This document shows, piece after piece, positions 1 through 64,000 of a DNA stretch of 64,000 bases; positions within the stretch are counted from its first letter, which is position 1; every line of letters starts with the position of its first letter. The notes below the pieces were generated by a model. It ran no database searches. It worked only from the letters and a program-made list of their open reading frames with translations, and had not been told where the DNA came from. A program made the translations under genes and the position numbers. Source of the stretch: Amphiscolops sp. MND2022 (taxonomy: Eukaryota); the NCBI GenBank assembly GCA_964187785.1, contig OZ076409.1, positions 48,238,001 to 48,302,000 on the forward strand, in the 5' to 3' direction.

Positions 1-432
1 TTCCCCTGAGCCATTGCGTTTTGTTGGATTGAAGCTACTTTGCTTGAGCATCGTTGTGTGAGTGCATCGCATGGTCGCATATGTGGAGGTTCCACTTGCC
101 TCTTGGCGAAGTTTCGTTTTGTCTGTCTCATCTTTTGGACCCTTCATCAATGTCTTTACATCTGGGAACCAATATCCCCAGCTGGCTTCTAACTCAGCAA
201 AGAATTCTTTCCATTCAGTCACACTTCGACTGAGCTGTCTTTGCTTTTCCTCATTCGTGATGTCCAACATGAGATCTACGTTATGCAACAATGCTTGTTT
301 ATTCTCGCGATATTCGAATACCCAATCGTTCAATTCTGCTTTGCGAAGAATAGCGCCTTGCTCGTCCAGCTTGTCATCCAACTCTTTAATCAGATTCCGT
401 AGTCTTCCCACTTGAGTGGCCAGAGTATCCAG
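1..432 (-). pseudogene. Open frame running off the window edge, coiled-coil-like; probably part of a decayed ORF1 of a retroelement
   Basis: Manual translation of 432->1 has no stop: LDTLATQVGRLRNLIKELDDKLDEQGAILRKAELNDWVFEYRENKQALLHNVDLMLDITNEEKQRQLSRSVTEWKEFFAELEASWGYWFPDVK... It is preceded by stop-interrupted coding-like sequence up to ~1310. No family recognised. Confidence 0.4.
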
Positions 433-1403
433 TTAAAAGCGCCACACGTACCAGTCGGAATCATTTTCCAAATCTCTTGATCTGAGGTCCATCAGTTCTT
501 GGCTCTGATTTGTGTTTCGTTGATCAAATACATTTGTCATTCGAGGATGTTGCACCTCGAGCATTTCTTTTTTTCTGACTTTCATTTGTTCAGACTACGG
601 TTTTGTTTAACTGAGGGTTTTCTAACTACACAATAGTTTCTTGTCAATTTTGTAACTTTTCCCAAATTCCGCAAATTGTTAGATCTGAAGTATCAACTGC
701 TCAACCCAGTAATCAGTCGCCAATTCTTGAAGAATCAACCCAACAATGTCGATTATGCTTGCCTTCTTTGACGAACTTGATTGTTTCGGTGGATCTCGTC
801 CCTCTGACTCGATCCTTTTGCTTTACTTGGTGGATATGCTTGCAGCGACGTCTTAGTTCAAACCTTTGCTTTCAATTAAGAATACGTTTCTCAAGGATAC
901 CATTCGTCCCAAACTGGAATTGAAGCACAATTGCCTCCAGAGTGCTGCTAAAGCCCAACTCCCAGAGTACACAACCAATCCAGTTCCAAATCGCTCAATA
1001 GTCCAATACCAAAGCCCCAGTGTACACTTTCCCAGAGTTCCAATCACCAACTGTAGACCCATTTTCCACAGTTCTCGATCGTCGTGAATAGTCGTCTCAA
1101 CTACTTGTCGCAATTCCGTCCGAATGCAATGCGACGACTCTTGCAATACTTTTTGATTGCTGTGCGAACAGGCTCACCTGTTGCCACTTTTGGATTTTGG
1201 AAGGTCCCTACAATTAGGCTTGTCCTCCCAGCTCTCTGGTTTGCCAATGAAACCAGCACAGAAGCTTTGTCAAAGCTTCGTGTCACTTGAACAGATAGAT
1301 GTTGTGTCACCCGTTTGATGACTCTAACTGCTCACGTGTCTTCCACCACGACTGCTATCCACACACGATGAAGACGGCGTTCCTCTTGCAGTGTCCACCC
1401 AGA

Positions 1404-1510
1404 ATGATGTCCACTCCAACTGTTGATGTCCGCCCAATGTGATGAAGTCCGCCCGAATGTTGATGTCCGCCCAAATGATGATGTCCGCCCAAAATTGTTG
1501 ATGTCCGGGT
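1404..1510. repeat. ~18-bp minisatellite (TGATGTCCGCCCAAAT-like), about 5-6 degenerate copies
   Basis: Repeated gatgtccgcccaa / gaagtccgcccgaa units read directly; they give the GRTSS/GRTST repeats in ORF 1332..1709. Confidence 0.8.
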
Positions 1511-1709
1511 CGGCGGACCAAATGTAACGGCTGCTTGATCCCTTCAATTGACCAAACTTTACGCCGCCCTGAATTCGGTGCTCGGCACTGCGGATCGTTA
1601 CCGAACACTGCTTGCTTCTTAGATTAAAAGGACTGTATCTTGACTTAGTAGGATCCAATGATCCCGAATTGCACTTCTTCCTTGTCTCTTGACACGTCCA
1701 ACTCTCCAC

Positions 1710-2077
1710 AAGTTGAGAGTAACTAACTTAATCGCCCTAAGTCTTTGGCGAAAAGTCGAAAAGAGGTGAAGAAATGAATTGAGAATTGAAATGGTCCTAA
1801 GAACCGACTTTAATACAGCTTTCCAATCAATTTGTGCCTATCTAACAATGGTATACATATCGTTTACAATTATTCGATAAAAATGAGTTGAAATATGGAG
1901 TATAAATAAATGACATTTAAGTGAATTATTAAAGTTATTGGCTATGTAAACAAACCATAGTGTGGGTATAGCATGTTGGTTAGGTGGGCTCTAAGCATGT
2001 TTACACAATGTAAATATCATTAATTGCAACAGAGTTACATTCTAATGTGGTCATATAGGTAAATAACAAAGCTTACA
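1710..2077 (-). mobile_element. Putative 5' LTR of a retroelement extending off the left edge
   Basis: The minus strand begins TGTAAGC at 2077, is AT-rich, and is followed by a GC-richer leader with a minisatellite and decayed ORFs. The partner LTR is not in the window and no clear PBS is seen. Confidence 0.3.
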
Positions 2078-2769
2078 TTTTTGGTTCAATGACCTTGAAC
2101 ACCACACATGTGAGGGGTAAAGGGGGTTATAGTATATGAATGACCTTGAAACTTAGCCGGTGTGTTCGTGTTAAGTGCTTGCATATGTGTGCCAAGTTTC
2201 ATGTCTCTAGGGTTAATAGTTGTCCGGAAAATCCATTTGGGGGGTTTCCATTTTTGTGATGATGGGAATTTCTTCAAAATTTCATCTGTTTTTTTTGAGT
2301 TTAAGTTTTGTTTCTCAACCAGCACGTTCTGAATCGAGTTTCTTTACCTGCTGATGACTGGCGCCAACAGTCTTGTTGTAAAAAGATTTGGGGTTGCCTT
2401 TCTTTATGGGTCAAGGATTTTTGAAAAGAAATGTATTTTGCCAAAAAGGGAATTTCGGAAAATATCAACCTTATTTTTCGCAATGCAAACCAATTTTTCT
2501 CAGCGTTATAAAAGATTTTGTTGAAAAGAAGTTGTATGCCTCTTTTAAGTACCGCTATTCAGGGTTGGTTTTATTTATTATTTTCCGCCCATATTTCATG
2601 TATGGGAAAGGAAAATATTTAAATCAAACGGGTTTTTTTACAAAATTTGCCAAGAATTTATTTATATTTAACTTAAAGGGTGTTACCCCTAGAATTCAAC
2701 TCACATAAAATTAGCTTCGTGCGATATGTATTTGTAGCGATTTTTGGAGTTTTTTTTTTAAAAAATGAC

Positions 2770-4330
2770 GAAAATGACCCCTTAATGACAAAATGACCCC
2801 GAAAATGACAAAAATTCGAAAATTTCTCAATTTTTTAATGTTTTTATGCAATTTTTGTAATTTTTTTGATAGACACCGCGAATTAGGATGTTGAAAACGT
2901 TCAACAAGGCACGAATTCATTCTCCAATAGTCTTCTATGAAGAGATAAATGCAGTTTTGTAACAGAAAATTGACCCCAAAAATGACAAATATTTCAAAAT
3001 TTTCCGATTTTTAACAATTTTAAACACTTTTTGTCAAATTTTTGACATACGTCGTTAATTAAAATGTTGAGAACGCTCAACATGGCACGCATTTGCTGTC
3101 CAGTAGGCTTTTCAGAAAAGATAATTGCTTTTTTTCAAATGAAAAAGGTCTCAAATTGATACCGAAAATAACAAAAAACACAAAACTTTCCATTTTTCAA
3201 TTTTTTCAATGCATTTTTTGTCAAATTTTCGACAGACTTCGTTCATTAGAATGTTGAGAAGCGTCAGCAAGGAAAAAATATTAGTCCATTAGGCTTTTCC
3301 GAAGAATTTATTGCAGTTTTCTAAATATATCTCAAATTGGCACAGAAAAAAAAACAAGAATTCCAAAATTTCTCAATTTTTACCGTTTTCATGCACTTAT
3401 TGTCAATTTTTTGATACACATCGTGAATTAGAATGTTGAAAACGTTGAACAAAGCACGATGTTGTTGTCCAATCGTTTTCTATCAAGAGATAAATGCGGT
3501 TTTGTGAGAGAAAATTGACCCAATGAATGACCAAAATTCCAAAATTTCCCGATTTTTAACGATTTATGCAATTTTTGTGAAATTTTTGTTAGACTTCGTT
3601 GATTTGAATATTGAAAACAGTCAAAATGGCCCGTATTAGCTGTCCGTTAGGCTTTTCCGAAGTGATAATTGCTATTTTCTAGTTGAAAAAGGTCTCAAAT
3701 TGACACCGAAAATGACAAAAAACCCAAAACTTTCTTTTTTTCGTAATTTTTATGCAATTTTTGTCAAATTTTTGACAGACTTCGTAGATTAGAATGTTGA
3801 GAAGCGTAAGCAAGGAACAAAATTGGTCCAAAAAGTTTTTCCGAAGATTTTAATGCAGTTTTCTAGATGAAAAAAGTCTCAAGTTGGCACCAAAAACGAC
3901 AACAAACCCAAAATTTTCCAATTTTCAATGTTTTTGTGCAATTTCTGTCACGATTTCGACAGTCTCCGTAGATTGGAATGTTGAAAACGTTCATCAAGGT
4001 AGCAGTTTGTTATCCTGTAGTCTTCAAGGATGAGATAGTTTCAGTTTTTTGAGTGAAAATGTCTCAACTTGACACCCAAATTGACAAAAATCTCAAAATT
4101 TATAAATTTTCAAAGTTTTATGCAGTTTTTCTTTAAAATTTTCAACAAACCCCGGAGAACGGAATGTTGGAAAGGGTCAACAATGAACAAATGTTGTCCT
4201 GTATGCTTAGTGGAACAATAAATGCAGTATCCTGGTATCAAGTAGGCTTTTTTGAAGATATAATTGCAATTTTTGGTTGGAATTGGTCTCAAAGCACCCC
4301 AAAGTCCATTCAACAACAAAAACGCACGTT
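2770..4330. repeat. Tandem satellite, ~182-bp monomers x ~8, with ~545-bp trimeric higher-order repeat
   Basis: The anchor (a/g)atgttga(a/g)aa recurs at ~2888, 3063, 3251, 3432, 3608, 3793, 3977 and 4163. Every third monomer is most alike. Confidence 0.8.
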
Positions 4331-6373
4331 TTTTGACAAATTATTCTTAATTTTTGTTCAAACCATGAACATTTTTGTGGAATAAAACTTCCATTGACAC
4401 GAGCGTTGAAACAAAAGGGTATTCACAACGCAATTTGAGGAAAACGTAGGATGAAGTTAGTCGAGTTTACAACAAAAGTGTCAAAAGTTCCAATTTTCCT
4501 CAATTTTCGACAACATAGTCCCAACTTTAGACCCTTTCCGAAATCTTACTTACAATCAGATCTTACAATCAGAAAACTCATGGGCTCAGGATTGAAACGT
4601 TTAGCTACCGGTAGTGTTTCAAAAAGATATCAGACAAGTTTATTCGCTCAACTTTCAAAAACTATAATTGAAAACGTTACTTCGACCATATTTGTCAAGT
4701 ATTTTATTTTTGAATAAGCTCCAAGCAAAAACACTAGATATGGAGAACACCTTCCAAAGGAAAATGTTTCAAGCTATATCGTGGGTTAGAAGGGTGTAAG
4801 CAATAAACAAATAAACTCGGTGTCCAGTAGGGCTATTTGTGAAGAGACATCTGTAGATTCATGTTAGAAAAGTTCCTTAAATTGATCACAAAGTTGTCGG
4901 AAATATTTCCAGTTTTTGACTTTTTTGGTGGAACTATGTGCAAAAATAAATCAACCTGGGAACGCTCAAGTTTCTTAAACTTGCAAAGGACCACTCAGTT
5001 TCAAGCTTATACCATTTTCTCAGTGCCAAAAATAATCCCAATAAATACTCCTGATACTCGGAAGCCACTTTTTCCCAACAGGATTTTCAGAACGCCTTAT
5101 TTTTGATTTTTTTTCGGTAAAATCCTATGAAGGCGGAACAAGTTTCAAAACACAAACTCCCTTTTTTAATGCCGAAATCAGCTATGAAATCAAGGGGGTA
5201 CGCTTCGACCAAATGAAAATTCCGGGAAGAGGTTGATTTTCAACAGTCAATAAGAAACCTCATCAGTTCCACATGATTAAAAGTAACAAAGAGGTCACCC
5301 GTAAGACTCGGGAAACTTATTTCCTTCACAGAAAACCTCAAAAACTAAAAATTGCAAAAAAATTATTTTTCGAAATTTGTTTTCGAAAAAAATGAAAAAT
5401 TTCACTCGCTAAGTCGCATAGTGCCGAAAATTCGAAAACTGGCCAACTATCGCAGAAATACTAAAATAAACGTGTTTCCTTTAAAACTGGGCAAAGATGA
5501 ATCGAAGCTTTCTTTTCTTCGAACTTCTTAGCGTTTTTATAGTGCATTAGTTATTCTTGAGCCTCAAATTTATGTAGTTGTAGAACAGTTCGGGGCGGAA
5601 AATATCTCGCTGCTCAGCGGGCGTCTTGTTTTCATTGAAATTAGGACATGATGGATTTTCCATGTTATAAAACATTTTGTAACGCAATAATGGGTTCAGC
5701 TCTTGTGAAAATACCAAGAACTCAGGCGCCAAGCAATAATAACAACCTATATAATAACTAAGTTGCGCCACATAATTCCCGCCTGCTTCTACGTGAAGAA
5801 AAATTAATGAAATCTCAGAAGTTTCCGAATTCATTTTCGGTAAAACGTATTCGAATTGAAAATGCCAAAAAGAATTGACGCAAATTCCTTTCGCTTTTTT
5901 GAAAACTATCATCTTATAAAACGCTGTACAAAGACTTTCATCCAAAAGATCGAGAAGTTCTGGGTCGTAAAAAATAATGGATATATTCTCATTTGAAACC
6001 TCATTGTGCAAATTTCGCAGATTCTTTTTGCCATTGACGGCATGACCATCCGAGTTCAACGGCAATTTAACTGGATGCTTAGCATACTTTTATGGAAAAA
6101 AAACAATTTCATATTTGAAAATGTTAATGAAACCAACAGTGTCGAAATTTCAATTTCAAGAAATTCAAATTTATTGGCTTCACGCAAGCATGACAAAATG
6201 TTGGAAAAATTCATAACTGATACTATTCCAAAATAGAGGAGGTGTTGTTACTATTTGGTATTCATTCAGTTCATAATTTCGTAAATGTCATAGTTGCCAA
6301 GATTAGCAGTATTGATGTAATCCTCAACTACTGATGTAATCAAAAGAAAAATTTAGTTTCATTGAGTAGATAT

Positions 6374-6790
6374 AACAAGCCGGGACCGGCCCAAGTCGGC
6401 GCCATATCTAAGGCTCAAAAATAGCAAAAGGACTTCCAAGTGTCAGGTATTCTTTTACAGTACTCGAAAATTTTTCGAAATTTTTTTTGAAAAAATTACA
6501 TACTAAAAAAATGGACCGAGTGGCGCGCCGGGGCCCACTAGCGCGAGCCCCTGGCGCGCTAAAGTCTCACAATGCCGAAAAACTGAAAGGGGGGACCCTT
6601 TGGGATTTTTCAACATCCATTCTGTCGCAAAACATCAAAAAAATGCAGGGGGGACCCTTTGGGGAAACAAATTTTCGAAAAAAGTCTCGCAGTGCCGAAA
6701 AAAAATGAAAGGGGGAGCCTTTGGTCTCGCCCGGTACGGTATGTTACGCGGAAAAACAGGAAAAACCTTTTTGGTTCAGTTCGCAAAATC
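6374..6790 (-). mobile_element. Helentron/HINE-like non-autonomous element, partial copy
   Basis: Starts aacaag...aagtcggcgccatatctaaggctcaaaaa as at 21570 and carries the same gtgccgaaaaa/aaaggggggaccctt internal repeats. Confidence 0.6.
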
Positions 6791-9700
6791 CGAGAACCGT
6801 CAAAATTTTTTCTGTTTTGCTTCTCACTTCTCTATCATGAATATAATAATCGAGCTGCTTCAGACTGACTTAGGTCAATTTGGAAACCGTTGTGGGCATC
6901 GCTTCCCTCTTTGAATTTCTCATCTCTCCATTGGATATTCATGCACTGAACAGCTAGCTTAACACTTAATATTTCTAAAACCGTTTCCTATTTCATTCTT
7001 TTTTGTGAAATTCAATCGTTTCAATTTTTATTCACGTGTCAACTGTATGAAAATGGTTAATGATGAATCTAATCAACTTGCACAGGAAAAAAAGCTGTAC
7101 AAAAAGTTTCATTTATAGCTTTAAAGTCATTCCCTCATGAAGAGTTAATAATGTATCAAAAGTGGTAACAACTTTTTTGTATAAAAAACAAAAACCTAAA
7201 CTACTAAAACAGAATAAATAGAACTACGACATCTAATATACTCTATTAGCACAAACTTTAATAAATCTCTTTTTAATAATATTAGAACACTTTTTAGCAC
7301 CTGGATAAAATATGCATTCCCGTAGAAAAACATCTAATAAGTTAAAAAAAAACTGAATAAGTTTCGCAGTGCCATTTCAGAGCGATTCATTTGACTACGG
7401 TCAAGGCATTCTTGAGGAATCGTCTTTTTGACGTGATAGGCAATGTCTTTGGTAGGTAGGTTTGATTCCTTATTCCATAATAAGAGCCAAAACTCCTCAA
7501 GACCACTGAAGCTCCTGAATATGATTAGAAACAATCCAGCTATTTCCATCATTTGCACAATGCTCTTTACTTATGCATCAAAAACTCCGTCTTGCTCCAG
7601 CACGTTTTGCAATAGCGTCACTCCTGTTACCCAAAAATGATCCACATCCAATGATTCATTTGTGTTCCTCTCGACCAGTTTGCATCGCATTTCACAGTTG
7701 TTACGTCATTTGGTCGTCGCGTCAAACCTTCATCGGGGCTGTTGTTGTTGAAACTGGGTTGAGCTGTGTTTGTACGTCGCGGGCTCAAACAAAGAATCGG
7801 TGACAGATGTGGATGTTGTTAGTGTTTGATTGCCACTCAGGCGGGTGGATGAAACAAGAGAAGGAGAAGAAATAAGGAAATTAAAAGGGAGCAGCACAAA
7901 CAGACATGAGAAGACAACTTACAAGACAACCAACCGACAACAAGAACAAGTAAAGAACGATGATGAAATAATACTAGTGGCAATAATAACATAAGAACTC
8001 ATCGTGATGATGGCAGTTATAACAACAATAATAACTAGAGTTGCAGGCAAGTAAGAGTGCGAGTAAGTTGGGTGATAACCAACCGAAATTAGGAGCTGAG
8101 CGGGTATAAACAACTGGGTCTGGATGAACGAATGAATGAGTAGTTATCTTTCCTCAACTTCAGCCAAAGCCCCCTCCCCACAACCGCCACCAAACAACAG
8201 CAACAGGTAAGCCAACCGAATCAGACAGCAATAATGAGTAATGATGAGAAGCTGGTGACTATTCAAAGCAGCCGCTGCACTAAAACTTGCTAGTTAGGGT
8301 GTACAACATGTATGCATTTGCATGAAACATGTAAGTATTATGGGTGAGCAGAAATGAAAAACTATTACGTGACGTTGGTACTCAAACATGAATTGTGCAG
8401 AAAATCAAACATTTGTAGTAGCCAACCCAATCAACCACATGTGACGTCATTGAGTTAATAAGAACCCAGAAACAACATACATTAACAACCGCAGATAACA
8501 AAGAACAGCGAATGATATAAAACAAAGTTACTGAAACTATAAACAAGCGGCATGAGTATGCATCATGTACGAGCTCACTTCGTTTCTTCCATCTGCGTTT
8601 GCTTCATCTTCGTTTGACTTGATTGGAGATTTTGTAGCTTGCCTTCCGATCATCCCCAAAACAGGGAGTGGAGTTAAAGGATAGTGAGAGACAAGCAATG
8701 TTCACATAGAGAAGAATCAACTCATCATCCAGTTAGAACAGGAACAGATCAAATCAGATCATGAATGAATGTGATCAGATAAACTAATTGAGTTCAATAA
8801 TTAACGCTACTACCATAAGATGAGGATATACAACAAAACACAAAACAGTGAGAAAGGAAATCAAAGCTGCAGCAATTGCACAACAACAGAATTAAGGTCA
8901 AAGGTCATTAACCTTTAAGCAACGAAGTTAGATTATGCAAAATAATCAAAGCAACCTTTTTTCCATTTTCTCTCTTTAAAAACTCATTTGATCTTCTTAT
9001 CAAATTAGAAAAATTTTTGAAATTGCAAGTTCAAATGGCAGGAAAAGGTTGCTATTGATTGATTAATTAATCAATTAAACTGTGAATAATGTCATTCTTC
9101 GTCACCATAGTTAATGAGGGAAATGTTTAGAAACAGCTGTTGCCAAAGATTATGGTTACTCAAATATGCATGCCTACAGACTAATCTGCCAAAATTTGGA
9201 AAAAGCTAGAAAAATCTATCAAGTATCAGAATTGGGTTTGTCACTCAATGCAACGTTATCGTTCTAAATTACACTTGCAACCAAATACTAGAAATTAACA
9301 TGAATGTCACATTTCACTTTTTTGCATTAAATTGAAGGATTGATTTGAAAAAAGTGCAGTAGACGATGAAAACACAAAGTATATCTAAATTTTGGGCTGC
9401 AGTATAAGATGGAGACAAACTAGCATTGAAACCGAGACTTTCATAAAAAATTGGCAAACCTGTTTTCGCAAAAAATAGGATGTGCTACGACTAAATCATG
9501 GAAAAAATTATCCACGCCTACGTTCAATTAGAAAATCAACTCAAGCAATTCGGTTTGCAAACATAATTTGCAAAAAGGTATCATTTTACTCCAGTGATTA
9601 TATTGAAAATAACTGCGGCTAGAGAGCTGTCAATTTATGAAAGTACGAAAGATTGATGGGAAGATCATGCTACGTGTAAGCGTTTGAGCAGATAATGATT

Positions 9701-11703
9701 GAGTTGGAACGGGACGATGGAGACAGAAAAGAATGGTGTCCAATGGAAACCAAGCAAATACAAGAAGTGTTTTGCTCTAAAGAACAACCAGTTATTAAAA
9801 GCAGCTGCACAAAAACACAACTACTGACTGCCGACGACTCATACTTTACCCTTTACCATGGGGATGGCCCAAACTCAACCTTTTAGGGTACTCGCCCGTA
9901 TCTTGTTCCAAAACCACATTCGAGTTGTTACTGAAGTCCTGATGTCATCCATCTCGAACTCCTCGGTGGTCTTACATAATCATGTTACGTCATGAAGGTT
10001 GAAGACCATTGACTAGGTGTCCTGACCGTTGAAGGAAGACTTGAGAAGCTAAAAAGGCTCAACAAGAACAGCCGAGCGAGCGGGTAGGGATGGAGGAGAA
10101 AGCAAGAGAGTAGAAAGAAGACAAAAAGTGTTCAGCAGGGCATGACATGTTACGTGGAGTTAGGTATTTAACCAGTTCATGGCGATGGCGGCATTCGGAT
10201 AAGACGCACTTCATCATTATAACAACCAGCCAACGTGAAGAAATGATAATTACAACTCCGTTGAGAAGTGCTGCTTTTGCAGCAGCACTTCGGAGCAGGT
10301 TTGTCTGTATGATAACAAATGAACGACGGGCGGGTGGATCAATCAACCAAACGGGTTATAAGTGTCGCCACTACTATTTCTACTATTGCAAGGATAAAAA
10401 TGAACGTGAGAAACAAAGAAGGAAATGGAATCAATGGTGCACGGTTAAACATGGCCTGTGATTAAGTGGAACCCTACGCCCAACATAAATTAACTCTGCC
10501 CCTGACACCTCAAACTTCAATTAGAACACATCTAAACATGAGTGTTTGCCTTCGCAACTCTTGAAAAATGCAAAGGCTCAAATGCGAGAGATCAAAATTC
10601 TTGGCTCTCAATTCTACTTCTTGAACTTGTACGTGCTTCTCTAGAGATTTTGAGTCGAAGTACTTCAAGGAATGGTCTTTGAAAGGGGCGGGCGAATGTT
10701 CGATTATAGTTTTTTGTTAATCAATTAAGTTACAACTATTTAATTGATGACGGATGAGTTCATGCTGTATTCGAATGTAGTACAGTACAGAGGTGGTAGT
10801 AAATGTAGTTGTAGGCGCAGTAGTCTGTTTGACTGCGAATTTTGGCATGAGAAGAGAGAAAAGATCACTGACAGATGAAGAAACTTCAGGACAACCAAGG
10901 ACGCGCATACAACAGGAGCAGGTCAAAAGAAGGAGGAGAGGAGGAGAATTAGGAGAAGAAAAGAACAGCAAAACGAGAAACAGAAGCTCAACAAGACAAA
11001 TGACACCCAATCAGGGATGCTCATCTAGTTCCATGCCTATTCTCCAACATTGGAAACAAATCTAAGCACAAAAATTTCTATCAAGAGGCACAATGAAAAA
11101 CCAGTTAGATTTTTCTTAAATTCAATTTATCGTTAAGAATGAAGAATCGTGCCACCATTGTGACAAAAATTCAAACAGACATTTTTGAAATTTTAAATCA
11201 AAAAATTGAGCATCACTGACTGGGCCAATAACGTTTGCATTCAGTCAGTTTGGAACCACAAAATGAGTCATCATGATTAGAATGGCAACAATAACATGGT
11301 TGAAGTTCAAGTTCATTTGTAGTACTGACGTGATTACGTGGAAACAACGACATTCACCATGTTCCAGCTACCGACACCAAATCAATCCCCTATTAGCAAG
11401 AGATTACTAACTGATCTCTTTGTCTACTTTTGCGGCACTTGAAGGATCTAAGAGGCTGCCCAAGATAACATCTAAATTGATTCATGAATATAAACATCTT
11501 GAATATAAACATAGATTCGTTCATTTGCTGTTTTTGATTTAAAAATTTTCTACAAAAGTTTCTAATGTGTATTTCAACCGAAGACCTTTTGAACATCAAT
11601 TTGGTTGCATCCGTGCAAAGCATTGAGTACTGCCCGAGTTGGCAACCCAGGAAAAACCATCAGTGGCCACCAATCGTCCATCACAGTTCCATCGGTGGCC
11701 ACA

Positions 11704-11830
11704 GAATAACGTATAAAAACGGGAATAACGTCTAAAAAACGGGAATAACGTCTAAAAAACGGGAATAACGTCTAAAAAACGGGAATAAATTTAGATGTTA
11801 TTCCCGTTTTCAAATTAGACGTTATTCCCG
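11704..11830. repeat. 20-bp tandem repeat (GGGAATAACGTCTAAAAAAC x~4) followed by two inverted copies; MITE-arm-like
   Basis: Read directly. The inverted copies ttagatgttattcccg and ttagacgttattcccg lie at ~11791-11830. Confidence 0.8.
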
Positions 11831-14800
11831 CCCGCCGTGTATCATTCAGTTACTGGAAATTTTGAACGAAATTTTTCACTCTCGAAATTATCCACCGATG
11901 GACCACCATCAAGCGTCAAATTTTGGTCCATTGATGGCCATGGGTGGTCCACCGGTGGCCACCGCTGGATTGCTCTGGAGTGTCAGTATCTGGAGTGTCA
12001 GTCTGGATTGCTCGGTGGTCATTCCTTTGAAATTAAAGAACTGCTTGAACGATATATATTCAAAATGCATTTGGAAATATTGCTTGAAAACGAAAACAAC
12101 CCAAATGATGTAGCATTCGTAAAATTAAAGTCAAAACCAAACATGTAATCTAAATAATTGAAGACCTTGAGCTCTCTATAATCAAGTATAGCCTGATCCA
12201 TCGATGCAGATTCTCATCACATGGTAGAGATAAGACTAGATGGCTTGTTTGTTGGTAATCTGACAATCAACTTTCATTTTTGAGAAGCCCGCTTCAGGTA
12301 ATTAGATTACAGAATTGGCCTACCTTGTAGATTGGAAACCAACCGTAAATAAATTCACACAAACAGTTCTGGTTGGTATCAGTTTTCGAATTTGAGCAAG
12401 TTAACAGTCATGGTAGGAGTTACGTGCGGTGGCGAGCTAATATTGAAGATACATTTACATGTAACAACAAGTTGATAATTCTTCTCTTTCTGTTCAGAGA
12501 AGCGTTTTTTTCAGTCCACGAGCAACAACAAACAGCTAGAACAGTTTACAGCTGGGCCACACCAGAAACACAAGGTCAGCAGTCAGACTCAGCTACATTT
12601 CTCAGCTAAGGTCAGGTCAAGCTAAGTTACAATCCTAACAACTCAAACCTTCCAAGGTCAAGAGTACGTCGTGTCAAATCATAACCTGACCCTGACCACG
12701 ATCAATGTATTGTATCACATGGCCTTCGAAAATGTTATTTTTTGGTTCATTGTTTTCATAATATTCATCGGAAAACTCCTCGCTTATTTCAGAAAAGGGC
12801 ATAGATTTAAAAAAGATTTGGACCACTTGAAAATTCCAAGGAATACTTTTCCGGGCAAAAAATCATCTGGGACTAAAACGGTTTTCATGGCAACGTATAA
12901 CGAAAATATTGGAAGTATATTAGTTTTTTACTAACTTTTAATGAAGCCCACACAATGAATGAATACACTGATCTGACCTGTAGCCCTGTAACCCTCGTGT
13001 GACTCGACGGAGACAACTAATGATGAACAAACAAATAACAGAAACAATCAGAATGAAGTGTTAGCGGAGGAGGAAGCGCAATTGACATTCAATCATTTTC
13101 AGCTAACTTTTTACTTTTACGTAGAAGAGAGGCGGCGAGTACCTGCGTTTCTCCTGCTTTTTCGCAACCCTGTATTCGAATATTGAAAACAATTGATCTG
13201 CGAGTACTTGCTTGACGATATTTGAAGGAAACCCGATATAAAGACGCATCCTTCGTTCATTCTCGACAATCAAAAGTAGCTACATCTATAATCAAATATT
13301 AAAATCCCATCGCTTAGATTTCTTTTAAACTGATAGAAACTCTGGTCATTCTTTGTATCGGGATTCCAGATCACCACATCAGAGGCATACAGTAAGCCAA
13401 TAGGGTCAATTGTTGAAATCCACGGCTTTCTTCGTTTTCTTCTTCAAAATTGCAGAGGAATGAATAAGAAATTCGAATTATGATGTAATTTAGATATGAT
13501 TACATAAATGATGCAAAATGTAGAATGATGATGGAGGTTGATGCTGGAAGAAGTAGGTTGGGAAAATGTTTGATTCCCACTTTTTGCATTTGATGTGACA
13601 GGTTAATGATGGGTTGCAAGTTGTGCAATATGTTACGTAATATTGCATAATTACTTGACTCTTGATTGGCAGTTGAGCTGTGGGTAAGACGAGGATGAAC
13701 AAAAAAGACATGAAAAGAGCTAATGACAAAAATGAATCTCAGCTAGTTAGTTAGTACTTGATTAGTATCTAAAACCCGCAAACAATTTCAGCATTCAGCC
13801 AAAATTGGAATCTTTACTGCTTGCAAACTCTTGATTTTGAGTAGCAATACAAAAATCTTTACTTGTATATCGCTAAAATGATATACGGAGTAAATGTTTG
13901 AGATGTTACACCAACTAGCAGTCTCTAAAAGAACTGATATCCAATGGAATTTGTAATCAATTGAAAAAAATGTCCATCGTATTTTAGTGCCGATTTACAT
14001 GAAGTTGCAGGCAGTGTCAATTCGGTGGAGTTGAAAAACATGTGATGATGAGAATAATACAAAGACTAGGACGATGACTAAACTATGTCGAGCCGATTCA
14101 ATCGATGGTGATGATAAGCAGACATCTGATCAGACGCGATTAAGTGAATGTTGAACACAGAGAGTAGTGGTTGAGATGCCTATTGTATTGTTAGTTGCCT
14201 AGCAGTACAGGGCCAAAATGCTTCGTCGGGTGATTTGGATGGAGCACAGCGGAAAAAAGCCAACTCGAGAGTGTCAAACTTCCTTCTTTGCAGAAATATT
14301 GCAAACTGACCTTTCAAGTGACACAAAAGGAAATTCAAAATTCCATGTAAAAAGTTCTATGTAGTTTCAACTTTTTCAAAAAACAGTGACCAAGACTTCA
14401 TGACCAATTATAACAATGCGTCGTTTTTTATGGGTTAAAAAGACTTAACGGACGGGTTAAAAGGTAAAATACTCCTAGTCAGTTGAATGGTTAATAAGTT
14501 GCCAAAAAACGGGAAAGAACGTCATAAAAATTCCAAAGAACGGGCGGTATTGCGACACTTATGTGAGCGAACTTCCTTCCACTGGCTTTTTTCACCCGGT
14601 TTTCGAAGCCGAGCAAGCGTAGTAGAGGTTAGTGTATTCTATTAGTAGTAATATTGTACTAATTAGTAAGGAATGATTTTAGTAGTACAGGTAGTAGATT
14701 AGGGGACATCCGTCATTTGAGAGGTTAGTTTTGGGTTTAAAAGAAAAATCACAAGCTGATTGACATTTGTTGAATGTTTTTCGACATGAACATTCGGCTG

Positions 14801-17800
14801 AAAAGAAGACTAAGAAACAATCGACAGAGACCAACTCACACGTAATATGGAATCGAATCCAATGCCAGATTGTCTTGACACAGTCGTTGCAATGAATGGT
14901 TTGTAGTATCGCCAATTCTCAATGTGAAGACCAATACAATTCGACTGAACAAAAAATGACCATGAAATTCAAACCTGGCATTCAATTTAATCCAATCAAC
15001 CAACCAACATCGACCCCATACAAACTATTCACTTATTTTTAGCTGTTCTCATGAACACATGATCTAAAATTATTTAAAGAATGATGCTATGTTATGGTAA
15101 AGTACACAAGTCAAGGGGGCAAATAATTTGTACCGGGATTTTATTTGGTTTGGCTCTAGGAGTGAAATGATATCTGAAACGTTTTCTGGTTCCAGCGTTT
15201 TTCCACACATCCAAAGTACCAGCTAACATCTACAACATGAGACCACGACTGAACTGAACAGATTCAAACTCAGACAGAGACTTAGACGACCAAACAGCCA
15301 CACCAGCGAGCAGCAGTCAACTGATGACACTCAGATCATAACTTTTACTACTTTCAATTATGAAAACCACTCCCCCTCCCCCAAACTAACTTCTACTTTT
15401 TTGTTTTTTTTTGCGTTTAAGTTGGAAGTGCTTTGGTAAACGTTCAATTCGAAGTTTGATTTTTTTTGGTCTTTTGTAGATACTCTAGTTTCTAAATAGC
15501 TAGAGCGTTTGCTTCTTTTTTTGCCTTTTTTTATTCAGGGTGCATGGTATCGATGAGTATAGTTGCAACAATCAAAATGAGTGAAAGTAATGTAGTATTA
15601 TTAACTAGTAGAAGAGGAAGATAGGATAGATGGCTATGGACATGCAGACACGTTTTCTGTTCAACGTGCCTTTTAACAATAGCTGACGATCAAGTGAAAT
15701 CAATTGAGTTGTTTGTTAACCAACCAACAAGAAAACATGCTAGAGACTTTCATGCCATCTCTGTCTAAACTTTTTGTCCTATGACACTGATTGAATTACA
15801 GTCAATGCTTAACTGAATTCTACAGTTGACAAACATCTTTCATGCAAGAGCTTTCATTGCAAGTACGCAGATTAGTTTAAACAATTCTATAAAAACCGAG
15901 GCACTATTTTTTTCGATAAACAGGACAAAAAAGTTAGCAAGAAACAACATGAAAGCTAGCGCAACATCCACGAAGGGCAGATGAAAAGGATCAAAGTATG
16001 AATGGAAGAGAAAACTGAGCCAGCTGACCAAAACTAGTGTGAAGTTATTCCATTTACCAAACAAGGAGCTTTGAGCCCAAACCGGGCAACACGGTGCAAG
16101 ATTACCGTAGTGACCAAAAGCGACTCACTCCAGTCGTATTTTTACCTAGGCCCAAGTTGATTGAATTCTTCTGGGAACATGTTCATGGAGTCTTCAGGGT
16201 TTTTCATCAAAAGTAAATCCTATACATAGAGAATACGTCGGAACAGGTTATAGTCATGTCCGCTTCTAATTATTCTTTGAGTTTCAATCTTTCGCATTTG
16301 ATTTTTTTCAACTTTTGAGGTCAATAATTGAATTGCAACTGCCGAAAATTGAACAAAAACAGACAAGACAAGAGGTTGCGATGTGATGACTCAGAAGAGG
16401 ACTGAATGACTGCGCTAGTTCGCATGACTAATTCACGTACTAGGTGCACTTTGAAGTTAGTGAGAAACAGAATGTCGCTATAACGAAACAATCCGAGACG
16501 TGATCTTGTATGGCGAAATACAATCGACACGATTCACGATTAAAAAACAGACGTGCTCAGGTGTTGTAAGTTGTTTTTTAACTCATCTTCGCAAAGGTGG
16601 AGTGGAATATTTTTTAAAGCTAGACAAGGGCGATAGACTAATAACAGCATCTTTGAAACAGCACACTGAAAATTTCTGATACAATGTTGAAAAATTAGAA
16701 GCAAATATATTAAGGAAAGGGTGAATACTGAATAAATAGAAGGGGACAATAATATAGAAAGCCAAGGCATAGATATGGAAGGCAGGTGATAACGAAGGAA
16801 AAGCTGGTCGATCGACAGCAAATCATCAACTCTACTCCCAAGCCTCGAACTCTTCAAAGCGAGACAACAAACCGACATGAACATCCTGGGCTACTATAAA
16901 ATACTATAAAATACACGCATCCAGGAAAACTTTACTCCCATGACTCAACCCGGGTGCGACGTAAAACAATTGAAAACATTAAAAAAAGAATGTAAGGGCA
17001 TGCAATAACCACGGGCATGAGTCACATGATTCGAAGTAAAAAGGCGGATGTGTTCGCATTACGGAGGTCGGGCAGGTGATGAATGGTTGTTGGTAGTTGC
17101 TAGGAGAGAGTTGTTGCTGTTTTTCAATCTTTGGTTTATCTTTGGCAAGCAGCATCATGCTCAAACCTCAAGTCGTATTTTGTTCGACCGGAACAACCAC
17201 AAGAAACCACACAGAATCTGTGACTGATTACTAACTGATAGCTAGAGGACATTTTCAATGAACAGATGCGGTAGAACAAAAAAGGACTCCTTTTTGAGTC
17301 CCCCTTAACAGGCAAATCTATCAGCAAAAAATCCATCAGGGCTTGAGTGTGGACATCTTGAGAGGAAGTGAAGCGTAGAACAACGACTCCTTTCTGAGGC
17401 AGCATTCGAAATTGCTTGATTGTACAATACGCATCAATTTCAATCATTCGTGGTATTCATTCAATTAGAGCAATCATATTTAGCAGGAATTTATTTGGCC
17501 ATTCAGCACGTTCAAGATAAAGCAGTAGTTTGTGGTTAATTGATGAGATATGTAAAATATAGAAATGCATTAAAAATATAGCATAAAACTGACTGAACAG
17601 ATAAAAAGGAGTAAAAAGAATAAGTACGTAGGAAAGAAATTGAAAGTTGAAACGAGGCAAATTTGGGCAGCAGAAAATAAATACGCATCAGGAAAGGATG
17701 AAATAACTGGTTATTTTATGACAAAAAGGCAAAAAAACAGCGTTAATAAATTAGTATATATCCAGAGGCGAAACATCGATGCTGTTAAAAAGTCATTGCA

Positions 17801-20800
17801 TGCCGGCTTGTCAGCTTTTAATCGTGTAACAATTGCAGAGGAAGTTTAAAATTTGAAAAGCTTGAGAACAACAGACGTGAAGATATCAGGCACAGGTCCG
17901 TTTCAAATTGTGTAACACTGATGATATTGTTTATTCGTGCCGTTGAAAGTGAGAGCGAATAATGAGGAAGAGGTGATCAAGCGAATGATGAGGAAGAGGA
18001 GATTTGTGTTAGTCAATTGAGGCTGTGCTACCTCTTAATTGGAAAAAGGTGGTGAAAAGCTGTTTCTTTGCTATTGTTTGGGAAAGGAAATGTTGAGGTC
18101 TGCTCCAATTACGACAGCGCTGAAAGGATGATTTTCTGCTCCACCAATTTCTGCTGACTGATGGTTGCGGTAGCCCAAGGTGCACGTAGAAAATGTTAGG
18201 ATAGGTGGGCGGGTAAGGATTGAGAGGAATGGGTAGTAGCTGAGTGCTCTTGCGTTGATACACTAGGCTGAAAAAGCTGTGTCTCTAATGCACATGTACG
18301 TGTGTTACTCAAGGAGAAGTGCTACTTAGAAGGGGCAAGCAAAAACGGTCACCGCCCTGAGTGTAAATTGCAACAAACACAATAAGGGTAAAAGGTGACA
18401 AAATGAGCGCTGTTTGAATTGGCAAAGACTGCAAGATGAAGACAGATTATAGAATGCCAGCCGCTCACATCAGAAAAAGTTAGTTAAGTTGCGGTGAGCG
18501 GGGGATTACTTGTGATTCGATTATTCTCCATCTTCGCCTCCCGTGGAGCGAGCGGGTGGGAAGGTCAAAAGCGGATAAGCGGGCGGTAACACTGCGAGGA
18601 AAGTAGACAAATCTATTTAAGGACAAACAAAGACTGTACGTCAGATTGAAGCTCATTAGACAAAAGATGATTTCGATTTTCAACAAGAATAAAAAAGGAA
18701 GCTTTGGAACAGGCGCTCAAATTGGATCTCATTAGAGAAATGCGAAGAAAAGAAAGAGCAAGACAAGGTAGGGTAATGAGAAATGAGGAAACAAGAGTCG
18801 TTGCTCTAATTTGGTTACCCTCCCATCTTTAACATGGAGGGACACTCTCCTCCACTGTGGGGAAAATTGAGGTGATTAAACAAATCTACGGGACGTCTAA
18901 CTTTACCAGAAAAACAAAATTGGACATGTATAAAGGAGAGGATTAAAAGCGAAAGTAATCAAAGTAGAAGCAAAAACATGATTAGCATCACTGAGCATCA
19001 AAAAACATTAAACATGGATGCAACGTGGCAGATAGATCTAAACGTAGACAAAGTACTGAAATGAATCATCAAAAGTGTGGTAATGAAAATTCCAAAGACT
19101 GATTGTTCAGAGGCACAAAGTTTTTAGTTTGACTACGCAAACTGTTATAAACGGCAAAAAACGATGCCTATATCAACACATGCATTCATGATAGTTCCCG
19201 CGTCTCTGTCAAATACCAACTTTGTTAGGGCCAGTGGGCAACATTCAACCTAAACCAATCGAAAACACTCCGAAGAATTTATATTTCTAACAGTGAAAGA
19301 TCTGATGCATGCAAATTTGTTCCCATTTCCCGGGAAATTTTCCAAATGATATAAATAAATATGGTTGTTCACATCGATTGGACAAACAGTCTATCAATCG
19401 AAAGGAAAAACAGTAAAGTACATGTAGTTTGAGAAGTGAACTGATGTTACATAATTGTGCAGTTGTTACATGATACTATAAGTGGTGACGAAGAATGATA
19501 ACACAGCGAAGAATGGGTAGGGTGGGCAGGCTGGTAGAAGTACTAATGTCGAAAGAAGGGTTGAAGGTTACGGTAATTTATACAATTCATTTTTTGCTAA
19601 TGAGTTTTGCTTTGACGAATACAACTATTACTGGAATCACATTTAAGTCGAGACTACAAAAGGGTTATTTCGAAAAATGAGATGAGAAAATTACTATGAA
19701 CGCAGCACGCAACACAGCACATTAGAATATTCGAACACTAGTCTAGCTAATGATTTGGGCAGAAAAGGAGACACTTGAGCACCAAGGCACCAATGAACCA
19801 AGCCCGCAGAGAGTTGTTGCTATTGAAAAACCATTAACCAACGTTTAACCACCACAAAATCACAAGCATGAAGCAACAATTGAGTTATTACAAACAATAT
19901 CACTACATATACAACCTGTATCACAATCTAAAAACTGAAATGTGGGTTGAATTGAATGAACAACTAGCAGTTCACATGACAAAACAGCAGCAGGTCAAAA
20001 TGATGACGTCACTCACAAATACTGAGATGCAAGAAAGCGACGAAAGTTTATTTGAAGAGTGAAAAAGAAACGGAAATCAGTTTGAGATGCTCAAAGTGTG
20101 CTATTAAATGAAAGGGCGAGTGACCACGTCACAACACAAAAAGTACAGGTAATATTAGGAATGAAAACGTCTCAATCCACAGGGTAATAATAAATGATAA
20201 AGAATAACCACTTCCAATAATTGGGTTGCAATCATAACGTAAGAAATGTAATGTGATTAGATAATGTGACACAGTAAATAATCAGATGAAGTTAGTTAAT
20301 AACGATATGCCTCGGCAAAACGTCTAACAATGAAGAATCACAAGAAAAACCAGGCGAATATGAAGACAAAGCGATTCAAGCTGAAGGAAGATATTGCTCA
20401 GGGATCTGTGTCAACAAAGCAAGCATAAGAATTTACTTCATATTACATATCCCCGATCCGATGAATGGCGCGTCGAAGTAGTTGCCACTGAAGGCACCAG
20501 CAGTTGGCTCCAAAATGTCAATTGGATAAGTTATAAAATCAGAGATCGGTTGGCTCAGATGCGTATCATTGTGATCGGTTGTTTCACGACCAATCAATGT
20601 GCAGATGGAGAATGTAACGACAACAGAAATGAAGGGAAAGAAAACATGAAGCAAACTTTTCTAATAAATAATGGTGATCTTTCTCCTTTTTGGTGGTCAC
20701 AAGTTCGGAAGTGCAGGAAAAGCTAACTCAATGAAACACGGTTATAGCACATTAATTACGTAACTCGAATCCGCAATTCAAGATTACTAATGATCCAGCA

Positions 20801-21569
20801 GATTCAAGTCAATCGAATAAAACGGACAAAAACAGCTTTGGTCGTTTGCATGGAAGTTAGTGGTGTTGGTAACTGGGGGTTCGTCGTTTTTCAGTTTACT
20901 TCTTTGACAAAACTTATGGAGCGCGGCTTTGAAGAGATTTTGGTGCTCTTTGAGTTAGTTCAAACAGGCTTTCAAGAAAAGCAGCGGTAAACAAAAAAGG
21001 AAAAGATTAAATCTAACGCAGAGTACTGAAACTGCAAACTTTACGATCTATAGTAGTACTATAACGAGTGCAAAAACATGTATAATTATGTATGGTAGAT
21101 CTCTAAAGAATTGAATGGAACGAGATAATAGAAGATTGTATGATAATAGCAATGAAAGAATGAAGGAGAGATCAGATCAGTAGAACTGAGCAGTTTGTGC
21201 CCATAACAACAAAAACAAAACAGACAAGCAGGAGCAGTAAACAAAAACAACAACTAAATATGTAACTAAGCTTCACGACGAAGATGAATGCGTATCATGT
21301 TTCAACGCCGTGGACATGGGTGAGAGATTTGAGAGCAGGATTGTCCAATTGACCAACACCACATCAGTGAAAGACCACAATGATTGGTTTCTTTTCTACT
21401 GTGTCATCCAATGCAAAGTTTTAGAAATCGACTGATTGGGGTACACTGATCTCAAATTCTTCTGTTTGCTCACTGGAAATTCATTTAACCTGAAAGCAAA
21501 AGAATGCAATTAACTTTCTTGAGCTGAGAAATGTTGAGAATTCAGAATTTTGAGAAAATAACTATGATC

Positions 21570-22820
21570 AACAAGACGAGAACGTCTAAAGTCGGCGCCA
21601 TATCTAAGGCTCAAAAAGCGCAACAATTTTATTTGGAAAAAAATTGAATTTTTTTTCTTTAAAAAAAAGTCGCATAGTGCCGAAAAATGTAAAAGGGGGG
21701 ACCCTTCTGGATTTATTAACATACATTCCGTTGCAAAATATCGAAAAGCTCGAAGGGGGGACCCTTTGGGGACATTAAAAAATTTTTTGAAAAAAAGTCG
21801 CACAGTGCCGAAAAAAATCCAAAGGGGGGACCTTTGAGGCACGTCCGGTATTGTAGGTCACGCTAAAAAAAGTAAAAAATGAAAGGGGGACCCTTTGGAG
21901 ACAAAAAAAAATCGGAAAAGAAGTCGCACAGTGCCAAAAAAAAATCCAAAGGGGGAGGGACCCTATAGGCACGTCCGGATGTGTGTTTCCTTGAGAAAGT
22001 AAAAAATGAAAGGGTGACCCTTTGGACTAAGTTTGCAAGTTTGCCTGGGCCGGACTTGGCCTTAGTTGGTTTCAGGATTGTTTCTAAAAAATGGACCGAT
22101 CAATGTGAGGATTGTAGTCTGAAGAAACAAGACGAGAACGTCTAAAGTCGGCGCTATATCTAAGGCTTAAAAAGCGCAAAACATTTTTTTCGAAAAAAAC
22201 TTGAAATTTTCGAAAAAAAAATTTAAGGAAAATGTCGCACAGTGCCGAAAAAAATCAAAAGGGGGGACCCTTTAGCCTCGGCGGTTTTGTAGGTTACGTT
22301 AAAAAAGTAAAAATTGAAAAGGGGGACCCCTTGGAGACAAAAAAATGTTCGAAAAAAAGTCGCACAGTGCCGAAAAAAAAATCGAAATGGGGGACTCTTT
22401 AGTCCCGTCCGGTTTTGTAGGTTACCTTGAGAAAGTAAAAAATGAAAGGGGGACCCTTTGGGATTTTTCAACATCCGTTCTGTCGGAAAACTCCAAAAAA
22501 CTGAAGGGGGGAGGGACCCTTTGGAAAAAAAAATTTTTCGAAAATACTCTAAGTCCCTTTGAGTTTCTTAGATGATGTAAAAATACTACTTCGCAAGCTT
22601 TTAAAGTATTTTATTTAAATTGCTAAGTAAGAATTGTAAGATTTTAAGATTGTAAGAATTGTAAGAAAAGTGGACCGATCAGTGTGAGGATTGTAGTCTG
22701 AAAAAAAAGGTCACTGCTATAGTCGGGAATTTTTCCTTAAAAGGAAAACGCGCCGACTAAAAAAAGGTCAATGCTATAGTCGGACATTCTTCCTTGAAAG
22801 AATAAAGCGCCGACTAAAAA
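21570..22820 (-). mobile_element. Two nested Helentron/HINE-like elements with internal GGGGGACCCTT satellite
   Basis: Subterminal inverted repeats AGTCGGCGC (21590) / GCGCCGACT (22750, 22807). The latter are each paired with a nearby TAGTCGG. A short hairpin AGACG-agaa-CGTCT lies next to the ACAAG end. Ends sit in A/T runs with no TSD. A second ACAAG start is at 22126. Confidence 0.7.
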
Positions 22821-23318
22821 CACACATAGCTATACCAGTTCTGCACTAAGCGATTGCACTGCATCATGAAACAGCATTGGCAAAGCAATCGCGTCACATA
22901 CGGTGTATTTTCTTTTTAAAAAACTGGAATAATGATCACATTAAACTGTCGGGTTATGAAGCACATTGAAGACCAAATTCCAAATAAAATAACAGTTTAT
23001 AACCCCCCAACTCCGCCCACAGAGCGCCTTTTCCGATATTTTCAACATATGTTCACAGAAGATGAATTATTTAGCAACATTCGGAGTGAGTTGTTACAGT
23101 ATAATTGCTACAGGCTTTGTTGCATGGAGCCCAACTGGTGGCCATCTGATACACGTGAATGAAATTTCACTGAAAACATTGCTAGGTATGCATAGCAATC
23201 CTTATCTACAACATGGGAATAGAAATGTGTCCACAGTAATGTCTCTAAGTCAGGTACAGTCATTAACAGTGTAGGTTATTTTAGTACGCACATGTGTTGA
23301 AATATACGTTACATAATA

Positions 23319-23490
23319 CAGTGGATCCCGGATATCATCGACGTCAGGGAACGGCAGTGGTGTTTCTTATAATCGAACTTTCTTATATCCGGGTTTTAAA
23401 AGGAATGAAATTGCCAGTCGGGACAAAGATGCCCATTAACTATCAACGTGTATTTCTTATAAGCGAGTGTCTTATATCCGGGATCCAATG
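23319..23490. mobile_element. Tc1/mariner/pogo-type MITE (172 bp), TA TSD
   Basis: TA|CAGTGGATCCCGGATAT ... ATATCCGGGATCCAATG|TA; TIRs match at 16/17 positions. Confidence 0.85.
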
Positions 23491-24029
23491 TACACTTTTA
23501 TATACAGAAATCTGCATTTTTCTATAAAATCTTTTTTCAGAGCTAAACTGGGTCCGAAAACTTTCTGATAAGGCAAAATTGGTGATACATCAAAAATATC
23601 TTTTTTATTCAGATAAACTAAATTATTTTAATAAAAGACTGAAATTTTGGTATAGCAACACGTATTACAATCGGCATTCTATACTAAATGGTTGTCTATA
23701 CCCAGGGGTGTTCAATATTTTATTCGAATATTATTATTGCCTAAAAATGAATTTTATTTTCAGGGTGGAAGAAATAGATAATTATTTTTTTGCTAAAACA
23801 ATTATTTTATTCTCAGCGAAAAACGGATATCAACATTTTTTAAAAAAATTGCGACTCAAAGTTCACTTGACTGTTTTTTGCAGTGATCTCTCATGACACG
23901 TTTTGCTTTGCTAAAAAGTCGTTACCCATTGTTAGAAGTTGATGGTATCCAAGATTGATTGAGAATATGGTTAACAATTTAATTGGCTGACGATACGTTC
24001 AATTAAACACTTTTACTTTTAGTTACACC

Positions 24030-25040
24030 CAGTTTTTTACACAGAGGCGAAGCCGTGCTCCGCGAACACTTGCGAAGAAAGTTGCGAACTTTTGAAGAAA
24101 ATCAAATAAGAAATATCATACGGAGAACCAAGCGTAAAGGGAAATTGTTGAAACTTCATCATTTTTACAGCGCCAAAAAAAATACCCGAAGGGATACGCA
24201 TAGATCTCGAAAACCATTCTTCTCCAACTGGAAACAGCAAAAAAACATCTTTCTTAACCGAAAACATTTTTTTCAAAAAAAACAGAAAATTAAAGAAAAA
24301 AATTCGACATTTTCGAAAAATTTTTTAAATGAAGGTCTCCGGTAAATCGCACAGTGCCGAAAACCTTGAGCAGTTCTTTATGCTCGCAAAATGTTTCGTT
24401 TCTAGTAAAAATTGAGGGGAGCTTCGATGAAAACAAGTTAGAAAAGTCTCATAAAAAACACCGGTCTTTGCAAAAAAAACAAAAATCGGACATAGCGTGC
24501 TGGGTCTAATTTTAAGACAAAAATTATTCATTTTGAAAAATCTCACAATGCCGAAAACTGTAAAGGGGGGCCTTTCAGATTTTTTAACATCCATTCTGTT
24601 GCAAAATTTCAAAAAAAATCGAATGGGAACCCTCGAGACTTTGGAAACTTTTCGAAAAAAAAACAAAAATTGAGAATTTTTAACAGTCTCATAGTGCCGA
24701 AAAATCTGAAAGAAGGGACCCTTTGGGATTTTGTAACATTCGTTCTGTTGCAAAAAATATTAAAAAATGAAGGGAGGATCCTTTGGGGATATTGAATAAC
24801 TTTCGAAAAAAAGTCTCACAAAGCCGAAGAAAGGGGGTAGTCTCATAGTGCCGAAAAAGTGAAACTTCTGCTTCGGAATATTTGTAATAAAAATTGGCGC
24901 ATACGCACGGGTTCGAACACGGACCCTCTGGGTTGAAAGGCAAGCATCTTACGACTAGACCACGAACGCCTGAACTATGCGACTTGCGGGCTGAAACAGA
25001 GTTGTCGCGCGGAAAAAAAAGCACCCGCACTTTCCCATGA
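24030..25040. mobile_element. Non-autonomous repeat of the GTGCCGAAAA/GGGACCC satellite family containing a tRNA-derived segment
   Basis: Same internal units as 21570-22820. Similar sequence occurs inverted at ~55500-55830 (e.g. aatgaaggtctccggtaa vs ttaccggagaccttcatt). Confidence 0.6.
24895..24970 (-). pseudogene. tRNA-derived sequence (Glu-TTC-like pseudo-tRNA / SINE-type head)
   Basis: The minus strand reads GGCGTTCGTGGTCTAGTCGTAAGATGCTTGCCTTTCAACCCAGAGGGTCCGTGTTCGAACCCGTGCGTATGCGCCA: A-box-like TGGTCTAGTCG, B-box GTTCGAACC and a CTTTCAA anticodon-like loop. The anticodon stem does not pair. Confidence 0.6.
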
Positions 25041-27817
25041 CACTTGCTTATCGTGTATTAAGAACACTACCTACAGATTGAGGCTAAAATGTTCTTAAAT
25101 ATCCGACAAAACGAGGCGCAAAAAGATCTTATGTTCTTAAATTTTCGACAATTTGAGGCCCGGGGTGTTCTCAATTTCTAGAAATCGGAAGTTTTCACTA
25201 CCACGCGTGATAGTTATGTAAGCGTATACATGTAGGCCGGTCGACTGGTGGTCAGGTGAGTACACGTAATATTGTTAGACATTTGGTACCCTTGTAGTCT
25301 CTCACTGCGCGTGAGCGTCGTATTCTACAGTCCTGTGATAAAAGAATAGAACCCCTAATTGATAATGTTTGGAACAACCAATTTTTCTGAAATTATTCGG
25401 AAACTATTGATATTCAAAAGAAATGCCGGATTTCTTTCACTATGACCCCCATATCACTCGTTACACTATGTCCCCCCTAGAGAAAAAGAATGTTTACGGA
25501 TCTTTTATATTCATCTCCTATTGGCTAATCTCTCATACTATTCTGTCAATCAATTGATCTCGTCATAACTAACATTTTTTATTGGTTCTTATTACTCAAA
25601 ATCACCCCATATCAAAAATAAATCCAGTTTACAGTCGCGTTTGTTTGAAACTTCTATGTCAAATATTGGGGAAATTAGTTTTCAATGCCTCTCTGTAATA
25701 TTTGGTTTGCAAACCAAGTTTTAAAATTTTGTCTTTACAAAACCAAGTTTTTACAAAACCAAGTTTTTGTAAAATTTACAAACAATTTTGATTAGTTTTA
25801 GTTTATCGACCGGTTCATCACTGTCAATTGAGTGCACTGTCAAACTTTGAGGCACTTAGTATTTACATGTCCAAAGAAAAAAGATAATCTCCACTGAATT
25901 AATTCCGGTACATGTATTAAGATTGGTATAGATTTAAGACATAGATTTGTGATATTCTTTTTACATGTACACTCTAGGGTACTGAAAATTTTTGAGTGTA
26001 ATCAGTGAATGATGGGCACCTTGCACAATATTAAAGAGTAAATGATGACCAGCTTCCGCTCATAATTTAGACTCTGCAACTAATTTCCAAAATTCTCTAC
26101 GTAAAAAATATTATTTACAAACTTGTCTCTTATTAGTTTTAAGGCTTTCAAAATTAGATAAATGTAAACTAGACAAAAATCCAAGAAATTCTCTGAAAGC
26201 CTCAAAAACGGCCGAATATTCAGAGAATAGACAATCAATAGACTCAGCGTTCTAAGTTCGGCTTGATATAATCAAAAAATCTAAATGTATAAAAGGTCAG
26301 AATGATAGAACCTTGGATTGCTCTCAAGACGGCGAATAAAAGTAATGAATTGGTGATTACAACCCAGAAGCTGGAGCTAATATGGGGTGAACTTTATGAA
26401 CCAACCAGATCAATTCATTCACCATGTTGATAGCAAATATTGCGATTGCTTTTCCACAGCGAAATTCAAATAATGTAAAGAACTAATGTTTTTGGACTAA
26501 GAATTATTCGCTCATATTTTGTAGTTCATGAATTGCATTCAGATTTTGTAAAAGAAAAACTTAAGTCAAAATTTCAATACTTCTGTTCTGTATTTTACTA
26601 ATAGAGACTTTGATTTTTCAACAACAAACATTTGCGAACAGTGAAAAGACTTCTATTGATCGTGTTGCAAAAGTGAAAGATTTCGTAGAAAATCTAACCA
26701 ACAAACCTTTTTCTAGATTTACCCCAAACTGCAGCTTCAACAAAATCCAGGAATTCAAAAACCTGCACGAGTAAATGAGTTTAAATGAAAACACTTTTGA
26801 TAAACAGAAGTCTAGCGAGAGTGAATCATAGTTCAAGCGTTGCTACTAGAATATAACTCAACAACAAAAGAAAAATCCACAAAATGTATTTTCTCGCGAG
26901 TGAATCAATCAACGAGCGAGGCGAAAAGAAAGTAATTTTGAGTCACAGTCGCATCGAGGCCATCTGAAAGAGCCTATCGTCTCCACACGGCTATGATGAA
27001 AGAAGATGATAGAAAGGAAAATGAATAAATGTACAATTATTTGTGATGTTTCAACGGCAAATTCTGACGAATGTTCCAGGCACGCCATTACTTATGAGTC
27101 AGAGAGCGAGACCACAATCCAAGTAAGCGACAGTTCTCGTGTTTGGAGTCGCAGCGTTGCTCTGAGTAACATTTGATTGCGCTCTGCCCCTTGCCACTCA
27201 GCAATGTTCCATTTGCAGCGGAGAGCTTATCCGTAGGTGGAGTGAAGTCGCCTTGCACCGACAACATAGGACACAAAATACATATTTTGTATATAGAGCT
27301 ACAGGAGGCTGATTTTCTGCTGTAGAACGACCAACGCATTTGTCCCTACTGACAGAAGGGGGTAGATATGAACAAGAAGTGTAATTCGAACAAGCGCACA
27401 TACAGAACGTGCGTAAACGGTTGGTCTTGAGTGACTAAGACTGAATATACAGTATGTATCGTGGAGGAACAAGTGGTTAAGCATCTCCATAAAATTAAAT
27501 TCCTTCCTGCAATTTCAACGCATTCACATACCACACGCATCTCAATTGTACGTACTGTATACACAATACGTTAAAATGTAATATTAGCACAGGATACACA
27601 TCAACATTCAATTGCTGATACAGCATATCGCTTCGCAAGGAACAAAGCAGCAGCAACAAATAAACCTACTGTCTGTCACTTGTTCAATTTTATCGAATTT
27701 CCTTTTTTGAACTTCATTTCAACCATTGAAACATTTCATGCATACGTGAAAACAAAATACAACAATGCAATATTTTCAAAGCAAAAAGAAAACTCAAAAT
27801 TAATTCAATTAAAGCAC

Positions 27818-28551
27818 CCCGGGTCGATCCTCCATGGATATCTTAGTAAGATCTTGCCAAGATCTTGGAAAAATCTTAGCTAAGATCGTGACAAGATATT
27901 GCCAAGAATTGCAAGATGCCATGGTAAGATCTTATCAAGAGAGCCATGTTTCCAAGAAAACTTTTATTGTAAAATCCTATTTGGAAAGAAAAAATCTGAA
28001 AGGAAGTCAACAAAAATCAACATTTATGCAGATTTATATTGTTAGACATTAAAACTTCTGTTAGCAATGTATAAAATTTGATTGAAGAGATATTTATTTA
28101 GGAAGACACTGGTTAAATTGTTCTTTCAATTGCAAAACTGTCGCCAACAACGGCGTCAGAAAAGCCTCGACCTGAATCACTACCCAAACCGGGCAATGAC
28201 CGCCGTTTCCAGCAATAACAAGGCTGCTGAAACATGCTCAAAGAAAGCTGGAAAGCATGCAAATTTGTTTCGGGGATTGAAACATTTTGATATTGAAAAC
28301 GAGTAGAAATAGTCGTTGTTGGGTGAAATGAGCCTTCAGATTGAGTCTCGGTTGTTTGTACCGAAGGTATAGTGTTTTTTATAATCTTAAAATTTTGTCC
28401 ATCGTGATAAGATACGATCTTGGAATAAGTATTATCTTAGTAAGATATTAGTAAGAATCTTGCCATGGGATCCATGGTTGCCAAGATGTAGTAAGAATTT
28501 GGCAGGATCTTGCCAAGACAGCCAAGATGCTAGTAAGAGGGTCAACCCGGG
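27818..28551. mobile_element. MITE with CCCGGG termini, subterminal ATCTTGCCAAG-type repeats and 2-bp TSD (AC); CMC/EnSpm-like
   Basis: AC|CCCGGGTCGATCCTC ... GAGGGTCAACCCGGG|AC, with arrays of aagatcttg(g/c)caag in both arms. Confidence 0.7.
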
Positions 28552-28979
28552 ACACTATAAGTAGTAGAGTAAAATTCAAACTGTGAGTGTAGGAACAAGT
28601 CCGCCATTTAAAGGCGGAAAACATGCTATTTAGGCGGCAATAAAGCAAAGCAAAAATTTAATGAAAATTACTCGAAAGTACAGAAATAGGTTTTTGGGAC
28701 ATTTTCTGATATTTATTTACAAAATACACACAAGCATTATCCCCTCTCTCAGATGACATAGTAGTACTACTAGTAGAAACACATGCCGTATTACAGGTCC
28801 AGACTTGTAAGTTTTTTCCGTAGTGATTTCGCGGTCTATATTCGAAGAAATATGGTAAGCTGACTTTTAAGATAAAATTTTCAGGCTTAATGCGGCTTCT
28901 AATCGGGCGTGGCCTTTATTCGGTGGCGACTTCTACAGTAGTATTCGTCTAAATTCACCTGCTCTAATGCCAACATTCC

Positions 28980-29517
28980 CAGGGGTTTTGAAAAATTAAT
29001 TTTCAAACAAAAAATTAAATTTCAATTAATTGTTAAATCAAAAATTAATACCAATATAATTGGCTTAAAACCAATTAATTGCAATTAATTGGTCAATTGT
29101 TCGGCATTGATATTTACTGAGTTTTTCACAGTATCGACAGTATGATCGTCCCAAAATCGGTGATTAACCTTTAAAAAGAGTTGCATTTCCAAGTTTATTG
29201 GCAGTAATGCTTGGCGAAAATCAGAAAAAGCAAATCCGGCGATTATTCAAATTAATAGATTAACCAATCAGGTTGCAGATAGCTCTTTCACTCTGCATCA
29301 CTGTTGTGTGTCGAGTGTGTGTCGTGTGTCACCAATACGAGAGATTTTCAATATGGCACGCGACTTAGTCTTATTTTAGGTAGTCAAAAATTGGCCAATT
29401 ATTGCAATTAATTGCTATTGAGTAAATCCGCTTTTTAATTAATTGGGGCTTTCAAATCAATTATTTACTCAATTAATTGCAATTAATTTTTCATCAATTA
29501 ATTTTTGAAAACCCCTG
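28980..29517. mobile_element. hAT-like MITE with AATTAATT-rich arms
   Basis: CAGGGGTTTTGAAAAATTAATT ... AATTAATTTTTGAAAACCCCTG; no TSD recognisable. Confidence 0.65.
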
Positions 29518-30301
29518 ATTTAAGCAGCCTTTTTTGGTTAATGAGCTATGTTTCTAAAGTAATGCTATATCTTTCGAAATGCCTGCCCAATTGAAATCTC
29601 AACTCCGAATTATATAACACAAACATCAAACTGTCAAAAATCGAAACTGTAGAATCGATGAGAATCAAATTTGCAGGTAGTTTGGGGATCGTGGAGAACA
29701 TTAATGATTATTCAGAAGTGGAAAAGCAGACAGGTTTCCGGCTTATTTTCGGTGTTTTTTGGAATCAAAACTCATTCTCCAATACACAAGATTCGACTCT
29801 TGCGATGATCATAAATATTCTGCACCTGCAAGAAAATTCGAGTTGTTTCTAAGTTCATTCATCATTTCTACATTTTACGGATCCAATTTGTTCTATGTTT
29901 CTAGTGAGAGGTTGTCCACTCCAGTAGACTTTGTTATGTTAAGTGTTTGGGTTTCCTGGAGTATCTCAGGCACAGTACATTTCAGGCACAACTGTACATT
30001 TCAGGCACAATAGATGAGGATATTCTTTCTTCTAGTGTATTACAAAAACGGACGCTGTATGGGGATCGGAACACTGAAAATGTAGTCTGATTTACAAAGA
30101 GTTCAAATTTAAAAATGAAATGTTAAAGAAAATCAATACTATTTATAATACCAATTCATCCATATGGAAGTAAATGATTACATTATAAGTTTACATTCAT
30201 TTGCACGTTAAAATTCGTTCATTCGGATGTTAACGTTCATTTGGATGGATTCGTTCATCCACTTGGCTGTCTTTAGAAGGCATCTGTTGGTGTCTTCCCA
30301 C

Positions 30302-30800
30302 GGTTACCAGTCGCTTGGCTTAATACCATTTGGCTTAATTTTTTCGTAGAGTCATTTGGCTTAAAAATTTCAAGCCAAGTGACCACAAAATTAAGCCAAC
30401 TCCATTCCAACTCAAGGAATAAATATGTCAACTCCCGGAAATATCATAATGTGGGGCATACACGGTGTATGCACGCTCGCCCTCACCGTCGCAAAGACCA
30501 GCTCCCACTACGATCGCTTCGCGATCTTCGTTCCCGCTAAGTCTTTGCTCCTGTTCGACCTCGCTTAGCAAGATGGGAATATAAGCGGCCCCAAGGGGCC
30601 ACAGGGCACTAGAGGAATAGGGGACATATCCGAGGGGTACTTGCTATGACATGTTATAATAATACGCTGACTACGTTATCAAGATAAATTTGTGTTTTCA
30701 ACTAAGTGGTTTTAAGTCAAATGACTTTAAGCCAAGTGACCAATTGTATTAAGCCAAATGACTTTAAGCCAAATGGCATCAAGCCAAGTGACTATTTACC
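30302..30800. mobile_element. MULE-like MITE, TTGGCTTAA-repeat arms, 8-bp TSD
   Basis: TSD CTTCCCAC at 30294-30301 and 30801-30808. Long imperfect TIRs with GG...CC termini. Contains shared core 1 (30452-30632). Confidence 0.8.
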
Positions 30801-31003
30801 CTTCCCACGAGTCCGAAAAAAAATTTTAATTACCACGAGTCCGAAAATTAATTTTAATTCCCATGAGTCCGAAAATAAACCATATCTCATTTGTTTCAAA
30901 GTATCGACTTTCATTTTATTTTTGAAATTTTAATAGTTATTTCAATCTGAAATTCCGCGGGACTCGTTCTATCGACACGCGCGCAGAATTGTTAAATTTA
31001 ATT

Positions 31004-31845
31004 GGGTGAGCGGAAGTAGGTCGAAGCGACGGGATCGAAAATCAGAGTTAGTCCTCAGGTCGACAGGCGGTGGGCGTTTGGATCGAATGAGTTTGCGCGA
31101 AAATGCAATCTGTCACTGAGATCGAAGTGGAAATGGTCAAAGAAAATGAGATCGAATCCATGTTTTCAAATACCTAGCGTTTTCAAATAACAATGTTTTT
31201 GGCCGTCGGATATGCCCCCCATTTCCTCTAATGCCCCGCGGCCCCTTGAGGCCGCTTATGTTCCCATCTTGCTAAGCGAGGTCGAACAGGAGCAAAGACC
31301 TAGCGGGAACGGAGATCGCGAAGCGATCGTAGTGGGAGCTGGTCTTTGCGACGGTGAGGGCGAGCGTGCATACACCGTATATGATCCCATATTAGGTGGG
31401 GAAAACTACCTAAATAATTTTAAACGCTTTTAAACACTTTACAGGAGCAAAAACCTAGCAAAACCGGAAAAATTCGATCTCAAAACCTTCGATCCATTTT
31501 CGATCTCGCTTTTCGCTCACACAAAAATTAGATCCAAAAATACCCCACCAGGTCGACATTCCAAATTTTTGAATGGAATCGAAACAACTCGGATCGAAAT
31601 TTTTATAACGTAGTCAGATATGTTCACATACCCCTAGTGCCCTGAATGCAGGGGCGATGCGAAGCGGAGCGACGTGCCATATGGCCATGCCTCAATGTTG
31701 CTACTTGGCGAAGGGAGCGAAGCGACCGAGCCATACAACAAATACGATAAAATTCGACCTCATTCCATTCGATCCCTGCAATTCGATCAAAAGGTTCGAC
31801 CTCTGTCCTTTCGACCAGAAAAATTCGACCTATTTACAGCCACCC
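31004..31845. mobile_element. MULE-like MITE, GGGTG termini, TCGA-rich arms, 9-bp TSD
   Basis: Perfect TSD AATTTAATT at 30995-31003 and 31846-31854. TIR gggtgagcggaagtaggtcgaa / ttcgacctatttacagccaccc. Contains core 1 (inverted, 31207-31389) and core 2 (31620-31744). Confidence 0.85.
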
Positions 31846-32075
31846 AATTTAATTAAATACCTGGATGAAGTTGCAAAAACAGTAGAATACAAACAATACA
31901 GCTCAACAATCTTTCGGAATCATGGGATTTGAAATTTATTTTCGGACTCGTGAATAGCAATCCATCTGTTTGGTACAGTTTCCCGACATCCAATCATCCA
32001 GATAAGCGGTTTCCGCTGGTGTCACTTTTATTCGCAGTATAAGATTTGATAGCGAAGTTTGTTTGACAAATTCTT

Positions 32076-32276
32076 TTACTTTCTTCGCGTAACTCTCACG
32101 CGATTGCGCAATGTCGACCCAGGGATGTCCATCACTTTCGCTGCTGCCCAGGGGATGTGCAATAGTACAGCGGCGTATGTTGCTCTCGTCATGAAATCAG
32201 ATTTTTCTTGTTTTCTTTTGATAACTTCTTCCTGCAAAAACTCCCATAGCTTCGAAAGCGTTATTAATATATGCAC
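32076..32276 (-). pseudogene. Pipsqueak-type HTH fragment, likely pogo/Tigger transposase relic
   Basis: AAAKVMDIPGSTLRNRV resembles the HTH_psq pattern AAxxxxIPxSTLxxR; short and isolated. Confidence 0.4.
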
Positions 32277-32401
32277 CCGTCAAGTTATTTCTTTTTGGCA
32301 CGATCCATTTTCCAAAAAATGCACCAGCGCCCACCTTGTATTGCAACCCGTTGCCTTGAAATGGCAGTTCCACTGCATCCAGAACTGGCGCTAATTGCCT
32401 C

Positions 32402-32927
32402 GGAGTGTACGCCTTTGATCTAACTCATTAGGTCTAATGGAATTAGATCTAACTTTCAGATCTAATTTAGGTCTAACTTTAGGTCTAACTTTCGGATCTA
32501 ATTTCATCTAAAATACTTAGTCTAACCCCTTTATGATTTAATATGTGTTCTGAAAGCGAAAATTTAATTTGGGGCATGTGCGATGTATGCACGCTCGCTC
32601 TCACCGTCGCAAAGACCAGCTCCCGCTACGATCGCTTCGCGATCTCCGTTCCCGCTAGGTCTTTGCTCCTGTTCGACCTCGCTTAGCAAGATGGGAATAT
32701 AGTCAGCCCCAAGGGACCGCGGAACACTAGAGGAAATGGGGACATATCCGAGGCACGTTTTATACTTTATATCACTTTTTAGTTTTAGATCCTCATCGAC
32801 TTTTGTTTTTCTCAAACTAGATCAAATTAGAAGAGATTTTTAGACCTGATTATTTAGATCAATTTATTTAGATCTCAGTTTTGCCCCCTCTCTTAGATCT
32901 ATTTCATTAGACCTGATTCCACGCACC
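32402..32927. mobile_element. MULE-like MITE, AGATCTAA-repeat arms, 9-bp TSD (1 mismatch)
   Basis: aattgcctc (32393-32401) / tattgcctc (32928-32936). Inverted aggtctaa/ttagacct arrays. Contains core 1 (32570-32750). Confidence 0.75.
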
Positions 32928-32989
32928 TATTGCCTCATTTGATTCTCTACTTGTTACATATTGAAGTTGATTCGTACGTGATATTGGTA

Positions 32990-33270
32990 GGGTGGGCGGA
33001 AATAGGTCGAAGGAACGTGATCGAAAATCAGAGTTAGTCCTCAGGTCGACATACCAAATTTTTGAATGGGATCGAAACAACTCGGATCGTATTTTTTATA
33101 ACCATATGGCCATGCCTCAATGTCGCTACTTGGCGAAGGGAGCGAAGCGACCGAGCCATACAACAAATACGATGAAATTCGACCGCATTCCATTCGATCC
33201 CTGCAATTCGATCAAAAGGTTCGACCTCAGTCCTTTCGACCAGAAAAATTCGACCTATTTACAGCCACCC
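32990..33270. mobile_element. Internally deleted copy of the 31004-31845 MITE, 9-bp TSD
   Basis: ATATTGGTA at 32981-32989 and 33271-33279; same TIRs and right arm as 31004-31845. Confidence 0.85.
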
Positions 33271-33279
33271 ATATTGGTA

Positions 33280-33579
33280 GTGCCATTTGGGTGACAAAAA
33301 TTTCAGCCCATTTTGGCGACAATAATGTCGCCTAAATGTCCCGTTGACTAATGGCCAAATATGTTCACATACCCCTTGTGCCCTAAATCCAGGAGCGAAG
33401 CGAAGCGGAGCGACGTGCCATATGGCCATGCCTCAATGTTGCTACTTGGCGAAGGGAGCGAAGCGACCGAGCCTTACAACAAATATGCTAACCTCTTCAA
33501 ATATATCAGTTAATTGATCAATTTGATCAACCCATTCGGCCCAAATGACTGGTGACTGGTGACCAAATGTCCCTGACCC
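33280..33579. mobile_element. MITE with CATTTGG/CCAAATG arms carrying core 2
   Basis: Bounded by ATATTGGTA at 33271-33279 and 33580-33588. Core 2 at ~33360-33486. The left TIR is about 6 bp shorter than the right. Confidence 0.65.
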
Positions 33580-33598
33580 ATATTGGTAGGCTTGCCAT

Positions 33599-36500
33599 TA
33601 TAGAAACCTCTATTTGTAGAAACAGTGTTAATAAAAATTTTTTTTTCGTACAATGATCCTCTGAAACAAAATGACACTTTAAAATACATCTATATATAGT
33701 CCGAACTGGTCGTAGTAGATCGGGGAGGACTGTCACAATCGAATGTAGTCCCCAAGTCTCACAGGGACCGTCTCGGGGGAGTCCGTGTGTTATCCGGGGG
33801 GTCTTTGCTAGAGGTGACTCGTTGGGTGATCCAGTTTCATTAAGTCTATCACAACATCTGGACTCCTTGTCGGGTGATCCAGCAGAAACGATGTGGGGCA
33901 TGATATCTTTGTCCAGCAAAGGCTTGTTCTCATCTCCGAGGGACTCATTTGCTGGACAGTTGAACTTGAGTTGGGCTTTGGTTATAACTGCCGGTGTCTC
34001 TGGGGGGAATATGGGACAGCTTGCTTCTGGGGGCGTTGTGTAAACTGTGCACCGGTCAGAACTTGACGCTTTGTTTCCGGTTGCGGTGTTTGCGGCTTTG
34101 CTTTAGGTGGATCTTGTGTCTGTTCTGGGTTGGTTCGTTGATTCACCGGAGACAAATTCTCGGCGTTGTTGAGAGGCTTCAAAGGTTGGATAGTGCGGGT
34201 AGTACCGGGTATGTGGTCCACAACGATCTTGTCGAATTTCCGTAGAAATTTCCGATTCCGGATGGTAACTCTGCCCGATCCATCAACTTTGACGGTGTAC
34301 TGGTCGAACTGTTTCACCTCGATCACTAAGCCGGTTCGATCCCATCGCAGTGGATGGTTACCTGTCTCGTTCTGGATAAAGACCTGGTCGCCAACTTTAA
34401 GGGGTTATAACCGTACCGTGTGTTCGGTGAGGCGTTCAGCATTTCTGACATTTCTAGCACGCATTCATTATTCCCTGGCCCGTGATGTTTCTATCCAGTT
34501 GTGAGGTATGTATGAACCAGGCAGAATGGGGATGAAGTCCTTAATGGGTCATCTAAAGATCATTTGTGCTGGGGGTAAACCGGTATCGCGGTCAGGGGCG
34601 TTGTGGTATTGAAGCATGCCTCTTTGAAATTTGCCGAGGTTGATCTCGCCGTTCGGGCCAGTGTTGTCCATGAGCATGCGCTTGCAGGTCTTCACCCCGA
34701 GCTCAGCGCGACCATTTGAGTGGGCAAGTGCAACAGATGAGAGGCGGCGATGGACACCCCAGTTTCACAACAGTTGTTGTGTCTCCTCGGCCGTCAATTC
34801 AGGGCCGCCATCTGACGATAGTTCGTCTGCAATGCCGTATGTAACAAAAATTTCGCCTAGGCATTTTACAAGACCTGAAGAACCATCTCGTGATTGCTGC
34901 ACAATCGGCCAACTAGAGTAGCGGTTCAAAACCACCATGTAATTGCAGCCCTTGTATTTGAAGTAATCCGCACAGATGCACTGGAAGGGGTAAATTGGTT
35001 CCTGAGCCGCGAGCGGAGGGCCATGTGGTTGACTGGGCGCACGCTCGTTGCCTGACCGGCACTGGGCTCTCAAGTTTGCAATAGCCGGCGTAATGCCGGG
35101 CCAATAGACGCTAGATTCAGCCCTGGACGTCATGCAGGAGACACCTTGATGAGCAGAATGCAGGGTGTCTAGGATTAGTGTTCTTATTGGTGATGAAATA
35201 ACAGTCCGGTTGTTGTATAAATTCACTCCATCCACTGTGCTGAGTCCATCCTTGAATTGGAAAAATTCTCGTATACTCGGGGCAAGATCCAATTGTGAGG
35301 TAATGCCCGTCACCTATTGTTTTTCTCCGGGAATATGGATGATAGAGAAGCGGCATGGCAGCGTCTTCTCCTTGAGTGACAGTAGTTTTTATATCTTGAT
35401 ATCGCCAAGAGGGAGTCGCAGAACGATACTTGGTTGATGCGGCCAAGCCAAGATCGGATATCAGTGATGTTTCGTGGCGTAGGAAAGTCATGGATTGCGC
35501 GGATATGTCTGTTGTCACTGAGCTGGATATCGGTCGGAGTAATGACGAAACCAGTAAAATCCACCGTGTCGGAGCCAAATACAAAATTTTCGGGATTCTG
35601 AACAAGTCCGTGTCGACCGCTGATGTCTAGCCAACGACATGTTTGAAAAAAGCTTTCTTCGAGAGTGTCTGCCCATAAGCATGTGTCATCGATGCATTTG
35701 GTTTTGTTGGGGAAGGCATTGACAATCTCGTCGGATCTTCTGGTGTATCCGTCCTTTGAATCAGCGTAGCCCTGTGGACAAGTTTTGTATCGGTACCGAC
35801 CCCATTACGTGATGAACGTGGTGAGGTGGCGATCTTCTTCTCGGATTGGTACACTGTGAAACCCGTTGCAAGCATCGGTAATTGTCTTCTTGGTCCCTGC
35901 AGGTACCAGCGTTGCTTGGTGAAACGGGGATTGGGTGTGATGTGTTTCACGAACAGCATGTTTGTTTAGCACCTGCATGTCCACTAAGCATCGTGGTTTG
36001 CCGTTTTTCTTCCGAGCCGTGACCATTCATTGGCACCAGGTAACCGGTTCTCCAACTGGTACAGCCTCCAGAACCCCGATATGACATCTCTGTCGATAGA
36101 CTGCTTCACTTCCTGTTGCCAGTGTAGAGGAACTGGAATGGGTTTGTGGACTGCGATCGGCTTGGCTTCGGGGTCGACGTGGAGTTCCAACGGCGGGCCC
36201 TCCATCAGAGGGAGTGTTTGGCATCCGCAAGTGTTGAAAGTGCTGGATCGGTATCTGTCTAGTATCCAATTCTGGAGGGCGGTCCGGTTGGCGTCCGTTG
36301 CTGGGAATGGTAGAGCAGTTGGTAATGGTGGCTGCTTGGTGCGTATGGCTCAGGAGCAGCCGCACTCCTCGTCGCATGGGCTTGCTGCAGCTGAACTGAC
36401 TGACATGGGTTGCTGAGTGGGTGATCCGATTCGCGGGAAGTCGCTCGGGATAATTCCCAGTGTTGTACAGGCTTCCCGACTCAAGTATGCATCTTCTATC

Positions 36501-38194
36501 ACGTCGGTCACATAGCATATTTGTGCTGTCTCTATTACTTTGCCAGACCCCGACTTTTCGGACAGTCGTAGGATAACAGCCCCTAAAATTGGGATGACGT
36601 CACGATTCACTGCCGACATTTTTGTTTTCACGGGTATGAGGTCCAATTTTTTGAAACACAGTCTGTGGATGATTTTGATCCCAACTAAGACAGATTGACA
36701 ACCAGTATCAGCCGTCATGGCTATCATAATCTGGCGTGTCCTTGTCTGAAGGCGGTACCCCAGCTCCTCAGAGTCTTTTATGTGAGCGCGGGCAGTGAGA
36801 GAAACTGTCGGTTGTGGCGGCGACCATCTTGTGATCCAGCCGTTTCTGTCGTCGAAAATGTGGTGGTCAAGGACGACCGCCTGTTTACCGGTTTATGAGA
36901 GATGACCGTGCAGGCTACCGAGATGTTGCACATTTTGTGAATGACAGTGTTGGATTCATCCACATCCTTCGTTGTGTTTCCACCGATCCTTTTGGGTTTA
37001 GACCTACAGACGTTGGTGAAGTGGTTTCTTTTGTCACGCTTTGAACAAATTTTGTCCCAGGCTTTGCATTTCTCCTTCCTAGCCTGTGTATCGCGGCCAT
37101 CACCACGGCCTGGTTTTCCACAATTTCAGCATTTGACTATGTGTTGGTCTTTGTCCGTCTGTTCATACGAGGATACTGTCGCAGCACTCGGGTTCTGGAG
37201 AGTTCCTTGTGATCGTTTACCAGCTTCTTTGGCATCTATGAACTTGATCGTGTCCTCCAGGGTCATGTCCTAGTCGTTATGTCCCAGTACATCTTGCTGG
37301 ATGTCGCTGTAGCCAAGTCCTCTAAAGAGAGCGTCACGGACCATGTCGTCAGTGTAATTGACTGCTTCAAATGGTATGTGAGAGCATTTTTTCGAGAACT
37401 TGTAGACCTTAGCTTGGCCTCGTAAGCGAGCGGCAAAGCTCCTAACACCCTTTTCTCTGTCCTGTGTCATTGTCAGGAGAGTCATTCTGCTGACCATGGC
37501 GTTCTTAGCCTTCACGGCTAGAGCCTTGATTGCTGTCAGAGCGTCTATCGCGGTTGCCATGGCGATGTTTGAGTGGGAGCGGTGGAGGTCCTTGCGTAGA
37601 CTGTCTTCACAACATTCGAGGAGCTGCAAGGTGGCATCATGGTCGGCTATGCGTGTGGCTGTCTTGTAGGCGTCCCACTCGGTGATGGTGATGAGGTGCT
37701 CCCAGTCTTCACTCGTATTCTCTTTAGGCACTTTCGAGCGAGACAATTTGTCAGGTTCGGCCTGTTGACAGGCGGCGGGGGCATGTGAATACCCGTGCAC
37801 CGTGAAAAGTGCGATGGCTTGAGCCGCTTCAATATCCCACGTGGCGTAGGTACATCCTTCAATGGGGCAATTGAGCACCACCATGGCTGGCGGACACGTT
37901 TACTGGTTTGTTTTCTGCTCGGAGCACACGACACGTGATACTACAAGGTGATATTCATGAGCGATACAATTGTAGCTCCGATCCAGTTCAGGTTTTGTTA
38001 GGAATAAGATGCAAAGGAACGAACTAACGGGAAAAGGGTAGATGTTCCTTGTTTGCAGGATCTTTGTAGATTGCAGAAGTTGTTGAGAATAGATGATCAT
38101 ATGGAAACCTCTATTTGTAGAAACAGTGTTAATAAAACATTTATTTCATACAATGATCCTCTGAAGTAAAATGACACTTGAAAATACATCTATA
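33599..38194 (-). mobile_element. Degenerate Ty3/Gypsy LTR retrotransposon, Mag-like, short LTRs
   Basis: ~95-bp direct repeats at 33599-33694 and 38100-38194. Gag 37270-37884 plus two degenerate zinc knuckles ~37000-37135; protease ADTGCQS (~36700); RT (GKPRCLVDMQVLN, NGFHSVP, KCIDD); integrase HSAHQG...CADYF...SDGGPE...SNGRAE. Many stops and frameshifts. Confidence 0.92.
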
Positions 38195-39013
38195 AATTTT
38201 ACGATCTGTTATAATAGAGTTCGCGACATTGTACAGCCAACTTATTCAAAGGGACGAGATTGTTATGCCAGGACTGAGTGGGAATTTCGGCTAGATCCTT
38301 GCCAGCTTCGATTTTTCATTCCGTTTCGGTCGCTGTTTTTCGGCAATTTTTTGATTGGCTCGTCGTTTTATGTATCAGATGACAAAAAACAGCTGACCCT
38401 GCACTTCTTTATTTTCTTGCGCTTCTTTCTGACAACCTCGTCCTCGCTTTCCGAACTCGATGTTGATGAGCTTGACAGATTCAGGGATTCATTGACGTTT
38501 GCAACTTCTTTAGTTCAGTTTTAACATCCATTTGAACGTTTTCCAAGTACGAAAACTCCAACTGGGGTTGAACACATAACTCAGTACTCTGAGTTACAGC
38601 GACTTACTTGTTATGACAAGTAAAAGACATTAACGTCAAATCACCGATGTTTGGGAGTTGTCCACCCAATTGGATTATGGCTGTTCTATTTAATTGTAAA
38701 ATAGCAAACTCGTCACTCGGTAATTCCATTAGTGAGCAACTGTTCTGTTCAAAAGTCAAACTAGAAATGAATTGTGATGAGAATTCGTCCGTTTGGATGA
38801 AATTGAAGAAAGAAGTGACTTCTCGCACACTTGACTTCTGTTATGACTCACATAACTCATTCTTGTGTAAGTGGAAATAATATAAAACTTTTGGATGCCG
38901 AATGATGCATTAAGTAAACTTCTGCGTCAAGGCAGTAACTGAGGTAACAAAAACATCTTTGATTGAAAAAAATAACGAACCATCGATAGTTTTTCCGACA
39001 TCCAGTACGCCAT

Positions 39014-41965
39014 AGAGTTTCCCCATTTCGAAACGGAGTGTCGAATTGACAATTGAATTTTACCGTCTTTGTGCGACGCTACTCTCGGCAAGTTGGGCAG
39101 AATCATTTCCCTTTAGGGGGTTTATCGATACCGACACAGGTATAATGGAACCATTTAATGGGACATTCTGGGTCGTCACACCCTAAAATATCGGTGTTGA
39201 ATGTTCCTCTGCGAAGACAAAAACTACCATCATCTTTCTGCGGGTATGGATTCAAAAGATTTAGAGACGAAAGAATCTTTTGGAAGATAACAAGGTTTAA
39301 CTCTGTCTAAACTTACTCTCGCAGAATTGTTAGCTTGTTGAATTAGCATAGTTTTTGAATCACGTTCCAACACCGGAAAAGGACCACTATATGGTGCTTC
39401 CAAATGCCGTTTTGTGCGATCTACTCGCAGCCAAACATGGGAGCAATCCTGGAGAGCTTTGGGTTGGTAACTTATCCTTGGAAGTAATTTGCTGGATGGT
39501 GCAACCTGAAATTCCAAAAGCTGCAAATGAGTTGATAATTTGGAAACATAATCGATTATCGCGAGTAAATCTTGGTAGAGTGTCATTACCGAATATATTA
39601 GGAACGAAAGCATCAGAACCGGTGACTATTTGAAAAAGCGATACTCCTTGAGAATTTGGAATGATGTGATGGTGGTAGTACTACTGGTAAGGCTTTAATC
39701 CGTGGTAGAGGCGAGGCCGCTAAAGATGGCTTTAGTGTTCTGTGATAACGTTCAATTTTTCCAATTGCTTGAGGCTGATAAGGTGCAGTACGCAAGCGTG
39801 CAAAACCAAGCAATTTGGATGTTCGGCAAACAAATCGGATTCGAATTGAGGTCCCTGGTCAGTTGTGATTTATAATGGAACTCCAAATCTCAAAAAACAG
39901 CTTGACATGAACGTTTCAGCAACCAAAGTGGCAATAATTGAACTTATTGGAGTGGCTGCAACCCAATTGGTAGAACGATCGATGAAAGATAAAATATACA
40001 TGTGAGGGCAATCAGACACCGCAGGTAATGGTCCAACTATGTCCATATGCAAATGTTGAAATCGAGAAGGAAATCCTTCAGTTGGTGGTATCGGTGTGAT
40101 TGTATGTCTTGTGACTTTGCTCTTCTGGCATTCGAGGCATTCCTTGCACCATTCTTTGATGTCCTTGGACGAATTAGGCCAAGTGAAACGTGCATTATTA
40201 AGCTTGTTGGTTGCTTTCCAATTTGGATGCGACATGTTGTGAAAGTTCAAAAACAATCTTTTTCTCATGTGTTTAGGAACAATTGGGCGAGGTATAATAT
40301 TGTTGTCACACAAGATTGTTGTATTTGGTGGAATTTGTACTGATTTCATGCCGTGGCCTTAAACATTGTTCATTTCTTTTTTGATTTCTGACGTTTGCGC
40401 CTTAGCATTCGACTGTAAGTCGAAAGGATCGCACGTGAGAGCGGATATAAATTTCAGCTGATCTGTGTTTACTTCCTCAACCTCAGGACGAGACAAACAA
40501 TCAGCAACATCGTTTGAATCACCAAAAATATGGATTATATCATCTATAAAATCTGATAAAAACGAAAACTGGGGAGATTGTCTCGGAGAATGGTCGGCCT
40601 GTTTTTCGGAACGAAGCAATAATAGGTTTGTGACCCGTAAAAACCCCACAATGTCTCTTTTCTATGTAACGTAAAAACCGCCAGCCACTCTTTATCGACT
40701 ACTGAAAAATCACGCTCGGCAACTGATAACTTACGGGAAAAAAAGCGAGTGGGACACTGGTTCCATCCATTCTATTGACATGCAAAACGCCTCCAATGGC
40801 CTTGTCGGAAGCGTCCGTCGTAATTGTGAGCGTTCCATCGGGAATGAATGATATAGCAAGACACGTTCGGCTAATTTTTCTATAGGTTTGACAACGCTTC
40901 GATGTCCCCTTGCAAATTAGTGTCATTTGCAACTTTTGAATAACGCGCTGGTTGACCTTCGTCCAGTAATAATTGCAGTGGTTCTACTATTTCGGCGTAA
41001 TGAGGCACATGCTGTCTATAAAGAGAGAACATACCCTTCATCCTTCTTAGATTTTGATGTTGGCCGAGGCCAGGTTTTTATCGTTCCCGCTTTGTCTGCC
41101 TTTAGTTGTAGTCCTTCAGACGTGATCAGGAATCCAAGGAACTCAACTTCGTCTTACATCCATTCACACTTTTTCGAAGAACAACGGAGCCCGAACTTCT
41201 TCAATCGATCCAAAACAGCTGCGACATCTTTCAAATGGGTTTCAATATCTTCTGAAGCAATCAGCACATCATCGACAAAAGCAAAAACCATATCAAGACC
41301 TTAAAAAAACTGAATTCATGAACCTTTGGAATTTCTGTCCTGCGTTCCGGAGACCGGAAGGCATTCTTGGAAACTCGTACAACCCAAACCGTGTTGTCAC
41401 TGCTGTTTTTTTGATGTCATCAGAATGTATTGGTATCTGAAGGTATGCCTTAACCAAGTCCAACTTGCTGAAAACTTTTTTTCCGAATAAATTGAAATCT
41501 GATAATTGAGGAAGGGGATAGCAGTCGCGTGTTGTAACGGCATTCAGTTTTCTATAATCTTCGCGAGGGGTCCAATCATTTGGTTCTTTCTTTGGTACCA
41601 TGTGTAACGGTGAAGCAAATCGACTACAAGGGGGTCGATAAATTCCAGTATTAACCATTGATTCAAAACACTGCTCTGCTATTGTGTATTTTTCCGGACA
41701 TAGTCTTCTTGGAGTTCCCAATGGGCTGTCAGCGGTGAGCTCTAATCAATGAACTGTTTGATGCAGTACCGTCCCTTCAAAGTCGACATCTCCAAACACG
41801 TCTTTGCCCAAAATAGTTTGTAAACGTTCGTCCCCGACATCAGGAATATCGATGTCAACTTTAGTTACAGAAAGATGGTTGCATGTTGAATTTCGTTGTC
41901 GTAGAGAGTGTAGTTGTGTTGTCTTTAAGTAATCCGTTTTTACAGTCTATGAAAAATTATTTCGA
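39014..41965 (-). mobile_element. Degenerate Ty3/Gypsy pol (RT-RNase H-integrase-PHD), 5'-truncated
   Basis: RT ASPLHMVPKK, FSKLDLVKAY, GLRNAGQKFQR, FVDD; RNase H TDASDKAIGGVL; integrase HNMSHP...CLECQKSK, LHMDIVGPLP, TDQGPQFES, KIERYHRTLK; GPY/F motif YSGPFPV. Purine-rich GGGGAAAC followed by TATGGCG at 39014 suggests a PPT and 3' LTR start. Confidence 0.92.
39088..39222 (-). pseudogene. ING-type PHD finger at the C-terminus of the Gypsy integrase
   Basis: Single frame: FCLRRGTFNTDILGCDDPECPIKWFHYTCVGIDKPPKGK*FCPTC. This is the C4HC3 pattern with one C->R (cgc) and one W->stop (tga, 39105-39103). It is one frameshift away from integrase ORF 39230..39613. Confidence 0.88.
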
Positions 41966-41989
41966 TTCCAAGGATATTACAAGACGCAT

Positions 41990-44800
41990 TAGCGACGTTT
42001 AGCGAACGCCTTTTGGAAGTCTAAAAGGATGAGGGATACATTTTCATGAGACCATGAATCACAATTTTCCGAAACAGCGTTGAGGATCCGTAGATCTGGA
42101 GACCGTCTAGGTCGAAATCCATATTGGCTGTCGCTGCAAAACTCAAGGAAGCATCAAATATAGTTTCATATACTCTCAAGATTTTCAATCAGATGGTTAC
42201 AAGGCCGATAGGCCTATAATTGTGAACATCGGTTTGAAGCCCTTTTTAAAGTCAGGAATAACATTCGTATGTGTCCATATTTGCATGTTTCCATGAAAAT
42301 CCTGGTCCGGGCAATGTTTTGTACAATTTTGAAGTTATGAAAGGTATAATTTCTGGAAGAGATTCCTTGGAAAATTGCGGCGGAAGTAAATCACTGCCTT
42401 CACTCTTGCGGAGCTTTGGAGCACTGAGATGTCGGTGAATGCCTTCGTTATTGAAATGAAGGCGTATACTACCAGCAGAAGGAATATTAACAGTAGTTTC
42501 AGTGGAAAGTGCAGGCCAAATGGAGCTGAAAAATTGGTTGAAAAGGTTGGTTTTGTCGGCTGAGGTTCTTGCGTTTTTTGATTTCCAGTGTATTTGATTC
42601 GCGGTTACTTCACTTTTTTACCAAGCTTTCTCAAATATCCGAACAGTTCTTTGAGTATCTCGTAGCAAGTTTTATTGTCATAGAGACGCACGTTTAGTTT
42701 GGTCTTAATGAGATCAAATTTCTGTTTCTTTGCTTCATTGAAAGGATATTCCTCGAGAAGCTTCTCGGCAGTGTTTAATTTTCTCATGAGATTTGAAGAT
42801 TATTGACTTTCCCAAAGTGGGGGCGAATAACGGTGTTGGGTGCGTTTGGGGTGTTTTTCTAACTTTTTCTTGACCCAGTCAAACCATTCATTCAACATTC
42901 TATCTATGTTCGAATTAAACTTGGGTAAAAAAAGATCGTTAATGATGTCAGACTTCAAGAAAAAAAATTACATCGACAAACGCTGTAAGTGTTTGTGCGC
43001 CCTTTGGCTTGGGAAGTTCCACGTCACATGAAATTGTCATCAAAATAGGACTGTGATTTGATTTAACTGTGGAGGACTCAATTAACTGTGTCTACTTGGA
43101 CATTTCCGATTAGGTCTGGAACGGTGGTCAGTACGATATCTAGAAGACGAGATTTCCTCGTGTTGAAATTCACATTTTGTGCGAAATTATAGCTGTAAAT
43201 TAGTTCCAAATTTGCGGACTGATAAACGTTCTCGGAAGTTTGACTGTTCCAATTTGTTTTATTAATATTCAGATCGCCCATAATTGTCCACCAAACACAA
43301 CACTGTTCGCTTAAAAGGTTTCTTCCCATTTTCAAGTGGTTCTATAGGCACTATTTTCAGGAGGATTGTAGAGGATACAACATCAGAAAGATGATGAGAT
43401 ACGACTAATTTTTGCAGCTGAGCTTGTTTGTTGTAAATTTGAAGTTGTCATGGAGAGGGGCAAGTGTGAAATCTTTGTCTTGATTCCAAGCAAGGCACCC
43501 CCATGCTGAGTTGCAGAATTTGTAAACTGCCGGTCTCCTCGTAAAACTGAATACCTTGGCAGGAATAACTCTGCATTTTTCATGCCCGGTGTAAGCCAAG
43601 TATCAGTTAGGCAGAACAAGTCGAAGTTTCAAATCAGAATAGACTGAGAAGGATGTTTTAGCCTTCTCTGGCAAGTTTTGATGCTTCGGAGGTTTAAGAG
43701 CAGGATTTTCAAAGGTAGTCACTTTTCTTTTACCTCAGTCGGTTGAAGGGCAAATCTCTTTGCTTTTGACGGTTAGTTTCAGATGTCTTATCTTGATGTT
43801 CTTCAGTGATTCATCTGCGTTGATCAACTCACGTCGAGTTTGGATCAATTCATGCTCGAGTTTTTGTTCTTTTCTATTGAGAGCTCTGCTCAAACAGATT
43901 GGGCTTCCATATTCTTTGAGCATGTATCCTTTTGAAGGAATCTTTTTGACATCCCATGGGTTGGAGAGACAGACTAGCAGCGTTCGTGGTCTTTTTTGAT
44001 TGGATGCATATTTTCCAATTCTTCCATTGTAGGAGATTTTCTGACAAAATCAAATGCATCAGAGAGGGAATGATAATCGTAACCTAACAGCTTTTTTCGG
44101 AACTGGCCCGTTTCGTCACTTTTGAGATATAACTTGTGAAGGCCAGCAATTCTGAATTGATGACTCGTTGCTACATTGGACCCATTTCCACATTTTACAG
44201 ACTCTTGAGCAAGAAAAGAAGGAAGAGTTTTCCAAACGATGCAATTTTATTCAGCGACTGTTTTTTGAAGCGAAGTCAATGGTTCTTTGATTGGTTTCAG
44301 AGACACCTCTAAACTTTCAATAGTACGTGTCAGAAGAGATTCGGTCTTGCTTTTTCAAACTTGAAATACTTATCAAACTTTTTATCAAATTTTGAAGTAG
44401 CAAATGGAATGGTCTCACCGGAATCATTGCAGGATTGATATTTCCAAAGTTACCCTGGGACTTTCTTCAGTTGAGATAGGATGCTTAAAGGAACACGAAC
44501 ATAATCTTTGTGGAACCAAGAAGCACATTGTTGGCAGTGCAGACTTCCACTCTTGCACTCCTCGAGACATTGGTCACACGGCCAAGGTCGCTGTAAGTTC
44601 GTTCCGGTTTTCTTCGACTGTTTTTCTCGTAAATGGTGAAGCATAGTTGTTTTTTCTTTGGTACGAGCTCTTTATTTAATAAGTTTATATGGCATATATG
44701 GCATCTTATTGCTTGGCCTTTACCGAACTGACCTGTTGTCTTACTGGTAGCCATTTGCGATGCATTGAATTTTCAAATCATTGCATTGACTGAGTGCATT
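41990..44800 (-). mobile_element. CR1/L2-group LINE, 5' part intact and 3'-truncated; ORF1 with PHD finger, ORF2 APE + start of RT
   Basis: ORF1 CDQCLEEC...CQQCASWFH (~44500-44580); APE FCLTDTWL, HGGALLGI, IMGDLN, LLDIVLT; RT NYRPI, QYGFRP, LDFQKAF ending at ~42000. Confidence 0.85.
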
Positions 44801-45339
44801 GACCTGTGTTCCAAGAAAAAAGTTTCATGCAGAAATTTGAATTATATATGCATCCACCAGACAAATTGTCATTTTCTAGTATCCTCCATTAATCCATCAG
44901 CATGTAATTTCGAAGCCTAGTGTATTTAGGTTATCCATTATGGCATGTGCGGAGGCACGTGCCTAAGCGTGATGTTCACATAGTTTTCAATTTTTGGTTG
45001 CGATTGACTCTTTGAAGTTTTGACAATGTTTCAATCAGCTGACGTTTTAGTCAGAAACGTGTTTGGTTTTCATTTTATGTGCAGTATCTAGATTCCTCCG
45101 ACACTTAGATGTAAGCTATTATTTTTGATTAGGTGCCCTTTCAGAAATTTTGATATTTGAAGTATGTTTTTTATTCTGTTCTGTGGAAATGAGAGAATTG
45201 TGAGTGTCATGGCGAAGGGGCTATATACAGCTTCAACCCCCTGAAGCAGACACAGTATTACGAACCATTCTGATGTTCACACTGTTGCAAAATTCGCTTT
45301 TCCTATTCAAGTTCAAATATTTCGAATTGGCTAATTTTG

Positions 45340-46360
45340 ATGCCTGTCACTAGAAAACAGAAAAGTAAAGCGAGACGTTCAGGAGATGCAGATATGATCC
45401 CAGACTTTTAAGGAACAAGGACGAAATAATAGGAAGTGCTCATTATGAAAAGGAGAGAGTGAGTTTGGAACTTCTGGCAGAAGGCCTGGAAGCCCCATTG
45501 ATGATGCTCTATTTCATCCGATTTCTTTCTCGTTCTCAAACTCAAGACAGAATGAAATCAGGGGATTTGACGGAAATGGTCAAAGTACCACTAAAATAGA
45601 TTCCGGTAGTGAGGTGAGCAGGTTATCTGGGGAATTAAACAAAAGAACAACACAGGAATTGAATGGGTTGATGAACAAAGTTAATTTGCAGATCGAGAGG
45701 GCCGATACACAGGACCGATACAGAGCCCCATTGATGATGCTTTATTTGACCCTTATTCTATCTCTTACTCAAACTCACGAGAGAATGAAATCAGGGGATT
45801 TGTAGGAAATGGTTAAAATACCTTTAAAGTAGATTCCGGTAGTGCGTTGAGCAGGTTTACTCGGGGAAATAAACCAAAGAATAACACAGGAAAAGAATGG
45901 GTTGATGAACAGTGTTAGCTTGCAGATACAGAGGGCCGATACAGAGCCCCATTGATGATGCTCCATTTGATCCTAATTCTTTCTCGTTCTCAAACCCAAG
46001 AGAGAATGAAATCAGGGGATTTGCCGGAAATGGTCAGAATACCTCTGAAGCAGCTTCCGGTAGTGAGTTGAGAAGGTTTACTCGGGGAAATAAACCAAAG
46101 AATAACACAGGAAATGAATGGGTTGATGAACAGTGTTAGTTTGCAGATACGGAGGGCCATATATGAGGCTATGAATGAGCAATTTCTGCCTCAACTCCAA
46201 GCCTCACTTTGGGCTGTCAACGGACAACAGTCCCATAGTGGACGGAACTTTCCGGGCGAGAATGTAAATCCGAAGATACTTTTAGCAGGAAGGTTGAAAG
46301 TAGTTCTAGAGATGAACTCCTCAGAATTTCAAATCGTGAAAAAGATGATGATGCTCGTTA
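45340..46360 (+). repeat. Decayed coding-like repeat with three tandem ~220-235-bp units
   Basis: agccccattgatgatgct...agaatgaaatcaggggatttg...gaatgggttgatgaaca recurs from ~45491, ~45724 and ~45944. The region begins ATGCCTGTCACTAGAAAACAG (MPVTRKQKSKARRS). Confidence 0.7.
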
Positions 46361-48567
46361 CATGCCATGAGAGCGTGAAACCTCACTTCCCTCAGCCTCT
46401 TTCATGTAGTGGACTCTTCCGGCTACAAAATCGTTAGGCTGTTCCTGGTACTGCTGTTCCATCTGGTCGGATGCTGGAAACATTGTTACGTCTGCTAGGC
46501 AGAGATTGCTGCCGACAAACACCCGAATGCTGGTTTTCCTAAAAGATAATTTGAAGTAATTTTTTGTAATTTGTCGTTGAAATTTTTGCATTGCATTGCA
46601 TTTGCATTGAATTGCGATTCTCTGGTCTGAATTGCATTGGCATTTAATTGATTTTGAAAAAGCCTGCATCGCACACCATTACTTACAGGTAGTAAAGATC
46701 GCGACTTGTTTGAAGAAACATGTGAAAAATCAATCACGAGAGAGTTTTAGCTAAAGATTTAATCGCTAAGATCTCAAGCGAACATTTTAAACAATCAGAT
46801 TTTGTGCTTATGGCACGAATGGTGACCATTTTAGACCTTGGGAAAATTTGCATTTGAGCGTATCATTCCGTTATATTTTATGTGTTAGGTCGTACGCGTT
46901 AGAACCTATTCAGGTTTTCAGCTTAGAGGACAAAAAATTAGTGAGAAAATAATACTCCAATAAGGTTGCTATCGTGACAAACGGAAAGCGTTGAATGGCA
47001 AAAGTTCAGTCTAGGGTAGCGCAGGTATTCAAGAGGAATGCCTCGAACACAATTTTACGTAGGGTTATATGGCGTCGAAGAATGCTATCTTTAGTGAGAT
47101 AAAACGTTGAAACTTCGGTAACCTGGTTTAAGCGTCATGCAACTGGAGACGCCATGTAACAATGAGAAAAAAGCAGCACCACTGCGCTTCTTGTCGACTT
47201 AGTAGTCAAATAAAATTTCTTGTCAGCAAAATGGCGGAAGTATGGAAGTGTGTTCTAATTTATCAAGTTGCTGGTGAACTTTTGTATCTTTTCATACTGA
47301 ACAGCAATTTTGACGTCTTGTTATTTATATCACGTTTCTGATGATAGAGAATACGCTTCATCCCAATTTTCGACGTTTTAATTGAAAAACAAAATGTTTT
47401 GCTGAAGAAGCCTGGAAACTACACCCCACTCGGTCTTAAAGTCAACGCGGCTTTTTCTACATGGTGCTTTCTGGGAAGCAGGTATTCCAAGGTTCAAATC
47501 CCCCGGTTTGCTCAAAACGTTTTTACGTTTGCTATGGTAAACGAGACCAGAAGGTTGCCCTTTGGTTTCTGGCCCTGTTCGCAATTTCTGAATAAAGTTT
47601 TTCCTGTCAAAACGTGTTTCACTGAGAGAAAAAGTTCACCATTTTGCGTTCTTGATGCTTTCAGTTCAGTTCGAGTGTCAGTGATTTGTAGATACTGTGA
47701 GATTGATGACAGGTTTCTCGGGAATTGTTTTCGAGCGTATCTAACAACTCTAAACTGAACATTCTGCCTTGAAACATGTGCAGTCTGTAATGAGAATTAC
47801 AAGAAATTAAATTCTAGGGTGTTTGCGATCGAAACAAACGTTTTTGAGAGAGTTTGTTGAATCTTAAAAAAACAATGCGATGGTCGCTAAAGATGAGGTT
47901 GTTTTACGGCATTTCGCCTCACTGAAAAAGAATATTGCTGATGAAAAATGAATAACTTTAGAGCTTACTATTGCTCTTTGCCGAAAAAAGAGACGAAATT
48001 ACAGTTGCAAGAGATCTTATTAAGTTCACTTTTCAGCTCATAAATCTTGGTTGGTTCGAAGGTAATGAACAGTAAATTTTTGTGTCATGTTGAGAGTTCC
48101 ATCACAGTGTTTTTTTATGGATATCAATCACACAAGTTGAATGGTTCGCTGGTGCAAACACTGTTTACCACTCGTGATTGTCACACATTTTGTTGGTCTA
48201 TATTCGCAAGGGGAGACTGAAATCATTCAACGAACCGAGAAAGGATCTGAAAAAGATGAATGAACTGAACGAATGACGAATGACTTGCTTCGAACCAATG
48301 CTTTCAGATAGTGTTTCAAAAAAGGGCTTAGCGAGCGCATTAAACATCAAACTGAGGAATTATGTTAATTTAAGCCCTGCTGAATTATCGTTTGGCTTCA
48401 AAGTATCGAATTCAAAGTAAAATGAATGAAACCCCTTTGATCCTTTGATCTTTACGAGGTGCTTCAAAGCACCGAAATAGGTAAAAATTCGTCTTTTTAA
48501 TCCAAACAATTTTTAATTACTCACAAGTTTCGGGGGTTAAGTTAAGATAAAATGAAACGCTTTGCCA

Positions 48568-48699
48568 TTTTCTTTCATAAATTGAGATGAAACTGGGGCT
48601 CTTCTATTATCCAGCCAAATAAACTCTCCTTTCCTTCCGTCCATTTATTTGGCTGGATACTAGAAGAGCCCCAATTTCATCTCAATTTATGAAAGAAAA
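48568..48699. repeat. Near-perfect inverted repeat, 56-bp arms, 20-nt spacer
   Basis: Arms 48568-48623 and 48644-48699 are reverse complements with two mismatches. Confidence 0.9.
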
Positions 48700-48779
48700 A
48701 CTAAATTTACACCCAGCCAGGAGAGAGAATGAGCTTAAGCTGCTCTTCTAGGCTCTCTTCTCTTAATATATACAATATA

Positions 48780-51300
48780 AAGAGAAATGTTGCGAAACAA
48801 ATGATGCGTAAAATGAATGTTTTTGTTGAGGGTTTATCTTTCAGATTGGAAAACGGAATGTTTTTCAATAATCGAAAAGATTTTCGTATTGGCGACTTCT
48901 TTTTACATATAGACCTGACAAGTTCATCAAATGTAATAGTGTTTGGGCTGTGCTCAATTTCGGTAAGTCAATTGGTATTAAATCATGGTCTTTCAACCAA
49001 TCATAGGCCTTTCTCAAACTGTTGTCCACTGATTTCGCTTGGGTAACTGTTCGACGAAATTTGAAATTTGTTCACTGTGACCAAGGAATGTGAGTTTACT
49101 GTCTAAATGAATTCAGAAAAAATTAGACGAATCCTTTATTGGAAACTACTTTCTCTGTAAAGTCGATTGGGTAATATTACGAGAGCCAAAGCTCATAACT
49201 TCACATTTGGAGGCCTTATTATACGAAAACCAATTGTTAATTTCGTCTAAATTGAGTTTTAGCGATGATTCCGTTTTTTCCTCTGATTTAAGGATTGAGG
49301 TGTCGTCAGCAAAAATAGCAATGTTTTTTTGCGTAGAACATGCTAAATTGTTAATGTAAACTAGGAAAATGAACGGTCCAAAAATAGAACCTTCAGAAAC
49401 GCCTGTTGAAATTGGTTGATATTCTGTTTTTTTTTACTCCAGAAATTGTCATATATTACTCATGTATTCTTAAATCAATTAGTAGATTAATCCTAAGCCC
49501 TAACGAATAAAGTTTGTTCATCAGAACAGTATGATCCAACGAATCGAATGCTTTCTTCAAGTCCAAGAAACAAGCTCGACCAAAATTTCAATTGTCTATT
49601 TCTTCTCGCATATAGTCTGTGACACTAACTATTGCCTACACACATGAACGTTTAGCTCGAAATCCAAATTGATTGGAGAGTATAGTGTATTGGTATTGAA
49701 AAACCTCACCATTCTAGATCAGTGAAGTTTTTCACATAGCTTGGTATTTTGTCTCTGGAATTAACTGGTCGGTAGTTTTCTCGACAATCTAACTCGCCTT
49801 TCTTTAATTCTCACTCGCCTCGTACAACTCCTGCTACTTTAGGAAATTTTGGTAACGTTTGCGTGTCTATACACTGATTAAATGCTTCCATTACGTTCTT
49901 CTCGATTACGGGAAGCAGCATTTCAACATTTCGTTGCTGATGCTATCAGACCAAACTTTGTTTTGTTCTTTGAACTTTGAATGAGTTTTAAAAAATTGTG
50001 TTTCATCAGTTTATGGTGAAACCAGATGTTGTGGCGTTGTTCATAACTTTCACAATTTCGTCGTGTAGCGGGACTTTTGTTGACAAGAAACAGCCAATAT
50101 TCATTCACTTTCTCGATTTCAGGAATTTCAGGTTGATTTTAATTTTTTGGAAGATGGTTTTTCAAATTTCGGTAAATAGTTTTGCTTGATGCACTGAGCC
50201 CCGATTTCTTAAGATTGCAGTCTTTCTTTGCAGTTCGTATCAACGATGTAACTACATTCTCTTGCAGTTTGTACGTTTTTCTATTAGTCTCACTAGGCGA
50301 CGTTAACCAGTTTTGAAACAGTTGACCTCGTTCACTTTTTACAATATCTTCTTTTGTATTGGTAATCCAATCTGTTGGATTTTCTTTTGTTTTGAATTCT
50401 GTTTCTGGTGCTCAAGGCATTCGAAAGTAGGTCTTGAAGTTTGTTCTGTATAATCTAAGTTGTTTACATATAGTTTCATTAACCTTTGTTCGAGAAGAAA
50501 AGAAAACGAAATTCCAGAGTATTGTCGCCTTTAGAGTTTTCAGGTTTCTCGTTAAAAATTTGCTGTGACTTGCTTTTGTTACTTCAAGTTTTACATCACG
50601 AGTAGCGCCTAGTACTGTATAAAGATCGCTCATTGTTGTTTTCTCAGTTTGATGGGTGGTCTGGTAACTAGTAAAGTATTGGCCGAGACATGGTGATGAT
50701 GTTGGTGTCACCAGTGTTGTTTCATTGTTTTGGCTCCTGAAGTTTTAGGCCAAAAATAAGTGTTCGAATTTAATTTAATCTGCTGAGTCTTTGATAGTAT
50801 CGAATTTAAAGTCCATGAAGATATTATTGTCATGTTTGAGACTTCTCGAAATCTGAACTGGCAGTTCGAATTCCGGAAAAAAAATGCAGTGAGCTTGTTT
50901 GCTTGGGGTCTGTACACGACAAAAAAAATTTCTGAAAATTGATTCAATAATTGAACACTCAATGTCGGTGTCGTACTTAATTGCCAAATATTTCAAAGGT
51001 TCATACACGTAAAAGGCTACACCTCCTCTTTTTCGTAGTTTTTCCCCGGTTTGGATTGAATTGGGTGGTAACTAGCGATGAAAGATTCTTTTTGGTTTTC
51101 TAGCATTCCGCCAGTAGTTTTTAGGTTTTCAGTGTCCAATTTCGTTAGCCAGGTTTCCGTCAGTGCAAAGATTTTTGGTTAATGAGAAAATGATTCGAGC
51201 TCAACCAATAGCTCATCATGATGACATCGGAGTGATTGTATATTTAACGCCAACAAAAAGTCCTTATTTTGACAAAAACTTTTTTGGTTTTGCAACATTG
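48780..51300 (-). mobile_element. Degenerate CR1/L2-group LINE ORF2 (APE + RT)
   Basis: Minus-strand motifs in order: LTETWL (~51155), GGVAFYV (~51015), QFGFRAKRS (~49660), LDLKKAFDSLDH (~49550), GVSEGSIFGPFIFLVYIN (~49380), IFADD (~49310). Confidence 0.85.
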
Positions 51301-53509
51301 AACTTAAAGAGTTTTAATGTTTGTTATTGTGTTGTTTTGCAGTCAATATTTGTTGAAGTTTTTTATTGCTTTTGAATGATCTCATGAAACCACGGTATTG
51401 TTCAAATTTGCCTTTTTGCCACACTTCTTGAACACGATTAGCCAATTTTTGCCTCCTAAGACAGCTGGTTTAGTGTAAAATTGGTGACTTCTTTATAAAA
51501 ATCCAAAAATTGTAGCAAACCAAACTCCAACCGAAGAAATTCGAATAACAGCAATTTTTTTCACATGAACACGAAATTTGAAGAGGAAATAGAGGCACAG
51601 TTGCACTCTGTCATTTTTCGAATAGTAAAACAAAAAATATCATCACAATTCTTCCTTGGTAATACAGTTCATTTGTTATGTTTGAATGCTTGACCCTCTG
51701 CTTACAAATTTCAAGTCACAACGTCATTCTGTAAAAACCTTTGACATTTGTCATGATCGAGCCCATGACTTTTTGCCTATAACTTTTATACAATTTTACA
51801 GGAGAAACGAATAGACAATTTATTTTGTTAACTCCTGTGATCCTGATTCAAAAATCACTCACAGTGCGAGAAATAATTCAGAGGGAGCCTTTTTGGGGTT
51901 TACAAAGTTTTTTTTCTGAAAAAAATTGATATAAAATCATTCGAAAACTTTTTGGAAGAGTCACAAAGGGCTGAACGAATTGGAAAAAGAGACGTTTTGG
52001 ACGCATAAAGGTTTTTCTATATAGGGTAGCTATCCAGAAAACCAAAGCAGGGCCCTTTTTTGAAACTGGAGAAAAAACATCGGTTTCTATAGGATCCGTG
52101 TTGCCTTCACGCTTCAGCTTAAGACAAAAAGTGAGAATACGCACCCAATTCCAGCCAGTACCATAACAGTGCTTTCGTAGGTTAGTTTTGTTATTTTAGT
52201 TGATTGTCAGCACTTGGGTCGTTGGAATGAGCTACTGTTTTCACAACTTCAATAAAAGCGACAGAAAAGGTAATCCGTTTCACTTGGATTTGAGAGTCGA
52301 AACCATGAACTGTGTGGAAAGTCACATCAAAGAGCAATTTGGGTCCCGGAAGTTCAACCCAATTGCAGGGCTCTGGTGAATAAATCTTGTAACAAAATCA
52401 GCAGTCACTATTCTTAGATCTGCATTGCCACGCTTTGTGTTCAGACTTGTGCACCGAACTTGGAAAATCCACAGAGCTAACGAAGATTCCCGTTGAAAAG
52501 ATGATAAAGGGAAGTGGAGATAACCTTGCGAATCGCGGATGTTCACAAAAAGTCGGCCAGGCGACCTCTGACAAGTTTTCCAGTTACATAATTGGGAAAA
52601 TCCAAGCCGGTTTGGTAAAAATTTTCCCGCGAAGTTTCCACAGAAAAGGAAGCCCCCAGTACTAAATCACAGAATCAAAAAGTAAGATAATCCAATTCTG
52701 GGGTTTGGAGAGAGTTTTATCTTAAATTGGAAACTTAACGAGAAAAAAGATAGTTTTAGTGGGTAAGCCAAGTCACTTGAAGTTACTGTCGATGTCTTTC
52801 TCCAGTTTGTGCTCTATCGGCTCACTACCATCCGCGAAGAAGCAAGCTACTATCGGCTCACTAAGATAGGAGAAGCCAGGTTGAAACTTTGAAAGTTAGA
52901 ATGATGATGATAGTTATTATATCAAATCGGACACGGTCACTACATACAATCTGCAGTTCACAATCAAGGATATGACCATAATGTATCCGCGATTCAGCTG
53001 GTTATTCAACACAAGACCCAGACTCGATAGTAAATTTATTCTCAGCCATCAACAACGCAATCTTCTAGAAACGTATCTAGAACGTATCTCCACGAGACTC
53101 AATTTGGTTCTAACCCGTTAACTCGGTTGTGTCTGTTCAGATAGATTCCAAGTCTGCCTCAATGATAATAATTTGTTGCACGCCTTTTGGATGGTTACAT
53201 CTTGACTCTCATTTTACTTGGCATTTTCATTATTGGCCGTCAGCATCTTGAGTTCGCGTGTGCTTACATAGCCTTTTATGGCAGAGTGAACGAATCTAAC
53301 AACATAGTTATACTTCGACTCAGGTTTCTTTGATGACAAACAGTTTAGGAACGTGTCAAATTTCCATGATAATTCAAGTCTCCCAAGATGTTTCTAATGT
53401 CCAAGCGGTCGCTCATAGACCTTCCATACTTTACATTTTTCTTAGACTTGAGAGGTACTCTTTCGTATTCTGAGTGCGGTTCAAGGTGAATGCAGGTCTC
53501 ACTGAAATA

Positions 53510-53925
53510 CGTAAACTAATACGCGAATGGCGCTGATGTACATGTTTTAGTGTACGTTTTTCTATATATTCAAGGGTCGCGCCCTGAGATGACCTTGTGA
53601 GGTTCGTCCGGTACCTTGAAAACTCAACGTGTCGTATAACGTTCAAAAATGCCGGCCCATGTATCATAAATTGGTATGTAAGTATCTTGGATGAGTTTCC
53701 TGATCATTGCGTCAATTGATGAAGATTTAAATAACAATGGTGGTTTGTTTACATCAGGCCAGTGCTCACCCTACGCGTGTGTTGGTGTTCCGGAAACACC
53801 AATTTTCATTATCCAGCGTCACAGTGAACCATGTAAACATGCGCCGTTTCGCACTTTCACAGGATTCAAATTGTGTAGTAGTATTTACAATGTATTAACT
53901 CTGAGTGGACCAGGAAATTTCCGGA
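53510..53925 (-). pseudogene. Possible PIF1/Helitron helicase C-terminal relic
   Basis: Ordered motif-like peptides across frameshifts: ILLHNLNPVKVRNG (cf. LLRNLNP..NG), SQGATLEYI (motif V), MYISAIRV (cf. motif VI YVALSRV). Confidence 0.4.
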
Positions 53926-54479
53926 TTCATCCAAAAATCTGGTGCTCAAACTTTAAACCGCAATATCTTCTAAACTATTCGTGTCCGACAATTGACTTTT
54001 AGCGCTTTCGAAAAAGGACAATCAGGGCTTTTGAAATAGTTTTTGAACAGCACTGGCTCCTGTCTTTGCTCCAAACATTTGTACGCCTCCTGTCTCTGAC
54101 TGCATTTCAGAATGTTTCAAAACGTGCCAGGGTCACTTTGACCGAATATTATTCCCGAGGGGATAAAGTGATCATAAAAGAAAACAGAGAAAACGGAAAT
54201 TTTATGCCAATTTTTTTGATTTTTTAGTCCCGCTTCTTGAATTTGGAGGCATCATGTCAATATTACGTGGAAAGGCATGCATTGTTATGTAATGTCGTCT
54301 GGAAATCTCATTCAAGAGTTATCTTTACCATACGGTCAGCTGGTTTGTTTAGAAGTTTGCAGAAACTAACTGATACGTATTCGTACCAATGGTCCATTTA
54401 GAGTTAACTTATCAAATTGTCTGTTTCAAAAAGCAAGCTACTTTCAAATGTAATTTGAATGTAGATGTTTGCTGCTGAA

Positions 54480-55983
54480 CTGACTTTTTTGTGCCCGACT
54501 GTTACAGTGGCTGATTTTAGTCGACGCTTTTCTAGTGAAAAGAGACCGACTTTTACAGTGGCTAGTTTTTTTTCGTCAGACTTTTCACTCATCGCGTATG
54601 TACCACTTGTTGTGAAAGATTCATTTTTTCCAAAAGTACTTAGTACTTGATTCTCAACGCATCCAAAGGCCTCTACCTTGATATGCAAAACCCAGAAGGG
54701 TCCCCGCTTCCAATTTTTCGGCACTATGAGACTTTCCCCGCCCCATTATTTGGCTTTGTGTGACTTTTTTCGGAATTTTTAAAGTCCTCAAATGGTCCCC
54801 CCTTCTTTTTTTTGGTGTTTTGCACCTGAATGAATGTTGAAAAAGCCTAAAGGGCCCCATTTTACATTTTTCCGCACTATGAAACTGTTAAAAATTCTCA
54901 TTTTTTTGGAAAATTAAAAAAAAAATTTCGAAATTTTTCAATGTCTCCGAATTCTCGCTCCTTCATTTTTTTTGATATTTTGCAACAAACGTGATTTTCA
55001 AAAGCCCAAAGAGTCCCCCCTTCTACAATTTTAAACACCTTGCGCTTTTTGAGCCTTGAATATGGCGCTGACTTTAGATGTTCCCGTCTTGTTTTCTTTT
55101 TTTCGTCAAACCACAGAGCTCACCCGGTATGTGCCACTTTTTAGTACAGACTTTAATCGTTTTTGCGGGACGCATACGGTGACTTTTTCCGTGCTTCAGT
55201 TGGAAAATTTTTTGTGCATTTTCAAAACCACCAGACTGAAGGGTCCCTTTTCAATTTTTTTCGACACTGTGAGACTATGTTCGAAAATTTTTAATGTCTC
55301 CAAAAGGACCCCCGTCTTTTTTGATATTTTGCAATAGAATGGATGTTGAAAAAGCCAAAAGGGTCCCCCTTTTACATTTTTCGGCACTATTGGAGTGTTC
55401 AAAAGTCTAATTTCTCGTTTTTTTTCCAAAAATTTTTATTGTCTATAAGGGGCCCTTCAATGTTTTTGACATTTTGCAACAAACTGGATTTTCAAAATGC
55501 TCAAAAAGCTCCCCCTTCCACAGTTTTTGGCATTGTGAGATTTTTCACGAATATTTATCGTCTTAAAGTTTGGTTTTCTCCGTGGACCAGCACGCTGTAT
55601 CCGAATTTTGTTTCTTAAGACCGTCGTTTTTTCGGCACTGTGCGACTTTTTTTTCACATTGTTTTTATCGAAGCCCCCTCAACTTTTACTAGAAACGAAA
55701 CGTTTTTCAAGCACAAAGGACTCCTTAGACTTTTCGGCACTATGTGACTTACCGGAGACCTTCATTAAAACATTTATCAGAATTTTCAGTTCTTTGAGAT
55801 GTTTTTTTTCTGCAGTTGGAGAAAAAGTGGGATTCGAGTCTTATCGAGCATGGAAGGCACCCTTTGGGTCTTTCGAAAGTGTTTTCTAAGTTTTTTATAA
55901 AAACGTCCTGAGCATATTTTAAAAACTTTGAGAGCTTTTTGAGCCTTAGATATTGCGCCAACTACAGACATTCTAGTCTTGTT
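54480..55983 (+). mobile_element. Two adjacent Helentron/HINE-like copies, orientation opposite to 21570-22820
   Basis: ttttagtcgacgc...ccgact hairpin at ~54515-54552. Ends gagcctt...ggcgc...tcttgtt at ~55050-55093 and ~55940-55983. Internal aagggtccccc/ttttcggcact repeats. Confidence 0.7.
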
Positions 55984-57421
55984 TGTAGACTCCGAGAATC
56001 TCTTCCCATGCTTGTGTTTTGACGGGAATCAATGATAAATCTGGATGTGATGTTGTTGAAGAGATCGGTAGTAACCGTTGCCTTGTGATTCATGCTTTTA
56101 CCTCAGAAAAGGTTAATGTGGCTATAGCACCATACAATCGATTTCGATCAATGTTTGGCCAAACAAAAAAAACTTTGTCAACCAAACACTCACAAGAACA
56201 ACCATCGAATGCAATTTATAATCTTTATACCAAATTCTAGTGAAATTATTCACATGAAAACATCACAGATCAAATCGACCAGGCAGAAAAATTCTTTCAG
56301 AAATGAAGCAGGAATGTAAAATTCATGAGTAACAAAAATTTGAGGAAAAAGATCAAAGTTTCTGAAGTATCATGGCGTCGAACATCCTCTAGGTATAAAA
56401 CAAAAAGAAAGTCCTATATTCTAGTTTTTTGTGTTGTAGTTTTTAAACCTCATATTCTAATTTGTTCGATTTTGTTATTCACAGATGTCTGATTCTTTTT
56501 TTCCACTTATTAGATAGAAAATTGACTTTTCTTCCTACTTCATCAACTCTTTTCTAACAACTTTTTCTAAGCGTTTAAGGTGCTGGAATTTTGTGTAACG
56601 TTTCGCTCAATCCACTATAGTGCATAGTATTACGTTTTCCGTATTTTACTTCAGAAATTCTCATAAGATTGTCACGGACTCGATTTACCGCGTTTTTGTC
56701 CACTCGCTTTCAATCCAGAGAAATCCGGTGGCGGTGGTTTTATGTGAGGGATAGATACTACACTAAGCTTGGACTGACCAATAAAGCAGCTTTACCAGCT
56801 GAGCAGGTGATGAGGGACACGCATTGTAATCATGCTTCGTTCACTTCCTCTCTGTTCGTACCATGGTATTTTCCTTCTACAAATACAGGGAGCAAGAGAG
56901 CAACGAAAAAGGAGGCAAATAAATTAGTGGTATGCTTTTCCAAAGATACCATGAAAATACCAGAAAGGCGCCACTTTTCAATACAAATCCCCTCTAATCG
57001 TTCCCAGCTCAATTTACATCATTTTATCCACTTTTTTTGTTTGTTATTTGTCAACGTGTTTCGTTTTTTTTTCGATTCGAAAACGTCAACCAATATTCCT
57101 GACAAATCTATTCGTTCATTTTGGAAAATAGATTATAAATAGAACTGAAACCACATTTTGACAAGCTTCAAATGGACTACATGCTGTAAACAGATTACGC
57201 AACGCAAGGTGCGTTTGCTTTGTCATAAACCGCTTAATTTCTACGGTTACCAACGGGCGGTGGCGGAGGCCATTTTGTATTTCAGCAGCCAAAACAAATT
57301 CACTGGAAGGCAGTCGTTACGCTTTGTCAAAAAAGGTCGTTCTGTAATGTGAGCAAAACGCCACAATAACAAAAATAAAAATTTTATTCCAAAAACCTGT
57401 TCACTTCTATACAAAATAAAA

Positions 57422-59701
57422 ATGGACACGGAAACAGAAGGAGGAGGACAAACCCAAACTGTGGATCAGCAAAGTGACCAAACTGCCAAACTGCCTTCGA
57501 TCGATCCACAAAGGGGGTCCAATTATCCTGATAACCCAAACGGTAGCTTTGCTAAGACTTCCAACCATAACTCTGCCAATAACAGTGACTCAGGTATCGA
57601 AGCCGAAGCTCCAGATGTTATAGACCCAAGATCCAAAAGAAACGAAACTAAACACGACACTACTGGTCCAAAAGCAACGCAAAAGCATGAAAACGATTTT
57701 CAAAGTGTGTTGCCAGTCATTGCGAACCCAAGGTCTAGACTACGCAATAGGAACGATCAACAGGTTGCTGGCACCAATCAGGATCCCAACTCCAGAGATC
57801 TCGGTAATAGTGGACTAACTACACATTCAAACCCCTTACATGCCAACAATGGTTATATATACCAGGAGAAACTTAATTTCCGCAAAATGGCAAAGTCGCG
57901 AGTACGGAGTTTAGATAACTTAGCATACTGTACGCCGCAGCCATCCAATTATAAAATCTTTAACGAGAAGGTTGATTTTCGTGCCCTCGCCAGATCCAAG
58001 TTAGATACGTACAGCTCTCTAGATTACAAGCACAAACGACCTCAAGTTGTCATTTTTCATGAGAAAGTCGACTTTACCTCAAACGCGAAAGCAAGAATAG
58101 GAAGTCTGGAGAATTTAAGCTTCCAACCTCGATCAAACCCCAATTTGAGAATTTTCAATGAACCATTACACGTGGAGGCCAAACCCAAAATCAAGTCTTT
58201 CGAGAATATCAACTTCTCGCCAAGAAAGATTGAATCGAGCGTTGTTCAACACAGCAGAGACTGGTTCACACCGGCCAAAAGTACGAGTATACGTATCGAA
58301 AATTCTTACTTTCCGTCAATCAACAACACGAACCCAATTCAGCTTGAGACAGCTTACAAGCGACGATTCACGCCAAGGTACTCCGAGAACGAGCAGCCTG
58401 GAATCGACGACTCAAGCGTCAGTAACTCGATTCTATCAATCTCAAAAACCCCAAGACACCATAACAAACAATCCTTGTCTTACCAATCCGAACCTGTTCT
58501 GAACAATCAAAAGAAAGTTCACTTCATCAACAACGATGAACTTTCAATTGCACATCGTAAAAAATTTTCTCAACCGGCCGCAGAGGATAATCATTTCCAA
58601 GCTATTGATGAAGAAAGTGGACAGATGTCAGCTCAAGTTACCCCAAGAAATATAGAAACGCGCCAAAGCAAGTCGAGATTGCGAGGAAGAAGACAGTCTA
58701 AAGTCTTTCCAGATGGGCCTTTAAGCTCCAGATCAGAATCCAGGCAATTCGGTAACGTCTCTAGGCTTGGTACACGCGATGCCTTACCAGAAATTGGGGA
58801 GCAAATGGGACAAAATAACGGGAATGACACCCCTGACGAGAACCACGGAGTTTTGCAAGCATTTGTTGTTGAACAAATTTATGATGCTATTGTTGAGAAA
58901 AGTGCAGCCCCAGTACAACTTTCTCCGCGCAAAGATCGCGACAATGATAATGCCGTCAAGGGAAGAGTGGAACCTATCGTAGAGCCCGAAATAAAACAAC
59001 CACAAGAAAAAAGCTTTGAAATATCAAACTCCAATCAAATCTCCGGAAACAACTCAGCCTCCCATGTTAATGAACAGAACCCAAAAACTGTTCTGAATAA
59101 CAACAACCCACGAGAAAGCACTTTAGAGGCTTCGAAGAGTGAATCTCTTCATGAACAGTGCCCTGAAAATCTTGTCGACGATTCTGAAGAAGAACGCAAT
59201 TCATTGGAAAAAACATCTAATGTTGAGAAAAATGATTCTACAATGAAGCAAGAAGCGACTGTAATTGCTTCTGGCGAAGAAGAATTTAAAACGCAGGATG
59301 CAAAATCTGAGGAATCAGATCATCTTACAGGAGAGAATGGGGAATCTCACCTTGAAAATCCAACCTTATCCGTTGATTCAGCGAAAGAACTGCAGGAAAA
59401 ACGCTCAAGATCTCACGAAGAAAAGGATCCAGGCCCCAACTTGGGCAAATGCAATGATGATGTTCAAAGTGAGCAAACTGGAGGCAAAGAAGAGAAAAAG
59501 GGCCTTGAAAACAATTCTGATACATTGAATGAGTCCTTCGAGGTTGGTGACAATGCAAGTAGTCACTCAGGTTCGGGACAAAATGATGACGCCATTGAAA
59601 CAAATCAGTCACAGCGGGAAATATCTGAAGAAACCCCCAGGGAAGTAACTCCTTCAACGAGAGAAGACGACGGGTACCAAAACAAGCCTTTTTCTGAATA
59701 G
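57422..59701 (+). CDS. 759-aa largely disordered protein with four Tau/MAP2/MAP4-like microtubule-binding repeats and an acidic C-terminal half
   Basis: The only long intact ORF, with ATG in an aaaaATGG context. Repeats of ~32 aa at aa ~145-270: EKLNFRKMAKSRVRSLDNL, KIFNEKVDFRALARSKL, VIFHEKVDFTSNAKARIGSLENL, RIFNEPLHVEAKPKIKSFENI (cf. tau R4 EKLDFKDRVQSKIGSLDNI). Confidence 0.85.
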   Translation: MDTETEGGGQTQTVDQQSDQTAKLPSIDPQRGSNYPDNPNGSFAKTSNHNSANNSDSGIEAEAPDVIDPRSKRNETKHDTTGPKATQKHENDFQSVLPVIANPRSRLRNRNDQQVAGTNQDPNSRDLGNSGLTTHSNPLHANNGYIYQEKLNFRKMAKSRVRSLDNLAYCTPQPSNYKIFNEKVDFRALARSKLDTYSSLDYKHKRPQVVIFHEKVDFTSNAKARIGSLENLSFQPRSNPNLRIFNEPLHVEAKPKIKSFENINFSPRKIESSVVQHSRDWFTPAKSTSIRIENSYFPSINNTNPIQLETAYKRRFTPRYSENEQPGIDDSSVSNSILSISKTPRHHNKQSLSYQSEPVLNNQKKVHFINNDELSIAHRKKFSQPAAEDNHFQAIDEESGQMSAQVTPRNIETRQSKSRLRGRRQSKVFPDGPLSSRSESRQFGNVSRLGTRDALPEIGEQMGQNNGNDTPDENHGVLQAFVVEQIYDAIVEKSAAPVQLSPRKDRDNDNAVKGRVEPIVEPEIKQPQEKSFEISNSNQISGNNSASHVNEQNPKTVLNNNNPRESTLEASKSESLHEQCPENLVDDSEEERNSLEKTSNVEKNDSTMKQEATVIASGEEEFKTQDAKSEESDHLTGENGESHLENPTLSVDSAKELQEKRSRSHEEKDPGPNLGKCNDDVQSEQTGGKEEKKGLENNSDTLNESFEVGDNASSHSGSGQNDDAIETNQSQREISEETPREVTPSTREDDGYQNKPFSE

Positions 59702-61018
59702 GCAACGTTGGAGTCACTGGGAATTGGAAAACTATAAGTTTGCCAAAAAGAAAAAACTGGCTTTACCAAACCAGTGAAAACATTAGTTTAATTGACTTGC
59801 GAACAAAGTTGATGTTCTACAAAGTTTGGACATCTCCTGATAGCCAAAAAAAATTATTTTGCTAAATTGTTTCGTGTACCATTCATTTTTTAAGAAAATG
59901 AGAACAAATCAAACAACAGCTAGGTAGGTCATGTCTTGACGCTTCATGATGGGGTTGAAAACAATTCTTACTGCTTCAACAACCACGAATAAGACGGTAA
60001 TGTGTAATGTCAGCGCCTCTTTAGCCTTGAAATAGTCCTTTTGGAAATTAAAACAATGGAAACCCCGAAAGGGGACCCTTTCGGTTAAAACGATTTTCTG
60101 AAAAAAGGTGCACAGTGCCGAAAAAAACTCAAAGGGGATCTCTTTACATGTCAAGGTTTGCCAACAAATATATTTAGTACTCGGCAGGCATTAATCCGAC
60201 GGCCGTCTGCTTGGGAAGCTCAAAGTCCTAATTAATGGCGGCGTGAAACAAACACTGTTGTTGAAAAATGGACCATTCATATACATTTTGTGGTTTTTTC
60301 GAAAAAAAAAGAGAAAAAAAAGTAACTTTAATAGTCGTGCACATTTCTTACAAAACTAAATAGAACTGTTTCTTGGAGTCTACATAGAAATTGGATTCAG
60401 TATCATTTCACCCAACATTCATATCACCCCTCATTTCAACTTTTCAAAAGCGCCTCAAGCTAATGGCATCTGTCATCTAATTTCATCGTACTACGTGAAC
60501 CGCAGAAAATGGCACTCTCATTATTTTTTTGCTCAAATCAAAAACAAAATGAGTGAACAAAAATTCCAAAATGGTCTCGAAACGAAGTGTTATTCTGAAC
60601 TGAACTTTCAATTAAAAAAGTGCGAAACGCGTTTTCAAATTGCCTGTGATCAAAAAAGTGGGTTTTGGTTAGTCGTTCTTTGATTTCACTTCAACGTACC
60701 TGCCAAATATGTCTTAAGTTGTTTTCGAAACCAATGTTGTTCCGAGTGATTGAAACGTAACGAAATTATGACATACTCACAGTCAAATTTTCGAAAGTTT
60801 TTCATGTACCGTTTTTAACAGGTAATCATTAAATGAGCCACAAAAATGCAAGCAGAAAAATTTCGAGCTCTCGAAAAACCGATTATTATTTTCCGACCCA
60901 CATTTTCAATGGGGAGAAAAATCATCATCTGTGTTGCGTTTTTTTCCAAATTCTGCCAAATCTCCACGCTCCATCACTTGACTCACCACTGTAGGTGGTG
61001 AGTCAAGTAACTATAGTG

Positions 61019-61180
61019 GGAATAAATTCCCACAAGATTATTGAGTGGGAAATTAGGAAAATGGGATTAAGATCCAAAGGGAATAAGATCTAAAATTTCA
61101 GGACGGGAATAAGATCTAAAGGGAATAAGATCTAAAATCACTAAATTTTAGATCTTATTATTTAGATCCTATTTCCCTCC
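61019..61180. repeat. GGGAATAAGATCTAAA direct and inverted repeats (MITE-arm-like)
   Basis: Four to five direct copies followed by inverted tttagatcttatt / tttagatcctatttccc; the motif is related to 11704-11830. Confidence 0.7.
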
Positions 61181-61533
61181 CAAAATAACTATGGCTGAAG
61201 TGATGAAGGCGAAAAGGGAGGAAAATATCCCGGTGCTTAGCGGGCATCTTGTTTGTCAACAAACGTTTCAAACCAAATTCGAAAACTCCATTTGCTTTTT
61301 GTCGCAGCGATAGACGTTTGACACACCAAAAATGAGAACGAAATGACTTGTAAAAATAAATGTCTATTAAGTGAACCAAACAAACGGAACACACATAAAA
61401 TTACCTTTTACGTCGTAAAATTTGTGAGCAAACTATCGATAATCTCTGTCAATTTTTCAAAATGAAACCCTCTTTATACAATCACATCCTAACAAGCTGA
61501 ATTTGATTGTTCGTAGTTATTTTGAAATAATTA

Positions 61534-62840
61534 CCCTAGTCGAACATGCCGGAAAGTCATCCATGTTGCATTCATGCATGCATTCTAAATTTTACAAAAA
61601 TAGAAAATACTGAGGGCATGCATGGAAAAATTTTGTAAAATTTTCATGCAACATGCAAAATACTCTAAGCACATCCATGCAAATTTGAAAAAAAAATATA
61701 GCTGCAGCCTAGAAAATGTTTGGAAAAAATCCAGGCAATTTTAACGAAAATTTTCGAAAAGAAAGGCTAAAAAGGCTGAGACCTTCCAAATTTTAGTTTT
61801 CTCTTGATCTAGCACTTATACTGAGCTGAGTAAAAACTCGAAGAAAAACCAAGAATTACAATTGATTTTGAAATTTAAATATATATATTCGTCACTGAAT
61901 AGAAAACAACGCAAAGGAAATCATCACATTACAGAAAATTTTTTGCAAACAGTTCTGAGGTCCATCAAAATGGCTTTTTAAGATCTCGAACTTCAGAGTT
62001 CCAAACAGACTGACAACTCCATCAACGACACTTGCGCTAGAGCTGTTGCAACCAAGGACTGACTCCAAACTCGATCAGGCATCTGCAATTGCAGGAGAAA
62101 GCACCACGTTGACAGGGTCTGGAACAAAAACATAATTCTACATTACAATTGTCAGAGCCCAAAAGAAACCAAAAAGTCCTAAATGAACTCAGGAACTTCA
62201 GAAATTTACCTGATTCCTTCGAGTTCGATTATTTCAAAAAATGGAAGTTTTTCATCGAAATTCTCACAACGGCCTTTATTTACTGTTTGTTTCTGTATTT
62301 CAGACTTTTTGAACGAATTTCGTAGCTTGAAAAAGTTTGAAATTTCAACCTGTCAAAACAGCTGATTTTGATTTTCCGCTCTCAAAGTAGTTCCCTTGAA
62401 AAACAGTTCAAAACTTCAAATCGACAATTTTTTTGATTTTCGAAACCTGACAGTTTTTATAATATTGCGTTTCTTAACAGTTCGTGTGCAAAAAAATTCT
62501 ACTGAAAAAAATCCAGTAATACGAATTTGTTTGCCACACTGGCACTTTTATAAATTTGTTTACGTAATTTTATAGCGTCTGTGCTTACAAAATTCGACGC
62601 CTTGCCGATGAAAAATTTTTGCGCCTACAAATTTTTGCGGGGAATATGTCTTTAATTTCCTTAATGTTACTCTGAAAACCCGCTCAATTGTAAAGAAATC
62701 TTGAAAAATACCTGAAAAATTAGTGACGCAGCATGAAAATTTTGAGCATCAAAACTTCTCCAAGCAACTCCCAAAAACCTAACTAAATATCCTTGCAACC
62801 TATAAAAGCATGTAAAACTTTCGAGCACTTTCAACTAGGG
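61534..62840. mobile_element. Non-autonomous DNA transposon, CCCTAG termini, TA flanks
   Basis: TA|CCCTAGTCGAACATGC ... GCACTTTCAACTAGGG|TA (13/16 match); CATGC-rich subterminal repeats in the left arm. Confidence 0.5.
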
Positions 62841-62852
62841 TATTGACAAATA

Positions 62853-63950
62853 CACTATGGTATCAAAAAGCTACGTACACCAACATTTTTTTAAAAAAAA
62901 CACAGAACAGAGTAAAATTTGAAACAACTGTTGAAACGAATAATAAATCAATATCCCGTCAAACTACCATGGTTTTTGGTTACCTTCACCAGACGATTCT
63001 CATACGATGAGTACAAGTTGCGAACAACATCAGGGTTTATGTTGTTCCACACTTCCATAACTTTTTCTTCTAAATTCTCCCAGGTAACAATCTGACCTCG
63101 CAAGCTTTGTTTTAAAATGGCCCAAATAGTTTCAATAGGATGCAGGTCAGGACTGTAAGCTGGCCAATCCAGCACCTCCCGTTGCTTTTGGGCCAGAAAA
63201 TTGCGAACAACTTCACTTTTGTGTACTGGGGCGTTGTCTTGCTGGAACCCTAAATCCAGTATATTCAAATGTCGATCGCTTTTTGCGCTTTTTGAGCCTT
63301 AGGTTTGGCGCCGACTTTAGATTTTCTCGTCTTGTATCATTGAGAGCACCATCGAAAGCGCTATTAGTTCACTCTACGAAAGTGATTGATTTGATAAAAT
63401 GTTTTATTTCGTTTTGGGTTTTTCGGCACTTTGAGATTTTTCTCAAGTATTTTTTCTTTCAAAAAATTCCAAATTTTTTCCCATTTTTGGTGGAAAATTG
63501 ACGCTGGATAAAAACCAAGGGGCTTTTTCAACATTCTCGAGCACCAGCGTTTTCTGATCAGTCTTCGTTTTTTTGTTCAAGTTGAATTTTTTTGCGGCTT
63601 TTCTAGAAACAATTTCGTACTTCTTCAGGATTCTTCGAATAGTACATTTAGAAACTGTCTTTGACGTTGAAAAAGAGTTTTGCAGTACTCTTACTCGTTC
63701 TAATGTTGTTTCTGGGTCTTTTTCCACTCTTCGAACTATTAGTCTTTGCTTTTTTTCGCTGAGCTTTTCTGGCCGGCCTGGAGGTTTTTTGCCACATAAG
63801 AGTTCGTTCTCAAAAACGCTGATAAGCTGTTTGGGCTGTCGATCGAGATTTAAGACCCAACTTTTCTTTAATTTCTTTGTATGATAAACCCATTTCGCGA
63901 AGTGTAACGATTTTGCAAACAACGTATGAATCCAAAGGTTTGACCATTTT
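62853..63950 (-). mobile_element. Tc1-family (DD34E) transposon remnant, centrally disrupted
   Basis: GRPEKLS and VSKCTIRRIL HTH region (63443..63922); FQQDNAPVH...WPAYSPDLHPIE with 34 residues between D and E (62948..63268); TA|CACTATGG TIR-like end at 62851-62880; HINE end fragment at 63282-63335. Confidence 0.9.
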
Positions 63951-64000
63951 CAACAATGTTTAATTCAAAAGTGATTGATTTCACTTCCGGTTGAGAATGA

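Follow-up and report, generated by a model that had tools for sequence, protein, structure and literature searches.

A PHD finger behind the integrase GPY/F module, and unequal LTRs, in CsRN1-like Ty3/Gypsy retrotransposons of Amphiscolops

In the integrase of a CsRN1-like lineage of Ty3/Gypsy retrotransposons in the genome of Amphiscolops sp. MND2022, a PHD finger, gained a single time, separates the GPY/F module from the C-terminal tail and has since been kept by selection. In two families of this lineage (A and B) the product is an element with a short 5' LTR and a long 3' LTR. As an explanation of the whole we slightly favour a once-gained PHD finger that would serve as a tether to methylated H3K4, combined with a jump of the plus strand during reverse transcription.

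The window, a stretch of 64,000 nucleotides from contig OZ076409.1, holds a decayed family-A copy of the Ty3/Gypsy type on its minus strand, with many stops and frame changes in pol (Table 1). Pfam recognises Integrase_H2C2 (E 6.6e-15) and rve (E 0.019) at 39870-40358 on this strand and, with the stop read as X, scores the PHD finger at E 1.7e-4 and 22 bits, below the cut-off of 24; the reading frame shifts near 39230-39245, between the integrase GPY/F module and the finger. A preliminary description of this DNA had read the minus strand as integrase, GPY/F, a change of frame and a PHD finger, followed by a basic tail and a junction of polypurine tract and LTR, and both the sequence and Pfam bear this order out. 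The LTR starts at 39014, within the junction that it had placed at ~39014-39025, and is an LTR of about 1.5 kb with an extra ORF rather than a short end piece, ending at 30058 and interrupted by two later insertions. From 41998 to 38236 the copy has 86-88% DNA identity to other family-A copies; its 5' part is cut at 41998, and no match to it was found in the remaining window or in the next 19.8 kb.

Table 1. Features of the family-A copy in the window
Feature	Position	Strand	Basis
Family-A pol remnant (end of protease region, RT, RNase H, integrase)	39230..41998	-	Pfam RVT_1, RT_RNaseH, Integrase_H2C2, rve
Integrase GPY/F module, motif at 39374-39396	39290..39440	-	Sequence
ING-like PHD finger; out of integrase frame, one stop near 39103, one zinc ligand lost	39088..39222	-	Sequence, Pfam
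Basic C-terminal pol tail with K-x-V-x-F motif	39049..39078	-	Sequence
Polypurine tract	39015..39029	-	Sequence; same place before LTR start in families A and B
Segment 'a', first 24 bases of 3' LTR, ending in 14-bp direct repeat (38991-39004)	38991..39014	-	Sequence
Long U3, first part, with decayed 5' half of ORF3	38236..38990	-	ORF3 homology between families A and B
Long U3/ORF3, second part, past nested retrotransposon	31965..32400	-	87-90% identity to long LTR of other family-A copies
Segment 'b', last ~230 bases of 3' LTR and LTR end, TATAAATA box at 30139-30147	30058..30288	-	Sequence; ORF3 C-terminus matches here

The elements show the features of Ty3/Gypsy retrotransposons (protease, RT, RNase H and integrase in this order between LTRs, a primer-binding site, a polypurine tract and target-site duplications, TSDs), and the gag of families A, B and C has a CX2HX9CX3C (CHCC) motif. 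The primer-binding site is that of tRNA-Trp: its complement plus a T-loop occurs at eight places, and the two of these loci that were extracted are tRNA-Trp(CCA) genes. The primer site has 145 matches, and PHD-less families are also primed by tRNA-Trp. Families A-C together have more than 100 insertion sites, and perfect 4-bp TSDs flank 14 family-B and four family-C elements. A CHCC gag motif, a tRNA-Trp primer site and a 4-bp TSD define the CsRN1 clade in the text of PMC2582038; by these hallmarks, rather than by tree position, the elements appear CsRN1-like. CsRn1, PwRn1 and AgCR have all three hallmarks, GPY/F and overlapping gag/pol frames in common with them. That text reports neither a chromodomain nor an env-like protein for those elements and gives them LTRs of equal length (381 bp in PwRn1), whereas in the present lineage GPY/F is followed by a PHD finger, and in families A and B the U3 contains ORF3 and the two LTRs differ. 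In whole pol proteins Pfam finds the PHD finger and no chromodomain. The DNA transposon Ginger1-9_HM likewise combines a gypsy-like integrase, GPY/F included, with a PHD finger at the C-terminus; as the text of PMC2836005 presents it, however, it has terminal inverted repeats (TIRs), no RT and a PHD finger accompanied by a Ulp1 domain, in contrast to an LTR retrotransposon with the finger directly behind GPY/F. The presence of RT, RNase H and LTRs also sets the elements apart from the Ginger1 pattern of TIRs without RT. CopiaMBD and the PHD-bearing LINE and PLE elements, as reported in PMC6673714 and PMC8557442, are likewise retroelements with captured epigenetic readers, but belong to other superfamilies and carry their readers at other positions, or as other domains, than the integrase-tail PHD finger seen here. 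The literature searched (the text of open papers) yielded no description of an integrase-tail PHD finger or of fixed unequal LTRs, although a figure of PMC5890265 could hold a PHD finger.

Forty DNA matches to the element were scored in its own genome, out of 53 candidates. In 20 of the 26 readable copies, among 27 loci examined, the PHD finger directly follows the last GPY/F strand with no stop or frame change, which agrees with the earlier view that it lies inside the element at the position of a chromodomain, and at four places an open frame of 1102 codons runs from protease to PHD. The finger is present in families A, B and C and in ten further proteins, and the 14 integrases with a PHD finger or a remnant of one form a single branch (98/94) of the integrase tree, with a PHD-less pair as sister. 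Of 42 related integrases, PHD present or absent, 26 have a [RK]-x(0,1)-[VI]-x-F motif among their C-terminal 60 residues. Among metagenome contigs, a scan with a narrow alignment returned 30 loci, none with PHD fused to integrase, and a scan with one protein returned no match. Between families A and B the finger is conserved to the same degree as the core of the integrase. Purifying selection on it is supported by two pairs compared at saturated synonymous sites (pS 0.81-0.87): pN is 0.13-0.14 in the PHD, 0.17-0.26 in the core and GPY/F, and 0.37-0.39 in the linker.

The spacing GCDxxxCPxxWFHxxCVG...PKGKWxCPxC is the signature of ING-family PHD fingers, which bind H3K4me3 through an aromatic cage. 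An ING-type finger had been proposed from the window, and the family-B finger has ING4, ING1 and ING5 as its top PDB sequence matches (E 3e-18 to 5e-16), while its predicted model superposes on ING PHD-H3K4me3 structures with an rmsd of ~1 A over 46-49 residues; integrase C-terminal domains are among the weaker Foldseek matches (E ~1e-2). With cage positions mapped onto the ING4 alignment, under the ING cage assignment that we take as given, the cage is intact in the lineage: all 14 element fingers compared have the aromatic preceding Cys1 and the cage Trp, and 13 of 14 the cage Met. The change of this Met to Ile, which the preliminary description had listed, is a private decay of the window copy, as Met is found in 15 of 18 family-A reads (Ile in two, Leu in one) and in all eight of family B. 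The likeness to ING fingers (PDB 2G6Q, 2PNX, 3C6W and others), which extends over sequence, fold, spacing, cage Met and Trp, stands. Descent from an ING gene need not lie behind it: Ser, present at the third cage position in 12/12 ING-motif fingers, is found in 0/14 element fingers, 13 of which have a second cage aromatic (Phe or Tyr) there, and a PHD tree (126 rows, 50 columns) is mostly flat with no element finger inside the ING-motif group. The Arg2-pocket acids also vary, with Asp in 9/14 and Glu in 7/14 element fingers and neither in family C; an acidic pocket of this kind is frequent, not universal, in H3K4me3 readers. According to the text of PMC3241642, Cys4-His-Cys3 ligands and an aromatic cage with an invariant Trp define an H3K4me3-reading PHD finger; the sequence and the predicted model of the element finger contain these ligands and this cage. 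We consider it fairly probable that the finger binds the methylated H3 tail (H3K4me3/me2) through its two aromatics, Met and Trp.

By analogy with the chromodomain of chromoviruses, the finger might then tether the integration complex to H3K4me3/me2 nucleosomes, a prospect that we put a little short of even. Both groups are Ty3/Gypsy elements with a chromatin reader at the integrase C-terminus, but chromoviruses, as portrayed in PMC6673714 and bioRxiv 10.64898/2026.05.21.726589, have a chromodomain and go to heterochromatin, whereas here a PHD finger, in another clade, is predicted to read a mark of active chromatin. That such a reader can redirect integration is indicated by a fusion of the PHD finger of ING2 with the integrase-binding domain of LEDGF, which moved HIV-1 integration to transcription start sites (summarised in the review PMC8149907). 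Rather less probable, though a serious competitor, is a PHD finger that functions without steering elements to promoters, through another H3-tail state, a non-histone partner, nucleosome docking or post-integration control. As the text of PMC3241642 relates, some PHD fingers have other ligands, and readers of unmethylated K4 lack the cage; the first point speaks for this alternative, as does the variable Arg2 pocket, and the second against it, as does the cage itself, whose positions are the best-kept non-ligand residues across lineages 37-63% identical. The insertion flanks also favour it, as they hold no promoter-like signal and are no less repetitive than random DNA, in measures of composition and repeat cover taken against 20 random loci. 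Flank GC is 0.399 versus 0.402 in random DNA (44 flanks, 240 random tiles); repeat cover is 0.44 versus 0.28 (p 0.012) with a library biased to element loci and 0.25 versus 0.20 (p 0.14) with a neutral one; and CpG o/e is 1.02 versus 0.90 (p 0.02), in a genome with so little CpG depletion (o/e about 0.9) that CpG content is a poor promoter proxy. Because surviving copies are filtered by selection, present insertion sites need not show the initial preference, a further point on the side of this alternative.

Equal LTRs at insertion are the textbook outcome of reverse transcription and the basis on which LTR elements are detected and dated. In families A and B the 3' LTR is ~1.45-1.5 kb long, with a conserved ORF3, and the 5' LTR ~270 bp, consisting of segments 'a' and 'b', the first ~20-30 and the last ~250 bases of the long form, joined at a 12-14-bp direct repeat. 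This repeat (12 bp in B, a length reached by 7/1000 shuffles; 14 bp in A, 0/1000) differs in sequence between the families, changing in step at both sites. Among 34 exact family-B LTR starts, all 18 with a polypurine tract upstream are long and all 16 with host flank upstream are short. The 5' LTR is short in 22/23 readable family-B and 13/14 family-A elements; family-B 3' LTRs are long in 32/32 cases (12 found via ORF3, a biased route, and the ten found via integrase long in 10/10); and 14 short/long family-B elements have a perfect TSD. The asymmetry is already present in three copies with 100% identical 'b' parts. As exceptions, one 5' LTR each of families A and B lies in a long context, and the 3' LTR is short in three elements of family A. 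Family C, which lacks ORF3, has equal LTRs of ~175 bp in 4/4 copies with TSDs. Neither the unequal LTRs nor ORF3 had been remarked on in the preliminary description.

Across 11 elements, 29 alignment columns hold a variant common to both LTRs of the same element or elements, and none separates 5' from 3' copies, which rules out a 5' LTR inherited as a separate lineage. In a nearest-neighbour template test on the same number of elements, the own LTR was closer in two, another closer in four, and five were ties. A single-base 'a' variant agrees between both ends in the youngest subfamily, and at two loci, one with its own TSD, 'a' runs directly into antisense gag at a sequence that resembles the repeat. 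Splicing was rejected as the source of the short LTR, as splice signals are missing from both strands at the junction and splicing would shorten both LTRs. For family B no hairpin joining both repeats was predicted, and when the DNA of the skipped segment was folded, no stem consistently joined its ends.

We moderately favour a programmed jump of the plus strand, a third strand transfer in every replication cycle, by which LTRs would be unequal by design and a gene held only in the 3' LTR. Genomic RNA would start behind the TATA box in 'b', a start placed by the TATA consensus alone, and so hold U3 once only, in the long form; a query with a family-B stretch listed no RNA data set containing it. 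The plus strand, primed at the polypurine tract, would copy 25-30 bases, stall at an A-run and re-anneal to the minus strand at the 12-14-bp repeat, ~1.2 kb farther on; the resulting short strong-stop DNA would be transferred to form the 5' LTR, and the intact minus strand would complete the 3' LTR. ORF3 would thereby be in every RNA generation yet absent from the promoter-side LTR. Longer homology favours skipping by RT, and 12-14 bp is short for efficient retroviral RT skipping, going by the text of PMC3187697.

ORF3 itself, of ~310 codons, lies inside U3 in families A and B and is homologous between them, and all 16 homologues found are of the A/B type. It had no Pfam match better than E 0.1 (HTH_psq at E 0.17), nor a PHROG match better than E 0.08, and it matched no PDB sequence and, as a whole protein, nothing in a language-model protein atlas; its predicted model (pLDDT 35) gave no meaningful fold match. 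The coding sequence of ORF3 ends in the 'b' repeat, and the conservation of this repeat could in part be due to that. For the C-terminal part the top language-model look-alike is a tyrosine-recombinase cluster (0.85; 103/256 features; PF00589 on 47% of members), which is a lead only. Tyrosine recombinases have the catalytic residues R-HxxR-H/W-Y. It is conceivable, though improbable, that LTRs are inserted equal and long and that site-specific recombination at the repeat, in which ORF3 may itself be the enzyme, later removes the U3 segment from the 5' LTR. The precise, constant junction, the asymmetry that tracks ORF3 (family C having neither), the recombinase look-alike and the two 5' LTRs in long context would fit. 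Excision leaves unexplained, however, why 32/32 family-B 3' LTRs stay long and how the two mis-joined 'a' products arose; moreover, a thin ORF3 profile aligned with four usable recombinase sequences gave an hhalign probability <0.2%, equalled by 14/40 shuffles, and PF00589 had no match at ORF3 places.

Just as improbable is an intermolecular origin, in which short strong-stop DNA from a second, U3-deleted template moves to a long minus strand. This mechanism has been proposed for asymmetric HIV-1 proviruses, whose LTRs are likewise unequal and ascribed to misalignment in reverse transcription (text of PMC9278108), and templates could come from those three family-A elements whose 3' LTR is short. 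Many short/short and long/long elements would then be expected, but in family B a short 3' LTR is seen in 0/32 and a long 5' context in 1/23, and the matching 'a' variant at both ends also argues against it. The HIV-1 cases in that account are sporadic, heterogeneous, mostly 3' deletions and found in defective proviruses, whereas almost every copy of the two diverged families A and B shows the same fixed junction, always in the 5' LTR, with a gene kept in the long LTR. A single ING gene fragment inserted into the window copy, a possibility that the preliminary description had itself raised, or an assembly artefact might be suggested by the finger lying out of frame there and by ING fingers as closest solved relatives, but can be dismissed, given a finger in frame across copies and three families, ten more proteins, one integrase branch, selection, TSDs and a symmetric family C in the same assembly. 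That the programmed plus-strand jump and the tethering of integrase to H3K4-methylated chromatin by PHD both hold together we consider less likely than not.

If true, a family-wide, fixed short/long asymmetry would imply a new obligatory step of reverse transcription, a novel means of carrying an additional gene, and a group of elements with ends that annotation programs get wrong. The PHD finger offers a testable natural fusion of an integrase with a reader, one predicted for an active mark, and three families in one genome, unlike in Arg2 pocket and in ORF3, provide built-in controls for both questions. Should the prediction hold, these elements would be a natural active-chromatin counterpart of chromoviruses.

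On the minus strand of the window, the integrase-then-PHD order read in the preliminary description was borne out when we reread the sequence. Searched at the DNA level with the window element, the 1.07 Gb source genome yielded 53 candidates, of which 40 were scored; these 40 matches fall into two groups, family A, at 81–92% identity to the copy in the window, and family B, at about 66%. When every copy was translated separately (27 loci, 26 readable), the PHD finger was found to be continuous with the last GPY/F strand, free of stops and frame changes, in 20 of 26 copies (13/18 in family A and 7/8 in family B), and four family-B places hold a single open frame of 1102 codons running from protease to PHD. 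Protein searching added a third family, C, which is larger in number, with about 40 matches (30–44% identity), several frames of 1136–1145 codons and the PHD in frame in all five copies inspected. In two pairs of natural copies compared between A and B, synonymous sites were saturated (pS 0.81–0.87), while pN was 0.13–0.14 in the PHD, 0.17–0.26 in the core plus GPY/F and 0.37–0.39 in the linker. Being multi-copy, in frame in most copies and present in three families, the PHD is a component of the element, as had been proposed, and we regard the PHD-integrase fusion as solid. Elsewhere in the source genome (G000), at C388:98120-98507, C12:3298114-3298531 and C874:3176-3590, among others, GPY/F and PHD matches lie about 30–60 bases apart in the query gap, with a longer linker; such places probably represent additional PHD-bearing families.

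Coordinates and identifiers of the features discussed (window positions, unless a genomic locus, L, or a protein from the searches, P, is named)
Feature	Position or identifier	Strand	Remark
RT, RNase H, integrase zinc finger and core	41998-39870	-	Pfam, in broken frames
GPY/F motif	39374-39396	-	
Frame change between GPY/F and PHD	near 39230-39245	-	
PHD finger with one stop	39088-39222	-	Pfam PHD E 1.7e-4, slightly below the cut-off
Polypurine tract	39015-39029	-	
LTR start	39014	-	
Long 3' LTR, broken up by two insertions	39014 to 30058	-	
Second mis-joined 'a'/antisense gag product	L061 2834-4011		
Ten further integrase-PHD proteins	P0002, P0015, P0016, P0018, P0019, P0026, P0039, P0163-P0165		

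The window copy has been invaded repeatedly. Nested in its ORF3, an extra gene within the long U3 of the 3' LTR, is a second decayed Gypsy element (32401-38235, minus strand; RT, integrase and a gag with a double Cys-His motif), which we take to be Mag-like. Its 5' part is interrupted at 42000-44700, also on the minus strand, by decayed LINE-like sequence with endonuclease- and RT-like motifs and, by eye, a Cys-rich PHD-like stretch near 44400-44600; no Pfam match was obtained for this sequence in three frames. A MITE-like cluster of short repeats (about 170–300 bp, both orientations) occupies 30290-33500, and the same repeats lie within and next to many copies of families A and B at other sites. 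On the plus strand, at 57353-59701, an open frame of 782 codons includes a tubulin-binding repeat of the tau/MAP type (Pfam E 2.9e-15), which, together with the clade of the element, points to an animal host.

The finger had been described as ING-type. By sequence and model it is ING-like: the top PDB sequence matches of the family-B finger are ING4, ING1 and ING5 (E 3e-18 to 5e-16), and its model (mean pLDDT 77) overlays ING PHD-H3K4me3 complexes at about 1 Å. In a mostly unresolved PHD tree (126 rows, 50 columns), no element finger fell inside the ING-motif group and the nearest neighbours of element fingers varied, so that 'ING-like' is the correct term and an ING gene is no more than a possible donor. 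At what we take to be the cage-forming positions of ING fingers, the 14 element fingers have an aromatic residue before Cys1 (14/14), Met (13/14) and Trp (14/14); the Ile that the preliminary description noted in place of Met is private decay, Met being present in 15/18 family-A and 8/8 family-B reads. A position that is Ser in 12/12 ING-motif fingers is Phe or Tyr in 13 of the 14, a residue that would add a fourth wall to the cage. The Arg2-pocket acids vary (Asp in 9/14, Glu in 7/14), and family C has neither. The host itself has two ING genes with PHD exons (L069 and L070), the L069 finger with Trp before Cys1, and in the metagenome collection a multi-copy element of another eukaryote (L119-L137, L139) encodes a YqaJ-like exonuclease of ~550 amino acids with a C-terminal ING-like PHD.

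Ten more integrase-PHD proteins, with tail identities of 37–48%, came from the protein searches. In a midpoint-rooted integrase tree of 42 rows, from whose alignment the PHD was excluded, a single branch (98/94) unites the 14 rows that carry a PHD or what a frameshift has left of one; two of these rows were labelled 'noPHD' by pattern because the finger itself is broken, and a PHD-less pair adjoins this branch. The grouping of PHD-bearing integrases in one branch points to a single gain of the PHD by the lineage as the simplest reading. Near the integrase C-terminus, a [RK]-x(0,1)-[VI]-x-F motif occurs in the window (39049-39078) and in 26 of 42 related integrases, whether or not a PHD is present; it resembles the RVxF motif through which proteins dock on protein phosphatase 1, and a literature search on such a motif at integrase ends returned nothing relevant. 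Families A, B and C have the gag motif CX2HX9CX3C, and the primer site is complementary to host tRNA-Trp and target-site duplications (TSDs) are of 4 bp. Two elements of another type (L180+L184 and L181+L185), with an integrase that we take to look BEL/Pao-like, have the identical tRNA-Trp primer site. The gag motif, primer site and TSD length are three hallmarks that the PHD elements share with the CsRN1 clade, as characterised in the accessible part of PMC2582038; the tree of 42 rows held no named CsRN1 element.

Chromodomain-bearing elements have a known reader at the position where these elements instead have a PHD. The accessible parts of PMC2836005, PMC6673714 and PMC8557442 place PHDs in LINEs, PLEs and other elements, and the first includes Ginger1-9_HM, which differs in being a DNA transposon, with a PHD after a Gypsy-like integrase, together with Ulp1. 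An integrase-PHD fusion is undescribed in the accessible main text of PMC5408684, PMC12801592, PMC5890265 and bioRxiv 10.64898/2026.05.21.726589, and the word PHD is absent from the main text of PMC5890265.

For the putative role of the PHD in steering integration there is a proof of principle: joined to the integrase-binding domain of LEDGF, the PHD of ING2 is reported to have shifted HIV-1 integration towards transcription start sites (review PMC8149907, accessible part). We compared 44 flanks of 400 bp with 240 tiles drawn from 20 loci chosen at random. GC content was the same, CpG o/e was 1.02 in flanks versus 0.90 in tiles (p 0.02), and repeat cover was 0.44 versus 0.28 (p 0.012) when the library was skewed towards element loci and 0.25 versus 0.20 (p 0.14) when it was neutral. 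Composition and repeat cover thus gave no sign of promoter preference in these 44 flanks, among which old copies have been filtered by selection.

The unequal LTRs of families A and B are likewise a solid observation, and the more surprising half of the two. The LTR that follows the polypurine tract measures 1450 bp in the B ruler copy and 1523 bp in an A copy. This long LTR contains ORF3, which spans 323 codons between stops in family B and keeps about 50% identity from A to B in a region where DNA alignment fails. The 5' LTR, at 264–324 bp, consists of the first 19–30 bases ('a') fused to the last ~250 ('b'), with the junction inside a direct repeat that is 12 bp long in family B and 14 bp long in family A, lengths reached by 7 and 0 of 1000 shuffles, respectively; between A and B the same base differs in both repeat copies. 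The least biased count used an exact 30-base family-B LTR-start pattern, blind to long versus short, and gave 34 sites, with long LTRs at 18/18 after a polypurine tract and short ones at 16/16 after host flank. Over all fetched family-B loci, the 5' LTR was short in 22 of 23 readable cases (leaving aside two LTRs with a cut in 'b', a short LTR that looks solo, one tandem middle LTR and loci lacking the 5' end) and the 3' LTR long in 32/32, a count biased by 12 found via ORF3, none of which showed a long LTR at the 5' end or standing alone. In family A, with LTR ends TAT...ATA, the 5' LTR was short in 13 of 14 readable copies and the 3' LTR long in 17 of 20 and short in 3. The exceptions are one B copy with a truncated 5' LTR in long context and an A copy in which both LTRs are long and share their nested insertions. 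Fourteen short/long elements have perfect 4-bp TSDs. Family C, without ORF3, has equal LTRs of ~175 bp and TSDs in 4/4 copies, a symmetry that makes an assembly artefact unlikely as the source of the asymmetry. No paper describing a PHD-bearing CsRN1 lineage or family-wide unequal LTRs was found in a search that had Repbase, GyDB and most subscription journals outside its reach.

Several other loci are unusual. At L035 9346-9364 (G000:C9:29163824 region), a copy of the primer-binding site lies between a family-A 3' LTR and the adjoining host DNA, which would fit copying of the tRNA primer ahead of integration. Family-B tandem arrays (L041+L043, L058+L059, L062, L066+L067) include an element of two units that share a long middle LTR inside a single TSD, as well as units of partial pol plus U3 repeated head to tail. 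In a young family-B copy whose 5' LTR breaks off inside 'b', the flanking duplication measures 48 bp rather than 4 bp (L044 3381-3428 and 9253-9300).

In both families the TATAAATA box lies 86–91 bases upstream of the LTR end, which puts the repeat in U3; we infer that genomic RNA holds U3 once, in its long form, and the short LTR would therefore be remade in every round of replication. Asymmetry is already present in three copies that must be very young, their 'b' parts being 100% identical between the two ends. In the LTR alignment, 29 columns, among which indel columns are not independent, have a variant common to both LTRs of the same element or elements, and zero columns separate 5' from 3' copies; a nearest-neighbour version of this test was uninformative. 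Most likely, the unequal LTRs arise by a plus-strand template jump, a mechanism that is well constrained. Plus-strand synthesis would be primed at the polypurine tract, stall in the A-run after the repeat and re-anneal at the 'b' repeat; the resulting short strong-stop DNA would serve the second transfer, and at the 3' end the long U3 would be copied in full. At two loci, 'a' (25 bases) is fused to antisense gag at a site sharing 11 of 12 bases with the repeat, and one of these (L053 4580-5448) is a complete mis-joined insert of ~870 bp with a U3 end on each side and its own 4-bp TSD, as expected from a free short plus-strand primer landing on the wrong look-alike.

A less likely route is intermolecular transfer from deleted templates, which has been proposed for HIV-1 (PMC9278108, accessible part). 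Excision of a U3 segment from the 5' LTR after integration would draw on a weak tyrosine-recombinase lead for ORF3, but Pfam, PHROG, profile comparison and the structure model lent that lead no support. A basic, Ser/acidic stretch in ORF3 and its helix-turn-helix match, weak at E 0.17, suggest a nuclear DNA-binding protein.

For the plus-strand jump, the accessible part of PMC3187697 reports that template switches at direct repeats are about as frequent when RNA is copied as when DNA is, and that homopolymer runs help them, while longer homology is normally required. Given that normal requirement, near-complete skipping at only 12–14 bp, confined to the plus strand, would, if true, be new.

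Follow-up and report, generated by a model that had tools for sequence, protein, structure and literature searches.

The window that we analyzed is a 64,000-nucleotide stretch of contig OZ076409.1 from Amphiscolops sp. MND2022. On its forward strand lies a 759-amino acid ORF, which runs without an internal stop from an ATG at 57422 to a TAG at 59701, and is the sole frame of more than 210 amino acids within the window. At the stop frequency of the flank, the chance of 759 stop-free codons is ~1.5e-17; the chance of an open 289-codon tail is 4e-7 to 9e-9. The rest of the window comprises repeats and transposon fragments. The features of the locus, with the evidence for each in brackets, are as follows:

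57422..59701, + strand: whole coding sequence, a single open frame of 759 aa (colinear orthologues of 725–867 aa)
57422..57445, + strand: start MDxETEGG, marking the likely true start codon (common to all four orthologue clusters)
57569..57598, + strand: NSAxNSDSGI, aa 50–59, then [ED]xE; similar to a beta-TrCP degron, except that its final Ser is Glu (alignment)
57857..57955, + strand: repeat 1, aa 146–178, core SRVRSLDN, linker TPQPS (Pfam, profile alignment)
57956..58051, + strand: repeat 2, aa 179–210, most divergent core SKLDTYSS, linker KHKRP (Pfam, profile alignment)
58052..58150, + strand: repeat 3, aa 211–243, core ARIGSLEN, linker QPRSN; top Pfam stretch (Pfam)
58151..58243, + strand: repeat 4, aa 244–274, core PKIKSFEN, linker SPRKI invariant, candidate proline-directed kinase site (alignment)
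58244..58285, + strand: partial fifth repeat, aa 275–288, WFTP invariant (repeat homology judged by eye)
58286..58921, + strand: motif block, aa 289–500, with PSIxNxNPI, KKVHF plus helix, FQAIxEES, TPR, RxxLPxI, and YDA (51/212 positions invariant, nine sequences)
58511..58570, + strand: KKVHF, putative RVxF-type PP1 docking motif, aa 364–368, then predicted helix, aa 371–383 (invariant in 9/9; consensus fit; model)
58922..59698, + strand: acidic, fast-evolving, predicted-disordered tail, aa 501–759, likely projection arm (alignment, charge, model)

Orthologues fall into four clusters, namely P0001 (this protein), P0002/P0003 (813 aa, 55% identical), P0004/P0152 (866–867 aa, 31–32% identical), and P0006/P0153-5 (725 aa, 32–33% identical). 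P0152 is the RefSeq entry XP_075263072.1 (LOC142354622) from the acoel Convolutriloba macropyga, which is already in the database, unnamed, as an "uncharacterized protein"; it shares the start, layout, and motifs of our protein, with 32% identity overall and 52% in the repeats. P0152 lines up with the unannotated ORF call P0004 along its entire length (95%), so the RefSeq annotation has the same start and tail. An initial reading of this DNA, made from the sequence only, had described a single uninterrupted ORF, and this was borne out by the RefSeq orthologue, which is colinear with the plain ORF call over 867 aa; the coding region has no intron. All four clusters begin with MDxETEGG, and a search from 56500 to the ATG found no T-rich acceptor. 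A large upstream acidic exon is therefore unlikely.

We also considered whether the tail might go untranslated in vivo, because it is spliced out or represents read-through into an intron. Weak donor-like sites are found at 57802, 58750, and 59467. However, the tail is open, acidic, and 225–302 aa long in all four clusters despite 70–80% divergence, its other frames contain 8–34 stops, and the RefSeq model includes it, all of which makes an untranslated tail extremely unlikely. Nesting of the gene inside another was rejected after a Pfam scan of 158 open frames, in which all domains matched within the window were those of transposons and the 10 kb that follow gave no match; the scan covered frames of at least 75 aa that do not overlap the gene, including a minority of those at 33–42 kb. 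Likewise, a contaminant or symbiont origin was rejected, given the 104-Mb contig on which the gene lies, the animal-type transposon debris around it, and the 48.9-Mb acoel contig in the orthologue's cluster. The orthologues point to an acoel host. Mitochondrial cox1 reads best under table 5, the invertebrate mitochondrial code (458.9 bits, vs. 457.5 for table 13, 445.1 for table 9, and 436.9 for table 4), which fits an acoel without proving it and speaks against a platyhelminth, echinoderm, or cnidarian, but does not identify the phylum.

The sequence-only reading had assigned the protein to the tau/MAP2 family, and the check with Pfam PF00418 gave a match at E 2.6e-15 (56.5 bits vs. a cut-off of 27), which resolved into four stretches when the repeat region was scanned alone. 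Orthologues P0002 and P0004 also exceed the cut-off (49.1 and 58.3 bits), and the top solved-structure match of the protein is human tau (E 2.8e-9). The ESM Atlas returned generic tau-repeat clusters only (0.78–0.79), which serve as leads only. The cores of the repeats are at aa 160, 193, 225, and 256, with a spacing of 33, 32, and 31 residues, and are followed by the stub DWFTPAK. The four repeats of ~32 aa and the partial fifth had been recognized previously, although the core KLDTYSS was missing from the earlier list. The spacing of 31–33 aa agrees with the 31-aa step in which tau spans its repeats (bioRxiv 10.1101/267153, available in part). The linkers are TPQPS, KHKRP, QPRSN, and SPRKI, none with a GG, and the only GGG of the protein is at aa 7, so that the reported replacement of PGGG holds.

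According to the same partly available preprint, cryo-EM shows tau running along the protofilament via S258, K259, I260, S262, and N265, with H299 packed against phenylalanines of beta-tubulin, and there is no clear density for PGGG in the maps (bioRxiv 10.1101/267153). We compared these positions across 16 repeats from the four orthologue clusters. The K259 position is basic, the I260 position is hydrophobic, and the S262 position is Ser/Thr in 16/16 repeats; basic-x-x-Ser/Thr is thus kept throughout. Asn occupies the N265 position, termed universally conserved in the available part of the tau preprint, in 12 of the 16 and is missing from every repeat 2. Conservation is lower at S258 (8/16, with Pro or Ala in repeats 3–4 of this protein) and at Gly261 (3/16), and a proper KxGS is found in one of the four repeats of this protein. 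The tau His position is Tyr/Phe in all 16 repeats; Tyr at this position is common in other family proteins (112/631 cores). A GG linker occurs in 0/16 repeats, compared to a GG no more than 10 aa away in 526/631 cores of other proteins. Since the contact residues are mostly kept, and PGGG is not resolved in the tau maps, the repeats are, by analogy with tau, likely to bind microtubules. Their affinity may be lower than that of tau, given that KxGS is present in only one of four repeats, S258 is changed in repeats 3–4, and repeat 2 lacks the Asn.

The repeats are preceded by 145 aa and followed by 485 aa. Net charge is −5 for aa 1–143, +11 for the repeats, +5 for aa 273–470, and −35 for aa 471–759. 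The sequence-only reading had described this arrangement as a reversed architecture with a long acidic tail. The acidic tail is confirmed and is indeed C-terminal, but an acidic N-terminus in the canonical order persists in short form, the first 80 aa having a net charge of −7 here and between −6 and −9 in the orthologues. Because the N-terminus is still short-acidic-then-basic, we see in the layout a C-terminus that has been greatly lengthened, and not a true exchange of ends. Similarly, the "basic Ser/Arg region" said to follow the repeats is mildly basic, but is better termed a block of conserved short motifs.

All four clusters have the same start and layout and have lost GG, whilst the rate of change differs along the protein. 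Between P0001 and P0002, 13% of positions differ in the repeats, 38% in the middle, 40% in the N-terminus, and 72% in the tail. Across nine sequences, 60/145 positions are invariant in the repeats, 51/212 in the middle, and 1/259 in the tail, and yet the net charge of the tail stays at −27 to −34 in all four clusters. In a structure model built from a nine-sequence alignment, mean pLDDT is 36.9, with 713 of the 759 residues <50 and the tail at ~30; disorder read from these values is a prediction only, as a shallow alignment can itself lower pLDDT. No SxIP motif occurs in the protein, only SxLP forms that are not conserved. In the available parts of two papers, tau, MAP2, and PTL-1 are described as having a spacer in their N-terminal arm, and the projection domain's length in tau/MAP2 determines microtubule spacing (PMC6279373, PMC5298879). 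By analogy, the balance tips slightly toward a spacer function for the acidic tail.

To see how rare these features are, we turned to a library search that returned 228 proteins at E ≤0.001. The comparison uses the best 150 of the 228, with P0003 added and P0021 dropped (no scored repeats); all have two or more repeats, and the set is biased toward query-like proteins. Among these 150 matches, the median length after the last repeat is 52 aa, and at least 200 aa follow the repeats in 12: five acoel entries (455–536 aa) and seven others (219–333 aa). An acidic tail of at least 200 aa after the repeats was found in 6/145 non-acoel proteins among the matches listed (four Glomeromycota, one chytrid, and one that is Glomeromycota-like by eye). 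GG is absent from the repeat region in 7 of the 150 compared, comprising the five acoel entries, Halteromyces, and a 121-aa protein whose PGGG falls immediately beyond the stretch that was counted; 25/150 have no strict PGGG. The loss of PGGG and the C-terminal acidic domain had both been put forward as departures from the family. Both are present, but the layout is rare, not unique: either oddity has fungal precedent, and the two occur together only in the acoel group among the matches listed.

Vertebrate tau (MAPT), MAP2, and MAP4 share with the acoel protein four tandem PF00418 repeats of 31–33 aa and a partial fifth, the equivalents of K259, I260, S262, and mostly N265, predicted disorder, and a large acidic region. 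They differ in that the acoel repeats lie in the first third of the protein, with 475–530 aa behind them, and lack GG linkers, the His is replaced by Tyr/Phe, and a single coding exon carries a conserved block with an RVxF motif. In the canonical layout, as given in the available part of PMC6279373, the repeats of tau are near the C-terminus, behind an N-terminal projection domain. The acoel protein thus has the three-to-five tandem repeats of ~31–32 aa and the predicted disorder of tau/MAP2/MAP4, but neither a GG linker in each repeat nor C-terminal repeats with an N-terminal projection domain. As two defining layout features fail, we file it as working like tau, and not as a canonical member. 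The same repeat type is found in invertebrate MAP2/Tau-like proteins (PTL-1, Drosophila tau, Lingula, urchin, and planarian MAPT-L1 to L3). However, C. elegans PTL-1 (PMC5298879, available in part) and the tau/MAP2-like proteins of Lingula and sea urchin have C-terminal repeats, GG linkers, and N-terminal acidic arms, and the 252-aa C-terminal extension of a bed-bug isoform is basic (+21). The planarian MAPT-L1 to L3 are lineage-specific paralogues, as in acoels (PMC6743461, in its available part), and the layouts in Ciona and Rhizopus are termed "distinct" in the available part of PMC4815063.

The closest parallels in layout are proteins from Glomeromycota (Funneliformis CAI2170922.1, Geosiphon KAG9303619.1, and Ambispora CAG8489956.1), which have a basic N-terminus, repeats, and an acidic tail of 225–333 aa, but keep PKGG/PGGG linkers and His/Tyr, and whose shorter tails are unrelated in sequence. 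Common descent or transfer of the layout would explain the same order of parts, and in one tree a branch (82/76) had the acoel and the Glomeromycota rows together on the same side. That branch is unstarred, however, comes from a simpler model that tends to group long branches, and disappears under a mixture model with more rows. Furthermore, the fungal proteins retain GG linkers, and profiles of the acoel N-terminus, middle, and tail found no fungal match among 167 proteins (best non-acoel E 0.06, 1.9, and 0.3, respectively). A shared origin of the layout is therefore very unlikely, and the acoel and Glomeromycota layouts are likely convergent. Halteromyces radiatus XP_051397433.1 (Mucoromycota) likewise has no GG linker and an aromatic residue at the His position, but it has three long-spaced repeats followed by 92 aa (net +1) and no shared flanking motifs.

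The suggestion of a lineage-specific protein is upheld as far as we searched. A four-orthologue profile scored against 7993 candidates of 398–1516 aa found no further orthologues; this search missed P0004 and is not exhaustive. Our literature search, with thin coverage of subscription journals, turned up no account of either an acoel tau-like protein or XP_075263072.1. Within the portions available, acoels are not mentioned among the invertebrate family members of PMC4815063 and PMC8985376, tau is not mentioned in PMC8097308, and bioRxiv 10.1101/2025.06.08.658386 contains nothing relevant. The protein is a real variant within the PF00418 repeat family, undescribed as far as we searched.

Outside the repeats, two invariant motifs, KKVHF and DSGI, were missing from the sequence-only reading. 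In the N-terminal region, NSA and NSDSGI are invariant in 9/9 aligned sequences, and DSG plus a hydrophobic residue arises in 1–2% of shuffles of this region. The consensus of the beta-TrCP degron is DSGxxS, of which acidic variants exist; all four clusters have DSGI[ED]xE and thus lack the final Ser. The motif block at aa 289–500 had no match in profile searches of the other tau-family proteins compared and no second copy in this genome. The SPRK, TP, and TPR sites are conserved and are candidate proline-directed kinase sites.

KKVHF fits the RVxF consensus, (R/K)-x0-1-(V/I)-{P}-(F/W) as printed in the available part of PMC8835298; the role of RVxF in PP1 docking is covered in that of PMC9929477. 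The motifs were chosen after the alignment had been seen. The strict RVxF pattern, in the form generally quoted, occurs in 1–4% of shuffles of the post-repeat region (17–32% for the loose form) and in 7/146 other tau-family proteins. Since the four clusters are relatives, the invariance of KKVHF reflects one origin that was kept, not four independent gains. The helix at aa 371–383 is the best-scoring stretch of the structure model, at moderate confidence, and the surroundings of KKVHF are of low confidence. A single-sequence, uncontrolled complex prediction for aa 352–400 with the PP1 of this genome, supplied as two exon-encoded halves, scored 0.26 against a mark of 0.34. On the strength of the motif, the middle block may dock PP1, at odds that we put just short of even.

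An alternative is that the protein is mainly a signaling scaffold (for PP1, proline-directed kinases, and a degron), whose repeats have drifted from lattice binding and weakly bind free tubulin or another filament. The good conservation of the middle block, the loss of all GG linkers, the mostly changed KxGS, and the long stem branch of the acoel clade would all fit. Against this, the anchor residues and the repeat spacing are kept, the repeats are the most conserved region of the protein, and PGGG is not a resolved lattice contact. We consequently consider a scaffold with drifted repeats improbable.

The genome contains three further PF00418 loci, C7, C4, and C8, all ordinary tau-like. The nine repeats of C7, which mostly end in GGG, are encoded in a single 340-aa frame that ends ~30 aa past the last repeat. 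In C4, the repeats are spread over three or more exons and a stop follows shortly, and the last repeat ends in HRPQPS; for C8, one repeat-bearing exon was found. The sequence-only reading had raised the idea of a retrogene and proposed a search for an intron-containing parent. C4 and C8 do have introns, but neither profile scores nor trees single out a paralogue as the parent. A retrocopy of an intron-containing tau-like gene, which then gained a new C-terminus, would account for the intronless coding region and for the similar PQPS linker in the last C4 repeat. However, the repeats of C4 and C8 score low against the repeat profile of this protein (ranks 183–719 of 742; C7, 52–709). Moreover, long exons are ordinary in this genome; acoel genomes average ~4–6 exons per gene (table of PMC10565955). 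As C7 also has a long exon, and PP1 of this genome has two coding exons, the absence of introns alone does not show retroposition. Repeat trees (26 and 18 rows chosen from 167 proteins, excluding C4 and C8 owing to the introns within their repeats) support the acoel clade at 100/99–100, on a stem of about one change per column. They do not settle its placement and name no parent, and grouping with C7, the one paralogue represented, is not rejected (p-AU 0.37). Retroposition is thus a possible, but rather unlikely, origin.

Our preferred reading, which we regard as probable, is that this is an acoel tau-family paralogue with tau-like repeat binding on the outside of microtubules, a C-terminal acidic spacer, and a middle block predicted to dock PP1. 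By inference from tau structures, each repeat would lie along the protofilament and bridge tubulin dimers via the S/K/I/S/N anchors, with the non-glycine linkers as plain connectors. The tail may project outward as a charged brush that replaces the N-terminal arm of tau, as the biology of tau, MAP2, and PTL-1 suggests; such a role would explain the retention of its length and charge in spite of a sequence that is not conserved. Going by the motif, PP1 at KKVHF could reverse phosphorylation of the Ser262-equivalent and SP/TP sites, and its docking might either keep the protein on microtubules or bring PP1 to them.

Because ordinary tau-like paralogues exist in the genome, a role in a specialized microtubule bundle is plausible. 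By analogy, the cytoplasmic microtubules of sperm are a plausible leading guess; the sequence-only reading had already mooted ciliary or sperm microtubules. A sperm-specific MAP could stabilize or space the axial or cortical microtubules of acoel sperm, which have additional cytoplasmic microtubules, the arrangement of which has shifted within acoels and is axial in Convolutidae (PMC3789126, available in part). The fast evolution of the tail fits such a role, as do the three ordinary tau-like loci left for other functions. Of the three MAP2/Tau-like genes in planarians, two show enrichment in the testis, but knockdown of these testis paralogues caused no defect (PMC6743461, in its available part). 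Nor is there an RFX/X-box near the gene: with the consensus taken from general knowledge, we found 10 matches in the window (chance mean 5.9), none within 9 kb. Neurons, ciliary rootlets, and gland cells are equally possible, and a sperm-specific function, although a candidate, is on present evidence doubtful.

In its boldest form, the interpretation would be a new acoel tau-derived class in which hinge-less repeats anchor PP1 on microtubules and an acidic brush projects from the C-terminal end, together organizing the unusual cytoplasmic microtubule arrays of acoel sperm. This full combination is speculative and improbable as a whole. The significance of the protein is limited in that it is confined, as far as we searched, to a small group of worms, that fungi offer a precedent for either oddity, and that a flexible brush might perform alike at both ends. 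If true, the boldest reading would provide an animal tau relative that binds microtubules without any PGGG and carries its own phosphatase against the Ser262-type switch. If KKVHF binds PP1, a tau-type module would be joined to the class of enzymes that undo its phospho-switch. In the tau literature, so far as available, PGGG counts among tau's best-conserved features, has an unsettled job, and is not resolved on the lattice; a four-repeat animal protein that does without GG linkers in several species is thus a natural test case for the purpose of this hinge. Likewise, a C-terminal tail that is unalignable, but keeps its length and charge, puts to the test whether a projection arm can function at either terminus of the protein.

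Tau-like sequences are present elsewhere in the source genome (G000), and we list here those on contigs C4 and C7, together with the only gene for the catalytic subunit of protein phosphatase 1 (PP1) that was found in the genome.

G000:C4:86532300-86536400 (extracted loci L022, L023), tau-like paralogue with introns
L023 3640-4113 and 5185-5604, exons immediately 3' of the C4 tau-like gene, coding for repeated DPxTG(K/V)xY beta-hairpin-like units
G000:C7:53155988-53157010 (L002 1321-2343), another tau-like paralogue, nine 30-aa repeats, C-terminally placed, in one exon-sized open frame
G000:C4:74619000-74633000 (L032, L033), PP1 catalytic gene, only two coding exons, ~13 kb apart

The last full repeat of the C4 paralogue closes with HRPQPS in place of the canonical PGGG, an ending that resembles that of repeat 1 in the window's protein (TPQPS). 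The DPxTG(K/V)xY exons downstream of it, which match DUF6440 weakly (E 1.6e-7), may belong to a separate gene, or may provide an alternative C-terminus for the C4 tau-like gene. For the C7 paralogue, exons 5' of the repeat-bearing frame were not located; an exon judged by eye to be ionotropic-glutamate-receptor-like lies ~16 kb upstream.

Third-position GC is bimodal among the coding regions compared (window 57422-59698 versus L022, L023, L025, L032 and the C7 exon). It is low in the window's gene (0.39) and the C7 exon (0.42), and high in the tau-like exons of C4 and C8 (0.70-0.90) and in PP1 (0.74).

Elsewhere in the window, the following features were noted.

57262-57281, GGCCATTTTG, 150 bases 5' of the ATG, within single-copy DNA
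33000-42000, 49149-49433 and 62951-63949, retrotransposon fragments (integrase, reverse transcriptase) and a fragmented Tc1-type transposase
45491-46158, tandem array of three 221-bp copies
21752-22461, 127-bp units
54680-55980, a dispersed repeat that bears GGGGACCC, in several copies

GGCCATTTTG is a putative YY1-type site. The GGGGACCC-bearing repeat also adjoins genes on other contigs.

Among the homologues, P0021 (Didymodactylos carnosus CAF1334890.1; 968 aa, partial sequence) was matched over 10 stretches in the repeat search (E 4.6e-15). It consists almost entirely of about two dozen HxPxxxxAxSxIDxW-like units, which resemble the N-terminal half of a tau repeat and lack the GG linker. 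In P0017 (Irineochytrium annulatum KAJ3193049.1), what appear by eye to be ankyrin repeats come after a set of nine tau-type repeats, an arrangement that may reflect either a fusion or a gene-model join. Finally, the members of a Glomeromycota subfamily (P0011, P0018, P0023, P0051, P0074 and P0076) carry an acidic tail after the repeats, and these tails share the motifs SPISSLALD, LSFEVNVxRKS and a terminal YxxSW[IL].
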